Shown: positions 1 through 64,000 of the stretch, piece after piece | Position numbering within the stretch: the stretch's first letter is position 1 | Layout: the number at the start of each line of letters is the position of its first letter | DNA from: Mytilus trossulus | Lineage: Eukaryota | Length of the DNA: 64,000 nucleotides | NCBI RefSeq assembly: GCF_036588685.1 | Contig: NC_086380.1 | Span: 74,152,001-74,216,000, forward strand | Direction of reading: 5' to 3' | Notes under the pieces: generated by a model | Seen by the model: the letters and a program-made list of their open reading frames with translations, nothing else | Told to the model about the DNA's origin: nothing | Database searches by the model: none | Made by a program: the position numbers and the translations under genes

Positions 1-909
1 TTCACATACACGAGAATAAGACACAATCGGGCAGCTGACATATGCACTGACTAAACTGGTTTCTAAGTATCTTAAACCGCGAAAACAATTCGCTAATGAG
101 GAAAAACACTGACAAATCTCACTAGTCGACCAATATTGTTAGTGTCTTTAAACTTATGTAGGCTCTATATTAGTCGTTTATTCTTACAACTTTGTTGAAC
201 AAATGTATGTGTACAACATATAAATGATTTAGAATTAATTATTATTCTATTATAGAAGAACACATTTAGCATTACATGTGCTACTTTAATCATTGTCTTG
301 CATATTTTTGTAACTGAAAAATAAACCAAATGCATCTTTTCAAAATTGCAAATCTAATTTGAAGGACATTTTTATTGAATTTGATCCTGATAAAAGGTCG
401 TCCTTAAAATGTGTTGAATGAATTCTCTGTATCTTTCTTATTTATGATAATTTTAATCTTTAGAATGTTATGTTATATGTTTAACCCTTCCAGACTTCCT
501 GTACAGTGCGTATCTGGTTACTGTATTTGTTTTATTTTTCCTGTTAACGAAGAAGAATTTGTCAGTAAATAGTTTCCCATTTGATTTATTTGATCTTTTT
601 AAAGGAGATAGATTTGTATTAATCTAATTTAGTGTTAAATCATATTTTGATGTTAGCCAAGACTTCTTGTTGATAGCCGTACTTTGAACCATAATGGTTT
701 TCTTTTACAAAAGGTGACCTGCACGAAGAGTTGTATTTGGCACTCCTATCGCACATCTTTTTAGATTTTTTATTTAGACTTTATTGTATTAGGTGTGTAG
801 TTAGTTTATAATTTTTTATAGGCAAGCTAGAATTATTGTAGAGATTTTATTCCTAGTAATTTTAAAAACAAATTATTTAAATTTGCATACATTTTTGTCA
901 CGTGCAAGT

Positions 910-1066
910 TTCGTGGAATAAAAATGTAAGATATTTCAAGTGGTGTTTTCTTACTGTATTCGATAAGTATTTTGTTTTTAAAGATGTCCATATGGAATAA
1001 AATGTAAAACATTTCAAGTGGTGTTTTCTTACTGTATTCGTTTTTGTTTTTGAAGATGCCCATATG
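910..1066. repeat. Two-copy 79-bp tandem repeat
   Basis: ggaataaaatgtaa..atttcaagtggtgttttcttactgtattcg twice. Confidence 0.9.
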
Positions 1067-1592
1067 TAAGTTAACAACTGCACAGAAATGGCAAGTCATT
1101 GGTATGCACACTGCTAGCTATTAAAGCGCCATAGATAATGTGGGACCGATGATTAGCACGAACGTTCTAGTAGGACACGTAACACATCTACAAGTGACAC
1201 AACTGATTTATTTGCGGGATATCTAAGTACACTGCTTTATATCGTATTGGTTAATATGGAAAATGAAGCAGTGTGTCTGTACGGTGTGAAGTAGTAACCT
1301 TGACTTAATTATCACCAAATGGTTGCTGTAAATTAACACAAAGTCATTTGACCTTTGTGAATACAAACACGTGTGTGGAAAGGACATTCCCATAAAAGAA
1401 GATGTTCAGGTTTACTTCTTTGAAATGTAGCTATCAGACCATATATGGTAGTACTATATATACTGTTGGACTATTTAAACTGAATCAGTTATGAAACTTG
1501 TTTACATCTTAAATATCAAGGAGATTGTTGAACACCGGATATATTAACGGGGATATTTTTACGAGTTGCTTAATCCTGGTACCTTTGATAAC

Positions 1593-1953
1593 TATTGACT
1601 GTTATGGAATAACCGTTCCAAAAATGATATCGGATATGTTCTCTACGTCATAACTACACTTCCCTTCCCTTTCATGAATGTGACCTACCGAATTAGACTA
1701 TTTACCGCATTTGTAATCAAATAAGCAACCCGACGGGCGCCACATGTGGAGCAGAATCTACTTACCCTTCCGGAACACCTGAGATAACCCCTAGTTTTTG
1801 GTGGGGTTCGTGTTGTGTATTCTTTAGTTTTCTATGTTACGTCATGTGTACTAGTGTTTGTCTGTTTGTCCTTTTAATTTTTAGCCATGGCGTTGTCAGT
1901 TTATTTTTGATTTAAGAGTTTGACTGTCCCTCTGGTATCTTTCGTCCCTCTTT
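1593..1953 (+). mobile_element. 3' fragment of the same Penelope-like family
   Basis: Near-identical to 16210-16575. Confidence 0.9.
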
Positions 1954-2470
1954 TATGTAGGTATTATATTTTTGAAAACCTTGCAAAACTATTTGATAAT
2001 TTAAAACGCGATTCAATAGAATTTTTTTTTTTCACATAAACTATATTTAACCAACACCCTAAGATATATCAAAAGATACATATACCCTGAGTAATGATTA
2101 AACATAATGTGCACAACTCAGTATAACAATAAGAAGAAGGCTTTGATTGCCAATGAAGAAATATTTATCAAATATCAATTTCAGACTATTTAATCAACTA
2201 TCGATTACAGTCTAGCCTTTAACTAGAGCCAAAAATCAAATCCAAATTATTGTTTATATAAGTGCAACGACATAATAATCTTTGAAATATTTCAGAAGGG
2301 AAAACCACCAGCCAGATGTTTATACAAAACCACGAATGACTTATATGACAATCAGCATCTTACGACAACTATTTCACAACAGGCTCCTGCTTTGGACAGT
2401 ATATAACTAGACATTGCTATGTTAACTATGTTTGCGAGTATTGAATAAAATTAACGGTACCAATTTTGTT

Positions 2471-2514
2471 GCACCAGATGCGCATTTCGACAATACATGT
2501 CTCTTCAGTGATGC
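2471..2514 (-). ncRNA. Type I hammerhead ribozyme, second family (repeat about 2427-2722)
   Basis: Reverse complement gcatca CTGAAGA gac atgtatt gtc GAAA tgcgca TC^ tggtgc. Confidence 0.9.
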
Positions 2515-4237
2515 TCGTGGCCAAAATATTTGAAATCCAAAGCATATATAAAAGATGAAGAGCTATAATCCAAAAGGTCCAAAAAGTATAGCCAAATTCG
2601 TGAAAGGAATCAGAGCTTTGCATGAGGGAGATACATTCCTTAATTTATAATAATTTCTAATATTTTGTTACAGCAAATTTTAATGACACAAAAAAATCCG
2701 TATTTTCATGCCAGTACCGAAGTTTCCCTTCACATTTCGTTTCGGGGCATTTTAAATCTTTTTATGCGGTATAAGTTTTGCTAATCGTTTAACGCAGTAT
2801 GGTAACCTATAGTTACTATGCGTATTGGTGTGTATAAAAATGAAGATATGGTATGATTGCCAATGAGACAACTGTCCACAAGAGACCAAAATGACACAGA
2901 CCTCAACAGCTATAGGTCACCGTACGGCCTTCAACACAGATGAAAGCCCATACCTCATGCGTATTAGTGTGTGTTTGTTAGTTCTACATTGCATGGACTA
3001 GAAATATTAGGGGTGGATATCTCACGAAACATTTTCAACAATACTGCGATGTTCGCCTTTCTCAAATCTGAAATTTCTGGCTTTTGTTAGTCTTTAATTG
3101 ATTTTTTTTTCTAATATGATTCACACATACATGTTATATATTTCGTAGCTAGTGTGACGTATTTTTTTCGCTGACCTAGTATACATTTATGTTAAGGATC
3201 TAGTTGAAGGAATACATTTCCTTATTCATTTATAGTTACTAAACATTTTCTGCATATATTTCCTTTATTTAAAAAAAAAACGTCTGCTAAAAAAGAATAA
3301 GTTATTTTCATTATAACATGAGTTTCTTTCGTAGTAAAACGATGTAATATTTTGTATTTCATTTAAAACCATCCATCTTTTTATATGGATCATCACACAC
3401 TTTTCGTGATTTATCCATTTTGTAATGTGAGCTGAAGGAAAACAAAACACACTCTATTTCAACCTTAAGAATATTTATTCTGCTATTTTCAGATATTGAC
3501 AAACGAACAATCACAGGGATGGATATAAGGTGACCTGAATATATCATTTTCTCCTGACTGGCTTAATGTATCCCATTGGACGTCTAGTAGCCCAGTTGCC
3601 GTTTCTAGCCACATCTGCCGATTGTTTTTCAATGTTTTCATTTTGGACATTGATGAGGTATTACGAATGTGTTAATGTGTATGAATAGCTAGATATAATA
3701 TATTTTCATGCATAGAATTTGTGTAGCAAAAGTTGACAATATATCGGAACACGTGGTAATAAACCAAAACAGCATGCTTTGTGAAAATGTACAGAATTTT
3801 GTCTCAAAATACATTTATACACACTTTATCACTTTATCAAATGAATGTCCAACTACAATGTCAAAACTTACCACATGTAATTTTTAACTAAAAGTTTAAG
3901 TTGTTCGTGAGTATCAATAAAACGTATTACATTAATCAGGACGATTGATCCACCAGCTTCACGGTTTTCATCTATAAGGTTAAAGGTCAACAATCATAAA
4001 GTTTTAATCTTTGGAAACAAAACCGGACAAAACTGTACACTTTCCGTAATCATGAAACAATATAGTTTGTAAAATGTATGTAATAACCATGAACTGTAAA
4101 ACTAACAAACTATCTATAAATATGAATTCACTGAATAAATTCCGTGGTTATCCAGTGACTAATTCACAGGGATACTCGGCCAATTGATGTAGGTCGAGTA
4201 ATTTGTTACAACAGCAAAGAACAGTGCATTAAAGATA

Positions 4238-4268
<31 letters not shown>

Positions 4269-4521
4269 ACGAATGTGTTAACTGATCGATTATATGTCTT
4301 CTTTCTGAATGAAACCATTATGAAAATTGCCAAACTTCACACGTACTTTTTTTTTTGTTGATTTTTTAATAACGATTACTAAGTATTCAATAATTTGTCT
4401 TGCAATTCGTCCGTGATAAAGGTTATTCAGAATAGTTGAAATGATAATGAAGAATTTCAAATACTATTTATGTTATTATAAATATATATAGTTATCAAAG
4501 GTACCATGATTATAATTTAGT

Positions 4522-4565
4522 TCGCCAGACGCGCGTTTAGTCTACATAAGACTCATCAGTGACGC
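4522..4565 (-). pseudogene. Inactivated hammerhead copy
   Basis: Same family as 32812, but GAAA is TAAA (G12 lost). Confidence 0.8.
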
Positions 4566-6007
4566 TCATATCAAAATATATATCAATCTGTTTTTCTTTG
4601 GAATTTGAATAAGTCATAACTAACAAAATCACATATTGTAAATTAATATTGGTACTAACAAACTTATATTCAATATGGCAACTTTTCAGAATAAGATATT
4701 GGAATCGCTAAGTTTACTAACATCGTATCTTAATTTATCAGTAATTGGTATATTTTCCCTTTGACTTTTACTGCCTAATATTTAGAGTTTTAACGTACTG
4801 GCGGTATCACTGAAAATATTAGGCAATACATTGTGTGACGTCATAATTACCGATAAACAGAATAATAGGTAGTTTCATTTTTGATACTGACTATATCATG
4901 TGGAATATCTTAACTCGCGCTATCAGTCTCGTCTAGATATTCCACATGATTCCGACTTTTAAATTTGTTTGGAAAAGAAGAATGCTTAAAAATCAATTTT
5001 ATCAATGTTATGGACTTTCATTCATTTTCTAGCTATACCCCTGGCATGAAAGCCATGTAATCAAATGAATCGTAGGCACAGATTTGCCGTTTTTAAATGT
5101 TCACATTTTTATCTTTGTTCTCTGAAATCAAATGTCATAAATATAGATGACGGAAAAGCCTAATACCGATTGTTACCATTTGAATGTTTTAAACTAAAAG
5201 CTTTCAAAAGATGTATTCACATTTTTGTGTAAATTTTCTGTGGACAAAAACTAAGATTCGAAACATTTATGATACAACCACGTTGAATTTGCCCTTTTCT
5301 GTCTATTTTAAGGTTAAGTATCTGTTTGCTTTGTCACAGAATTCACAGTCAGCTATTCACGTACATGTATTGACAATTAAAAAATATGCATTTAAAACGA
5401 TGCAATTTAACGAGAATATTTGTTATGGTTGGAAATTGTGAGTCAGCTATTTACGTACATGTATTGACAATAAATTTTACAAACCTAGGACGTGAACATA
5501 TTTTCAGAAATGATTTTAAAAAAAAATAGAAGTAACAAATTAAAAAACGTTATTTAGGGAAACTTTTCCTGTTGAATACCAATTACAAATTTCGTTTAAT
5601 AATATTTAATTATCTACAGATCTTGTGTTAGGCTAGTTGTTATTTTTTTATTTAGATGTCAGTCTAATTAATAAGTAGTTATCAGGTAAGAACGCCGTAA
5701 CTGGTTAAAAACTTATCATTAAAAACAGTGACGCCATAATAAGTCAACTCACAACCTCTTTTATTAATTTGTAGATATTATTTTGTTCACTATTATCATA
5801 TAAACAGGTGTTTTCTTACTTTCGAATGTAGTTTATAACAAGTATTTGAAATATCGCCAATTAAAGAGCAGTAACCCCTATTATCATGACTATATTTGTA
5901 GAATTTGTCTTGGTGATAGTTGTTGCTGATCAAAGTATAAGAATTCATATTATAGTAAAATAGATTATAGTAAAAAAATCCAAAACGAGAAAATTTAAAG
6001 TTCGTAA

Positions 6008-7468
6008 AGCCACACCAATTTGATTTCTTGTTCGACGGACCCGCCCGCACCTATTTTTTTCAAAACATTTTTTTTTTTATTTTTATTATATTCCCGCTTC
6101 CAGCATCCGGAATGATGCCCATTTCCCGCAATGTTTTTTTGGTAAATATAATATAAAAAATCTTAACATTTGTTTTTTAAAATTACAGCCTAACCTTTAT
6201 ATAACGATTTTAAACCTAACAGCGCCCCACAACACTGTAAATATCTGCGAGAATATTTGTTTTAGCATGAAACCAAGGAGTGCTCCGATATAAACAGAAA
6301 TACCAGTACAGAACAAAACGTTGGTTTCTTTCCCCCTAACTTATATTCCCTATAACAAAAATGTTCGTTGTTAAAATAAATAAAGTACAAAGAACTTCTG
6401 AAGGATTTGCCTTCAACTGCAATTATAATGTATGGTGACGGTCATACCCGCTGCAGGTTTGTGCACCTGTCCTGGTTGATTCAGAGACCTGTCGTTCAGC
6501 AGTTATCGTTTGTTGATGTGGTTCATTGGTATTTTCCCGTTTGGAAATATATTTTAGATCGTTGGTTTTCCTATTCGAATTGTGTACTAAGTTGTGGTCC
6601 CTTATAGCTTGCTGGTTGGTCTTGATCAAAGCCGTACTTTGACCTATGTTTGTTATTATCAGGTTGGGACTAACCCTCCCTCAGACAAAGGCCTAGCTTG
6701 AAGGGGTCATTTTACCATGTTTACTGTTCAGTCTGTTGTCAGGTTGTAGAAAAGAAAATAGAAATAATAAGAATTTGTACATGCAGTGCTACTATTCAAA
6801 ACCTATGTCAACTTAGATTTTTTTACTCAAAAAGAGTAGAAATACATTATATTTTAAACATGTTAAACAACTTTTCTAAAAGAGGGATGGGTCCACTTAT
6901 TTTAAATAATATTAAACTGTTTTAAAGTAAATGTGTTTACATGGTAAAAGTCCCGGAATATTACAAAATTGTTGGACATGTTTTGACCATTAAAAGCCAA
7001 ATATTATAGTTCTTTGGGAAAATATAAGCCCTTTTGTACTTAAAGTGTTTTTACAAAAAAAATATTTCTTTATTTTAACTTTAATATTTTGACCCCTCAT
7101 GAAAGGGGTATTCATAACATTATGGGGTTGTTCTGAACCGGATTATGACTTGGATGGAGAATTGCCTCATTGTCAGTCACACATACATAGACCAGATTTT
7201 AAAATTATTCAATTATTTCTTATTGAAAAAATACCTCATAAATTAAAGAAATGTCAAGGTACAAGTGATAAATCAAATTTTAATATAGTCAAAACCTACT
7301 ATTTTATGTTTACAAAAAAAAATTATAATCGATCGCCTTTACTTTTTAAGCTTCGCCTCAAAAATTTTCAAATTAAATATTTTTTTTATTAAAATTTTCA
7401 AATCGCTCGCTCACCCCAATTTTTGGAGTCCAAAAATCCGTAGAACAAGAAATTAAATTGGTGTGGCC
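6008..7468. mobile_element. Non-autonomous DNA transposon (Zator/Harbinger-like, TAA TSD)
   Basis: taa|agccacaccaatttgatttcttgttc ... gaacaagaaattaaattggtgtggcc|taa. Confidence 0.8.
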
Positions 7469-8094
7469 TAAATGTACTTGTCTTTCGATTCGACTTAACT
7501 AAAAAAGTCTCATTCAGTACTTGATAATCTTGGTGAAGTCTCAAATGGTCTCTACAAATGTTTGACAGGTCTCGACTCAGTCGCGACCTGTTTATTTGCC
7601 TTCAAATAGAACCTTGACTGGTCTGAATCAGCTCATCTTACTCAAATATATATTGATCTTACAAATATCCAGGTAATTTGGTAATTCGGTTTATTGCTGT
7701 AAAATTAAAGGATTTAATTAATAGGTAATAAAGCAAGATTTTCAGTTTTGATTAAATCAGATAGTGACTTCTAACTTTTTCCATACATTTTTTTCAAATC
7801 AACTTGGCTTTTCATAAAACTTCACATCTATCTCATTTAGAAATTGATCTCAAAGAATACCTTGATGTTTGGGAGTTACGATGTATTGCTGTCAAATTTG
7901 AGGATTTAATTGAAAGGTAAAAAAGCTAGAAATTTCAGAAACCGACTCAATTTCAGATAGTCAACTTTAAATTTGTTTATTCTTTTTTCAAATTAACTTT
8001 GATTCTCATGAAACTATACAGCTATCTCAGTTATATATTTAGCCTAATAATACCCTTGTTGTTATATAATTTAAATTATTGTTGTCTAATTTAC

Positions 8095-8503
8095 CTTAGA
8101 TAACCCCAATTTTTTGTGGGGTTCGTTCAATCTAATTAAAATTAAATCTCTCAATCGCTCATTCGTTTGATGTGTTTGGACTTTTGATTTTGCTTTTTGC
8201 TTTTTGATTTTGATTTTTGAATTTTCCTCGGAGTTTAATATTTTTGAGTTTTTACTTTTTCATTTGTAAATGCTTGGTCGCTGCGTGGGCTCTCCCACGC
8301 AGTGACCAAGCTTTAAAAAATTAGCGAGTGAGAGATTTAATTTTAATTAGATTGGGGTTCGTTTTGCTCAGTTTTTAGTTTTCTATGTTGTTTCTTTTGT
8401 ACTTTAATTAGTCTTCTTTTCTTTGTCATTTTAGCCATGGCGTTGTCCGTTTATTTTTAATAATGAGTTTTACTTTTCCTCTGGTATCTGTCGATACTCT
8501 TTT
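8095..8503 (+). mobile_element. Penelope-like 3' UTR fragment interrupted by a MITE
   Basis: Similar to 16400-16575; split at gggttcgtt. Confidence 0.75.
8128..8354. mobile_element. MITE with 26-bp TIR and 9-bp TSD
   Basis: TIR caatctaattaaaattaaatctctca / tgagagatttaattttaattagattg; TSD gggttcgtt at 8119-27 and 8355-63. Confidence 0.9.
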
Positions 8504-10129
8504 AATGATTTCATTTATCAGTTATTGCAGTAAGAAAAAAAGTCAAATATATTGCAGTTGAACAAAAACAGTTTTGTAACATTTGATCCAATAAGTTCAG
8601 AAACATTTTCGTGTTAATTTATATCAAAGACAGTCACTCAGTGTCAGAAATAGATCACTATAAATCAAATGAAATTGAGCACCGATGTGATTTATTGTAA
8701 TAAAAATGTGAATCAAGAATGGGTTGTCTCCAGATCCTTGTTGAAAGGAAGAAAGTCAAAAACATTTGAAAGGAAGTGCTGTATATCAATATTATTGTGA
8801 TGACGATTATCAATTAGTACCTGGCAAAAACAACTATATTTCTATATTTCTTAACCACATATAGCGGTATTTATCACACATTTTGTATGTCAGTAAATTC
8901 ATTATATATTCAAAGAGAGGAAAAAATGTTCAACAAAAAATTAAAACATTTTTTGCTTAGGAGTCTTTCGGAATTATCCCATCAAGGGACCAACACAGAG
9001 TATCCTGCCAACATCTTTCGCACAGTGCTAATATATATGTTTTGATACACTGGATATTGGTTTTGAGTTGGGATATTGACCCGAAAAATACGTATTTTTT
9101 TTCATGTAGTTATGCCGTCCACATCTAATTGTAATTCTTATGTATAGATTTGGTGTTACTTTCGTTTATCTCATTATTTCTGTTTGATTCATTCACAGAT
9201 TTATTCCTGAAAAAGTAAGCGCTTGAATCAATATAAAAAAAAACACGTGTTTTGATTAAGCATATTGTGTGTTGTCTTTTAAGTCCGGTGTATATTGGGT
9301 ATAATTTTCGTTCATTGCCACGGCATTGACGTACACCCGGCATTGACTAGGGTTAATTTCGGGTGCAATTCTAGATGAGTAAGAATTTCTTGTGGCAACC
9401 CTACAATAGCTAGTTACATGTTAAAATATGATTGGTAGTTCCATTACATTACTTACCAAGTGATCAATATGATAACCCAATCGTTTTAGGTGTTTGGTTT
9501 TTTCATCTGCAATTTGCTTAGAAGCTGTCAGTTTAAAAGTTCCCTCGGAATTCGGTATATTTGTTTTGTTTCTTTTTACGGCGACAACAGGGAAGGTAGT
9601 GATGTATTATATTAAACACATGTTGAAGGTCTGGGATACTGGCTTTATCAAATTATGGTGACCTTAAAAACCGTAGAACGGAGGACTTCATCCTTCATTC
9701 TTTAAGTGTGATTTTCGTTTGCTAGCAATGTGCGAATACATCTTGGCGAACAGTAGGCAGAGTGCTTGTACTGACACGATTAATCACTTATTTCTTTTAA
9801 CTTCTCTGTTGAATTTGAAGAGAAACTACGGTTCCATTTCGGTGAAGCAAAACAGATTATGAACGAGTTTTGACTATGTTGTTTAGTTCTTTCGAATTCA
9901 TATAGACTTCGATGTTCGTTATTATATAACCTGGTTCTCAAATATTTGAGCTAAATCATTCATAATGAAAGTGAATCCAGAGGAACCTTTATTTACCTTC
10001 AATTTTGAATTTATTGACCGGGTTGTCTTTGAACATTTGCATTGCTGCTTGTTCGGTAGGAACGCAGCATTTGTGAATAAAAACATAGAATGGTCCACTC
10101 TGATTGTGTCCGTGTAGGATGACATGTCT

Positions 10130-11740
10130 TTCCATAGACAATTACCTAATGAAATATAACGTCACACCTGACTCATCGTTGTCGTCTATTGTACAGCGGT
10201 ATACTACTGTTGTCTTTATGTAGAACAAGTTTATACTAAAATGAAATTAACCTATTTGTGTAATGTTTCCATTGTACAGTAAATTTAAGTCCGTCAAAGT
10301 TTTGCGATAAAATGTGCATCAAAAAGGTACTGTGGTTTCGTCAACAGACTTACATCTAGTTTTAGAAATTTTCTTTTGTTTCCTTTTAGGGATAACCGGT
10401 TTATTTTCAATAGTTTTCAAAGGTACCAGGATTATGATTTAGTACGCCAGACGTGAGTTTCGTCTACATAAGACTCATCAGTGACGCTCAAAACAAAATA
10501 TTTATAAAGCCAAACAAGTACAAAGTTGAAGAGCGTTGAAGGTCCAAAATTCCTAAAAGTTGTGCCAAATACTTTTAAGGTAATCTATGCATGGGATAAG
10601 AAAATCCTTAGTTGTTCGAAAATTCAAAGTTTTAATAACAGGAAATTTATAAAAATGACCACATTATTGATATTCATGTCAACTAATATAAAACAAAACA
10701 AGATGTGGTATGATTGCCAATTAGACAAATATCCACAAAAGATCAAAATGACAGACATTAACAATTGTAGGTCACCGTACAGCCTTTAACAATGAGCAAA
10801 GTCCATACCGCAAACTCAGATATGAAAGGCCCCGATAAGACAATGTAAAACAATTCAAACGAGGAAACTAACGGCACTTATTTATGTAAAAAAATGAACG
10901 AAAAACATATATGTAACACAGAAACAAAGACTAAATAATTTAAAATTAGCACGTTCTCGTTCTAATAACAAGACTGTTTATTTAAATACCAATCCATCAA
11001 TGTGTGGAGGTAACGTCTGCACCAAATTGGCACTGTAGTTTTATTAGCGGATGAACGTTAAGTTTTAGTAATTACAATTTTTGTTTTGCCTTTCGGGTAT
11101 AACCAGTTAATTTTCAACTGTTTTATATCAAAATATACTGATCAACTCGGATTCTCTCTATGCAGGGTAATATTACTTTCAATGAAATATAAAATTAGGA
11201 ATTTTACGTTACACCTGCCTCACCGTGTTCGTCTGATAACACGAACAAAAGATTTACACGTTCTCGTATTGATATTAGAACTTGTTTTAATTGGACTTTA
11301 AATGGCAATCAATCAATGGATATGTATTGCGGTAAATTCTGCACCTAATAGACACTGTAGTTTTCCAGCGGACAAATACAAGTTTTTGGTAATTGCCCTT
11401 TTGCCTTTTAGGGATAACCTGTGTATTATAAAGAGTAGTATATGAACAAAGACTTGTCGGCGTTGGTTCTGTCTGTGTAAGGTAAATCCTATGGAATATT
11501 TCCTGATGAACTATTATGCTACACATGCCTCACCATGGTCGTCTAGCGAAGAGCAAAGTTTTATTAATATAAAGTGAGCACGTTCCAGTGGGTCCTTATG
11601 ACGTGGAATGTTTCAACTGGACTTTAAAATGCCAACCAATAGATGTATTGCGGTAACGTTTGCACCAATCGGCACTGTACTTTTTATGAGCGGATGATTT
11701 TGTATTCGCCTTTCTCTCGTTTAAGGGATACTGCGTTTAT
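10130..11740. repeat. Diverged tandem units of about 300 bp (3-4 copies)
   Basis: Recurrent acacctg.ctca, ggtaa..t.tgcacc.a...gcactgta.tttt...agcgga and tttagggata. Confidence 0.7.
10444..10487 (-). ncRNA. Type I hammerhead ribozyme (repeat about 10409-10683)
   Basis: Reverse complement gcgtca CTGATGA gtc..gac GAAA ctcacg TC tggcgt; core intact, stem III palindrome altered. Confidence 0.8.
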
Positions 11741-12477
11741 TTATTTTTTTAAATATGAAGAGATACGGTTTAGTACAAATCAACAGATAATTACTACATG
11801 ACATTTTTAACACCGGGAGTTTTCTTACAAAAGTTCAAAGTTTCTATCATAACCTACAATTTATAATATATTAAGTAACAAAAAGGTGCTAATGAATTAG
11901 AAGGCAGTAGGTTTCCAGACGTGACATGGTATGATTTCAGACGAAACATGGTATGTGTCCACGACATTCGTTCCATGAAGATGTACATAAACACAAGGTA
12001 ATATACTCTTAGACTATTTAATCATTCAATGATGCATGTACCAAGTCAGTAATATGACAGTGTTTTTTTCTATTCGTTTGATGTGCTTGAGCGTTTGAAT
12101 TTGCATTTGATTAGGGACTTTCCGTTTTTTTTTATTTTCCGCTCAGTTCAGTAATTTTGTGAATTCAAGTTTTACTGCTACAATTTCTAATGCAAAGAAC
12201 ACTACTTATTTAGGTAAAGTCTTTTTTTGTTGTTTTGTATTAGGCTTACAAACGCCGTTTTTATTTTTTTTATTGTCAAGTGTTATTTTTTTTTATATTA
12301 AATTGTTATGTTGTTTTACATTGTTTTGTCAGACTTTCGTAATGTAAATGATTTCGGGTTGTGCTGACGAAAAGTGGTTCAACTGATTTTTTTCATCTTT
12401 GTCCTAACTTTTGCATTGGGACAGCAAAGCTTGTATGTTCTTTGTAATTGACAATGAGAATCGGTTAAAAACAAAAG

Positions 12478-12812
12478 TTAACGACAAAAGAGAAACAATT
12501 TCAGATTCCAAATTGTGAACCTTCCATTTCTATGTAATCCAGCAGCGCCTGCAAACGGAGAATTTATATCCAAATTGATACGATATTCCAGGGTTGTTTT
12601 GCCTATCATTATTTCTTGATAGAAGTTTGGTGCTCACATGAAAGCTATCAATCCAAGAATAGCTAACGGTAAATTTAAAATCATCTATTCGTAAATTTCA
12701 CGGACCCCATCACGAGTTTGTTGTTCTTTATGACATTTCCGTTTCATCGATGATAGCGGATCTGTTCTTTTTGTCGTAACCTCAATGTCATGATCGTTTC
12801 ACGAATGTGACC
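12478..12812 (+). mobile_element. Degenerate RT C-terminal fragment of the same Penelope-like family
   Basis: Aligns by eye to 15955-16310 (acgacaaaagaga..ccagcagc.cctgca..aattgatacgatattcc). Confidence 0.8.
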
Positions 12813-13713
12813 CACAATCTTATTTCCTTCTCAAACTTCCAGTGAGGTGAGATTGTTTTGTTATTATGTGTTAATTGCAGTCATAAAATCTTTGAAATAT
12901 GTATGGTTTGTTTTGGCTATGCATATACAAGTCAATAGTAATAAAAAAGACAAAGCCAATATTTTTGAATATTTTACAATGCACATAATTTATATCTTTA
13001 ACGAATGAGGTTATTTCTATGAGCGATTTTGGTAAATAGATATAAAAAATGTGGTATGAGACAACTTTCCATTCAATTCACAATTTGTAAAATCAAACAA
13101 TTAAAACACTGTGTGAGGTTTATTTCTTCAGAGTTTTGTATTTGTATATAACACATCTTGGGTTTTGTATTTTGTATTAGTTTATAACAAATTTCATCAA
13201 TCTAATAAGGTCTCCTTCTTCCAGTTGGGCACAATATCTTTCTAATATAAATGGTTCAGCAAAGGTTATCATCAAGTTGGCCTTACATATGTATTATTGA
13301 TTGAACCATTTTTATGACAGATTTATGTATGTAATGAAATTGAAACGTTATGCACTTTGTACTAACTACACTTACAGTATAAACCTGATCTATCCTGAAG
13401 TTAGAAGATGGTTATGAAGAAGAATAGATTAATTATAGACTAACTTAAGTTTTACGATAATCTAAACAGTTCACAAGACTGATGAATTGGTACATGTATC
13501 ACAAGCAACATGTATGTAGTCGTACATCTTGCTACAAGTAGTGTCGCTGTAACTGTAACTTCTTCGAGTGTGTCCCAGTTGCGACATTCTGAAACAGGAA
13601 TTTTTAAATAGATTAGAACGTTGACTTTCCCGTTTGAATGGTTTTACACTAAACAAATTTGCGGGGCCCTTTGTAGCTTGCTGTACGATGTGAGTCAAGG
13701 CTCCGTGTTGAAG

Positions 13714-13883
13714 TAGTTATCAAAGGTATCAGTATTATAATTTAGTACGCCAGACGCGCGTTTCGTATACATAAGACTCATCATTGACGCTCATTTCAAA
13801 ATATTCATAAAGCCAAACAAATACATAGTTGAAGAGCATTGAGGGTCCAAAATCCCCCAAAAATTGTGCAAAATACGACTAAG
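13714..13883 (-). mobile_element. Retrozyme-like fragment with a mutated hammerhead (CTGATGA to ATGATGA), flanked by 7-bp direct repeat gttgaag
   Basis: gttgaag at 13707-13 and 13884-90. Confidence 0.8.
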
Positions 13884-15056
13884 GTTGAAGACCGTACCTT
13901 GACTTATAATGGGTTAATTTTATAAAGTGTGTGTTGGATGGAGAGTTGTCTTATAGACACTCGTACCACGTCTTCCTATATCTATTAAAAATCGAACTCG
14001 AAAAAGGGTTAGCCCTTAACACTGAAGAAATCAGACTGAGTGTGCATTTGCTTTCCGTGTACCATTTTAACATATTTGATTTAGATCTGCTAGGAGTTTA
14101 TGCAATAAGTTTGACATGTAATGCTACAAATTTTAGAATATCTGTAGTATATAATCTTATATTTCGTTTCTGTTTGTGTTGCATTTTAGTGTTGCGTTTC
14201 TATTGTGTCGATGGTCTCCTCTTATATTTTATGTGTTTCCCTCAGTTTTACTTTGTAACCCGGCTTAATTTGTTTTTTCTCAATCGATTTATGAATTTTG
14301 AACATTTCTACTCTAGTTCCTATAAGTGGTCCTATTATATCCTCAGTTAAGCTCGGAAAGCTCCTAATTTATGTTCTAAAATATAATTAACAAAATGCGT
14401 TATACTTCAAAGTAAGAGTTTAAACTTTGAACAATACTTTCCATACAATTTTCTCAGTGTGAGTGTTTTAAAAGACCACTTTCTAGTTCATCGCGTCACC
14501 GGAAAAAAACTCATCTATTATGCGCGCCTTTGTGACGTCATTTACTAGATAGAGACGATCGCCTGTATCCCTGTACTATAAACGTTCATCAAGCGTCCTA
14601 GTAATTGTCATTATGCAGGATAAACAAAAAATAAAGTTCAGTAGGTACTTAATCACAATTCCATAATGACAGCGGTACTGATTGTCAATTATGAGAATTT
14701 AATATGCCAAATAATTTGTGCAATATAGCATTATAGTTTTCCCTTCACTCGCTCAATATTGGAAGGAAAAAGACGACGCCCCTGAACGCAAGAATGACAT
14801 TCACTAAAACATAAGTTTTTGACGGAAAAGCATCGAGCTCGAAAGTTGTCTACTGTTGACTCCAATTAATGCCTTCAGTTATGCTTCCTGTTAAACTGCC
14901 AGCTCTATTGATTAACAATGCAGGGGTGACACACTTATATAACACATTTCTGTGGAAAAAAAGTTGTCAATAAATAATTATCAGCTAGTTAGTAAGTGCT
15001 TCCGTATTGGCAATATTTCAACAAACGTGTCCACGAATTGTATGTGACTGTTATAT

Positions 15057-16575
15057 AAAGAGGAAATCCTGGATAATCATAGGTCTGTTCTTTGTTCCTT
15101 TGGTATTTCAACCAAAGATGAAGAACTGGATCTTCCATCACTGTATTGGATACCTAAACTACATAAGTGTCCTTACAAACAACGGTATATTGCTGGGTCT
15201 TCCAAGTGCTCCACGAAACCCCTTTCTAAATTATTAACATCCATTTTATCAGCAATCAAAGACGGGCTTCAAAGTTATTGTGAAACTGCCTATTCTAGAG
15301 GTGGCGTGAATCAGATGTGGATACTTAAAGATTCCAAAGATCTTTTAGAGTACATACAATCTAACTCTCTTTCATCTTGTAACAGTATTAAAACATTTGA
15401 CTTTTCTACTCTTTACACAAGTATTCCACATTCCAAACTAAAAGACAAATTAAAAGAGTTGGTATTACTTTGCTTCATATAAAAGAATGGCCAACGTAGA
15501 TACAAGTATCTTGTCTTAGGGAGGGATAAATCATACTTTGTAAAGAACCATTCTGATTCAAACAAAAAATTCTCTGAAACCGATATTACCAAGATGCTTG
15601 ATTTCTTGATTGACAACATATTTGTTACGTTCGGAGGACGTGTTTTTCAACAGACTGTCGGCATCCCAATGGGAACAAACTGTGCCCCTCTACTTGCTGA
15701 CTTGTTTCTTTATTATTATGAGGCTGACTTCATGCAGGAACTTCTTAGGAAGAAAGATAAGAAGTTAGCAATATCCTTTAACTCTACTTTCCGCTATATA
15801 GATGACGTTCTTTCACTAAACAATTCAAAATATGGTGACTATGTGGATCGCATCTATCCCATCGAATTGGAGATAAAGGATACTATAGATACAGTTAAGT
15901 CGGCTTCATATCTTGACTTACATCTAGAAATTGACAATGAGGGTCGGTTGAAGACAAAACTTTACGACAAAAGAGATGATTTCAGCTTTCCAATTGTGAA
16001 CTTTCCATTTCTAAGTAGCAACATTCCAGCAGCACCTGCATACGGGGTATATATCTCCCAATTGATACGATATTCCCGTGCTTGCATTTACTATCATGAT
16101 TTTCTTGATTGAGGGTTACTGCTCACAAGGAAGCTATTAAACCAAGAGTTCCAAATGGTGAAGTTGAAATCATCCCTTCGTAAATTTTACGGACGCCATC
16201 ACGAGTTGGTTGACCGTTATGGAATAACCGTTTCACAAAATTAATGATATCGGAAATGTTCCTTACGTCGTAACTACAATCCCCATTCCCTTTCATGAAT
16301 TTGACCTACCGAATTAGACTATTTACCGGATTTGTAATCACATAAGCAACACGACGGGTGCCGCATGTGGAGCAGGATCTGCTTACCCTTCCGGAGCACC
16401 TGAGATCTACCCTAGTTTTTGGTGGGGTTCGTGTTGTTTATTCTTTAGTTTTCTATGTTGTGTCATGTGTACTATTGTTTTTCTGTTTGTCTTTTTAATT
16501 TTTAGCCATGGCGTTGTCAGTTTGTTTTAGATTTACGAGTTTGACTGTCCCTTTGGTGTCTTTCGTCCCTCTTTT
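15057..16575 (+). mobile_element. 5'-truncated Penelope-like retroelement (Naiad/Chlamys-type), RT pseudogene plus 3' UTR
   Basis: One frame reads LYWIPKLHK..RYIAGS..TFDFSTLYT..QQTVGIPMGTNCAP..FRYIDD..YLDL..LYDKR, with in-frame stops TAA 15480 and TGA 16110. No C-terminal GIY-YIG. Possible TSD ttatataaa (15051-59 / 16574-82). Confidence 0.9.
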
Positions 16576-17707
16576 ATATAAAATAGAGGTTTTGTTATCT
16601 TTAAACCTTATTATAATCTACCTTTTTCTAGATAAGGAAATGCTTGTACCAATTAAAGAGTATGACAGTTGGTTTTCATGCATTCATTTACGAGGGTTTG
16701 AGGTTATCATTTTGCCATTTGACTAGAGAGTTTCTGATTTGAATTTTCGTTGCATTGTTTTTATTTTTTTTTTGAGGTATTTTTGTTTTTCTACTTTCTG
16801 TTATTTCCTGTTGATACATAAAAACTTTATTCAAATAATCAAAGTTAAGTTCCTCGTACAAAGTTTACTACATCATATGTGTTAGGCCATATTATTAAAA
16901 ATTCATTTTCCTCTTGTTTCATCATTAAAACTTTCAGCTTTATTATACAATTTTTAAGAGAAAGAATAAAATTGATTCTGAAAAAAAAAACCCTTCATTA
17001 ATTAATTCAGAACGTACAATTCAAACTAAACAAAAAACGGAAGGATTATCAGGCCTAGAAGTCATAAAATTTTCGAGTCAGTTTTTTGAACTCGTACTTC
17101 AAAATCAATATATCAAAACGCTTGATTTCATGTTTCGAATATGATTGTTGTGCTCGTAGCACGGAGCAAAGTTTTATTACTTCAACCTGATGAATACAAA
17201 AACAGCCAGAGTAAGCCTCTCCTGCAATGTAAATATTACCAAACATGTGAATGCACAATCCCCCAAGAGGTCAAAATCGGAATTAAAAATCTTGACTGCA
17301 GTTATTTGAGACACAGACAAATCGTATCAGTCAGACCGTAAAAATTAATAATAAAGTCGCATTAATTGTTTTTCCTAAAATTTATGTTCAAGTATATTTG
17401 TGTTGGGAACGTATTTATAGTATATATAGATTATAGTTCATATAATGAACATGCAATATTGTAAAGCATCAACTGAGATGGATAAACGACAAACGATTAA
17501 TATGCTACGGGTATGACTAATGTCATACATGTTGTGGTAGTAATCAACTCTCTTTAACATGCTGCGATAATGAGTTTCGAACGCATCAAACATAATTCGT
17601 ATCCATTTAATCCCTTTGTAGCGTTATACGCAATTGTAAAATATATTTTGCTAAAATATCGTTTATACATTTTTGTTTTTATGACGTTCGCAAAAAAAAG
17701 TTTAATA

Positions 17708-18312
17708 AACATGTTCTTCTCATATATGTTATGATGGTATGATACTAAACCCCTTACTGGAAGGATTGTGCCTGATGTTCATATGATGAAATCATAATCT
17801 TTCAGTCAGTTTAATTGAAGTCTGGAGCTGGCATGTCAGTTAACTGCTAGTAGTCTGTTGTTATTTATGTATTATTGTCATTTTGTTTATTTTCTTTGGT
17901 TACATCTTCTGACATCAGACTCGGACTTTTCTTGAACTGAATTTTAATGTGCGTATTGTTATGCTTTTACTTTTCTACACTTGTTAGAGGTAAAGGGGGA
18001 GTGTTGAGATCTCACAAACATGTTTAATCCCGCCGCATTTTTGCGCGTGTCCCAAGTCAGGAGCCTCTGGCCTTTGTTAGTCTTGTATTATTTAAATTTT
18101 AGTTTCTTGTGTACAATTTGGAAATTAGTATGGCGTTCATTATCACTGAACTAGTATATATTTGTTTAGGGGCCAGCTGAAGGACGCCTCCGGGTGCGGG
18201 AATTTCTCGCTACATTGAAGACCTGTTGGTGACCTTCTGCTGTTGTGTTTTTTTTATTTTGGTCGGGTTGTTGTCTCTTTGACACATTCCCCATTTCCAT
18301 TCTCAATTTTAT
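17708..18312 (+). mobile_element. Non-autonomous interspersed repeat (family A); inverted copy at 32025-32323, fragments at about 2960-3210, 22490-22660, 24155-24270, 25315-25460, 34020-34127
   Basis: Near-identical reverse-complement match of 18015-18312 to 32025-32323. Confidence 0.85.
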
Positions 18313-20084
18313 AACATCATTTGTTTTAAAAGATATAAAGAGTTCCAGTTCATATGTATGTATGTGCTATAATTTATCATAATATAAATATACCATGAGC
18401 CATGGTCAGGAATTAAAATCTTGATAATATGCCCATACATACAATCAAGTATGATGTAAGTTTAATTTCGATTCAAATTGTCAGTTGAAGTTACATGTTA
18501 CTATGATTAACGCGATGCATAATACTGCAGTGATAAAACTCTTTAAAACCAGCTGAACGTTTCTATCAAGTTATATTGTCAAAGAAATGTTAGGCTTCTC
18601 CATGATTAAAATAAGTGTTCCTTAATTGATATATATCCAAAAAAAATTTTCTGATAAATAAAGGCAACAGTAGTATACCGCTGTTAAAAACTCATAACTC
18701 CATGAACAAAAAACAAAATCGGGGTAACAAACTAAAACCGAGGGAATCGCATTAAATGTAAGAGGAGAACAACGACACAACACCGAAACGCAACACACAC
18801 AGAAACGGACCAAGCATCAGACAAAGTGTTTTTACAATTTTTCTTTTTTTTGTATACTTTTGACAAATGGACAAAGTCAATATTTTGTCATAATTTTATA
18901 AAAATGAGTCGAGCCAAATTAATTTTAATCAAGGTGTTAGGTATCACCTTAAGATTCTCGTGTTTGGTTTTAAAAAACTGAAACCGTTTGGATACACGTT
19001 GTATAGTAGTATTTTTTTTCTCTTATTTATCCATTAGAGTAGATAATATGTATGGACCTTTACAGTATTAGAAACACATGTGTGTTTGTCAACCAGTATG
19101 TTCATATAAGAAGATGTAGAGTTCTACGTCAATGAAATATAACGTGGTTTTCGTCAGACCATATATAGTAATACTATAGATAACATTGGACTACTAATAC
19201 TGAATTGGTTATGAAACTTGTTTATTACTTATATCATGAGGATAGTGTTTAACATCGAGAATTTGATTATTTATGTAAGTATTATATTTATAACCTTGCA
19301 GAACTTAATTAATGACTTATAGATTATGTAAAATGTGGTTCACGGAACTATGTTATTTTTAAACTGGAACTGAGTTTGGCTTGACACTGCATTCGACATT
19401 ATTTTTTTAAAATAAATAATTTCCTTGGAGTCCATTAAATAAATCATTAATGGGTGCGAATCCCTATAGTAAAAATTCAAAATATAAATTATACGAAGGC
19501 TGTGATGGTCAATGAGACCATATCCACCAAATACGATATTAAGGGTTTTCGAAACAATCGCTTCGTACGATCGACCACAATTATCAAAACTTATATCGTG
19601 TAGTAAGCAAAAATAAAGGCTTTGTCGTAAAAGACAACTTTATACATTCAAATAAGAAACCCAACTGACTGATTAATGAAGAACACAATTAGCAAATAAA
19701 TTATATGATAGATATGACTGGAATTTACAGACAGTTATTTTCTTTTTGGTTTTTAACAATTTACACAATCCTTACATTACTTTTCTTTTTTTAACACTTG
19801 AATATAAATTTATTGCACTAAAGCTGTTAACAATGACCTTACCGCTACAGCTTTAACTGTAAGGTACCCTGAAATAGTTAGTATCTATAAGAACATTACT
19901 TGTAGGTAGTATGATATTCTATTCTAGTGAAATGTGTATGGTCCTTTCGGGTCAAAGAAATAAAATGGCGAAAAATCGTTTTCTTCATGTTTATGTTATA
20001 TTACAAACTAAAGTTGCCTAAATTAATCGAGAAAATAGAAAAAAGTATTCCACTGAATAACGGCTATGCATATATTTGTTTTGG

Positions 20085-20295
20085 TTTTCTGTGTTTTAAC
20101 CCCACACTAAAGCACCGCTTTTTAGCAACTTCGGCACGGACAAATTTTAATGATGAAGGAAGCCGGAGTTTCCGGAGAAAAAACCACCGACCTTCAATAG
20201 GAAAATGACTATCCCAGTCAATTAAGATTAGAGTCGAGTGCACCTGTACGAACTGGGTTCTAACTAATAACCACAGTGTCGACTGGCCGGTGATT
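20085..20295 (-). mobile_element. SINE remnant with V-domain-like core
   Basis: ggaagccggagtttccggagaaaaaccaccgacct is the reverse complement of a GGTTTTCTCCGG...CTCCGG.TTCC core. Confidence 0.55.
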
Positions 20296-21747
20296 ACAGT
20301 AGGCCCAATGTTATGTATAGCATTAGGTCAACATGTTGTCAACGCCAAATTTTACGAATAGAAAAGGGAAATTACGAAAACTAAGCAAAACATTCAACAA
20401 TATAGGCACTGTGATTAAGCCCTTATTTTGACCTCAAGTTCTTTAACAGTATATTCCTACATCTATAGACAATAAAATACGGACTAATGATGACTGTAGA
20501 TAATTTATCCTGCAATCAGTCAACTATTTTACAAATAATATAAAAATATTTGCTTTGTTGGTATTACCAATGTTACTTCAACTGATCGGGCGGAGCTTCC
20601 TTTTAATTGCATAAGAATAGTCTATTTGTAGATGTGTGTGATAAGGATGATGGCCGTTATAATTATAATTGGTTTTTTTTTCTAATCACCTATCAGTGTC
20701 ACCAAACTGATATACGATGAACTGATTGATAAATATGGGACGAATAACTGAACATTTCATTGATGAATTTATCCCAAAACACCTGTCTATAGATGGACTG
20801 GTCTTAAATAAGCGAACCGGTTAAACCCCGCCCAGTCAAGTGAAATAAATCAAGTAATACTTGTTCAAATAACATATCATGTTACCCCGCTTCTACGTTT
20901 CACAAGCGGTTATGAGAATATTTCTTTTCGTGAAACAGTTCCGGTCCGGTCACTGTTTAAACTTTGTCGAGATCTTTGAAATCAGAGACTTATTTTAACA
21001 ACTAACGTTTAATGTGCCCGGTGTAAATTTCACGGTAAGAACAATATGCACATTGTCGGAATATTTCACATGCATTTGTACTCGCATTTTGTTGTTTGTA
21101 AAGCTCATACAATAACGCTCACTTTAATTCTTAAGGCAATTTGCAATTCTTAAATTAAATACTAAGAAGACCGGCTTAACCTGTAATCTCGTTATAAACT
21201 AAATGACCAGAGATCTAGAAAAAAAACCCAGCACTTTAATACTAAAATGTGGAGCAGGAACTGCTAACACTTCAAGGGCATCGAATATCACCAGTTATTG
21301 TCGGGGTTTGTGATTTTCAGTCTCAAGTGTTTTGTGTAATTTTGTGTGTTCTTTTATTTGTTTGTTGTTATTTTCTTTAAAAGCCATGGAGTTGTCAGTT
21401 TATTTTCGAATCATGAGTTTGGATGTCCCTCTGGTATCTTTCGCCTTTTATATAGCATGTGTCAAGCTCTTAATTGTTCGAGTATAGAAACTTTATCTAA
21501 ATTTAATTGTTATGACCTTAGCACAAAACCTTCGAACTTGCAAGACGAAGAAGAACAGTCACATAACATTAAATTTTAAAGGTGTAAAAGGGCATCATTT
21601 CCAGTAGTTAGTACTAAGGTTTCAACTCACCCAGGCAATATTGGCTTTAGATGAATTTGGCTATTTATTTTTTTGGTATTTTTGACTTATAGCTCTTCAA
21701 CGGTTTCGGTACTTATACATCTTCGGATTTCAAGTGTTTGGCTTTGA

Positions 21748-21789
21748 GCGTTCCTGATGAAGGGAAATCCAGAATAGCGCTTCGGACGC
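21748..21789 (+). ncRNA. Hammerhead-like motif, third family (repeat about 21617-21820)
   Basis: gcgttc CTGATGA agggaaatcca GAAt agcgct TC ggacgc; GAAA mutated to GAAT. Confidence 0.65.
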
Positions 21790-22226
21790 ATAAAAATATT
21801 AAACGTGTTGCTTTCATTTTTTCAATTTCAAACAGCCGATCACTTTTCTCAATGGAAGGGGCATAATAAGATAGCGTTCAAATATAAGGGAATATAATAC
21901 ACTGTTACGTATTGCTGCTAAATCCAGACTATGTAATAACGGCGGTAATATTGTAAAGACTTTTAGAGGAAAGCAGTCAGGCATTAATTGACTAAATTCG
22001 CCTATATTACCTTTTAAATCTAGTCAAATGTATGCTTACCATATAAGTAAATCGTCATAACAAACATTTACAAATTAACAGAGAACTTCAGAAAATTTAA
22101 CAACAAAGTCATGCTGTTCTTGGAGGTATGTTCACCTTATAAGTAAATACCCGTGAATCGATTATGAAACAATGTTGGTAAACACAAATGTGTTAATAAA
22201 TGACCGTAATAGGTGTCAACAATGGG

Positions 22227-22288
22227 TATAAATTCAAGTTCATCACACAGTCCTACAGAAAAATTTATAAGATGCAAATAAATAACAG
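22227..22288 (+). promoter_or_regulatory. TATA box plus putative first coding mini-exon (MQINN-S) of the opsin-like gene, copy 1
   Basis: TATAAA 22227-32, ATG 22272, donor AG|gtaata after 22288, in phase with the acceptor at 26040. Confidence 0.55.
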
Positions 22289-23886
22289 GTAATATAATTC
22301 TCTTCTTTTTTACTTAATTTATATCAATTTATAACGATAAAATAAATTTTAGTTAATCAAAAATTGTTAGCTTTTCGTCATCCAAGGTTAGAACAATAGG
22401 TGTTAATCATATTAATTTCCACACGTTTCCTCTATGTTTTTTACTTAACTGTGACTTAAAAACATTCTGTCAAATATTTTATGAAAATAATTGAAAATGT
22501 AAATTTGGAATTGTCAGAGAGACAACAGCCCGACCAAAGAGTAGAAAACAACTCAAGGGCACAAATGGTTCTTCAACACAGCGATAATATTCTTGCATCT
22601 GGAGACAGGGTCCAGCTAGCCCCTAAAAATGTGGACCAATTCAGTGAAAATGAAATGGATGTCGTCTTTTCAATATTTTCTTAATTATTCTTTATTTGAG
22701 ATTATTTTTTTATTAAATTCTTTTTGCTTTTTGAGATTTTTTTTTCTTTTTGCTTTTTGGAATTTTTTTCTGAATTCTTTTTTTTTTTTTTTTTGAGGTG
22801 GGGGGCTTTCTATTTTGTTGGTTTGTTATGGTGTTAGATACCTTTTACTTTTTTCGATTATTCACAACTAAATGTTTCATCTCTATTATATATGTTCATA
22901 CAAGTTACTGTATATAGTTCTTTATTATTTTTGCCTGTTTCAGTTTTGTTTGTTGTTTTGTTTTCTTGTCTGTGTTTGGTTTATATTGTGTGTTTTACTT
23001 TTTCGACTTTGGTCGCGATAATCTGAGGGAAGTTTCATGCTCACCCAAAACTAGTTCAAACCCATCTATATTTTGCCTCTTGATCATGCAGTGTTAGTGC
23101 TTGGTTGTGTGGGTCTTTTTCTACGAGGTTAAGTCTGTCGTGCGGTTCAATAGTTTTCGTATTTATCATTTGATTCCTACATATTAGCAGAAAAAAACAT
23201 CTTAAAAATCAATCTTTCCAATTAAGTCCCCTGCACTAAAACAAATAAAATAAATAGACCTTGAACATGTGTTTCCTTGCACCATGGTGCAGAGAGGCGG
23301 AAACCTTTTAAAGAACCCAGATTTGGTGGATTTTGTAATAATGGGCACTAAACGTCACATGAAAAGTTCTTGTTTCAGATCGTTTCATGTATCGTTTTTA
23401 CCGCATTAGTTTCTGACTTTCCACGTTAATCATTTCTTTAAAATGTTAAAGGGCATCATTTGCAATTTGAAACAACTGATTATTTTCACAATAAAAGGGG
23501 CATAGATAGCAAAAATATGGACTAAGATACATTTAAACGGAATGCTGATAAAACCAGACCATGTGATTACGACGGAGATACTGTAACGACTTATATAACG
23601 ATACTTATAACGAAAAAAGTCGAGCATAAAGTGACTTAATTCGCCTATATTACCTTTTAAATCTAGTCAAATTTATGCTTACCATATAAGTAAATCGTCA
23701 TAACAAACATTGACAGATTAACAGAGAACTTTAGAAAATTCAACAACAAACTCATTCTATTCTTGGATATATATTTTTGATAACTATATGTTCGCCTTAT
23801 AAGTAAATACCCGTAAAACGATTATGAAACAATGTTAGTTAATACAAATGTGCTAATAAAAGACTGTAATAGGTGTCAACAATGGG

Positions 23887-23948
23887 TATATATTCAAGTA
23901 CATCACACAGTCCTACAGAAAAATTTATAAGATGCAAATAAATAACAG
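23887..23948 (+). promoter_or_regulatory. TATA-like box plus first mini-exon, copy 2
   Basis: TATATA 23887-92, ATG 23932, AG|gtaata after 23948. Confidence 0.55.
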
Positions 23949-24634
23949 GTAATATAATTCTCTTCTTTTTTACTTAATTTATATCAATTTATAACGATAA
24001 AATAAATTTTAGTTAATCAAAACTCAATTGTTAGCTTTTCGTCATCCAAGGTTAGAACAATAGGTGTTAATCATATTAATTTCCACACGTTTCCTCTATG
24101 TTTTTTACTTAACTGTGACTTAAAAACATTCTGTCAAATATTTTATGAAAATAATTGAAAATGTAAATTTGGAATTGTCAGAAAGACAACAACCCGACCA
24201 AAGAGTAGAAAACAACTCAAGGGCACAAATGGTTCTTCAACACAGCAATACTATTCTCGCATCTGGAGACAGGATTGTGTGTGTGTGTTGGGGGGGGGGG
24301 GGTTCGTTTTTGTTATGTTTGTTATTTTTGGTGTTAAATACCTCTATAAGTGATATTGTAACGACTTTTTTAGAAGGAAAACAGTCAGGCATAAACTGAC
24401 TTAATTCGCCTATATTACCTTCTTAATCTAGTTAGATTTATGCTTACCATATAAGTAAATAGTCATAACAAACATTGGCAAATTAACAGAGAACTTTAGA
24501 AAATTTAACAACAAATTCATGCTATTCTTGGAGGAATGTTCACCTTATAAGTAAATACCCGTGAATCGATTATGAAACAATGTTGGTAAACACAAATGTG
24601 CTAATGAAAGACTGTAATAGGTGTCAACAATGGG

Positions 24635-24696
24635 TATAAATTCCAGGACATCACACAGTCCTACAGAAAAATTTATAAGATGCAAATAAATAACAG
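24635..24696 (+). promoter_or_regulatory. TATA box plus first mini-exon, copy 3
   Basis: TATAAA 24635-40, ATG 24680, AG|gttata after 24696. Confidence 0.55.
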
Positions 24697-27600
24697 GTTA
24701 TATAATTATGTTTTTTTCTCTTCTTTATTTAAATAAATTGATGGCGATAAAATTCGTTTTTGATGTTTTAAGTAAATTATAACAGTTTTTTAAGTTTCCT
24801 TATCCAAGGTTATGACCAATGGTATTTTACGTATTGTTTTCCTCTGTCTATTTTATGTTTAAACTATGAAATCTACAGTGGCTTAATGATGTACTAAGAT
24901 GATCTAAGGTCAAATTAAATAAAATCACGAATTCAAAATTGATATTTTCAGCTTGAAGAGTTTTAGTTAAGGATCAAAATAAGTAATAATATCAAAAGGT
25001 CACGGAGCTCCATTTCGAGATACTTGATTTATAATTTGGCTGACTCGGACTTTTATACTTTATATTTGCATTGGTATTATTTGGGTCTCAAATCAAAAGA
25101 AAGAAAATCAAGAATCCACTATAACTTTGTCAAATGACCTGTAAGGAGCTATTAAGTCTTAAATGTTAAAAGATAAATAGCTGTTATAGGGCGAAATAGT
25201 TTACATTGTATTGTATGTGAAAAAAAGCCAAGGAGTTCGAACATTTGACACTTATTCCAAAACCTAACCTAAATACATCACTAATGCATCCTCTAAAATA
25301 TTTTATAAAAATAATTGAGAATTGAAAATTGAAAATTGGAATTGTCAGAGAGACACGAAGGTGACTTCAACATAGCCAAAACATTCTCGCATCCGGAAAC
25401 AGGATTCAGATCGACCCTATAATATGTGTAGTAGTTCATTGAAAATTGATGTCATCTTTTAAATTTTTTCTTGGTTATTCTTATATTTGTTATTATTTTC
25501 CTTTACGGTCCTTGCTTTTTTGTTTCTTTTGTGAATGATTGTTTTTTTGTTTTTTTGTTTTGTTTGTTGCTTTGTTTTTTTTGGTTTTCAACACTGTTGT
25601 TTTTATCTATCAGGTAACGATAATTTACAACTACAGGTTTCATATCTTTTCATCTCAGTTACTGTACTTTCTTTGTACAGTTTTGTACTATTTTTGCCTA
25701 TTTAATTTTTTTTGATTGTTAGATTGTCTTGTCTGTGTTTGTTTTATATTGTATGTTTTAATTTTGCAAATTTGGTCTAAATAGCTGAAGGTTGATCCAT
25801 GCTCAGCCAAAACTAGTTTATACCAAGCTATAAATTTGCTTCTGTACATAGTTAAGCTATCTCTATCATTCAGTGTTAGTTATTAGTTTTGTGAGTATCA
25901 ATACATTTTTTACGGGTAATGGTACATTTAATAACTATTTCGACTTTACACGTTAATAATCCACCGATTTATATGTTTCATTTAATCGATATCTGAGCAC
26001 ACAATATATTCAACCACTTAAAATTATTCTCAATTTTCAGTTTTTCAGTGAATACAAGCACCTTTTTGACAACGGTAAACCATACCAAGACTAATATCCC
26101 TAAGGATGATTATCTATCCGAGTCAACACAGAAAGTTATTGGATTCATCATCTGTTTCTTTTCCATTGTTGGTGTAGCTGTCAGCATTACAGTGCTGAAA
26201 ATAGTTCTTACAAAAATACAACGACTGAACTCATCGACTGTGTTCATTCCTGTTTTAGCAATTGTTGGCTTTATTGTATCTGCATTTTTAATGCCTTTAC
26301 ATGCCGCAACAGCATTTGATAGGAGAATTATCTTTGACAAAAACATATGCAGGTTTTATGGATATACTTTTACCTTAATTGGATTGTTATACATTAGTCT
26401 CATAACCACAATGGTAGTCCAATTATACAGAGTGATTGTGTCAACTCGTCCAATCGATGTTGGATTAGACAAAAGGTCTTTTATTTCAGTTTTAGGAGGT
26501 TGTTTCTTGCTTTGTGGAATTGCTTCAGGTAAGTAATGTGTTTATTTGGGGAAAAAAACTGTTTCAAGAAAAATTAAAACAAAAGATGAGATAAAACTAT
26601 TTCCGAAGCAATGTGAAGTCGATTCCCCAGTGGGTTTTTTTATATTTGAAATATGTAATAAGCTATTCTATAAAATAAAATGACAATCAAAACACAAAGA
26701 ATGACAGAGAAAAAACACAGGCGAAATGTAAACAATGGAAAGATATAAATAAAACAAAAATACAAATCGAACAATTTCACTTCTTTGGTGTCATAAACAA
26801 ACCATTGGTATACGACGATACATTTACAAGTGTACATGTATTTGGAAATTTAAAAAAAAAACGAAAAACAGAGGCACATAACAGGATTGTAAAATTCCAC
26901 CTCTTCTGTAAAATATATGACTTTGTAAAAGTAAATATCACTGCATGAAGAAACAGCGACGTTAAGAAAGAAACAACAACTTTAAGTAAGGGGGACTGTG
27001 TAGGCTAATGCTCACATTATTCTCTACTGATTCGGACTCCAAATGTCCTCCTTTATACGCCATAATTTATTGTGCGGTCCCAATTCGCGTTTTAAAAATC
27101 ATGAGTAATTTCATTATTCGTACCCCAAAATGAAAATAACGTCACGTCATTGGTTGAATTTCCACTGTATATGACATTTTTAACCAATCACGATGTTTTG
27201 ATGTACACTTTTACAAATATTACCCAGCATGCATTAGATTCTGAAACGGCGAATTAAAGAAGACTCATACGGAGACAAAAGACAAGACGAAACAGTCAAT
27301 CAGTCGTTAATTTAACTCTATAAAAAGTAGAATAACAAAAATACGAACTCCTAGGAAAAAAACATAACGGAATGTCAATTATTATATGGCAAAAATCAAC
27401 GCTGAAACACATCAAACGAAAGGAAAACAAATTTCATATTCCGGACTTGCTACAGACATTTTCTTATGTAAACAATGATTAATTTTATCTAGTTTAGAAG
27501 TTAACTGAGCCGTTCACATTTAGCTAAGCGTACACGCGTCCCAAAAAACGGACTAAAACAATAACAGGATATTATTTTCTAATTGGGTAAGATCATTAAA

Positions 27601-30509
27601 TTTACCCATAGTCGTTTAGATTCTAAAACAGACAGAATCATAAAGTATATATACCTTTATTTGACAGCGAATGTTTCTATGACATTGTATAACTTTATAT
27701 TGTGTATAGACGTTTCCTTGATTTGTAACTTTTTTACTTTTTTGAAATCTACAGTGCAATTACCGACAGTTTTTAAGATTGTGAATCAGCGGGTGTCAGT
27801 ATTTAATTGTATAATCCGAAAATAACGTAACTTTGTAATTTTGTAGCTTTCCCGCTATTTGGAATTGCTGCGTATGAACCTTACCGAAGACCTTCACTAT
27901 GCCATATGAGATGGATACCGTTTAACCAAAGTGATATAGTTTATTATATAAGTCTCCTGATTCTATTCTTTGTGTTCCCAACCATCTTGATTTCTGCTTC
28001 ATACACAGTAATCTATTTCAAGGTTAGTGCTTTAATGGTGTTGTATGTACTTTATATGGTTTTTAGGTGGTATTAAACACCTTAAAACTTAAGCTAATGT
28101 GGCTCGTGTAATTTTCATAAAAAAATCAACATTAAACTAACTTTTTTCACTGGAAAATTATATAAAAATTTCATAGAATTTGAATCACAACCTATATTGG
28201 AAAAAAACATATATAGTAGGTTGACATTAAATTTTCGCCTGAAGCGCATTTCGTCTACAAAAGACTCATCAGTGACGCTCGAATAAAAATTTGAATGCCA
28301 CATGAAGTACGAAGTTTAAGAGCACTTAGGACCAACAATTTCTAAATGCGTTGTCAAATACAGCAAGGATAATCCATTCCGAAGGTAGAAAGGTCTTAGT
28401 ATTTCAAAACTCAGAGTTTTGAAAACAGTTAATTAATAATTCTCACCACATCAATGATAGTTCATGTCAACGAAGAAGTGCTGACAATTGGGTTGGTGAT
28501 ACCATTGGTAAATTAAAACTCCACCAGCAGTGGCATCGACCAAATGGTTGTAAATAAACTCGTCATAGATATCATGATTGAATTTGTATATCCACAGTTA
28601 TGATGATTAGATTTAGGAAAATGTGGTATGAGTGCCAATGAGCCAACTCTCCATCCAAATAACAATTTATAAAAGTAAACCATTATAGGTCAAGGTACGG
28701 TCTTCAACACGGAGCCCTGGCTTACACCGAACAACAAGCTGAAAAGGGCCCCAAAATTACTAGCGTAAAACCCTTTAAACGGGAAAACCAACGGTATAAT
28801 TGTAATAAAAAAGTGAAACGAGAAACACGAATAAATTACTTAAACAAACGACAACTATCGTACATCAGAATCCTAACTGAGGACAGGTGCAAACATTTGC
28901 AGCGGGATTAAACGTTTTAATGGTACTAAACCTTCATTGTACATTCATCTTTCATTTCAGACCAAGGATTCATCTTCCAGGTCTTTAACGTCAACCAGAA
29001 ATAGACATCGTCAACTTTTCATGTTAAAGACTTTCATCATTATCACAGGTAATTTAACTTTTACTTCGACCAAAAATAGACATCGTCAACTTTTCATGTT
29101 AAAGACATTCATCATTATAACCAGTAATTAATCCACTTTTTTCTACATACGAACATTCCTGTACCCTTCAGGAATTTGACAGTTGTTATCCATTGGTTTA
29201 ATTTGTTTGAGCTTTTGATTGGGGCATTTCCTTTTTGAATTTTCCTTGGAGTGCAGTATTTTTGTGATTTTGCTATAACTTTTACTTTTATTTCAAAAAG
29301 GTGGTACCAAACATATTCAGTAAAATTAGTTTGGCTCGTTTGATTTTCATTAACTTTTGACAAATTAGTTTCTTCGACCATTTAACAAAAATATAAAAAT
29401 CCAGTGATGCGCTAATGCCTTTTCTTTCGTCTTTTAAAAGTATTCTTAGTATATTTGGACCAATATTTTGATGCTCGTTTGCATCAAAAAGATTCTTACA
29501 TGCAACATTTGATTCCATTAGAAAGAAAAAAACATCAAAATGAGTTATAAAAAAACGTTACTTGAGTAATGATGCAAAATACTTTAACATTAATTTAAAA
29601 GACGTCAAACATGAAACAACATTATGTTTATATAGCTGATGACATCATCATGTAATTACAAATAAGCATAAACAACAAATTCAGTAATGCTGATGCGATT
29701 ATTGTGTGGACCTGAATCAAGAAAAGACATATACATTTTGTGTCCTCTTTTTATTTATATAACAGGATTGTTTTTGTTAAAAAAAAAATTGGATGTCATT
29801 GCCTAACGTAATTAAAAAAAAATCTAACCCGTTATTTTTAAGAATCAAATAATTTTTATTGTTCAGTTTTGACAAAAAATATCGATAAGACTGTACATAC
29901 GTAGCTAACTGATTTCGTCTTATAGGACATCTCAGATAATATGTGTTCGCTTAATGTGTTGAGCTTTTGAAAAGGACTTTCCGTTTTGAATTTTCCTTTC
30001 AGTTCTATATACATGTATTTGTTAATTTACTTTATCATGTTTATACATATGGAGTTTAAATTCCTTCACATAGTAAATATCAAGCGATTTAAGTAACAGC
30101 AAATTTAATCTTATTTATTACAGGTGCCTTTATATTGACCTGGTTACCTTATGTGATATGTGTTATTATGGATTTAGCTGGAGTTGACTACCATTCATAT
30201 TCCCACAACATCTATCTTTTCTGTTCGATGATAGCAAAAGTGTCTCTTACATGGATACCGGCGATATTTATTATTCGTCACAGTTATTATAGAAATGACT
30301 TGGAAATAATGGCCAATGAAATGATTGAAAAAGTTGAAAAATTAACAATGTCATCAGGCGAGTACAATTTAGATAGTGTGGGCATGTCTGTTGAAGGGAA
30401 AGTCGCTGGCGGAATTGAAGTTGTAGCAGATGAGTATGAAATGATTGAAACAATTCCTTCAAATACGGTTCTCGTATCTTATAATAGATTATCAGTGAGT
30501 GAAATATAA
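24680..30509 (+). CDS. Opsin-like class A GPCR, 5 exons: 24680-24696 (or its copies 22272-22288 / 23932-23948), 26041-26528, 27847-28022, 28961-29048, 30124-30509; about 384 aa
   Basis: GT-AG introns with compatible phases (2,1,0,1) give 1155 nt in one frame. The protein has 7 hydrophobic segments, N-terminal NxS/T sites (NNS, NTS, NHT), TM3 CRFYG, ECL2 PLFG..YEP...C...W, TM5 FFVFP...SY, TM6 WLPY and TM7 MIAK (Lys codon 30237-39, rhodopsin K296 position). Exon 1 is inferred. Confidence 0.85.
28235..28278 (-). ncRNA. Type I hammerhead ribozyme in opsin intron 3, antisense (repeat about 28232-28590)
   Basis: Reverse complement gcgtca CTGATGA gtc ttttgta gac GAAA tgcgct TC aggcga; stem mismatches. 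Confidence 0.75.
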
Positions 30510-32811
30510 AGGATTACAAGTTTGTCATGACTAATGGACAATCAAATTATTTTTAATTCACACAAATGATTTTTTTAACCAAATAATATGATACAAATTG
30601 TTGTTTCTGACTTTTGTTTATAGTGTTAAATGCCAATCACATTTGGGAACCGAACTGGGAGACAGGATCTTGAAAAAGGTAAAATCACAAAAATACTGAA
30701 CCCAGAGGAAAATCAAATCGGAAAGTCCCTGTCACATGGCAAAATCAAATGACAAAACACATAAAAAACGAACGGACAAGAACTGTCATATTCCTGACTA
30801 GGTACAGGCATTTTCAAATGTAGAAAATGGTGAGAAATGGAATCGGTTCTTGTTGTGGAGGTATTTCAAGAAACACAATGCCAAAGTGGCGTCTATTTTC
30901 TTTGAAATAGTACATATTTTGTTTCGGGGACTTGAAGGTGAAAAAGTATGTGCATTTTTTAAGACTTGTTGCCAAAACTACAAATGAATCAACATGCAAA
31001 AATATGGTGCATTACTTTATATCTTTTCTAAAGAAATAATATTTATTTATTTCCAGAATGTAAATAGCTCCCTTATCTTCTTACTTTTATGATCTAATTT
31101 AAAACAAAAACAGCGTCAACGTCTAGAAACGTGAACAACACTTTATAGTTGACGTTTAAAATGGGGAAAAGAGGAATTGAGGATGTTTGCTTGTCATGTT
31201 TTGTAATTTTTTACAGATTAGCGAAATCCTCAGGTTTTATCCATTTCAATGCCATTAAAAATTGCCCATGGACCCCCATTTTTCTTTTTAAAAATCTTTA
31301 ACATGTATAATTATAAGCCATTTGTACAAGTCTTATAAAATCTTAATTATATTTTGATAGTTTTTGATAACTTTAACTGGTCAATAATAAAGATATGAAA
31401 AATCAAGAGAGAACATTTTCCCGCAAAAATTTCAATGGCTAATATCCCGAAAACAAGCACATTGATTCCTATATTTATTTTGCTTTTTTAATTCCTGAAT
31501 CAATATCCTATCAATATATACTAGTTTTATGGAAAGTTACTAATTTTGAAACTGAGCAGCAAACTTCCTTAAGTACGGGAGAGGATTGTCCCGATGCATA
31601 GACTAGATTTTTTCCTAATAGTTAGTAAATTTGGATTGCCCTGAACTGATAGCCTCCATATAGGAGGACGTGAAATTAAAATAAAATAAATCCTTCCATT
31701 CGTTTTTCAAAATAGTCTTTAAATGATGATTTGAAGTACACTACATATCAATAAAGGCAAAAGCCGTAAAGAAAGACGTGTTTGCTTGCGTATGAAAGCC
31801 GCATGTCTGTTGTATAAAAAAGACAATAAAAAAAACGTAATTAATATGTTAAAATGAGATTCAAATATTTTTATTTACATCTTCAAAGTTTCTATTGACA
31901 ACGAAGACTACATTGTGGCTACAACAGGCGAAACATACTCATGGTCATGTATGCCTCAGATTTTCAATAAACGGTCAACCAAATCAAAATGACATTCGTT
32001 AAACTCTCGTAAGATATCGAAAGATATAAAATTGAGAATGGAAATGGGGAATGTGTCAAAGAGACAACAACCCGACCAAATAAAAAACAAACAACAGCAG
32101 AAGGTCACCAACTGGTCTTCAATGTAGCGAGAAATTCCCGCACCCGGAGGCGTCCTTCAGCTGGCCCCTAAACAAATATATATTAGTTCAGTGATAATGA
32201 ACGCCATACTAATTTCCAAATTGTACACAAGAAACTAAAATTAAAATAATACAAGACTAACAAAGGCCAGAGGCTCCTGACTTGGGACAGGCGCAAAAAT
32301 GCGTCGGGGTTAAACATGTTTGTGTCTTCATCGTTACCATTTAGAACATTAGGTTCGACAACTTTACTTACTCTTCAAAACATAATTTTGAATGTACCTA
32401 AAACACAGTTTCAAAAGGATTTAGGAAATTTTTCCTATTGGATATGACACCATTTGAAAATTAAGCGGTGGCTATCTTGATAAAATGATTTTTTTTTATG
32501 GCCAGCATCTTATTTTTTTAAGGATCGTTTATTCAACCTTTATACCAATTTGAATGCTTGTGTCACGATTTGCACAATCTTTTCCATATAATATTTCCCA
32601 CTAAAACCACCTAGGATCATCTTTAATGGGATTTGTGTTGCTGGGTCTTTAGTAGTATATTGTGTGTTCATTGGTGTTTATAAATTATCACTATCCGTTT
32701 GTTCTCTAATGGTGATTTTAACGATTTTTTTAGTATTTTCTTTTTGGAATTTTGGATCCTCAATGCTCTTCAACTTTGTATTTGTTTGGCTTTATAATCA
32801 TTTTGATATGA

Positions 32812-32855
32812 GCGTCACTGATGAGTCTTATGTAGACGAAACGCGCGTCTGGCGT
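32812..32855 (+). ncRNA. Type I minimal hammerhead ribozyme, intact, in a retrozyme-like repeat (32744-32890)
   Basis: gcgtca CTGATGA gtc ttatgta gac GAAA cgcgcg TC^ tggcgt; predicted cleavage after C32849; palindromic stem III. Confidence 0.92.
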
Positions 32856-33039
32856 ACTAAATTATAATCCTGGTACCTTTGATAACTATTCCGTCTACGT
32901 TATTGTTTCAAGGAATCTTTGTTTAGTGCTATAGTATCAAGGTTCATTTTACCATTAGATGACTTCATTCCTATATCGAATTACGTTGGCCTGTTTTATA
33001 TTTGTTTTATTCGAGAGTCACTAAAGAGTCTTTTCTTAA

Positions 33040-34745
33040 CACAATTGTAATCTGTGGTTCTATAATGCGTTAATTTATGCATTCTTTTGTATAAATTAAT
33101 ATTTTGATTAATTCATTAAAATTTTCTTTACATTAGACATATAAACTATTACAATTGAAACAAATATCAAAACCATATACTGTACAGGGTGTCAAAATGC
33201 AATAATGAAAGCAACTTGTCCCTACAGAATTATAGGGATCATCGTTAGGTATGGTAAAATACTGATACACTATTAATGGTGAACGGTGATGGTTGCAATA
33301 CATTGAGCTGGTTGTCATTTGAGCGGACGATCGAGCGTCAATTTATAGAGTTTTCCTGTTTTGCCTTTTAGATATTACGCGTTTATTGATTTCTTCAACA
33401 TTTGTCTGATCAATAAGGAAAAAATGGTATGTGAAGATATTTTTTTTTTTGTACAAACGAACAACTGATGTCACGTGACAGTAATGTCATATGTGGGCGT
33501 TCTTGTTAATCTAAGTATAAACTTAACGTCATTAATAAAAACGAAAAGCGCTAATTGATTCAAAACAAAATGAATCATTTTTTTTTAATATGTGACATGA
33601 AATGGTTCCAACATGTCAGTTTTAACAAAATGCAATCAAAGATCGGGTAATTTATCTCCCTGTAGAAAACAAATGTCAAACTTTTGTAATCATTGAAATA
33701 TAACTTGCGGGTTTGAAGTGTAAATCTAATGTTACTACTTCTTTATGTACAGTATATCTTCATTTGATTCGCCTTCATTTTGTAATAGCATGCATGGTCA
33801 CTTTTATTTCCCTCTTATCAATTTGAATGTGTCTTCAGTATATTTCTCGTCTCCTTAAAAGTTGGTTTGGATTGTTTGTTTCACGAACTTAAATGCCATC
33901 TTAATACGTATTCTTCATAATGTGATGTTTTGCTTTGATTTTGCTTTGTATAATGGTTTTTCAAACTTTTTGGTTTTGGTCGTCTCTAATGAAGGAAAGA
34001 GGCAGCAATATTTTTTTTAGAATGAAAATGGGGCATGTGCCAAAGAGACAACAACCCGACTAAAGAGCAGATAACAGCCGAAGGCCACCAGCGAGTCTTC
34101 AGTCTGCGAGAAAATCCCGCACCCGGAATTTAGTTATGGATAAAACTATTGAAATAAAGTCATTATCTAAGCATCATTCTAGTATAATGAAAATGGTTTG
34201 GTCTCCTTATATAAAACATGTATTTGAAAAATTATATTTCAATGAACGATACCCACTGCAAAGAAATATAACATTCAGCAACACTAACTTAATCAAATTG
34301 TATCATGAGTTTATTTATGCATTCTTTTGTATCAATTAATATTTTGATAAATTCATTAGAATTGTCTTTACATATTAAGAAACATAAAGTATTAAAATTG
34401 AAACACAAATTAACATTTAAAATCATTAATTGTACAGGGTTCAAAAGGCATTAGTTTCATAATGAAAGCATCTTGTTATAGGGTTATAGGTATCATCGTT
34501 AAGTATGGCAAAAACTGATACACTAATAATCGTTAACGGTAATGGTTGCAATAAGTTGACACCGCTGGTGGTCATTTAAACGGACGATCGAGCGTCAATT
34601 TGTAGAGTTTTCCTGTTTTGCCTTTTAGATATAACTCGTTTATTTCTTTCTTTAATATTTGTCTGATCAATAACGAAATATATGTTACATGAAAATATAT
34701 GTTTAGTACCAAAAAACTGTTGTCACGTGACAATATTGTCGTCTG
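33040..34745. repeat. Diverged direct duplication, about 450 bp (33040-33490 vs 34290-34745)
   Basis: cggacgatcgagcgtcaattt.tagagttttcctgttttgccttttagatat in both copies. Confidence 0.9.
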
Positions 34746-35338
34746 TTAGCGCTGCGTCATTGTAAATTTAAAAGTACAAAGTTGATATGTTTTGGCATCC
34801 TGATAGAAAAAAATATTGAAGTTTTATTTCAATGAATTGAAGGAATCCACTACAAAAAAAAAAAAATATTTAGAAAAACGACCTTAATAAAAAAAAACAT
34901 GATTAAATCGTGTGCTCCTACAGGGAACGCAGACAATTATCCATATCTGACATATGTCGCGTTGCTTATGCTTATGAAAATTGTATGTCTAATTCGGGAA
35001 TGACAAATTCGACAAAAAGAGGACGGGATTGTGTTAACGACTATGTGAAACAGATAATAGTCAACCAATTTGCGATGGCGCCCTTAGGAGTTTCGCAGTG
35101 GTGATTTCTTCAACTTTCTTCAACTTTCTATCTGGGCAGCTGACATAATCTCCTTGGTAGTAAAGTTTTGCATCAACCGGCCCCATTGTTATGTTCGAGA
35201 TACGAGTCAAGACATGGAGCAGGCTTAAGTTTTCTTTATGTTTTCATAAGTAGCTCTTGTATAAAGTCTGTCTCTTTTGAAAGAAGAAACAAGTAAGAAC
35301 ACAGTTCATACCGATATGTTAACCGATTGCTTTGTTAA

Positions 35339-35930
35339 AGTATATAGGGTGTCGTCCTCCATCTTGGATTTTGAAATACCAGAAATATCGGTCTAGATCT
35401 TTAATAGAATGTGCAAAAGTAGGTAATTTATGGTTCATTTGAATATAGAAAATTACATTTTTTATCATAGTTATGTTTGTATTTCACAAAAAAAAACAAA
35501 AAAAACTTTAGTTTGATTCATTTTTTTCCAAAATTACCACAAAAGGGGAAGCAACTCATGTGTAAGGGCAGATAATTCAGATAAAGGTATTTTTACAATA
35601 GAATGTGTTAGCAGTTTACCTGTTTTATTATGAATCAAGAAAACGGATGCAGTGACCCCATGTTTTCTTTTTTCTTATCTGAAAGCATATACTATTAAAG
35701 ATGTCTTCTCATGTTTTATCTCAAAACTATATGGTGTTGTTTTCGTTTTATGGCAAAAAATTGGGTTTCCCATGCATACTCTTTACAAAATCTGTCAATT
35801 TTGAGCAACATGTAGCGTGAAAATAAGCCCCGTGACCGATTCTTTTTTTTCTTTTTTTTAAAGCATGAAATAAACTACATTTTGGCAAATTATTAAAAAA
35901 ATCTATAGACTTTTAGACACTCCATCTACC
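35339..35930. mobile_element. Degenerate TTAA-flanked MITE (Kolobok-like)
   Basis: ttaa|agtatatagggtgtc ... gacactccatctacc|ttaa (11/15 TIR match). Confidence 0.55.
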
Positions 35931-37184
35931 TTAAAAGTACGCCATAAAAACGTAAAAACATGTTATCAATCAAATTCAAGCGACTAGCAACTTGACAATG
36001 TCAGTGTCAGAGAACTAATTTATTAAAGGGTTTTCTCTTCCCGTTGGTAATTCTATCGTGTTTTTCGTTTAATTGATTCAACAATGGTCTTCATCTTTCT
36101 GTTGACATCACGTATGCCTTATTGTTTGGACAAGTGTGTTAGGAAACCTGATTTTTGACGTGTGAACAACCAAACGGCTATCATAATATCATTAGCCTAG
36201 ATCAACGTCATCGTTACTAATTCAAAAATTTTAATTCTGATATACAGTCGTGTTATTCAGCTGCGCATGCATATTCACATTATACTGGTTTTATTAGAAG
36301 TGTTGAGTTCCTTGTATTATACATGTTATATTAAACATGTTTAAGGCGATTTTGCAGGGTTATGAAGAAGAATGACTAATATCGACACCTCCTTACATTT
36401 TTCGGTCACCATGGCGAATTGCTAGACCGATCTGTGTAAAGTGAAATCACTAATAAACTGAACTCCGAGGAAAATGGAAAACGGTAGGTCCCTAATCAAA
36501 TGGCAAAATCAAAAGGTTTAACACATCAAACGTTCAATATCGTTCAATGTGATAGCTGTTACATAGTGCTACGTAGATTTTTGTCTATTGAACGTGAAGA
36601 TAGCCTATAGTTTCTACGCATATATTGATAACAGCTACAAAGCGATATTGAACACGATCCTGCATAGGGAAACTCTCAAAGATTAAACCAAACACACGCA
36701 GATCGGCAATAAAGGTTAGATACAATTTTCTAATAATAATAAACTCATTATAGATATGAATAAGTCTTAGTTAATGGAAATATTAGATGATTTTTCAGTA
36801 TTTGTAATTCATCAAATGGAATGGTATATGTTAAGCTTGCATTTGTAATATAAGACACTGAACCTGTCGACGCAGCTGATCTCGTACATACAATATCCTC
36901 AGTTGTGTGTGTTCCTTGTGAAGGTAAATCAAAAATAGGGAAGATCATGAAATTTTTAACGTGTTATTTTAATTTGTGTGGTTTCTTACATCACGGTAAC
37001 TTACTATTGCTGATAACGGATGCACAAGAACATACCCTACAAAAGCGTCATATTAAAATCATGAGACAACTATCCACCAAAGATTAAACGGAGTGGATGT
37101 AGGCAAGTATAGGTAATTGTATGGCATCAGTCAGTAACAAACTAAATAACCCATACCGTACCACTTACAGGAAACCTGTAGGTA

Positions 37185-37392
37185 CCATCACTAGAATGGA
37201 ACCACCAAGGACATCGGAGACCGGGGAGACCATTTCATAGCTGGAGAAGACCAAGGCTCAAGGAGCTGGAGGAAATTGGATATACCTGGAGCGAAGCAAA
37301 AAGGATAGCCCAAAATAGAGTAAGATAGAAACCTACTGTAACAGCCCTATGTTCCACAAGGAACGAAGAGGTTTAAGTCAAGTTTGTCAAGT
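37185..37392 (+). mobile_element. 3' end of an RTE-clade LINE
   Basis: Translates LEWNHQGHRRPGRPFHSWRR..YTWSEAKRIAQNRVR*..ALCSTRNEEV*, then short aagt repeats. Confidence 0.8.
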
Positions 37393-37719
37393 ATGGTCGG
37401 TTTAAAAGGGGCCGACATTAAAATACCACCAGAAACGGCTTAAGCTAAAATGTGATATGATCGTCTTCTTTTTTTACTACTATTGACAAACATTACAAAC
37501 ATAAGCTCTAATGAGCTTTTCACCGAATTTAATAACATAAAAAAACATGTACAAGGTAGCATGCAATGAATAATAAAAAGAAGAACAAAAAATAAAGCTA
37601 AGCAAATAGCATATACATGTATTTTGCAAAATACCAAAACATATATATGAAGCACTATTTTTTTATTTTAATTTGCAGTTTAAAAAGGATTTTTTTAAAT
37701 AATTTATGATTTTCAAATC

Positions 37720-38165
37720 TTTTAAATTTTAAAATGTAAAAAACAAAATTTCAGTTGCAATGCAAGCTGTTAATGCATCACAAAAAGCATAAATATTGTA
37801 ACACAAATCATCTACAGGCAGAGCAAAAACATTCTGTTCCACTCCTGGACTGAACAAGACTCTTAAAATGTGAGAAGCTATTAACAGTCCTGAAATGGCC
37901 TGGTAAGCTATTCCATAAAGAAGCAGCAGCAATACTAAAAGATTTTTGTTTCCGTATAAGGTAGTTCTTACCTGTGGTATGTCCAAAATATTACTGTATC
38001 TAAAATAATTTTAAGTGTGTTTAATTTGGAGTAAATTTTGTAGACATACAGGAGCCAAATTATTTAAAATTTTATAAGTCTCAAGTTCCATTGTCCTGAT
38101 GCGACTTATTTGGGTTGGAACCTTTACGTTCTGAAGAAGAGTTTCAGAGTAGTCGTCAAATCTTA
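37720..38165 (-). mobile_element. 3' remnant of a CR1/L2-like LINE
   Basis: Minus strand reads IPQVRTTLYG then, frameshifted, LWNSLP..F..SHFKS..WSG.EC.CS.C, typical of an ORF2 C-terminus. Confidence 0.7.
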
Positions 38166-38366
38166 CTGAAGCCAAAGGGTGCCGCAAAAATTAAAATTAC
38201 TCAAAATAAAAGTATTTAAAAAAATATTAACAATCCGGAAATTCAATTGACTCGATATACAACTCTTATATTATATATTTCATTTTAAATCACTCTAATG
38301 ATTTAGATGATGCGCATGTGTGTTGCCGGCCCGCTTGTGCAACTGTAAACAGAAAATTTTAAGACG

Positions 38367-41300
38367 ATGGATAATATGCAAACAGTCCCTTCGGATTTCA
38401 TTGATGGAGTTGACAGCGAAGAAAATGAAGACAATGAAGAAGTGTGGGGGAGAATGTTTCCACTTGGATCAAGTTTTATTGCAGTCGGTAAAAAACATGC
38501 ATAAAAAATCGTACATGTTTTTTGGGATTTGTTTCTAACTCTGCCTCTGGTTTGTGGTTCATCATAACAAATGAGTAACAATAATTGTATTTTCATCTCT
38601 CAAACTGATTCTAATTAAGCTGAAATGGTTGGTTGTTTAATAAATAGTAACTGCCAACATACTTTTGTAATGGTTGATTTTAAAAACAAATCCATAGAAT
38701 TTATCAGCAGTGGCGGCTCCAAAACATTTCATAAGGGGTCCGCTGACTGACCGAAGAAAGGGGGGGGGGGGGGGGGGGGGGGGCTGCTCCAGTCATGATT
38801 TAGTGATATCAAATACATGTATAATCAACCAATTTTTTTCCACGGAAAGGGAGGGGGCCTGCTTCAATAATTCCTTATATAATCAACCAATTTTTTCCAT
38901 GAAAGAGGGGGGCTGATTTGGGTACATCTGTCAAAAGAATGCATATATATGTCACTTGCACCAATATTTGTAAAATTTTTGATTTTGAACTTTAACTGGA
39001 CTTGCTGCCAGAAATAGTTGTTTCCTTGGCGTATTTTGATAACAAACATGATCAGTACATTTATGCCTTCAGGTTTATCCTGTTTGTCAAGGTTTTATTC
39101 CTCATAACTCTGTGTTTCAGACCTCAAAGGTAAGCCCACCCCTCCAAAAACCGCCATGTTAGATTGCTACTGACTACATGCACAAATACCTTTAAATTAT
39201 GTATCTATATTTGTACCAAATTAAACAAATCAAACATTTACTTGTTATACTGACCACTGGACTAGAAAAAAGTGTTTTGTTTAGCCTGTTTTAATTCATT
39301 ATATTGGTTTAGTAAGTAATAATCTCTTGGTCATGCTTGTCAGACTTGTTTGTTCCACATTTTCCAATTTTATTAGTTCAAATAGAAAGAAAATGTATAA
39401 CATGTATAAAGTTCTTTTTTCTTTAGATTTAACAAAAGAGGAATACTGCTTTGGACGTGGAGAAAACTGTGATATTCCTTTTAACACGGCAAATGCTAAG
39501 AAACACCAGTGTTTCCAGGCCTACAGTAAAGTACATTTCAAACTGATTCGGGTAAGATATACCTTCAGCCGAACATTTCAAACTGATTCGGGTAAGATAA
39601 AACCTTCAGCCGAACATTTCAAACTGATTCGGGTAAGATATACCTTCAGCCAAACATTTCAAACTGATTCCGGTAAGATATACCTTACCTTCAGCCGAAC
39701 ACTTCAAACTGATTTGGGTAAGATATACCTTCAGCCGAACATTTCAAACTGATTCGGGTAAGATAAAACCTTCAGCCGAACATTTCAAACTGATTCGGGT
39801 AAGATATACCTTCAGCCAAACATTTCAAACTGATTCCGGTAAGATATACCTTACCTTCAGCCGAACACTTCAAACTGATTTGGGTAAGATATACCTTCAG
39901 CCAAACATTTCAAACTGATTCGGGTAAGATATACCTTACCTTCAGCCGAACATTTCAAACTGATTCCGGTAAGATATACCTTCAGCCGAACATTTCAAAC
40001 TGATTCGGCTAAGATATACCTTACCTTCAGCCGAACATTTTAAAATGATTCGGGTAAGATATACCTTACCTTCAGCCGATCATTTCAAACTGATTCGGGT
40101 AAGATATACCTTAAGCCGAACATTTCAAACTGATTCGGGCAAGATATACCTTCAGCCGAACATTTCAAACTGATTCGGGTACGATATACCTTCAGCCAAA
40201 AATTTCAAACTGATTCGGGTGAGATATACCTTACCTTCAGCCGAACACTTCAAACTGATTTGGGTAAGATATACCTTCAGCCAAACATTTCAAACTGATT
40301 CGGGTAAGATATACCTTACCTTCAGCCGAACATTTCAAACTGATTCCGGTAAGATATACCTTCAGCCGAACATTTCAAACTGATTCGGGTAAGATATACC
40401 TTACCTTCAGCCGAACATTTTAAAATGATTCGGGTAAGATATACCTTACCTTCAGCCGATCATTTCAAACTGATTCGGGTAAGATATACCTTAAGCCGAA
40501 CATTTCAAACTGATTCGGGCAAGATATACCTTCAGCAGAACATTTCAAACTGATTCCGGTACGATATACCTTCAGCCAAACATTTCAAACTGATTCGGGT
40601 GAGATATACGTTCAGCCGAACATTTTAAAATGAGTTGTGTAGAAATCACTAATATTGCAAGTCTAATTAAAGTAAATATGAAAAAGAAAATGGGGTATGA
40701 TTGTCAATGAGACAATTCGTTACAAGATACCAAATGACGCTAAGATTGTAGACTGACAGGTCAATGTATGGCTTTCAACAATGACCAAAGTCTGTACTGC
40801 ATTTTAAAATTGATTCAGGTAAAAAGCACCATTATAATACTCCAGTATTTTCTGGACTATAGTACAGTACATTTTAAACTGTTCAGCCAGATGAATACAT
40901 GTGAAAATTCGTTAATGAGTTTCAGGATGTCTGTGATATATTCACCATGTTACTAGGGTGGAATGTGATGTTTTCCTAAAAATTTAAATAACAAAAATAC
41001 ATTTATACCTCACTCAGAGGAAAATTCTAATAGGAAAGTCCATTAGTAAATGGCAAAATCAAAAGCTCAAACACTTCCAACAAATTGATAACAACTGTCA
41101 TATTCCTGACTTAGTTCAGGCATTTTCTTATGTAGAAAATGGTGGATTGAACCTGCTTTATTACTAGATAAACCTTTCACTTATATGCCAGTCTCATACA
41201 TGTATAATGCCATTAATACTGGCATTATACATATTATATTGATGATGTGTGGGCAAAACCAACAGACATAAAAATGTCAAAAACAGGGGTTCAGCAGTCA

Positions 41301-44300
41301 ACATTGTGGTATATCTTAACAACTACAAAAAAAACAAAAAAGAATATTGACAAATGTATGTATACCATTGAATGAGTGAAAAAGGCAAGGATTTAGTAAA
41401 TGAATATAGAAAATGAAGAATCATATTTTCTTAAGGAATGACTTTAATATTTTTTCTGTCTATAAAGAAATAACTTTAAAAATTTGTTGCACACTGAATA
41501 ACGTGTGTAGCGGGTTATTTAACAGTGTGCACCACAAAGTTTTTTAGCTCACCTGGCCCAAAGGGCCAAGTGAGCTTTTCCCATCACTTTGCGTCCGCTG
41601 TCGTCGTTAACTTTTACAAAAATCTTCACCTCTGAAACTACTGGGCCAAATTTAACCAAACTTGGCCACAATCATCATTGGGTATCTAGTTTAAAAAATG
41701 TGTGGCATGACCAGTTCAACCAACCAAGATGGCCGTCACGGCTAAAAATAGAACATAGGGGGTAAAATTCAGTTTTTTGCTTATAACTCAGAAACCAAAG
41801 CATTTAAAGCAAATCTGACATGAAGTAAAATTGTTTATCAGGTCAAAATCTATCGGCCCTAAAATTTTCAGATGAATCAGACATCCCGTTGTTGGGTTGC
41901 TGCCCCTGAATTGGTAATTTTAAGGAAAGTTTGCTGTTTTTGGTTATTGTCTTGAATATTATTATAGATAGAGATAAACTGTAAAAAAAACAATAAATGT
42001 CGGCAAAATAAGATCTACAAAAAATTCAACATGACTGAAATTGTCAGTTGACCCCTTTAGGAGTTATTGCCCTTTAAAGTCAATTTTTAACCATTTTTTT
42101 GTAAATCCTAGTTATCTTTTACAAAAATCTTCTCCTCTGAAACTACTGGGACAAGTTAATTATAGATAGAGATAATTGTAAGCAGCAAGAATGTTCAGTA
42201 AAGTAAGATGTACAAACACATCACCATCACCAAAACACAATTTTGTCATGAATCCATCTACGTCCTTTTTTTGATATTCACATAGACCAAGGTGAGCAAC
42301 ACAAGCTCTTTAGAGCCTCTAGTTTATGTTATTTCGAATAGACAGCAAAATTATTACAGCCATTTTAAACCGTAGAAAACCATGAAAAACCGTTGATGAC
42401 GTCACTGTCGCATGACTAAATTATGTCTATGGGCTCATAACAAAATAATGTCAGCCAATCAGAAGATGTGTTACATCCAAAATTAAATTATTATGGTTTG
42501 TGATACAAATCACCCTTATTTTTTACATTATGTTATACATTGTTATAGGTGTTGATTTATATATATATCATGTTTATATTGTAGAAAAAAACCAGTACTG
42601 GTGTTCATGTATTCTTGGAAGATTCCAGCAGTAATGGTACTTTTGTGAATGGGGAAAAAGTTGGTAAGTCATTTAACACACTCAATGACCTCAGAAATTG
42701 TTAGACCAAGACAAATATATTCTGTGTTTCTGGGTGTTAACCTACAAGTGGAAAGATTTGTTTTGTTATATTTCATTTATAATAAAAAAAATCATGGCCA
42801 AGTTCAACAATATTATTGCTAAAAAAATAAATTTTAAAGCAAATATTTGAAATAACTTGCCATTTCCCTTCAAAATTTAAATTTATTTTGATAATTTATG
42901 ATGAATTTCATTTAGTTCTTAAGGTCAAAGGTTGATCTCTAACTAAAAAAAATTATCAGCAAACCAGAAAAAAGTATATGCATCTTATCAATTGAACCCC
43001 AAATTTGAAAATTTAAGGGACTGTTAAAACTGATCAATTTTACAAGTAAATTTTGGGAGAAAAATAAACAGGAAATTATTCAAGTGTAACCAGAGAGCAA
43101 GTATCTACTTTACAAATTCATATCGTTACCACCGGGATTTGTACCCCGGTTGTCTGGGTGACAGTCAGTGCGTTAACTCACAGAGCCAAAGAATCAATTC
43201 ACTAGCTCAGTTGATTAAGACTAGCTATATATGTTCTACCTGTACTAAGGGAAAGCAACCCCGCTACACAAGGATTAAGAAAAATTTAGAATCTTACAAA
43301 TTTAAAAAAAAAATATGACTTTAAAAAACAGGTAAATATAACATTTTCAAGTAAACATCAGCATGTTTGTTATACCCCAGAATGTATGTATTATGCCATT
43401 GTTTATACTTTAAGATGTGTAACATGTAACGTATCATATTTCAGAGTGGTGCATAACTTGACCTTGTTTACAGCAGCATACATATATATATTGATAAGAA
43501 TTGAGAAATTTCACAAACATTTAATGTTATTTATTTAATTTCAGGTAAAGGGAACAAGCAGGTTTTATCCAATAATGATGAAATAGCTCTGGCATTGAAA
43601 AATAATAAAGGTATATACATGTATCAAGGGTTTTCCCTGGGTTAATTTCTTTTTCATCACCTCTTAAATTACAGATATTGAATATAATAAACAAGTAATA
43701 TGTTGAAAAATGAAAATCTAAGAAAATGTGATTCAACACACAAGTTTCAAATACTATTTTTTGTCACATCCACTTTGTATTGAACATGTTGAATACATAT
43801 AGAATAATAGGTAGTTTCGTTTTTGATACTGACTATATCATGTGGAATATCTAGACTAGCTACCTATTATTCTGTTTATCGGTAATTATGACATCACACA
43901 ATATTTTGCCTATTAATTTTAGTTATACAGCCAGTACGTTGATACTCGAAAATAAAAGGCAGTAAGATCAAAAGGAAAACAGTATTCCTGTTAATTTTGA
44001 TAGAAATATTATATTATTTACAAAGTTCTGTTCTATGGGCTTTAGAATGCAACATGTATACAGGCTATTTAGTTTTTGTTATATTTCAAAATGTATTCCA
44101 TTTGTACATCTTTTGATTATAACAGTGATTTTAACAGTAACATTAGTAAATGGTATGAATTATTATGTATTCTGCTGTTGTACATTTAACAGTTTTAAAA
44201 GTTTTCTATTTGTTCTGTTTTAGCATTCATGTATCTTGATCTGAGTCTAAAAATTGTTTTTTTAAAGTTTTCTATTTGTTCTGTTTTAGCATTCATGTAT

Positions 44301-47300
44301 CTTGATCTGAGTATCGATGAAGAAGCTGGACTTCCTGATCAAATTAAAGAAAAATATACATTAACAAAAACATTAGGCAGGTATGTATTAAAAGGTTAAT
44401 GGATCAATTCAGGTAGATCAGTCTAATATAGAAAGAAAATTATAAACCAAGACGACCCATTCACAAGATTAAGCACAAAGACCATACAAATGTTATGACC
44501 GCCTTAAATCAATATCACAGATTGAGCAAATTATAAACCAAAAAGACCCAGTCACAAGACTAAGCACAAAGCTTACGGCGTAAATATTCTCAAAGACCAT
44601 ATAAGTTTTATGACTGCCTTCAGTCAATATCACAGATTGAGCAAATTGCTAGGTAGATCAAGATGTGGCACTGGAAGGGGAGCATTTTATAGATATAAGA
44701 AGATATGGCATGATTGCCAATTAGACAACTCTTCAATCAAGTCATAATTTGTAAAAGTAAACCATTATAGGTCAAAGTACTGTCTTTAACACAGAGCCTT
44801 GGCTCACACTGATTACTGAATAGCAAGCTATAAAGGGCCCCCAAATGACTAGAATAAAACCATGTAAACAGGATAACCAGCAGTCTGTATTAATCTATAA
44901 AAAAAAAAACAAGAAACAATAAACTCTTATCATGCATATCAACAATGATGTTTATACAGTGAAACCTGTCCAAATCGAACACCCACGGGACTTTGCGTTT
45001 TGTTCGGTTTTCACAGGTGTTCGGATTGTAGAGGTAAACGGAAGTCGACACCAAAATAATGTTGGCATTTACAATTACTGACAAGGGAAAAAAAGGTGTA
45101 CTTACAGACGACAGTTTATTTATGTGTTGATTTAGATGTAAATGTAAAAACAAAAGAAGATAAAGATAGACGTATTGCTACATTTTTGTTTACAAATCAA
45201 ACGCCACTCCGTCAATCACGCTCGTCGTTGGAAGATGTCCAACGTGGGGCGATTTTGCTTTTTATAATTATTTTCTCATCCGTTAATTCACTGACCAATT
45301 CAGATTCAGAGTCACTTTCAAATGACGATTCCGTAGTTAAATCGGGAACGTCTTTGTACACATGAGTTCTCGGACTAAACTGGTCACCCGCTGATTCATA
45401 CTTTGGCACACTATAACAGTGTAACAAAAGCAGGGATCCAGTTTATTCTCGGTATTTATCATTTCTAAATAGCCAACGGAAGTTTTCGGGAGCATTCCAA
45501 TCAAATATATACGGCCTCTAAAGGGAATTCAGCAATCGAAATCCATTGACGTTGTTGTGTTGCACGACTTCTTAATCCAGTGAAAGGCTTTTAAACTATT
45601 ATTTAATTAAACAGTTTAGCTACAGAATGGCAGTTACAAGTTTTTGGCCTTAATTATTTGAGTAAAGTGCATTTAATTAATCTGAGGGACAGTTCGTGTC
45701 ATTATCGGCGATGGGGGTACCTGACCAGTTCAAAGTTTCTTTACCATAAAATCACTTAATACATGAAAACAGACATGCTAATTAGTTTGTAATAACAACT
45801 CACAAGTTCATTAAACCTCAAATACCCTCGGGAATACTCTGACATCCTGTGTTTGTTTAATTAAATCATGCAAATAATTAATAATATTGTTTTGTGTTGA
45901 TTGGTATTGATCGATTTTGACAGGTAATTTTTAGATACAAATTCAATAACGAGCCTTCAAAAAGCGTTCGGAGTTCGGTGTTGACAGGATTCAGTTTATT
46001 CAGGTTACATTTACGTTAATTGATAGGGATATTTTGTGGGACTTTGAAAATTGTTCGGTTTAAACTGAAATTCGGTTTTATCAGGGTTCGGTTTACCCAG
46101 GTTTCACTGTATATAGAATCTTCAAGATTCTCCAGTTGTCTATATTTGTACTATCAGATAATATAAAAAGACATCTGGAGGTCAACATACAATAGTTGAC
46201 AAACAGTAACGTTGAACAGGTGTTTATACAGCTATAAATTGTTTGAAATTATTAAAAATAAATAAACAGAAAGTATCAAACATCTGCTCAATCTCGAATT
46301 CTGTTAATAATAAAAATAGAAATAGAATTAAATAATGAACTGTATAGTGTAAATTCAGTACAATTAAATAGTTTTTAAAATTACAATTCGTTGTAGAAGT
46401 ATACAGAATATTGAATTCATGCATCTGTTAATAAAGAAATCAATTTAAAGCAGTTTCTGTGATTTATTCTTGAATTATTTTTTTTACAGGGGTGCATGTG
46501 GAGAGGTCAAGTTAGCATTTAAAAAAGGAACATGTGAAAAGTTTGCAGTAAAAATTATATCAAAGAAAAAGTTTTCCATTGGTGGCAAACATCAAGTTGT
46601 AAGTTTCATTTCAGACTGTACAAGAGTAAACAAAGTCTTTAAAAAACTCCTCATCATTTAGTGAATCAGAACTAAATAATCCTGGTTCACTTGAATTAAT
46701 AATAACTTTACTGTGGCATGGGGACACCTAAAATGGTTTACCATCCTACTTAGGCGCTCAGTAATTCTTGTATCACAGGTTTCGAAACAAGACTAGGCAT
46801 TATCAGAGATGTCACAATGTCAGAGGAGAAGTTAGGCCAAAAAAAAATATATGTTTGTTTCCTGTTTCCCAACCGACCCTGACTTAAACCCCCCGACCCT
46901 AGATCTTTTTATTCAATTCCTGGAAAAATCATTTCCAATCCAGATCCTTGTCTTACTATGTCCAAACAATCAAAATGGCTGCTCCCAGCACAAATGTGCT
47001 ACAACTAAGGTTTAAAAAATGTCAGCACTGAGAGGATTATTCAATTCAAGCTTCTTCAAAGGGATTAAATCATTTTGGGGTACAAGACCCTAACCAAACA
47101 TGACAATTAACCGACTGCAAATCTGACAGGGTGTGCAAAAATAAAAAAATAAAAAATCCCGACCTACTGACCCTGATTTATTTGCCTTGGCAGCAGGAAA
47201 CAGACATATATTTTTTTTGGTCTTATCAAGCTTGCTTTCTTCAAGTGTAAAACTGTATGACGGAGGAGACAAAGACCAGATATAGAAAGAAAAGCATATA

Positions 47301-47966
47301 ATAAAAGTTCACTTTGTGGCTCATATTTAGGATATCGAAATGTGGAAAACCTGATAATCTGTACATCTTGTAACAGCCTTCAATATTATCATGATTACAA
47401 TTAGTATACCAACACTTTAAGGTGGTACCTAACACTACAGGGAGATCACTCTAAATATCAGCTGAACGTTTTAATTATGTTGTATTGTTAAGGAAATATT
47501 AAGCTTCTCAATGATCAACATAAGGGTTAGTCAAAATGCTATATAACCAGTGTAATTTTTCTGATAAAGTGGTTGGTTCAATTTTTTTGAAATTTTTATA
47601 TTTTTGTCAAATGGTCAAAGTTAATGTTTTGTCAAAATTTTATGAAAATTAAACGAGCCAAATTAATTTTGACAAGGTGTTGGTACCACCTTAAATAAAT
47701 CATTTGGCTTATTGGCAATTTAACTCAAATAAATTATTTCATAGCAAAATGTGGATTCTTGCTGAAAAAAAAGGAATTCTATGGACATGTAATTTTTCTG
47801 TATTAATCAGTCCAAATTTTAATATTTTAAAATCCCATGAAATAAGAAACTTTTGGTACAGCTATGTGAGAATTATGAAACAATGTTAATAGGAATATAT
47901 ATTATATTGTAGAATCTAAGTAATCAAGTTATGACAGAGGTAAAAATACTGAAAGCATTACGACAT
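38367..47966 (+). CDS. CHEK2: Checkpoint kinase 2-like Ser/Thr kinase, 5' part; exons 38367-38487, 39427-39551, 42585-42663, 43545-43610, 44290-44380, 46490-46598, 47913-47966; remaining exons not seen in the window
   Basis: All junctions are GT-AG and phase-compatible. FHA motifs WGR..FGRG..CD..SKVHF..EDSSSNGTFVNGEKVG..NDEIAL are followed by kinase subdomains I-III (LGRGACGEVKLAF..FAVKIISKKKF..EVKILKALRH). Confidence 0.92.
39533..40630. repeat. 40/45-bp minisatellite (about 26 units) derived from the CHK2 exon 2 / intron 2 junction
   Basis: Unit acatttcaaactgattcgg|gtaagatatac(cttac)cttcagccga, with a 380-bp higher-order period. Confidence 0.97.
41540..42324 (+). mobile_element. Helentron-associated (HINE-like) non-autonomous element
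   Basis: ttttTAGCTCACC 5' end, subterminal inverted ggtgagc, 3' hairpin gctctttagagc, inserted in a T run. Confidence 0.75.
43124..43190 (-). mobile_element. tRNA-derived (Asp-like) SINE head or pseudo-tRNA
   Basis: Reverse complement: tggctctgtgagttaa (A box), ctgactgtcacccag (anticodon arm), ggtacaaatcccgg (B box); no acceptor stem. Confidence 0.5.
44957..46109. mobile_element. Non-autonomous Tc1/mariner-pogo (Tigger-like) element, TA TSD
   Basis: ta|cagtgaaacctg ... caggtttcactg|ta with subterminal ttcggttt repeats. Confidence 0.88.
46835..47222. mobile_element. MITE (Zator/Harbinger-like, TTA TSD) in a CHK2 intron
   Basis: tta|ggccaaaaaaaaatatatgtttgtttcctg ... caggaaacagacatatattttttttggtc|tta. 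Confidence 0.85.
47421..47690. mobile_element. MITE with TTAA TSD (Kolobok-like)
   Basis: ttaa|ggtggtacctaacac ... gtgttggtaccacc|ttaa; a related degenerate copy lies at about 18520-18952. Confidence 0.85.
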
Positions 47967-48104
47967 GTAAGTACTAACAATAATAAAAACATTTAAAACT
48001 GGTCAGCAATCAACAATCAATGTATGCTAGAAAATAAAAAATTGTAGAATTTTATATAGAAGATGTTGGGCAAACATCAATGCTACATGGATCCAAAGAC
48101 ACAA

Positions 48105-48654
48105 TCTATCTATACTATTAAACGAGAAGACCTCATTTTGTGTGTCGCTTCTCTTCCTTCCACAATAAATCAATCATCATGCCTTTGTGTCCTATAGGTA
48201 CCATGTATTGTCGCATTTGTCATCCATTCTTATGATTATTCAGTTTGTGTTATTTTGGAAGAAAAACGAAAAAAACTGCGTCCGGATATTTTTCCGTCAT
48301 TGGACGAAATTTTAAGTCAGGCTGGACATCTGGTTTGCTATCTACTATCATTTTCAAGTTTACTATCCACGGTGGTCACTGAGTTTATTAAATAGAGAGG
48401 GTCTATATAATATGTCAATGACCGCCGTGGATCGATTAGTAAATTGAGAGTTGATAGTAAAAAGCAAAACACTTTATTTATACTAATATATGTTTATAAC
48501 ATACCTAATAATACAGATAAACGCTAACAGAAAAACAATCGTCATGTCCCAAAGTACCTATAACTTTCGATACCTTTTCTGAAATTTTTCAGTCATAAAA
48601 TCTTTTACAAAAATTCATCGGGTCAATAAGTATATTAAATAGAGAGGGTCTATA
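48105..48654 (+). mobile_element. 5' part of a Helitron-like non-autonomous element, interrupted by the large transposon
   Basis: a|TCtatctatactattaaacgag 5' end; internal repeat attaaatagagagggtctatata broken at 48654. Confidence 0.55.
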
Positions 48655-48665
48655 TAGTCCAGGCA

Positions 48666-48858
48666 ATTACTGAAAACAGTAATATTACTATTTTATATAA
48701 TATTACAAGTAAAAGTAATATTACAAAAAATAGTAATATATTTCTTATATTACTAAAAACTGTAATTTTGTTATATTACTGAAATGTGTAATATAGTCTC
48801 TATATTACTTAAAACAGTAATATTACTAGAAAATGCCTATATTACATAGAACTGTAAC
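48666..48858. repeat. Subterminal array of ATTAC-N8-GTAAT dyads
   Basis: ATTAC at 48666, 48684, 48702, 48720, 48749, 48775, 48804, 48822, 48841; most are followed after exactly 8 bp by GTAAT or a one-mismatch variant. Confidence 0.9.
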
Positions 48859-48986
48859 ATAAGGCTTAAAGTCACTAATGCTGCCTTTAACTCGAGGCTG
48901 GAGACAGCATGACGTAGTTTTAGTATCATATTACATGGTAAATAAAAGATGGATCAAAATCAGTTTCATCACTTCTGCAAAATCAG

Positions 48987-49039
48987 ATGGAGACGCCAGA
49001 GCAACCAAATATGGAGTTGGAAAACACTTCCAGTACTGA
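48987..49039 (+). CDS. Putative first coding exon of the transposase (METPEQPNMELENTSST-D)
   Basis: ATG about 330 bp inside the left end; consensus donor GA|gtaagt; phase 2 matches acceptor 58775 (GA+T = Asp, then EAVLARH). Confidence 0.5.
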
Positions 49040-51972
49040 GTAAGTTGAAACATTTTATTATATTGTGAAGGATATAGAATTTTTAAGTAAATAAAAGTAT
49101 TTTATTCTGATAGTGTAATGACTTGTGATAATTTTAGACATGGTGCAATAGCACCGTGATGTTTATCTTGTTAGCGGTAAGCAGTTTAAAGAGGGCACAT
49201 AATGTATATCCACGTGTTTAACATGGGGAACAACTCATGTATGTCTTGTAATATTTCGCGGTAAAATGGTTTTTACTGCACAAGTAGTTGGTACATATTG
49301 AAAAACGTTGTTTGATTGTTATGAAAATAAAATAATTAAAAAGAAATTGTTTTTCTCGGAAGGCGGCTGAGAATTTCAGAACATCAAAGGAATCACCGTT
49401 TTAACTTGTACTAATTTGCGGTAAAAATGATTGTTACTGCAATTGAAGTTTGTACACAATGACGAACATATATAATTGTCATGAAAATGAAAGACTAAAA
49501 TGTAATTGTTTTTAAAAAGATAATTGTTTTCACGCGAAAGCTGAAAATGCAGAAACATCAAAGTGATCACGACCGTATTTAAATTATACCAATTTTGTGT
49601 ATAAACTACACATGTATTGAAAATATTTATTATAATGTAAATAAAAGATTACAACATGAATAGTGTTCATCGAGATCGGAGAAATTAAGAAACATCAAAG
49701 GAGTTTCCGTATTTTAACATAAGCTTGTCAAATCAACGAGTTTTATGAGGTGATTATTGTTTATTATAAACTACCAGTATTTCACGTTTGTAAAAATAGG
49801 AAAATCGGAAAGATTGATTACGCAATCATAGTAATGATGTTATAAAAATTCAAAAACAGAATTGTTAAAGGGCTTCATGGGTGAAAAACATTTTTCTTTT
49901 TTTTAATCTGTATCCGATTTTCGGAGTTTGGATAAGCATAGCTGTATGGGTTTATACATCCATGGAGGGGGATAGGACCTTTATCGTTACTCCGGGATGG
50001 GTTGTTTTTAAGCTCGGTATTCCGGGAGATGGGAATTTTTTTTTTCGAATTTCGGGATTCGGGAGATTTTTTTTTTGAAATTCGGGACCTCAGGATTTCG
50101 TGTGTTTAAGTCCGGGATTTCTGGATCAGGACCCCTCCTACCTCCCCTCATCTATGGGGTTATTAGCCGACCTTTTTCTTTTCTTTGCCCACTGGTTGAT
50201 ATTATTTTTAACCGAAGAAAATTTTAAAACAAATTGTAGAGGGAGCGAAAATCATGTTTTTAATTGACAATATCTAAACGGAAGTTTGAAGTTTCCGGAA
50301 TCGGAAAATCATAGCAACTTATATGTTTTGGACAAAGATGTTTTGGAATTATTGAAACGTATATACATGCATCACTAAAATATACGTCCTTGCTGGGATG
50401 AAGAGAAAATCAAACACATAGTGGTTGAATATTTAAAAGTTTTTTTTTTCATTTTAACTTTATTCACGTAAGAGGACGTCCATGTGGTATTCTTGGGAGG
50501 AGGATTTTGAAAATTCACATGTCATTGCAGTGACTAAAACAAATAACGAGTCTTTGGAAGATAATTAAAATGAAAGTGCGTGTGGTAAAGCTGCGGAAAT
50601 AAACAATTCAATATTAAATAAATATAGGACTTCGATAATTATTGAAAATAGTCCCCTATATCCAAATTTATGTAACATGTGTATAATTTAAAATAATTTA
50701 TAGAATCAAATTCAAAATTTAGAAAACACAAGTCACGAATTTTATTGAAATTAAAAACCTCGTGTGCTCCAAAATTTATATAACATTATTAACAATGGCT
50801 TGCCCCGCGTACGCGATCACCTTCGATACCCTTAAAAAAACTGATACAACTGATAAATTATTTTTACGAAGTCAAGAAGAATTATTACAGAAAAAGTTAT
50901 GTTCAAGTTTGTTATAATAATCAGAATATGTTGATGCAAGGTCAATTGATATCGATTTTTTTTCATTGGTTAAGACTGAGAGCTGAATTCGATATTAATT
51001 TTTTCATTGGTCTAGACAGACATCTATTTATAAAAACAACCAATGAAAACACGCTGATCACGCTAACTAAAAATAGCCTATATTGTTTATTTACAACTCG
51101 AGATTTACAATTTTTGAACATTTATATTAACGAACTGGAACTTTTATACTATTATAATAGTTACGATATATTAATTTAACCTTCCACGTTTTTAAGGGGA
51201 ACACCTTAGGAACCGGTAATTCGTCTATTTTCTTTTTTATTTTCACATTAATTTTTTACTAGACCTACTTGAAGCTGGGTTTAATCAGAGACATATAATA
51301 TTATATGTCTCCGTCAGTTAAGTAGTAAAACAATAATATTGTTTACTGCATTTACAATTTTAACAAATCCAGGAACTCTTACATGATTCGGCCCCCATGA
51401 TTCTACATTCTAACTTTTACCTTTTCATGTACCGACGGCTAATCAATCACGTATATCTTAATTAGCTGTCAATCACAACAAGGAATCAATAATTCGATAC
51501 GGGAAAACGAAATCTCAACAGATCGATCATTTTCTTGAATGAATGTAACAAGATTGATACTAGTAAAATAAGCTCGAATATTTCTGCGCTGCACAGATCT
51601 AATTGTTCTTGTAGTGTATTTTTTTCTTCCAATCATTTTTTTGTACATGAAATGATGCCTTCGTTTCTATTGAAGTGATTGATGATGGATATAAAAGGGG
51701 CACAATAAATGAATGACATAGTTATACTGCTAAAGAATCTGATTGTCTAGAGAGGAAATTAATCACAGTTTGATTTTAATTTACTTCTTAACTGACCGTT
51801 GATTAAACCAAGCTTCAAGCTGCGTGATTACATAATAACTTATCGATGGACGTGTAAATACTGACATGTTTATTGGAATAGTAAATATATTTTGATTGGT
51901 TTTTGATACAAGTCAATATCACAGATTAAGATCGATTATTAGGTCACTGGTGAACTCTTCTGATCATAAACA

Positions 51973-53293
51973 CACTCTAAGACATAAGCCCGGATTTACA
52001 TATATATTTCTACAAATTTATATCAGCATGTTATCAGTGATCAGTTAGATATAAATTATGTGGACACACTTTCTTAGTGGTTCACTAATTATAACCAGAT
52101 GTTGACCACAAAATGTTAAGCTGTAAATTCATATTTCTCTATGTCTTTCCTCCAGGCTCCATTGTATTTCTGAACAATAACTATGATTTTTTTTTTAATT
52201 TATCTGAAGAAATTTTCTTTTACAGATGGTTTTCCAATTTGAATGGTTTTTACACTAGTAAATTTGGGGCCCTTTATAGCTTGTTTCACATGTCAATGTG
52301 ACTGAGTGTTTTGGAAATAAAGCATATTGTATTGTATTGTATTGTATTGTATTGTTCGGTGTGAGCCAAGGCTCCATGTTGAAGGCCGTACATTGACCTA
52401 TAATGGTTTACTTTTTTAAATTGTTATTTGGATGGAGAGTTGTCTCATTGGCACTTGTACCACATCTTCCTATATCTATATTTAGTTTTTTGTGATATTA
52501 TGGACAACTTCCCCTGCAATTATATGAAATCAAATTGTGTTCCTTGTATTTCTTAAACTAATAAAAAAAAATGTACCATTAAAAACGAATAACATTAACG
52601 GTACATTTATTTTTTTATAAACTTTTTATTACTGTTTCTATTTACTTAATAACTTTAATAAAATATTACAATTTATTGAATTATTTCAAAGTGATGTGAA
52701 TTCAGGGAAAACAAAAAAAAAACATAAAAGATTAGCCTAACCATTACAAATGGTGTGGTTTATGCCATAGATATTGGCTAAAAAGACAATTTGTTTAACC
52801 CTCCCCCTTTTATTTAAATCTGGTATTTTTCTTAGTTTTCTATCAATTTCAATAAACTACAAGAAACTACAACATCAGAATTATGTCATCCTTTTTTTTT
52901 TAAGTGTGTGATATTTGCTACTACCCAAAACAATTAACATATTATATACTATGAATTACAATAAAAACTGAATCCATTTTAAATATGAACATAAACTATG
53001 ATATAATTACTGTAATAGTTTTCTTTTTTTTATTTAAACTTCTGATTTTCATCTTACACATGATCAAACTTTATTGCTATATTTCTATATCAATATTCAC
53101 TAGAATTCATTTATACACATTTATAACTGTACTTCAAAATAAATGCTGAAAATAATATATTAAGTAATGTGATATGTATGTGACCAGTTATTTAGGGGAT
53201 TAAGATAAACAAACCCAGCATGGTACTGGTCTGGGGGTAATTGGCATCAGCATTATAAGAGTAGCTGGAAATTCCGGCTTATGTCTTAGAGTG
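51973..53293. mobile_element. Non-autonomous CAC-terminus element (CMC/EnSpm-like) nested in the large transposon
   Basis: Perfect 18-bp TIR cactctaagacataagcc / ggcttatgtcttagagtg; no clear TSD. Confidence 0.8.
52326..52354. repeat. (ATTGT)n microsatellite
   Basis: Direct observation. Confidence 0.95.
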
Positions 53294-54499
53294 AATATAA
53301 AATCTGTGTTTTAAACCAGAGACATATGTGCATACATGTGTCTCTATTTTATAAACGAATATGAATAAATGTTAAGTGCAAAGAATGTTAGTATCATTAT
53401 ATATATGTATATACAATTTAGATATGGGATATGTCTTTATAATACAATTCTCCCTTTGCCATTTTTTTGTGATTTTCATTTCGAAATTTTATCAACCAAA
53501 CGTGTTAACAATATTTGTATTAAACTGAACATTGTTGTTTTTCTGAACCCCTTATTTTCAAAGATTTTCGTTGCATACAGTAAGTTATAAGGTTTATTTT
53601 CTCTGTTTAAATTACTATGTACATGTATGAGGCTATGATTGGGTCACCTTTCATAAGGATATTTATGGGATTTTCAAAAAAGAGAATAATGGGACCAAAT
53701 ACTGTAATTACCATACTAAAGAAATGAAGAAATATAAAGAATAGATTGATTTATTAATTGTTGGTTGCTTAACGTCCAGTGGCAAATACTTCATGCATGT
53801 AGGACAAATATGAAAGACACAAATTGACAAACGAAAAAAAGAAATAGAGTGATATGGTAAAAAAATAAAAGATATATAACTATAGGAATGATAACCTGAC
53901 ACACTATTAATTACCGCCCAGAATCGCATATGTATATATCTATTATATATAAACGAGTATACATGTCTAATTAAATGTTTATTTTTGTCTCACTGTGCCA
54001 GCTTCCCACCCTAAACCTAAATCTCCTCATTTGTTTCTCAGGTCGGAGACGTATATATATGTTCTGTTTGGACAGTCAAGTTTTTTATTAAACTGTGTTA
54101 TAAAATCTTTTCTGATTTAGTTTTAATTGTTACATGGTTTTGATCTCATAATCTTGAGGTCTGGCATGAAGTGTTTTCCTTGGCAATTCTTTAGATATCA
54201 CATCGAATGACAAATTTCATAAATAGGTTGTGTCCATTAGCAATCCTGTTTCACTTAAATGAAAAAAAAAAAATTGAAATTCTAAGATTTAAACCTTCTG
54301 AAGGAAACACCAGAATTATTTATTTACAGAAAGAGTTACTTTCGATATTTTTATAATAAATTTTAATAAATAACCAGAACTCAAACCTGTGTAATAGATG
54401 TACTGCTTGTTGTTAAGACCATTAAATCTTTATTATGTTATATAAATACAAAGATAACTTGTATGAGTGTTATTGAGTACATTGTTGTCTATAACAAAT

Positions 54500-54790
54500 G
54501 TATATTACAGATATGTGTAATATAAAGTCCCCTTCTCTCAGTAATATTACAGATATGTGTAATATAAAGTCCCCTTCTCTCAGTAATATTACAGATATAG
54601 GTAATATAAAGTCCCCTTCTCTCAGTAATATTACAGATATGTGTAATATAAAGACTGTCCCCTTCTCTCAATAATATTACAGATATGTGTAATATAAAGT
54701 CCCCTTCTCTCAGTAATATTACAGATATGTGTAATATAATTAAGTCCCCGCATCTCAATAGTATTACAGAAATCTGTAATATTAAATCAT
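54500..54790. repeat. 42-bp minisatellite (about 6.5 copies) carrying the same ATTAC-N8-GTAAT dyad
   Basis: Unit ccccttctctcagtaatattacagatatgtgtaatataaagt. Confidence 0.95.
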
Positions 54791-57700
54791 TGTAGATCAG
54801 TCATATTAATACAGCAATGGGTAATACAGTAGCAGTTCCAAAAAAATGTTACAAGGGGACAAGTCCAGTCATGCTTCAACTATTTCTTATATATATTCAA
54901 CCAAATTTTTGACCAAAAATGAGGGGTCTGAGGCTCCCTGAATCTGCATATGATGCTTATGAAAACAAAACTTGAGTTTATATTTACACTTTGTATAAAA
55001 GAAATTGTTGATTACAGACATTTCAAATAGACAGCAAAGAGTATTTTCATTTGTATCAAAAGGACGTACACATTGAAACAATATACTATAATGGCAAGAT
55101 GAAGGGTTATAACCCTTTTTACTAGGTTTGACTATTTGGGATATTCACTGACTCAATTGTTTTATTATACCAACAAGCAAATTACAATAAAAAGTAATAT
55201 ATTGTATCATATAAAAAAAGAAGATGTAGCATGATTGCCAATGAGACAACTATCCACAACAGACCAAAATGACACTATAGGTCGCCATACGTACAGCCTT
55301 CAACAATGAGCAAAGCCCATACTGCATAGACAGCTATAAAAAGCTCCGATAAGACAATGTAAAACAATTCAAACGAGAAAACTAACGGCCTTATTTATGT
55401 AAAAAAAATGAACAAAAAAACAATATGCAACACATAAACAAATGACAATCACTGAATTACAGGCTCCAGGAGTGACTTGGGACAGGTTGTCAAAACAATT
55501 ACGTTAGAAAACTGTTTTGTGTCTATGAACATTTGGCATATATATACACAACAAAGCAACTATTTCTGTAATAAATGAATGGCCCTGAAAAGGTCCATTT
55601 TAAAGAGATATCATCACACTAAATGAGTTTTCGAGTCTTGTTTGATCTTTTACTTTGGCATTTGATGTACTTTTAACCTAGCCGTTTTCATATTAGCCAA
55701 TCAAATAATCATTTTATAATGAAAGGTATTATAATACTAAATAAATCTTAGAATCATAAGCAATGAGTTGCCTAATGCACATACTCACTGTCCGGTTGTA
55801 CTAGTTATAATTACATTAAAAAAAATATTCTTATATATATATATATATATATAAAAAAAAACATGAGCAAATCCAGCTTGTCAGGTATATATATATATAT
55901 AATATATATATAAGTACGTCTGAGTCAGTGACAACCCTACAACAGATGTATCCATCGGATCACCATCAATGATGGTGATACATGGCTCACAGTGTACATA
56001 ATGTATATACAACTCGTCTAAACATGACACTATAATAAATTATTTGTATTCTGATATATGGACTTTCAATTTAAACAGAAATAAAGAAAAAAAACACTAT
56101 CTGGCCTGCATTGAAAATATTTCTGAATAGTTTAATATTTATTGAAATCTTTAATAACAGTAACTGAAAATCATCTAAAGTCGAGGGACAAGGACACTTA
56201 TATCATATAATCTTTGTATTCAGTGGTTAGGATGGGCCACTGAAATAGTTCTCTATATCTGCTTTATTAGAAATGTTATGTTGAGAAATTTATACTTTAC
56301 AGTACATATATACAGATGGAAGAATGCCATCACATTTGAGGGAATCCCAATTTTCACAACTCATTAGCTTCACAGTTTGAAGTCATTGTATATACTACTC
56401 TTCCCAATAAACTGACCACAGATGTTACACATAGATTATCTGATAAGAAAGTCAAATTCTGGCATTTTCTGTCTTTACTTGAAACATAAATACATCTTCT
56501 ACCTGCATGACTTGTAACAATATCTATATATTGTATATACAGAGTCTGATGGTTTGATGGTTTCCAGATAATAACTTTAGTATAGAAAATAGAAATCAAT
56601 AAAATTTTAATGCAAGGTTTATAACCTCTTTAAGCAAGGAGGTTATAATATAACCTCCTTGCTCTTAAGGAAAGTTGGGATTAATTTTGGGGTTTTTGGT
56701 CCTAACAGTTTAGGAACAATGGGCCCAAAAGGGGTCAAAATAAGCATTTTTCTAGTTTCGAGACAATAACTTGTGCCTAAGTGTATGGATCTTTCTGAAA
56801 TTGTACCACAAGGTTCTATTCATAAAAGAAAGGTTGGGATTGATTTTGGGGTTATGACCAAAACTGTTTGGGAATTAGGGACCAAACAGAGGCCGCAAGA
56901 CCAATACTTTTCCAATACTTTGTATAAATTGCTTATTTCTTGACCAATTTCAATGAGGTTTTATTCTTGAATTCTTGGGGTTCTTAAATATGCTGAATCT
57001 AACCATGTATTAAGTTTTTGGAATTTGGTTCCTTTTTTTAAATTTGTCCACATGAGGTCAAAAGGGTCCAAAATTAAACTTTGATAATTTCATCAAAAAT
57101 TGAAATATTGAAGTTCATTGATATGCCAGACCCAACCGTGTATTTAGATTTTTGATTTTGGGTCCCATTTTCAAATTGGTCAACATAATGGTCCAAAGGG
57201 TCGGTCCAAAATAAATTTACTTTGATTTTAACAAAATTTCAATTCTTGGGATTCATTGGTATGCTGAATCTAATCATGTATTTGGATTTTTGATTATGGG
57301 CCTAGTTTTCCAGTTGGTCCGAGTTGGATTCCAAAATATAGACCAGATCTGGATTTTAACAGTCTTAAAATACACACACTTTGGCTGATCAATGCATTTG
57401 AATGGGTACATATAGTTGGACGCCCTCCCCTTTGTCCTGGGTTGGGAACCCCCTTTTTAAAATGGCTGGATGCCCCTGAATTACATTGACATGTTTTATT
57501 AAAACATAAAATTTAAATTATAAATTATCATAGCATTTCTAAATTATATGCAGAAATCAGCTTATTTTTATCAATATTCAAAGAAGAAAAGAAATTTATA
57601 TTTTCTAATTAAGTTATGGATTAAAACATTGCAAAAATGTTATGAAAATAGAAACCGCCTTGTCTATAAAAGAGATTATAGATTACATAATGTATTTAGT

Positions 57701-58775
57701 GGATGTGAGAACCACTATACCTACTGATTTATTACTTGTATAAACAATCAATTATGGATAGCAGGAAAAATCCTGGCTGTAAATTTAGATTAAATATGTC
57801 TAAAGGTCAGGGTTTTTTTTAATTTGCATCATTTTATCATCAGAGGATGTCAGGATGTGGTTAAAACCAAAGTTGTAAATTAATCCTCACATTAGATATT
57901 TGACTGAGCTATCAACAGTTGATGCCATGAATCTCATAGTTTGACAATAAATGCACTGATTAACTTTAACAACTTTTTGAAAAAGGAATTTCCAATGTGT
58001 CAGCAACTTTTAAGTGGGAATGACAAATTAATTTCTATCTTTTTGACTGCAAAAAAGAAGAACACATTTGTACATGATGCATTTCTATGTCAAGTCAAAA
58101 TTGTCCACACTTGTTTCAGAAACAGTTAAGGAGGTTCACTACTGACAATTTCAAAATAACAAGCTTTTCATAACATAAATATACATTTATTGGAGATTAA
58201 TAACTAATGGAACCAAAAGAACCTAAAAAAAATATATTTAGGTCAATGTGTTTGTTTTCCAGATATGAGCTAGGGAAATTTTGGTGGGAAAATGTTTTCT
58301 CTTGATTTTTTTATAGCTCTATCATAGACAAAGTAAAGTTCTCAAAAACTAATACAATACAATACAATACAGTATTTTTATTTTCCAAATTAAAGGGCAT
58401 ATTACAGAGTGATTAAAGAAACATAAAATAATAGAAAATAACAACTTTTCTAGATGGCTTTATGATTACACATGTTAAAGATTTTTAAAGAGAAAAATGG
58501 GGGTCGATGGGCAAAATTTTGTACGGCAGTCATATGAATAAAACCAGAGGATTTTGAAAATCTGACAAGAATTCCAGAACATTCTTAAGATCGGAATCCA
58601 ATTTCCTAACCAAAATGCCTGAACTTAGAACCAATATAACATAAAATATTAATTCTAAGCACACTGTGAGTGTATTGAATGTTTTAAGAAAACAATTATC
58701 ACAAGTACAGGACAGAGAAAGATAATATTATACTTCATTCTTTCTTTTCAAACAAAACAACATTTATGTTTCCAG

Positions 58776-61700
58776 TGAAGCAGTGCTTGCCAGACACCTG
58801 AAGATTCTTGAAACATCCTGCAGAATATGTGGTAGTAAAAAATTGCACAAATCATCAAGAAAAAAAGACGAGTTTGTTACTGAGTTTAAAGAAATGTTTA
58901 ATATTGATATCATCTTAGATGTACCAGAAATTCACCCAAATGCCTTGTGCAGAACTCACGAACAGTTATTATTGAAATACAGAGAACAAAAAAAACACCA
59001 AAATATGCACACTTTTAAGACCAGCATCCAAGTAGTAGATTTCAACCCACATACTGACTGTTGTAAAATATGCAATGTTACCCGAGGAAGAAAAAGGAAA
59101 AGGACAGGAGTAAACAACCCTCGTATTATACCTGTAGTATCCTTGAATCAGCCTCAATGCGAAATAGAAACCACAGATTTAGATGAACAATATAATGCTT
59201 CACCAAGTGATGTCAATGACTATTCTGATTATCTAGTTGAAGAAACATCCGAACCTTCACCTGCTGAAAGGAATTTTGAATTTGAAACCAATTTGTATGA
59301 AAAAAAGGAGCAAGAGAGTAATGTCAAAGATAAATGTATTGTTGATGATTTATTGACCAATATTGAAAATTTAACAGAAACAAGTAGAAAGTACTTCCTT
59401 AGTGAGCTCATTTGTAAACTGTCAAATGAGGAAGTATCTGAACTTGCATTTATTATTGGGAGACAGCAGCAGCAAATTTTTACAGATGATATAGAAAACA
59501 TTTCACAGCAATATACAAGCCATTCATTCTTGACAGAGTTAAAAGCTGAAAAATGGCTGTCAGAACGAAACAGTGCTTTGATTCAGTTCATTTCTGGAAT
59601 CACAAAATTTTCAATATCAGATGCAGCTGAAAATATGAAAATAGCTGTTTGTCGAATAGTTGAGCAAATTTATGCACTACGTTACCAGAAACTTGTTGCA
59701 CCAATATCATTTCTTCTCTCACTTAATATATATTCTAAAACAAGTAGCAGAGCTGTTGTTGACTTAGTCAGTAAAACAAGCCCAAGCGGAACTTACAATA
59801 CACTGCAGAAGTGGATTTCAAAATCTGGAACATCTGCTCCACCATGTCCACCAGGTACAGTTATGGCTGCCTTTGATAATGAGCAAGTTGTTGCATATAA
59901 ACGGGGTATAGCTCCTAATCAAAAGTCTAAGTGCTCAATTATTACCACTGTGCTGTATGCATCTATGTCATCAAAGAATACTATTCCCATGTTCATTCAA
60001 GAAATAGATATATTAAAGCCTAATAACTGGTTCACTCTGAATTTTTTTGAAGAACGTCTTAAAAGCATCAGGGCAAAACAGCATGAAGATGGAAATCAAT
60101 TGGAGGAACATATTATGAGGGACAAAGAGACATTTGTACAAGGTATCACTGAAATAAGGGAACAGACATGCGATGAATATGAACAGCTAGAAAAGCTGCA
60201 TTTTGAACAACTGCACCATTTCATTCAGAATGCCATTGATGCTGTTAGATATGAGCATAAAATGAATGAGGAAGAGGATTCTTACCTTGATGAAATTGAC
60301 AAAAGAACACATGAAGCAGAGAGAAGGAAAGATATTTTAGTTTGTACGTTATGCAATGCAGAGAATGGCAAGAACAAGATAGTATGTGATAATTGTAAGA
60401 GGAGAGAAGGACTTAAAGAAGCAAGAATCAAGAAGAAAGATACCGACACATCTGGAACCAACAAAAAATCAATGTCAAAAACTGAAGAAATAAAGATCAG
60501 CAAAACAGATGATAACCAAGATTCTAAATATATACGATACCAACATGTTCCATCCAATCATAAGGGGCCAACATCTACAACTTTAGGCATGCCAGCATTT
60601 GTCAACCCTAACAGCAATGAAACTGTGTCTTTAGTTCTAAGGCATATTGGAATCAATATGGGAATTAAGAGATATGGGGGTAAAGAACGTAGTTGGGCCT
60701 TTGTCTGTTGTGATGGTAGACCACACAGTCTTTACCAAAAAATTCTAGAAGAATCTGTCATGTGTAACCATTGTAACCAGACTTTTTCAACAAGGAACAC
60801 CTATAAAGAGCACCACAGATTAAAACATCAACCTTTACGTCCTTTTTGTTCTAGGGAATTCGACTGTCTATACATGCGTATTGGAGGTGGTCACTTTGAA
60901 ATGAATGCTATGAAAGCATTCTTTGAACTAAACTGGACACCCTTTTTAGAAAAATTATGTGAGCTTATGGGGTTTAAAACAGAAAATGCAAAACATTTTG
61001 CAAAAACTTGCAAAGATCATCATGTAGCTTGGCAACTTCTTCTCACTTTCCACACTTCCTCTCTGAAGGAGATGGTGATACCATTCATCAGAAGCTTGAA
61101 AGAAACTAACTTAGAAGCCACTGTTGAAAATTATTTCCGCTTTTATAAAGAATTTTTGGCACACAACTCTAACCATGCATTCCTCCATTTGCAAATATGC
61201 AGATTTTCCCAAGCTATTATTAATTTCAGAATGGGTATGAGACGTAACAATGCTGAACTTGTAAAAAGCGCAAAATATCATCTGAAAGAATTATTCTATG
61301 GACGCTTTCATCCCCACTATCAAAACATTGAACTTTTTGACTGTATTCAGTACAAATTCATGCCTGATGAAGTAAAGAAAGTTTGGGATGATACCATTTC
61401 TTTCACAGTGAGTGGAGATCCATCAAAAGGGCAGGACCTTGATTTTGTTTTGGAGGAAAAGAACAAAACAATAAAACAATATCTACCCAGTGGAACTGTG
61501 CCATCAGACGAAACCTGGAAATCAATTTGCTGTAACATCACTTTCTTTGAGTCTTTGCAAGATAAATTAACAGACCTCCTCGGTTTATCAAAACAGTCAG
61601 AATATGGAACAAAAATAATTGATATTAACAATGCCATCACCTCCTACCGCCCAGTTTTAAGGCAACATCTATCTACAATGAATGACGAACACACTTCTGT

Positions 61701-62073
61701 TTGTGGAAAGAAACTCCATTCAGAACTAAACACCTTTCTGGAACAGTCAACACAGAGAAGGCAAGAAAAGATAAATTCTTGTATTCTTGGTATCCCAACA
61801 GATAAACCAACAGGTGGACCGGTCTTCATCACACCAGACGAGGAAAAAAAATATGAGAAAAAAATGACAAAGGCTGAATTAAGAGACTCAATTAAAACAA
61901 TGATCGGAAAGCTTTTTCGTAATGTTGAACTTCAGACTCATTATTCTGCAGTTTTAGACAGCCTGAATGATACTACACAGACAAATAAGGATACCTATCT
62001 CAATCTTTACTTTGAATTACAGGATGTAACTGACAATATTCAAACTGAACTTGATAGCTTTGAAAATGAATGA
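58776..62073 (+). CDS. Transposase-like protein with RAG1-N-terminal-like zinc domain, RanBP2-type zinc ribbon, C2H2 finger and DDE-like core; main exon (possible exon 1 at 48987-49039)
   Basis: Uninterrupted 1096-codon ORF. Motifs: H-x7-CRIC...F-x-ID...IHP...C...PH-x3-C-x2-C; FDN (D365), CCDG (D644), GGGHFEMN (H704), D887-x3-E891-x2-N. Acceptor ttccag ends at 58775. Confidence 0.85.
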
Positions 62074-64000
62074 TATAAATTTTGAATCAGATAATACACA
62101 TTACTATTAATTTGCATATTTATTAAGATTAAGGTCTTTTGCTGGGCATATTGTTTTTTTTTCTTCAGATTTTCTGAATCTTCTGGTTTTTAATCATTCG
62201 AGATTAAAACATAAATTATGTTTCCACTATTAGCATCCAGTTTTCTATTGCGTGCAGAATAATTAGTCATTTGTTTTAATCTTTAAAAGAAATGTTGTTA
62301 TTTCTTTTAATAAAATTTCTTTATTGATAAAATTTAAAAATTCCAAGAGGGAACGCTTTTCCGACCATATTGTAATGGGTTATAGTCCTTAGAAATAAGC
62401 TCATAGTTCTGTAGTTTTGTTTCATTCTATATAATCCTTTAATACCGGTAATCTACTTTCAATAATAATTTATTAGCTATATAAGTATAATTTAGGCTTG
62501 TTTTTTTTGTATTTCAGAGTGGCTTCATATATCCTTAATTAAAAATTCATATTTTGACATATTTGAGAGCATCTAAACTTTATCATTGAAATTTTCTAGT
62601 TAATCTACTTATTTTTTAGTAAATAATATTTGTTAAAGAACATATGCCTCTAAAACAGTTTATACCTAATTATAAATAAAAGTATTGATTTATGAATTTT
62701 ATATTTTTGTCTTCTTTGTTTTATGTTTTTATTTTTACTTAATATTACCAAACAGAAAAAAAATTCATTCTCTCAGATGTAATTCTATTAATTTTTTTAC
62801 AAACATTTGAAATTTAGTAAGAATAATCAGGCATCCAAAACTAGCAAATCTAATTGGGACAAACACATAGATGAATCAACAAAAGAGCCAAGCACATGTT
62901 TAAAGAATTGTAATGATACTTAATGTAAACAAACTTCTAAAAGCTAATTAGTAGCAAATGTCAAAATAATAGGATCAAAAGCATCCATACCCTTAAATAA
63001 GCTACTTTCAAGATTAACTTCTTATCTTAAACTACTACTACACACTCATTGACATAAAATTACTGATAAATTTGTCAGCCTCTAATTAAGTCGTCACATA
63101 TTACATGAATAATATTTCAGAATTTCAATTAGATTGTTGCAAATATATATGATTAATTCAAATTCCATCTGAATAAAACACATTAATTTCAGATACAGTT
63201 TTGTCATCTTTTAACACCCCCTTTTTTATTCTTTTATATGAACTGATCATGTTTCATTGTATGATGTGGTATCTAGCAGCATGGGGTTAATTTAAATGAC
63301 ATGTTAATTTGTAGTTATGCAGTTTACTGATAAAAAATCCTGATAAGGTGCCAGGATTGACTAGATTATTTGTTAGAAGTGCTTTGTTGATAAATAAAGA
63401 TCATCTGTTTCAACCCTGGTTTAACCATAAAACATGGAAAAAATTTGAAATGCGTGATATATTAATGCTATCTAAATGCAATTTGGGACCTTGGTATTTA
63501 TAAGAATTGAAATTTCTTGCCCTCATCATATATTATGAAGCTTTAACTTTTTTTTAAATCTTGGGTTGGAGACAAACTGGAAGTTATCAGTTTTTAAATA
63601 ATTTACAAACAGATAATTTATTTCCATTTTAGTTATTTTTATGTTAACCATCATCTAGCAAGTGACACAGTCTACATTGTTTGTTGTTTTGTCCATTCAT
63701 TTTATTAGCTTGTTTATTTTTATATTGACCTCAAAATATTATGTCATGTCAGATATGAACAACTTTAATGAACTTAGTTACCTTAAAAAAAATCATGCAT
63801 ATTTTTTCCAAAACTTGAGACATTCTATTTCAAGGCCTCATGATAAAGTTAATTAGCTATTTACAATGTTAATAGTTTAGTCCATTAGGAATGATGTATT
63901 AACATCTGCTAGGTTTACAACACTGAAAAGCTGTTTGAGGACCAAAATCCCCAAATTGTTTTCTCCATACACATGATACAGCTAAGGTAATCAGTGCCCT

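Follow-up and report, generated by a model that had tools for sequence, protein, structure and literature searches.

Naiads are Penelope-like retrotransposons of 3.4-4.4 kb in which, according to the accessible part of PMC8557442, an N-terminal GIY-YIG domain, CxC and DKA motifs and a C-terminal reverse transcriptase (RT) are accompanied by pseudo-LTRs and 5′ truncation. Selenoprotein Naiads, including Naiad_Scon and Naiad_Mmer, carry in-frame UGA codons and a SECIS, and in the same portion of that survey they are listed for clams and spiders only, with no mussel among them (Craig et al. 2021, PMC8557442). Telomerase has its closest relatives in the Penelope-like RTs; how these select the RNA of their own element has hardly been explored, with a single element studied in vitro. 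In the Poseidon element PAc, reverse transcription starts internally, about 90 nt past the hammerhead cut site (Frangieh et al. 2024, PMC11167929); among active templates, the shortest had its start at +20, a protein-binding motif was placed by the authors in the surrounding 150 nt, and the sections of that paper at hand report RNA-seq with no reads ending at its active hammerhead. As for twister ribozymes, the P1 stem has been reported as dispensable (PMC11662667, in the part available).

In the window, the 64-kb stretch of mussel DNA that was analysed, the initial annotation had described eight copies of one structured RNA motif, here called M2, in three repeat families (A, B and C), and all eight were present at the positions and on the strands that it gave. 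The family A copy at 18169..18243 (+), of 75 bases, was delimited by covariance model, pairing and single-sequence folding. The covariance model also located the second A copy at 32094..32168 (-), within the element 32025-32324, the family B copy at 10761..10833 (-), within an element at about 10686-10928, a decayed B copy that has lost its G run at 55271..55347 (-; originally given as 55276-55350), and the family C copies at 28679..28752 (-) and, in decayed form, at 44761..44841 (-). The two remaining C copies, annotated as single spans at 13663-13912 and 52266-52405, were located on the plus strand but were interrupted, the first (13663..13912) just 3′ of UUGAAG by a 170-bp hammerhead-retrozyme insert and the second (52266..52404) by a 66-bp insert. 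When the covariance-model search proposed in the annotation was run, with a model that includes the 18169 copy itself, the eight named copies were the top eight matches in the window, at 29.8-78.1 bits. Further matches were a decayed A′-type copy absent from the original list, at 22548..22623 (-) and duplicated near 24153-24268, and three or four other decayed copies. The exact register pattern, which was derived from these same copies, gave 3 matches in the window compared with 0.00 in 100 shuffles.

Apart from M2, four hammerheads and a SECIS were detected in the window with Rfam 15, all of them outside the motif. Type I hammerhead retrozyme fragments lie at 4522-4565 (-), 10444-10487 (-), 13747-13790 (-), 32812-32855 (+) and about 28236-28346; they showed a strong strand bias in stranded RNA-seq and fit the mussel retrozymes of PMC7229834, in the accessible part of which M2 is not described. 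Retrozymes were found inside M2 itself in one family C copy of the window and, as a two-unit retrozyme, in a copy of a further family, F (L545). Other repeats were an array of about 40/85-bp tandem units (39530-40641), local duplications (21819-25843) and a second small tandem array (54502-54826), and a weak Histone3 stem-loop match of 24.3 bits, below gathering, was present at 55557-55601 (-).

M2 consists of one long irregular stem with a capping hairpin (P3), a UUGAAG bulge and an unpaired GGGGC leader, and a drawing as a single irregular stem with some 21 pairs suits it better than one with P1, a loop and P2. In family A, positions 6-27 pair with the 3′ 22 nt. The register was constant in 108 pattern-fitting copies from six families (A, A′, B, C, E and F), with a 6-nt leader, 8 + 9 + 4 nt of stem and a variable hairpin on the 5′ side, and UUGAAG followed by 4, 5 (6 in E), 4 and 9 nt of stem on the 3′ side. 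At position 15 a C-C mismatch predominates, and U-A and tandem G-U pairs come next. Of the three words described as nearly invariant (GGGGCC, UUGAAG and UGAC), UGAC did not hold up, as it is UGGC in subfamily A′ and UAAC in young C copies.

That the stems vary and yet stay paired was borne out by a comparison of one natural copy from each of the six families, in which 105 of 132 cells were paired, two-sided changes affected 11 of 22 positions and cognate halves formed 17.5 of 22 pairs compared with 14.3 for crossed halves; these tests draw on only six related families, and 4 of 720 permutations of the halves matched or exceeded the observed pairing sum. For 17 aligned copies, the proportion of paired cells was 83.5%, compared with 69.9 +/- 1.5 after shuffling (0/500) and 31-51% when the halves were slid, and two-sided changes were found in 12 of 21 pairs, a count equalled or exceeded by 73 of 500 shuffles. 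The corresponding proportion for 54 distinct copies, taken from evenly spaced genome stretches and aligned by the model, was 74.8% versus 67.1. RNAalifold recovered the outer and inner helices, with 12 pairs of which 7 were compensated, and in family F an entirely different P1 still formed 8/8 pairs. Between families, the identity of the motif was 0.58 and 0.88, compared with 0.34 and 0.32 for the flanks. Single-sequence folding returned the proposed structure for A, A′ and E, and mostly for F; in B and C, it was not the minimum-energy state, with folding z values of -0.12 and +0.49, respectively, and pair probabilities of 0.15-0.24. The strand assigned in the annotation was supported, because the sense strand, which is the RT coding strand, folded more stably than the antisense strand in 6/6 representatives.

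No conserved local pairing partner of the GGGGC leader was found across the families. A pseudoknot between GGGGC and the 5′ linker of the stem was rejected, with 5/5 pairs in A, A′ and E but 3-4/5 in B, C and F, as were a pairing partner of UUGAAG, none being found at a common position across families, and a local hairpin 3′ of P2, which is missing in C. A 5-mer complementary to GGGGC lies 97-109 nt downstream, within the terminal hairpin, in 5/5 families, but since such matches are common (1-4 per 370 nt) this pairing is a lead only.

The annotation had also recognised no known RNA family in M2, and in the Rfam 15 check, run on the window, 13 element loci and a 401-nt stretch, no match over the motif was obtained at E<=1, E<=5 or E<=10, the hammerhead, hairpin, twister, twister-sister, hatchet, pistol, HDV and telomerase RNA classes included. 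Likenesses to group II intron domain V, telomerase CR4/5 and hatchet had no Rfam support and were dropped. No description of M2 or of Naiad twisters was found in full-text searches of the open literature; in particular, M2 was not found in the accessible parts of PMC10085705, PMC6765202, PMC13725137 and bioRxiv 10.64898/2026.07.22.740005, and the available portion of the work on Helenus/Ajax LTR elements (PMC10886601) does not describe it either. M2 is therefore regarded as an undescribed and well-supported RNA structure within a known kind of element, with a putative function.

The description of the carriers as non-autonomous had to be abandoned, as A, B and C are the 3′ ends of RT-coding Naiads; an RT precedes the tail in these three families and in E. 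In the genome, the copies of each of the first three families stop at one fixed 3′ point but have scattered 5′ starts, and in all three the longest copies extend into the RT reading frame. Because these copies reach the RT frame and intact carriers were found, the three families represent truncated tails of autonomous elements; intact ORFs were examined for A (L121) and C (L267), and B was represented by partial copies. In the window, the family A Naiad at 17711..18311 (+) is 5′-truncated to its 3′ UTR/pseudo-LTR, is about 98.5% identical to young copies and holds a SECIS-like hairpin at 17721..17785 (+; 29.7 bits, with a gathering score of 35).

The intact family A element L121 has a truncated 3′ repeat (pseudo-LTR), an ORF of about 1000 codons and a SECIS-like hairpin after the stop. 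The order within the ORF is Zn-finger, GIY-YIG (GIQYVG), CxC, DKA and RT last, with a CNC linker and the motif DKAANN, which is also present in L266, and its four in-frame TGA codons, at Cys-type positions, recur in other copies. A similar ORF of about 1000 aa, with a Zn-finger and GIQYVG before the RT and five in-frame TGA codons, was found in the family C element L267, from a metagenome contig. SECIS_1 scores were 32.8 bits for A (L121), 24-25 for B and 28 for E, all below the gathering score of 35, and no SECIS was scored in family C. Pfam gave no significant match on ORFs of the L121 and L267 type, and canonical hammerheads were absent from L121 and five other element loci in an Rfam scan. 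Partial tandems of the pseudo-LTR and 5′ truncation, as expected of Naiads, were seen in L121, L129 and L130. Family A is young, intact and abundant; its RT gave 117 scored matches, all 99-100% identical, some of them in tandem about 4.0 kb apart. L121 (2323-5334) and L267 represent intact, very young selenoprotein-type Naiad families in mussel. When metagenome contigs were scanned with an RT alignment, 80 Naiad-related loci were obtained; the M2 version of family E is in L266, whose RT is 80% identical and is not in the source genome (best 73%). In a quick tree of 63 rows, based on a quick search only, A, B, C and E fell within one clade of 42 rows (SH-aLRT 97).

Within these elements, M2 lies 140-160 nt downstream of a twister-like fold (M1) and 65-85 nt upstream of the fixed 3′ end, and the tail of family A, about 650 nt in total, runs in the order SECIS, twister-like fold, M2, terminal hairpin and start hairpin. 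In the window, M1 is located at 17986..18068 (+), in type-P5 order with P1 replaced by two palindromes; it has three differences from the young family, and its predicted cut falls between 18025 and 18026. The fold was found in several Naiad clades (L121, L149, L266, L267 and L270-L293), and P2, P4/L4, both pseudoknots, the N-A cut site and the G base could be placed in 13 loci, with a clean register in 12/13, L287 being doubtful. With registers fitted per locus, cognate pairing of P2, P4/L4, PK1 and PK2 in these 13 loci was 0.98, 0.96, 0.90 and 1.00, compared with 0.74, 0.79, 0.76 and 0.73 for crossed halves. The P1 stem had 0-3/5 pairs, with one or two palindromes in its place, and no Rfam match was obtained over M1; the fold may work as a dimer. 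No RNA-seq read pile-up was observed at the predicted cut site, and 1 of 27 5′ truncation points fell there, with 2.5 expected.

Families A, B, C and E share a terminal hairpin, at 18265..18291 (+) in the window, with a GUCUC whose alternative partner could be the GGGGC leader. By eye, a GUGG...CCCCG hairpin was recognised in A and C some 20-25 nt beyond the fixed 3′ end (L165 3200-3232; L267 80-115), and the same outline is found at the beginning of Naiads from other clades and behind retrozyme copies; this hairpin is likely the RT start signal and a better candidate for it than M2. Oyster-type Naiads have a third conserved 3′ motif in place of the twister-like fold, in which a strand GGGUG precedes a hairpin looped by UGCUYAC and then GCACCUG, with a helix order reminiscent, by eye, of HDV-like ribozymes. 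It was seen at L288 ~3319, L290 ~1545, L291 ~1452 and L334 ~1114, and also in the published ends of Naiad_CGi, Sglo, Olur, Tgra, Pmar and a hemichordate Naiad.

When 60 stretches, each of 10 kb, from the source genome (1.30 Gb, 541 contigs) were searched with the M2 model, 48 copies passed E<0.001, a sample that scales to about 100,000 copies. Among the 80 metagenome Naiad-related loci it matched four, all in the A-E clade, and gave no match in the other 76, many of which end before the 3′ end. The 3′ end was reached in L270, L273, L279, L282, L283 and L293, and there the twister-like fold was present and M2 absent. Inspection by eye of 13 published Naiad 3′ ends (of 54 consensus sequences), in the available part of the PMC8557442 supplement, revealed no M2, and neither did a short-word search of the published Naiad consensus file, within the portion at hand. 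The same arrangement, with the twister-like fold and without M2, was found in the decayed 3′ ends of family D in the window (8161-8262, 12032-12173, 16615-16748, 27323-27477, 29130-29276, 30651-30832, 36415-36532 and 40978-41148), which match the published Naiad_Mgal 3′ end by eye. In viral contigs, no RT relatives were found and 0 of 10 pattern matches were scored by the M2 model; in prokaryote genomes, one of 49 pattern matches was scored and the others reached 20 bits or less. This single match, a family A′ M2 at L408 19-92 (-) with 59.8 bits, lies at the end of a 3.5-kb Saprospiraceae MAG contig and is probably host-DNA contamination. In the material searched, M2 is confined to one Naiad clade and is absent from other Naiad clades, prokaryotes and phages.

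The sixth version of M2 came from a profile search of loci and defines family F (L024 341-420; L491-L550), an old repeat with copies 72-82% identical to the query copy and a fixed 3′ end about 110 nt past M2. This family has its own terminal hairpins and a doubtful remnant of the upstream twister-like fold; no RT or ORF of its own was found in 60 loci, where the longest shared stretch was about 700 nt, and a search for its parent element found none. A young element present in multiple copies (L527, L528, L531 and L536; 98-100% identical) and at least 3.2 kb long has a decayed family F copy inside it and a probable exonuclease-like frame on the opposite strand.

The RT-recognition element offered in the initial annotation was kept as the leading, putative function, given the position of M2 and its conservation across families with decayed flanks. 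More precisely, M2 is read as a clade-specific putative binding site for the Naiad RT/endonuclease protein, with a probability of about 0.45, because its position resembles that in PAc, its fold is kept despite decayed flanks, even in family F, and it is dispensable in other clades. Irregular helices that carry a conserved bulge are typical of RNA bound by proteins, and the retention of M2 in family F, where no RT was seen, is as expected for a signal needed in copying. Against this reading, Naiads of other clades multiply without M2, and B and C do not fold in this way at minimum energy.

The other suggestion of the annotation, an undescribed class of self-cleaving ribozyme, which would cut near the 5′ G run alone or with the Naiad protein, is unlikely. 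GGGGC and UUGAAG are invariant unpaired bases at fixed spacing, M2 is of ribozyme-like size, varied ribozyme-like folds occur in the same region of Naiads, and family F retains M2 while its twister-like fold is not recognisable; however, A, B, C and E already hold the upstream twister-like fold, and the incomplete GGGGC-linker pairing in B, C and F leaves no conserved pseudoknot. Four raw RNA-seq runs from a species with the same label were compared with a family A tandem junction and then with the exact window copy. On the 1.5-kb family A stretch, the only large pile-up was inside GGGGCC, in one strand class and in 2/4 runs (108 of depth 493 and 152 of 589), and sense coverage was about halved there in three stranded runs. 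However, the reference had two mismatches, one and three bases away, that were able to clip reads, and host transcripts, even a few, can dominate these counts; with the exact window copy, at lower stringency and higher depth, no pile-up was listed, and the hammerhead control equally gave none. Both strands of the junction were covered, the antisense at least as deep, so that host read-through likely dominates the RNA-seq, and no splice joint into the next unit was found. In 600 kb of evenly spaced genome stretches plus flanks, 14 of 62 5′ truncation points fell within -6..+9 of G1, compared with 6.2 expected, but this excess is smeared over an interval picked post hoc and was gone at >=88% identity (4/28 compared with 2.8). 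An HDV-like nested double pseudoknot was ruled out, with no conserved local partner for the G run and no P3/L3. In HDV-like ribozymes the catalytic cytosine is in the last joining strand; a candidate of this kind was rejected in M2, where the strand leading into the last helix is itself paired, to the 5′ linker, and no conserved free C precedes purines. If M2 cleaved, it would represent a new ribozyme class with a long irregular stem, a UUGAAG bulge and a G-run leader, and it is doubtful that about 100,000 mussel Naiad copies carry such a class in tandem with a P1-less twister.

Somewhat less probable still is that M2 protects uncapped RNA after the twister-like cut or helps to translate it, as an exonuclease block or internal-initiation element. 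Counting from the new 5′-OH end, M2 would be the first large structure met, at a distance of 140-160 nt, and ribozyme-linked cap-independent translation has been reported for R2 and L1Tc (PMC6765202) and for RNA viruses (PMC13725137), in the parts of these sources at hand; but about 440 nt separate the end of M2 from the next unit's start codon downstream, M2 is missing from the twister-bearing Naiads of other clades, and the family F copies seen have no ORF to translate. There is little to recommend the reading of the M2 words as DNA signals, such as a pseudo-LTR promoter or an endonuclease site, with pairing as a secondary matter, even though the words are short and at fixed spacing, two retrozyme inserts lie inside M2 and, in the accessible part of PMC6765202, terminal repeats of Penelope-like elements typically hold promoters. 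Two-sided changes preserve the stem and the G-U pairs favour an RNA reading; M2 is no insertion hot spot, as 3 of the 12 listed element insertions lie within it, at different places, and RNA-seq depth falls about 100-fold past the terminus, a sign of little promoter output towards the next unit. Finally, the likeness among families could be a leftover of shared ancestry without a selected function, since A-E belong to one RT clade and G/U-rich strands pair easily, crossed halves still reaching 14.3/22; this is very improbable, with flanks down to 0.32-0.34 identity while M2 and its register are kept, and with the wholly different P1 of family F still paired throughout.

Under the preferred reading as a binding site for the Naiad protein, transcription of tandem copies would run across the repeat, the RNA may be cut to unit lengths by the twister-like fold upstream, and the Naiad protein would bind the M2 stem plus the start hairpin just past the terminus. 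cDNA synthesis would then begin 65-85 nt 3′ of M2, which would produce the fixed 3′ end and the variable 5′ truncation. M2 would thus act as an accessory, clade-specific grip and not as a universal start signal. The six natural variants of M2 provide ready compensatory pairs, so that template recognition by Naiads is directly testable.

Compared with known systems, M2 resembles the HDV-like ribozymes (CPEB3, R2 and L1Tc) in that its 5′ end is rich in G, one strand pairs with the 3′ end, it sits in a retrotransposon and its length is similar, but differs from them in having no P3/L3, no conserved partner of the G run and no Rfam match. The neighbouring M1 resembles the type-P5 twister described in the available part of PMC11662667, its P4/L4 being the rice 16-mer with three differences, two of which form one compensated pair; unlike that ribozyme, M1, a predicted fold, lacks P1 and has no Rfam match. 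The carriers share with the Naiads of PMC8557442 the domain order, pseudo-LTRs, truncation, a length of about 4 kb, UGA codons with a SECIS and the absence of a canonical hammerhead, whereas for those Naiads the portion of the paper at hand describes no 3′ RNA motif beyond hammerhead cores and SECIS. PAc differs in its hammerhead and in an AC-rich stem-loop inside the ORF, and in the accessible part of its description no likeness to M2 in sequence or structure was seen; yet both kinds of element present a ribozyme, predicted here, followed by about 100-150 nt and then by an internal start of reverse transcription, likewise predicted here.

Follow-up and report, generated by a model that had tools for sequence, protein, structure and literature searches.

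A fixed-spacer dyad array just inside the left end of a multi-copy Mytilus transposon: a candidate binding array for an element-encoded dimer

The transposases of hAT and P elements bind subterminal repeats, and the DUF6589 domain is linked to Academ elements. Subterminal arrays that are read by an accessory protein are established in plant CACTA elements: in En/Spm, TnpA binds the subterminal repeats and is required together with TnpD, and alternative splicing in CACTA elements yields the transposase and a second protein, with the transposase ORF located in the first intron of the latter (PMC2613891). TnpA is reported to be transposase-derived (10.64898/2026.08.24.746577). Academ elements have terminal inverted repeats and a target duplication of 3-4 or 9-10 bp (PMC10045372), and the mean length of bivalve Academ elements is 5.6 kb (PMC10294476). 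According to PMC12730594, Chapaev/CMCT termini are 5'-CA..TG-3' in most cases; PMC4411706 and 10.64898/2026.01.24.700457 name Chapaev as the only other carrier of the NZD domain.

We analyzed a 64-kb stretch of Mytilus trossulus DNA (the window), in which an earlier note, made from the letters alone, had drawn attention to short inverted arms arrayed around an 8-bp spacer. The array is probably a protein-binding end signal of some kind. In our view it is likely to be a subterminal binding array, and its likeliest reader is a dimer of a second protein of the element family, ORF2, whose N-terminal domain has a MADS-box/NRF1-like predicted fold; the probability that we assign to this reading is about one half. 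Coordinates of the features are collected in Table 1.

Table 1. Features of the window (position 1 is the first letter of the 64-kb stretch)
Feature	Coordinates	Strand	Remark
Last host kinase exon before the insertion	47913..47966	+	CHEK2-like by translated motifs
Very high-copy host repeat receiving the insertion	48106..48654	+	Helitron-like; internal repeats of ~230-250 bp
Left terminus of the transposon, TAGTCCAG	48655..48662	+	sole TAGTC[CT]AG match on the + strand of the window
Terminal segment, possible terminal inverted repeat or end common to related copies (presumed)	48655..48866	+	run X6 depth
Array of eight ATTAC-N8-GTAAT dyads and a lone left arm (48822)	48666..48858	.	
Transposase gene, coding exon 1 (donor at 49040, phase 2)	48987..49039	+	matches the N-terminus of P0018 and that of the transposase portion of P0015/P0016
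42-bp minisatellite, a further array of this dyad with near-identical spacers	54502..54830	.	inside the 9.7-kb first intron
Single further exact dyad	55181..55198	.	
Main transposase exon: RAG1-NZD/Chapa-like zinc finger, DUF6589-like core, candidate DDE triad	58776..62073	+	

The dyad array

The dyads start at 48666, 48684, 48702, 48720, 48749, 48775, 48804 and 48841; six of the eight are exact, and two carry a single mismatch in the right arm. The spacings of left arms across the array are 18, 18, 18, 29, 26, 29, 18 and 19, so the exact 18-bp period claimed for the first four dyads is correct, and all eight spacers given in the earlier note were found where it placed them. Its count of nine half-sites is right for the left arms, but only eight of these belong to dyads, the arm at 48822 having no right arm. 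The exact motif ATTAC-N8-GTAAT occurs 14 times in the window, compared to 0.13 expected (0 of 100 shuffles). When spacers from 0 to 30 were scanned, 14 matches were found at a spacer of 8 and 0-1 at the others, except for a spacer of 26, where the two matches are two neighboring dyads read together. Pairwise likeness within the array is 95% for the arms and 46% for the spacers, and shuffled spacers reach 41% (p = 0.066). The combination of conserved arms, fixed 8-bp spacer and varying spacer sequence, as originally described, is thus confirmed by the likeness values and by the enrichment of a spacer of 8 among 0-30. The spacers are 86% A/T, with one strand A-rich (37 A, 18 T); the linkers between dyads are 0-11 bases long, and the array strand folds strongly (z -5.8). 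There were no Rfam matches within 47800-56000. The array looks like a set of repeated candidate sites for a two-fold symmetric binder, and its units probably result from old duplication, after which the arms were kept by selection while the spacers drifted.

The remaining 8 of the 14 exact dyads lie outside the terminal array and had escaped the earlier note; seven are in the minisatellite (54502-54782) and one is at 55181. Five of the first six minisatellite units have identical spacers, and the minisatellite matches the sixth terminal unit at 22 of 24 letters; it may have been amplified from part of the end of a related element. This array illustrates what recent slippage produces, and the terminal array differs from such a pattern.

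Differences between copies were also considered. Among those listed (40 of 393), the ones that fall in the array are at 48690, 48741, 48759, 48767 and 48809, all five outside the arms; the probability of such arm avoidance by chance is ~0.055, i.e., not significant. No indel in the array was found among those listed (12 of 100), and among the pieces listed (32 of 15,298) all four contigs that cover the array are gap-free, one of them with 21 differences in 291 bases. The case for constraint on spacer length and for conservation of the arms across copies is modest.

Pattern scans with the dyad returned at least 124 metagenome loci and 44 viral loci. These were rejected as relatives: of the 160 loci compared, not one is similar to the window or to the transposase, and they are independent arrays. 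L029:10001-10102, L040, L044, L047, L056, L023, L024 and ~20 more carry 3-5 dyads each, which repeat exactly every 28 bp and differ in their spacers; by gene content they belong to Flavobacterium-like bacteria, and they have no similarity to the window. In the seven loci with ORFs listed, the dyads immediately precede a gene of ~204 aa; in both cases scanned, this gene is of the SatD family with a C-terminal HTH. Such an array is probably an autoregulatory operator array. L028, L049, L072, L092, L004 and L054 are animal-like elements made of 20-22-bp palindromic units with the same arms, in which the 8-bp centre is often palindromic; the design recurs in a sequence unrelated to the window. L010, L022, L025 and L043 are chloroplast-like contigs, and the same dyad is found within their dispersed 28-bp repeats.

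The transposon and its transposase

Contigs from 4 of the 24 runs were placed on 47850-52050, with depth used as a rough guide only to copy number. The contigs of the host repeat have loose ends at 48107/48108 in all four runs, start at 48106-48108 and have a summed depth of 1e3-3e5; we take this repeat to be Helitron-like by its TC-starting 5' end. It contains a 36-bp repeat at 48374/48621, and some of its contigs join from 48647-48656 back to ~48415, representing other host-repeat copies without the array. The kinase exon that ends at 47966 is presumably CHEK2-like, judging from its motifs, and no later kinase exon was found in the window by motif search. The lower-copy unit is represented by contigs that start at 48652 and 48656, show flat depth and extend beyond 52050. 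It is covered in all four runs, with the host-exon bin at depths of 43.6, 0, 0.14 and 0. Because TAGTCCAG at 48655 coincides with the start of this multi-copy unit, we place the beginning of the array 11 bp inside the transposon end. A position at an element end had been assumed in the earlier note, and it is now supported by this terminus and by the contig starts at 48652-48656. The transposon with the array is multi-copy and is inserted into a Helitron-like repeat.

The chance of finding TAGTCCAG within 50 bases of the array is ~4e-4 (for one motif). This octamer has 19 occurrences in the bivalve library curated in PMC10294476 (supplement file 31), counted over the first ~400 letters per sequence; of these, 17 are at or within five letters of the starts of Academ consensus sequences (n = 100) and 2 are near hATw starts. 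The motifs of the array or of the exon are absent from these sequence starts, over the same ~400 letters. In run X6, a contig spanning 48691-48866 has a depth of 147, compared to 32.5 for the contig continuing from 48837, and a smaller excess is seen in the other three runs; this would fit a terminal repeat common to more copies. Self-comparison of the window revealed no inverted partner of the left end, the right end being outside the window, and if the end of the mobile unit lies past the window, its length is at least 15 kb. Neither the three CTRGACTA matches on the minus strand nor the other TAGTCC-like sites are ends of this transposon, as far as the window shows.

Several other repeats were recorded. 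Two 110-bp direct repeats, 160 bp apart and 76% alike, occupy 49245-49513 in the first intron of the transposon and are found in other copies too. Common mussel repeats are nested in its long intron at 49960-50170, 52356-52480, 55209-55442 and 58126-58582. An open frame of 91 codons at 56357-56629 on the minus strand of the intron has no Pfam match and might be an exon of a nested gene. Elsewhere in the window, 39533-40633 is a tandem array in which ~26 units, 40/45 bp long, show a higher-order period of 380 bp; every unit carries a spaced inverted repeat (CCGAA, spacer 13).

The 53-base exon 1 starts 129 bp after the array, and its phase 2 fits the acceptor at 58775/6. Joined over 9.7 kb, the two exons encode 1116 aa with no stop, and the product is identical to the RefSeq protein P0018 (M. 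trossulus, "isoform X1") at 1106 of 1108 residues. The joined protein also has 97% identity to M. coruscus models that fuse these two exons with another host gene, COMMD4, and the ORF at 58.8-62.1 kb has 97% identity to an M. edulis protein. Because an exon near the array is spliced to the main exon, and the same junction is present in public gene models, one of them at another locus, the array and the distant transposase are parts of one mobile unit. One of the two differences from P0018 swaps a nearly invariant tryptophan, so the window copy may be impaired. The intron stretch at ~49139-49177 has splice-like ends and would close the frame after a few codons.

With the transposase family profile, E is 1.8e-8 for RAG1 residues 142-273 and 1.1e-7 for the NZD structure 21WB, and there is no match to the RAG1 core; PF12560 is above the cut-off in relatives, not in the window protein alone. 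The core of the protein is DUF6589-like, below the cut-off in Pfam scans and with a score of 0.92 in another comparison. Conserved Cys/His clusters are formed by C664/C667/H680/H685 and C746/H750, and we infer that the DDE triad lies in the FDNE, CDG and LEE motifs. The best large structural match of the predicted model (pLDDT 73) is the P element transposase, with Z 7.9 and rmsd 6.1 over 335 residues; a Z of 7.9 is middling and fits an RNase H-type DDE enzyme. A Foldseek search with the model of the entire transposase returned no match at E<=0.001. No tyrosine recombinase domain was found in the 58 short frames or the long ORF, and no helicase or nuclease gene among the 58 short frames scanned, the window holding an incomplete transposon. 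The transposase profile matched none of 102 viral candidates, and the exact end motif had no viral matches.

ORF2 and the possible readers of the array

The second protein is known from relatives of the window element. Protein P0035 has its N-terminus in common with transposase P0002, and P0091 with P0022, i.e., exon 1 is shared in the gene models of two families. In the fused gene models P0034, P0038 and P0047, ORF2 is downstream of the transposase, and P0071 (ORF2) and P0019 (98.7% identical to the window protein) have neighboring accessions and equally long contigs. Locus L161 encodes a transposase that is 33% identical, followed after 4 kb by an ORF2 exon (E 2.5e-33), both being on one strand; neither L161 nor L162 contains a dyad array or a recognizable end. 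Only 1927 bases of the window follow the transposase stop, and ORF2 is absent from the window; we infer its presence in the window copy. It should be noted that L161 and L162 are contigs in Sedimenticola bins with animal-like repeats, introns and this transposase family, and they probably represent contamination by host DNA; P0007 is likewise labeled as bacterial. In the gene models P0069 and P0082, the ORF2 domain is joined either with a THAP domain (Pinctada) or with C2H2 fingers; these proteins are possibly domesticated or mis-joined.

The N-terminal domain of ORF2 has 29 relatives at E<=0.001. A MADS-like fold was suspected from their alignment before any folding. The protein folded was P0041, from a family with a transposase 44% identical and not from the window family, with 19 relatives used. 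The model has a helix, two strands and a helix (pLDDT 77), and in a Foldseek search its ranks 1-7 are SRF, MCM1 and NRF1, with E 0.67-1.7. Upon re-alignment, the top 16 entries are all NRF1 or MADS proteins, which align over 60-72 residues with Z 3.6-5.3; of 48,161 chains, NRF1 alone reaches Z>=5. These scores are weak, all Z being below the 7-8 typical of chance and individually within chance. The best values are Z 5.3 and rmsd 3.4 over 64 aligned residues for NRF1, and Z 4.3 and rmsd 4.3 over 66 for MCM1. As for sequence, there is no Pfam SRF-TF match and no match to a solved MADS domain. The case for a MADS/NRF1-like fold is made by coherence and by the prediction that preceded folding. A homodimer prediction for the ORF2 domain scored 0.00; the alignment was not used in it, and it is counted neither way. 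No longer ORF2 proteins were found among 8000 candidates, and the Atlas gave no ORF2 match at 0.9.

MADS dimers bind and bend a ten-base core that is bounded by C and G and has an A/T-rich centre, and in the palindromic Mcm1 operator an eight-base centre is flanked by these same four-base arms; a printed sequence of this operator was not found in the literature search. The mussel dyad is built in this way, although none of its eight cores agrees exactly with the CArG or MEF2 consensus. Because MADS-box and NRF1 proteins bind spaced dyads as dimers, ORF2 appears to be the likeliest reader of the array. Each ORF2 dimer would contact both arms of a dyad, with the A/T-rich 8-bp centre setting spacing and bend, not sequence. 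Several dimers would coat the end and help the transposase to pair both ends, and the transposase would cut at the TAG terminus. ORF2 would probably also regulate the transposon's own promoter just downstream, as TnpA does for En/Spm. The right end would then consist of the inverted array followed by the terminus CTGGACTA.

Alternatively, as happens in hAT and P elements, the array could be bound by the transposase itself, through the helical region before the catalytic domain, the internal C2H2 finger or the N-terminal zinc finger; we regard this as somewhat unlikely. The transposase is the sole element protein seen in the window, its conserved Cys/His clusters and P element transposase-like fold would suit such a role, and transposases can be sequence-specific regulators (10.64898/2026.08.24.746577). 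This explanation, however, leaves no role for a conserved and linked ORF2 with a dimer-type predicted DNA-binding fold, and the N-terminal finger matches the RAG1 NZD, the function of which is given as unresolved in 10.64898/2026.01.24.700457. The earlier note had proposed a dimeric, element-encoded binder: the repeated two-fold symmetric sites, which are the element's own, are consistent with it, whereas the transposase N-terminus that it had in mind is not the best candidate. A host transcription factor (MADS-type or other) could be the reader as well, if the array were a promoter module driving the element transcript. The location 129 bp ahead of the first coding ATG and the C-N8-G cores with A/T-rich centres are compatible with such a module. 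When compared to the CArG and MEF2-type consensus, none of the eight cores is exact (1-5 mismatches), which speaks against it, and the copy excess of the terminal 210 bp alone in X6 is left unexplained; we find a host promoter quite doubtful.

No protein reader would be needed if the array were a decayed palindromic minisatellite in the terminal repeat that arose via slippage or hairpin-primed copying. The amplification of the same dyad at 54.5 kb, the strong strand folding together with the A-rich strand bias common to the spacers, and the palindromic tandem arrays of the same dyad in many unrelated contigs all speak for this origin. Drift, however, is expected to affect arms and spacers equally; with the likeness values given above (95% and 46%) and linkers of 0-11 bases, the terminal array is unlike the 54.5-kb array, where five of the first six spacers are identical; and it starts only 11 bp from a conserved terminus. 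We consider this origin improbable. Even less credible, to the point that we give it little weight, is that the dyads are lox- or RSS-like recombination sites, cut in or beside the spacer. Inverted arms around an 8-bp spacer do resemble the core sites of tyrosine recombinases, and the N-terminus of the transposase is RAG1-like. Yet the 58 short frames and the long ORF lack a tyrosine recombinase domain, the profile match is limited to RAG1 residues 142-273, none of the 15 joints listed (of 133) ends within the array, and spacers that differ between units would block lox-type exchange. The analogy with RSS and lox sites drawn in the earlier note is not upheld, for there is neither heptamer/nonamer asymmetry nor similarity to the RAG1 core.

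If the array is read by ORF2, the parts may belong together in an undescribed lineage of animal DDE transposons whose terminus is Academ-type, whose transposase has a RAG1-type finger and whose end palindromes are read by an alternatively spliced protein of predicted MADS/NRF1 fold; we put forward this composite picture tentatively. If true, it would represent a transposon-borne MADS-like protein with its own cognate sites, which bears on the origin of the MADS and NRF1 domains and of the RAG1 N-terminus. A MADS/NRF1-like domain beside its target sites would offer a protein-DNA pair that can be tested directly, and might link those folds to a transposon. The ORF is open, and several Mytilus species have copies at different loci, so it may be possible to recover a working system.

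Comparison with known systems

The literature search found no description of the mussel transposon lineage, of the dyad, or of a transposon-encoded MADS-like protein, although the family may already be catalogued. Subterminal binding arrays are already known as a kind, and the mussel array is a variant of it in a lineage for which no printed description was found.

With respect to RAG1 and its relatives, the mussel transposase shares the N-terminal Chapa/NZD zinc finger with Chapaev and RAG1L, whereas its left end is TAG and not CA as in Chapaev/CMCT. It differs from RAG1/Transib in the absence of core similarity and in having a symmetric dyad array instead of heptamer/nonamer ends. A RAG1-type finger without a RAG1-like core or CA termini widens the range of this domain beyond Chapaev. 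N-RAG-TP of Aplysia also belongs in this comparison and may be the same element as the mussel transposon. In contrast to lox sites, the dyads have unequal spacers, and the part of the transposon within the window has no cognate tyrosine recombinase.

The MADS-box proteins (SRF, Mcm1, MEF2) and NRF1 resemble the system in the helix, two strands and helix of the ORF2 model and in the spaced dyad with an A/T-rich centre; the differences are the 7-16% identity in structural matches, the lack of a Pfam match and the low Z. Academ elements are similar in their 5'-TAG terminus, since TAGTCCAG is found in 17 of the 100 bivalve Academ consensus sequences, and in the two-gene organization. Unlike them, the mussel transposon is at least 15 kb long, compared to the mean of 5.6 kb; its transposase has a RAG1-type N-terminal finger; the second gene of its relatives encodes neither a helicase (AcademH) nor a nuclease (AcademX); and the first ~400 bases of each bivalve consensus sequence show no such array. 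Membership in Academ is unproven.

The closest parallel in organization is with CACTA/En-Spm elements, in the array of short repeats just inside the end and in a 5' exon shared by the transposase and the accessory protein, the latter seen in the gene models of two related families. The parts themselves differ: the mussel terminus is TAG, not CACTA; none of the CACTA domains of Pfam is seen in the transposase; the repeats are perfect spaced dyads; and the second protein of the mussel families has a MADS/NRF1-like predicted fold, whereas TnpA is, in the source cited above, transposase-derived. An animal element that follows the same logic with unrelated parts would be a clear case of convergence.

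Follow-up and report, generated by a model that had tools for sequence, protein, structure and literature searches.

A RAG1-type zinc domain joined to a probable DUF6589/Academ-type DDE core in a young mussel DNA transposon

The coding exon

The main coding exon of a putative transposase lies at positions 58776-62073 of the window, by which we mean the whole stretch of 64,000 nucleotides that was analysed. Feature coordinates refer to its forward (+) strand, apart from the target-site duplication and a nested repeat, to which no strand is assigned. The exon carries an open reading frame of 1096 codons plus stop (58783-62073) with no internal stop, which confirms the intact, stop-free 3.3-kb exon reported in the preliminary description of this DNA. 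Base 58776 is directly 3' of a ttccAG splice acceptor (58775/58776), and the same splice junction is used in the Mytilus edulis gene model P0001, which is 97% identical. There is no in-frame ATG upstream of the N-terminal zinc domain, and at least one 5' exon must therefore lie outside 58776-62073. A 5' exon of the transposase gene was sought and not found, and the 146 additional N-terminal residues of M. edulis P0001 gave no coding match across the window. We treat these residues as 5' exons of another copy or as the product of a chimeric gene model. The interval 58776-62073 is only a part of both the gene and the element described below. The NCBI annotation lists homologues of this protein as ordinary proteins.

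The N-terminal zinc domain

Residues 5-97 (58795-59073) match the RAG1-type NZD/Chapa zinc domain of type I. The Pfam family PF12560 (RAG1_imp_bd) hits the protein with an E-value of 8.8e-9 and 35.8 bits, the gathering cut-off being 23.3. A phmmer search against PDB sequences found the mouse RAG1 NZD (21wb) at 1.1e-7 and full-length RAG1 at 1.9e-6, and the best match after RAG1 appeared only at an E-value of 0.4. When a profile of 43 family sequences was searched against the PDB, RAG1 was the sole match (2.3e-8). Judged by these searches, the likeness to RAG1 is far beyond chance. The similarity extends over residues 5-107 if the basic stretch RGRKRKR (aa 101-107; 59083-59103) is included, whereas the zinc domain proper covers residues 5-97. 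RAG1 has RGLKRKR at the aligned position, and the stretch probably serves as a nuclear localisation signal.

The mussel and RAG1 domains share the ligand pattern H...CxxC...IHPxxxCxx(C/H)...H..CxxC as well as the core motif FxIDhxxD and the trailing RG(R/L)KRKR. In the mussel protein the pattern reads H5, C13xxC16, IH51P..C56xxH59 and H90..C94xxC97, and all eight ligands (H5, C13, C16, C56, H59, H90, C94 and C97) are conserved in an alignment of 18 family members. The first zinc would be bound by C13, C16, C56 and H59 and the second by H5, H90, C94 and C97, the latter following the type I scheme of RAG1 with one N-terminal His and a His-Cys-Cys group. The first zinc site differs from that of RAG1 in its fourth ligand, which is His59 in most members of this family and Cys in those of amphioxus. 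The AF2 model of the zinc domain shows three helices (aa 2-10, 28-39 and 57-71) with pLDDT values of 85-96. The NZD fold has been described as helices H1, H3 and H4, with H2 confined to jawed vertebrates, and the three predicted helices agree with the H2-less RAGL/Chapa type of the same work (bioRxiv 10.64898/2026.01.24.700457). Two further differences to RAG1 are that the mussel protein has no RING finger after the zinc domain and that the domain is joined to another catalytic core. The Pfam, phmmer and family profile matches together with the ligand alignment support the initial reading of this N-terminus as a RAG1-type domain in which one Cys ligand is replaced by His.

The catalytic core

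In the AF2 model the zinc domain is followed by a disordered linker (aa 100-179), an all-helical domain (aa 181-347; 59323-59823) and an RNase H-like DDE domain (aa 356-935; 59848-61587), into which two zinc modules and an alpha-helical domain are inserted. The core is modelled with a pLDDT of 93.3 and a pTM of 0.91. Its VIA-align matches are almost all DDE enzymes, the top solved fold being the P-element transposase (PDB 6P5A) with a Z score of 11.7 over 288 residues, while integrases score 8-9, Hermes 8.6 and RAG1/RAGL 5.5-5.8. The helical domain co-aligned with the pre-catalytic part of the P-element transposase (model range 265-925). When the whole protein and the isolated core were each searched against the PDB with Foldseek, no match fell below an E-value of 0.001, and the weak rows were only enriched for Hermes, RAG1 and the P element. 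Of the structural approaches named in the preliminary description, AF2 modelling with structural alignment thus supports a DDE core, whereas Foldseek gives no significant match.

All motifs quoted for the core could be verified in place, namely FD365N, CCD644G, GGGH704FEMN and D887xxxE891xxN894. D365 (59875-59877), the putative first catalytic Asp, lies in FDNEQ on strand 1, is invariant in the 43 sequences and, by its offset in the structural alignments, aligns with HIV D64, Mos1 D156 and PFV D128. D644 (60712-60714), the putative second Asp, is invariant as well; it belongs to CCDGRPH and closes strand 4 (residues 639-643 in the model). The nearly invariant E891 (61453-61455), in DFVLEEKN on helix 886-898, is the candidate catalytic Glu: counted back from where the structural alignments end, it coincides exactly with E531 of the P element and comes to lie only a few residues from Hermes E572, HIV E152 and RAG1 E962. 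These three residues may form the metal-binding triad, their convergence being read from the alignment ranges of the model. An alternative catalytic Glu would be E706, which follows strand 5 and lies 24 residues past H682, in agreement with the CMC layout. We rejected E706 and prefer E891, since all structural alignments stop 35-50 residues past E891, just as they do past the known catalytic Glu of the target.

The first zinc module is a four-Cys ribbon, C521xxC524...C535xxC538 (60343-60396), in the first half of the fold. Its ligands are invariant or nearly so, and relatives show weak zinc-ribbon matches in Pfam. The second is a classical C2H2 finger, C661xxC664-x12-H677x4H682 (60763-60828), which begins 17 residues past D644, has invariant ligands and is matched weakly by C2H2 fingers in the PDB when the family profile is used. 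The nearly invariant GGGHFEMN (aa 701-708; 60883-60906) stands just past strand 5, where the helical insertion domain begins. An RNase H-like DDE core with two inserted zinc modules had been suggested from the sequence, and the high-confidence model, the catalytic positions of D365 and E891, the place of D644 at the end of strand 4 and the conserved ligands are all in line with this suggestion.

The likeness to the P element is found at the level of the fold only. In both proteins a large insertion domain, placed after the second Asp and before the Glu, divides the RNase H-like fold, and a helical DNA-binding region precedes this fold. In contrast, the mussel core has no sequence similarity to the P element or Hermes and no Pfam match to P-element or THAP families, the mussel protein has no THAP or BED domain and no sign of GTP binding, and its target duplication measures 5 bp instead of 8 bp. 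For the RAG1/Transib core, the family profile found no sequence match in the PDB at E-values up to 10. The mussel element shares with Transib/RAG1 a 5-bp target duplication, a DDE triad with an insertion domain, and a CxxC about 17 residues past the second Asp; in RAG1 the spacing is 18-19 residues. However, the His pair is beside the CxxC in the mussel protein and just before the Glu in RAG1, the mussel termini are not heptamer-like (CAGTCCA compared to CACNGTG), and no RAG2-like gene was seen with the mussel element. With no sequence match and a structure nearer to the P-element transposase, integrases and Hermes, the earlier statement that no RAG1/Transib core is recognisable still stands.

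The transposable element

The exon sits in an element of about 21.65 kb, which runs from position 48657 of the window (in-window part 48657-64000) to L013:6302, about 6.3 kb past base 64000. At least six copies, located on the five chromosome-scale contigs C10, C11, C5 (two copies), C8 and C9, have exactly the same boundaries and are 93-99% identical. The element is flanked by a 5-bp target-site duplication, ATATA, at 48652-48656 on the left and at L013:6303-6307 on the right, and paralogous empty sites on C10 and C12 show a single ATATA between the same flanks. For four copies the duplications are ATGTG, ATGAA, TATAA and ATATA.

The inverted ends are 34 nt long and begin with CAGTCCAGG. Compared with the right end in reverse complement, the left repeat (48657-48688) agrees at 33 of 34 positions. 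The left tip of the window copy is damaged, starting with GTCCAGGCAATTAC and lacking the terminal CA that is kept in five other copies (CAGTCCAGGC...). The left subterminal region (48657-48830) holds three exact GTAATATTAC palindromes, at 48679, 48715 and 48817, and three further copies adjoin the right end (L013:6233-6278). Across the window there are eight exact matches to GTAATATTAC, compared to 0.09 expected. These subterminal palindromes are candidate binding sites of the transposase. An internal array of repeats of about 42 bp, each with GTAATATTAC, is found at 54480-54800 and is like the right subterminal array but without a terminus. Nested in the element is an unrelated high-copy repeat (56555-57340), which has dozens of genomic matches at about 80% identity. 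Small ORFs elsewhere in the element matched no Pfam family. On either side of the ORF lies a 26-nt inverted repeat (58540-58565 and 62165-62190), which does not extend and was discarded as a possible element boundary.

The ORF is intact in six of six full copies, and these ORFs are 99.3-99.8% identical and differ by 30 synonymous and 18 non-synonymous changes. The element is a young, multi-copy cut-and-paste DNA transposon, unusually long at 21.6 kb. Recent activity had been suspected from the stop-free exon, and the copy number and identity, the inverted ends, the 5-bp duplications, the empty sites and the intact ORFs all point the same way.

Relatives and classification of the core

The mussel genome contains 27 NZD-coding loci of several sub-lineages, many with open frames of more than 900 aa. 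The combination of zinc domain and core is also found in an annelid and in amphioxus; a cluster look-up of relatives had named members only from Owenia and Branchiostoma, and a second homologue search, with an alignment as query, returned five proteins. Judging from these sequences, the architecture is not mollusc-specific. The catalytic triad is conserved over thousands of clusters.

DUF6589 is matched in Pfam by 20 of the 43 long relatives (best E-value 2e-9), the mussel protein itself being below detection in the Pfam scan and the match thus confined to its relatives. Only mollusc DUF6589 clusters were confirmed in the ESM Atlas, and when these were excluded there was no usable match. The same genome has strong DUF6589 loci with ORFs of up to 2171 aa. 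The bivalve Academ-1 consensus Academ_A.kagoshimensis_2 has the termini TAGTCCAGTCATTCT...AGAATGACTGGACTA, and in a comparison by eye with this one consensus the mussel CAGTCCAGGCAATT stands against TAGTCCAGTCATTC, both following (C/T)AGTCCAG...CTGGACT(G/A). Its ORF, also read by eye, contains ADNVDHN, TFDQPLY, GGFHLEM and ADLIIEQ, with GGFHLEM as the counterpart of GGGHFEMN, and the two proteins agree in the order of the blocks DN..., D.P..Y, GG.H.EM and D...E. The taxonomic distribution is alike too. Curation of bivalve repeats has yielded 100 Academ but only 2 CMC families, with Academ expanded in bivalves as the mussel family is, and rust fungi are where Academ is richest and where DUF6589 is also enriched.

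There are several differences to Academ. In the literature, Academ elements duplicate 3-4 bp (AcademX) or 9-10 bp (AcademH) of the target (PMC10045372), compared to 5 bp for the mussel element in four copies and two empty sites. No XPG nuclease or helicase was matched by Pfam in the ORF or in the 43 relatives. The element is also longer, 21.6 kb compared to a mean of 5.6 kb, and its protein has an NZD/Chapa N-terminus, which is unreported for Academ. The core is outside Transib/RAG1 and probably also outside Chapaev, which is set apart by its published hallmarks and by Pfam. We place it in the large DUF6589 family, and most probably this family is the Academ superfamily expanded in bivalves. 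Of the Academ/DUF6589-like assignment first made, the DUF6589 part has been recovered in the relatives, while the Academ label would follow from the reading of one consensus by eye and from the taxonomic distribution.

Discussion

In our view the exon likely codes for a transposase in which an NZD/Chapa domain is joined to a DUF6589/Academ-type DDE core, and this enzyme likely serves a young cut-and-paste element about 21.65 kb long. The N-terminal matches and the fold of the core thereby support the chimera of a RAG1-type N-terminal domain and a non-RAG DDE core that had been proposed. The predicted layout starts with the NZD/Chapa domain and its two zinc sites (aa 5-97), followed by the basic stretch that is probably a nuclear localisation signal; a disordered linker and a helical domain lead on to a DDE domain with the four-Cys ribbon, the C2H2 finger and the large helical insertion that separates the second Asp from the Glu. 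We suggest that the transposase binds the 34-nt inverted ends, the subterminal GTAATATTAC palindromes or both, and that it moves the element by excision and reinsertion, with a stagger of 5 bp between the cuts. Zinc binding, the pairing of domains with DNA sites and catalysis are all put forward here as predictions.

The protein might instead be a plain member of the Chapaev group (CMC/CMCT), a lineage already known for the Chapa/NZD domain, in which case there would be nothing new about the combination. A Chapa-type domain is indeed present, and C(2)C and H(4)H, if read literally, fall in the interval from the second Asp to the Glu. The element is bounded by 5'-CA...TG-3', and the duplication is within the CMCT range of 2-5 bp (PMC12730594). 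But the C(2)C and H(4)H form one contiguous C2H2 finger about 210 residues before E891 and not beside the Glu, and the LH motif of the Chapaev pattern was not seen in the mussel protein. None of the CMC families in Pfam (Transposase_21, 23 and 24) was matched, whereas DUF6589 is matched by relatives. RAG1/RAGL, the solved representatives of the clade, reach only Z 5.5-5.8 compared to 11.7 for the P element. The Chapaev hallmarks are CAC...GTG termini and duplications of 3-4 bp or TWA, and Chapaev3 proteins have about 500 aa, while the mussel element has CAG...CTG termini and a 5-bp duplication. The rarity of CMC among curated bivalve families, and the Academ-1 consensus with its matching termini and motif blocks as read by eye, also make a Chapaev origin of the core unlikely.

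Marginally less likely still is that the core represents a separate and still unnamed DDE superfamily, detectable as DUF6589 and distinct from Academ proper. The 5-bp duplication, which fits neither Academ subgroup, the missing XPG and helicase, the P element as nearest solved fold and a link to Academ that was read by eye and not computed would all be understandable if this were the case. On the other side, the terminal sequence and four motif blocks are common to the mussel element and a curated Academ-1 consensus, and the taxonomic pattern over bivalves, annelids and rust fungi is that of Academ. One could also think of a domesticated host gene family that was spread by segmental duplication and is not mobile, with a spliced gene (acceptor 58775/58776), an ORF under purifying selection and homologues that NCBI annotates as ordinary proteins. 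Yet copies on five chromosome-scale contigs end at identical bases, they have copy-specific 5-bp duplications and empty paralogous sites, and active transposases typically show the kind of triad conservation that is seen here over thousands of clusters. A host gene family, which we regard as highly improbable, is effectively refuted by the element ends, the duplications and the empty sites.

The Chapa domain has been described as encoded in no known transposable elements besides Chapaev (PMC4411706), and its consistent retention has been ascribed to the Chapaev lineage alone (bioRxiv 10.64898/2026.01.24.700457). As Chapaev is the sole transposon carrier of the NZD in published work, the mussel lineage looks new. 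A RAG1 zinc domain on an unrelated DUF6589/Academ-type core suggests that the module has travelled between transposon lineages. Our tentative view, to which we give somewhat less than even chances, is that the NZD is a portable module that became part of at least three kinds of transposase with unrelated DDE cores, in Transib/RAGL, in Chapaev and in an Academ-like lineage, and that the mussel element is active now or was so very recently.

If this is true, the view that only Chapaev carries the NZD would be overturned. How RAG1 came by its non-core N-terminus is a question that still stands in the history of V(D)J recombination, and a large, coherent lineage of bivalve, annelid and amphioxus elements that keeps the domain on a different catalytic core would add lineages for dating and rooting the NZD. 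Our analysis also documents a very young and unusually long (21.6 kb) DNA transposon in the mussel genome. With intact copies, exactly defined ends and candidate binding sites, this element offers an experimental handle on the NZD, whose function is unsettled even in RAG1, and the mussel transposon would then be a natural system for studying what this domain does, for example in the recognition of end DNA or in the regulation of synapsis.

Exon structure and N-terminal zinc domain

The preliminary description of the transposase exon at 58776-62073 (+) proposed that a RAG1-like N-terminal zinc domain (NZD, or Chapa domain; residues 5-97, counted along the exon) is joined to an Academ-like DDE core. 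The finding is real and this interpretation is essentially right, and all residues quoted sit where they had been placed. Our analysis adds the full element with exact ends, young intact copies and the breadth of the lineage.

The exon lies in AT-rich eukaryotic DNA (GC of the window about 0.32), and the ORF listing of the window holds a single long ORF, which spans 1096 codons at 58783-62073 (+). The proposed start, 58776, proves to be the first base past a good splice acceptor (...tttatgtttccAG before the junction, TGAAGCAGTG after it), and with the stop codon at 62071-62073 the 3' end is complete. The nearest database protein, P0001 from Mytilus edulis (1244 aa, 97% identity), joins an upstream exon at exactly the same junction (...KG/EAVL...). 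A start at the exon's earliest in-frame Met would cost the protein half of its zinc domain, and so, given the upstream exon in P0001, a further 5' exon is required; no coding sequence for the 146 extra residues of P0001 was found anywhere in the window.

Among all PDB sequences phmmer matched RAG1 only, with E 1.1e-7 for the mouse NZD structure 21wb (137 residues) and 1.9e-6 for full-length RAG1, the next-best match being at E 0.4. Pfam RAG1_imp_bd scored 35.8 bits (gathering cut-off 23.3), and a 43-member family profile again had RAG1 as its sole match (E 2.3e-8), in an alignment that starts at the first His and runs past the last CxxC. These searches bear out the proposed zinc domain. Its ligand pattern (H5; C13xxC16; H51-P; C56xxH59; H90; C94xxC97) is that of the 'type I' scheme reported for RAG1, RAG1L and some Chapa domains (bioRxiv 10.64898/2026.01.24.700457), except that the first zinc has His as its last ligand, and the basic RGRKRKR aligns with RAG1 RGLKRKR. 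Residues 1-100 are modelled by AlphaFold2 with three helices (pLDDT 85-96), a prediction that fits the invertebrate NZD type without helix H2 (bioRxiv 10.64898/2026.01.24.700457).

Catalytic core

The Pfam scan of the mussel transposase itself matched no family in the core. When 1.84 billion representatives were searched with a family profile, 4465 clusters matched at E <0.001 and 557 at <1e-30; among 43 long members, DUF6589 was matched in 20 (best E 2e-9) and RAG1_imp_bd in 13. D365, N366, P609, D644, P647, H747 and E763 are invariant across these 43, and E706, D887, E891 and N894 nearly so.

The proposed structural check gave confident AlphaFold2 models (pLDDT 87.7 for the whole protein; 93.3 with pTM 0.91 for residues 340-935); Foldseek found nothing significant in the PDB with either. 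The matches of an exhaustive VIA-align search with the core model were almost all DDE enzymes: P-element transposase (Z 11.7, 288 residues aligned), retroviral integrase cores (Z 8-9), Hermes (Z 8.6), then ISCth4, Tn5, Mos1, Sleeping Beauty and IstA (Z about 7-8), and RAG1 and amphioxus RAGL (Z 5.5-5.8). Judged from the alignment starts, D365 falls on the first catalytic Asp of HIV (D64), Mos1 (D156) and PFV (D128). Judged from the alignment ends, E891 falls exactly on the catalytic Glu of the P element (E531) and within a few residues of those of Hermes (E572), HIV (E152) and RAG1 (E962). D644 closes the strand 639-643 in the model. These placements support the triad originally proposed, and we infer that D365, D644 and E891 would converge in space. 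GGGHFEMN starts a helical insertion domain directly after strand 5, and a four-Cys ribbon (C521-C538) and a C2H2 finger (C661-H682) are inserted into the fold.

Copies, ends and insertion sites

The ORF is part of a much larger element of 21.6 kb. The suggested copy-number check, run on the M. trossulus assembly itself, yielded at least six copies with common boundaries, along with 5-bp duplications at four of them and an empty-site comparison for the window copy. The entire 7.5 kb around the ORF is repeated, 98-99% identical, on contigs C10, C11, C5 (twice), C8 and partly C9. The boundaries are common to all copies: the left one is at window position ~48655, the right one at L013:6302, about 6.3 kb past the window end. 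Intact copies begin with CAGTCCAGGCAATTACTGAAAAC and finish with its reverse complement (33 of 34 positions match), and next to each end the palindrome GTAATATTAC occurs three times without mismatch. The flanking duplications are ATGTG, ATGAA and TATAA, and ATATA for the window copy, from whose left end the terminal CA is missing. This copy sits within a dispersed repeat, making an empty-site comparison possible: two paralogues of the repeat (C10, C12) are uninterrupted with a single ATATA, which is classic empty-site evidence of transposition. The host repeat (48250-48652 and L013:6310-6710) is a satellite-like family with paralogues at 70-94% identity. In a rearranged copy (C8:65093320-65109212; loci L003, L017, L019) the left part is opposite in orientation to the ORF part and the end flanks form no duplication.

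Several internal features were found. An array of ~42-bp repeats at 54480-54800, each with GTAATATTAC, runs opposite to the left-end array and looks like the right subterminal region without its terminus; it could have arisen by duplication of an end or be left over from a nested deletion derivative. A 26-nt inverted repeat (58540-58565 and 62165-62190, 88% complementary) brackets the exon; it does not extend, and we rejected it as an element boundary. A nested high-copy dispersed repeat at 56555-57340 has dozens of genomic matches at ~80% identity and is partly tandem elsewhere. Two small ORFs lie 3' of the transposase (L013:168-635, 155 aa; L013:4577-4825, 82 aa), neither matching a Pfam family.

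The 1096-codon frame is kept in all six full copies (99.3-99.8% identical). Differences from the majority base are synonymous in 30 cases and non-synonymous in 18, a balance indicating that the protein is under purifying selection. Between copies, identity in the non-coding parts is 93-97%; those at 48657-56500 differ by 3-7% plus indels, against only 0.2-0.7% in the ORF. Either recombination among the copies or selection acting on the coding sequence could account for this gap. With the NZD alone as query, 27 loci were found in the genome; these divide into several sub-lineages (30-51% identity), and many of the loci have open frames of >900 aa. DUF6589 matches that pass the Pfam cut-off number at least 103 in the assembly (e.g. 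C14:48545013, C13:51389895, C7:38715296); open frames of 1816-2171 aa among them could be XPG- or helicase-bearing Academ forms.

Chapaev or Academ

Chapaev is the known home of the NZD (PMC4411706; bioRxiv 10.64898/2026.01.24.700457). Published accounts characterise it by CAC...GTG termini, duplications of 3-4 bp or of TWA, Chapaev3 proteins of roughly 500 aa and the CMC motif set described in PMC12730594. In the mussel element the termini are CAG...CTG and the duplications 5 bp long, the CxxC/HxxxxH forms one classical zinc finger distant from the catalytic Glu, and the Pfam scan matched no CMC family. The structural match to RAG1 and RAGL is weak. A bivalve transposon survey describes an Academ expansion specific to bivalves, with 100 Academ and 2 CMC curated consensi. 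[quoted passage not shown] As of 2017 Academ lacked a Pfam family and reached its highest abundance in rust fungi, where enrichment of the later family DUF6589 is reported. We therefore accept the Academ/DUF6589-like label for the core as probably correct, the Academ motifs having been compared by eye. The element departs from published Academ (PMC10045372) in its 5-bp duplication and in an ORF without XPG or helicase domain.

Taxonomic spread and evolution of the fusion

Named relatives come from Mytilus species, Ruditapes, the annelid Owenia and Branchiostoma; amphioxus proteins carry both domains, their zinc domain retaining the RAG1-like CHKC ligand pair. In a FastTree of 51 cores nearly all NZD-bearing sequences form one clade (100% local support), with the amphioxus pair outside it on a long branch. 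Where these proteins have the NZD, sister clades have two other, undescribed Cys/His modules at the N-terminus, CxCxxH...CxxC and HxxW...FCxxC. They are seen in P0064, P0079, P0082-P0084, P0087, P0093, P0128 and P0129, and in P0043, P0048, P0050 and P0065. The N-terminal DNA-binding module has thus been swapped within this transposase family, and the NZD version is old. Published statements have the NZD carried by Chapaev only (PMC4411706; bioRxiv 10.64898/2026.01.24.700457). In contrast, if the core described here is not Chapaev, at least three different cores carry the NZD, and domain transfers, in a direction that the tree does not give, would be required.
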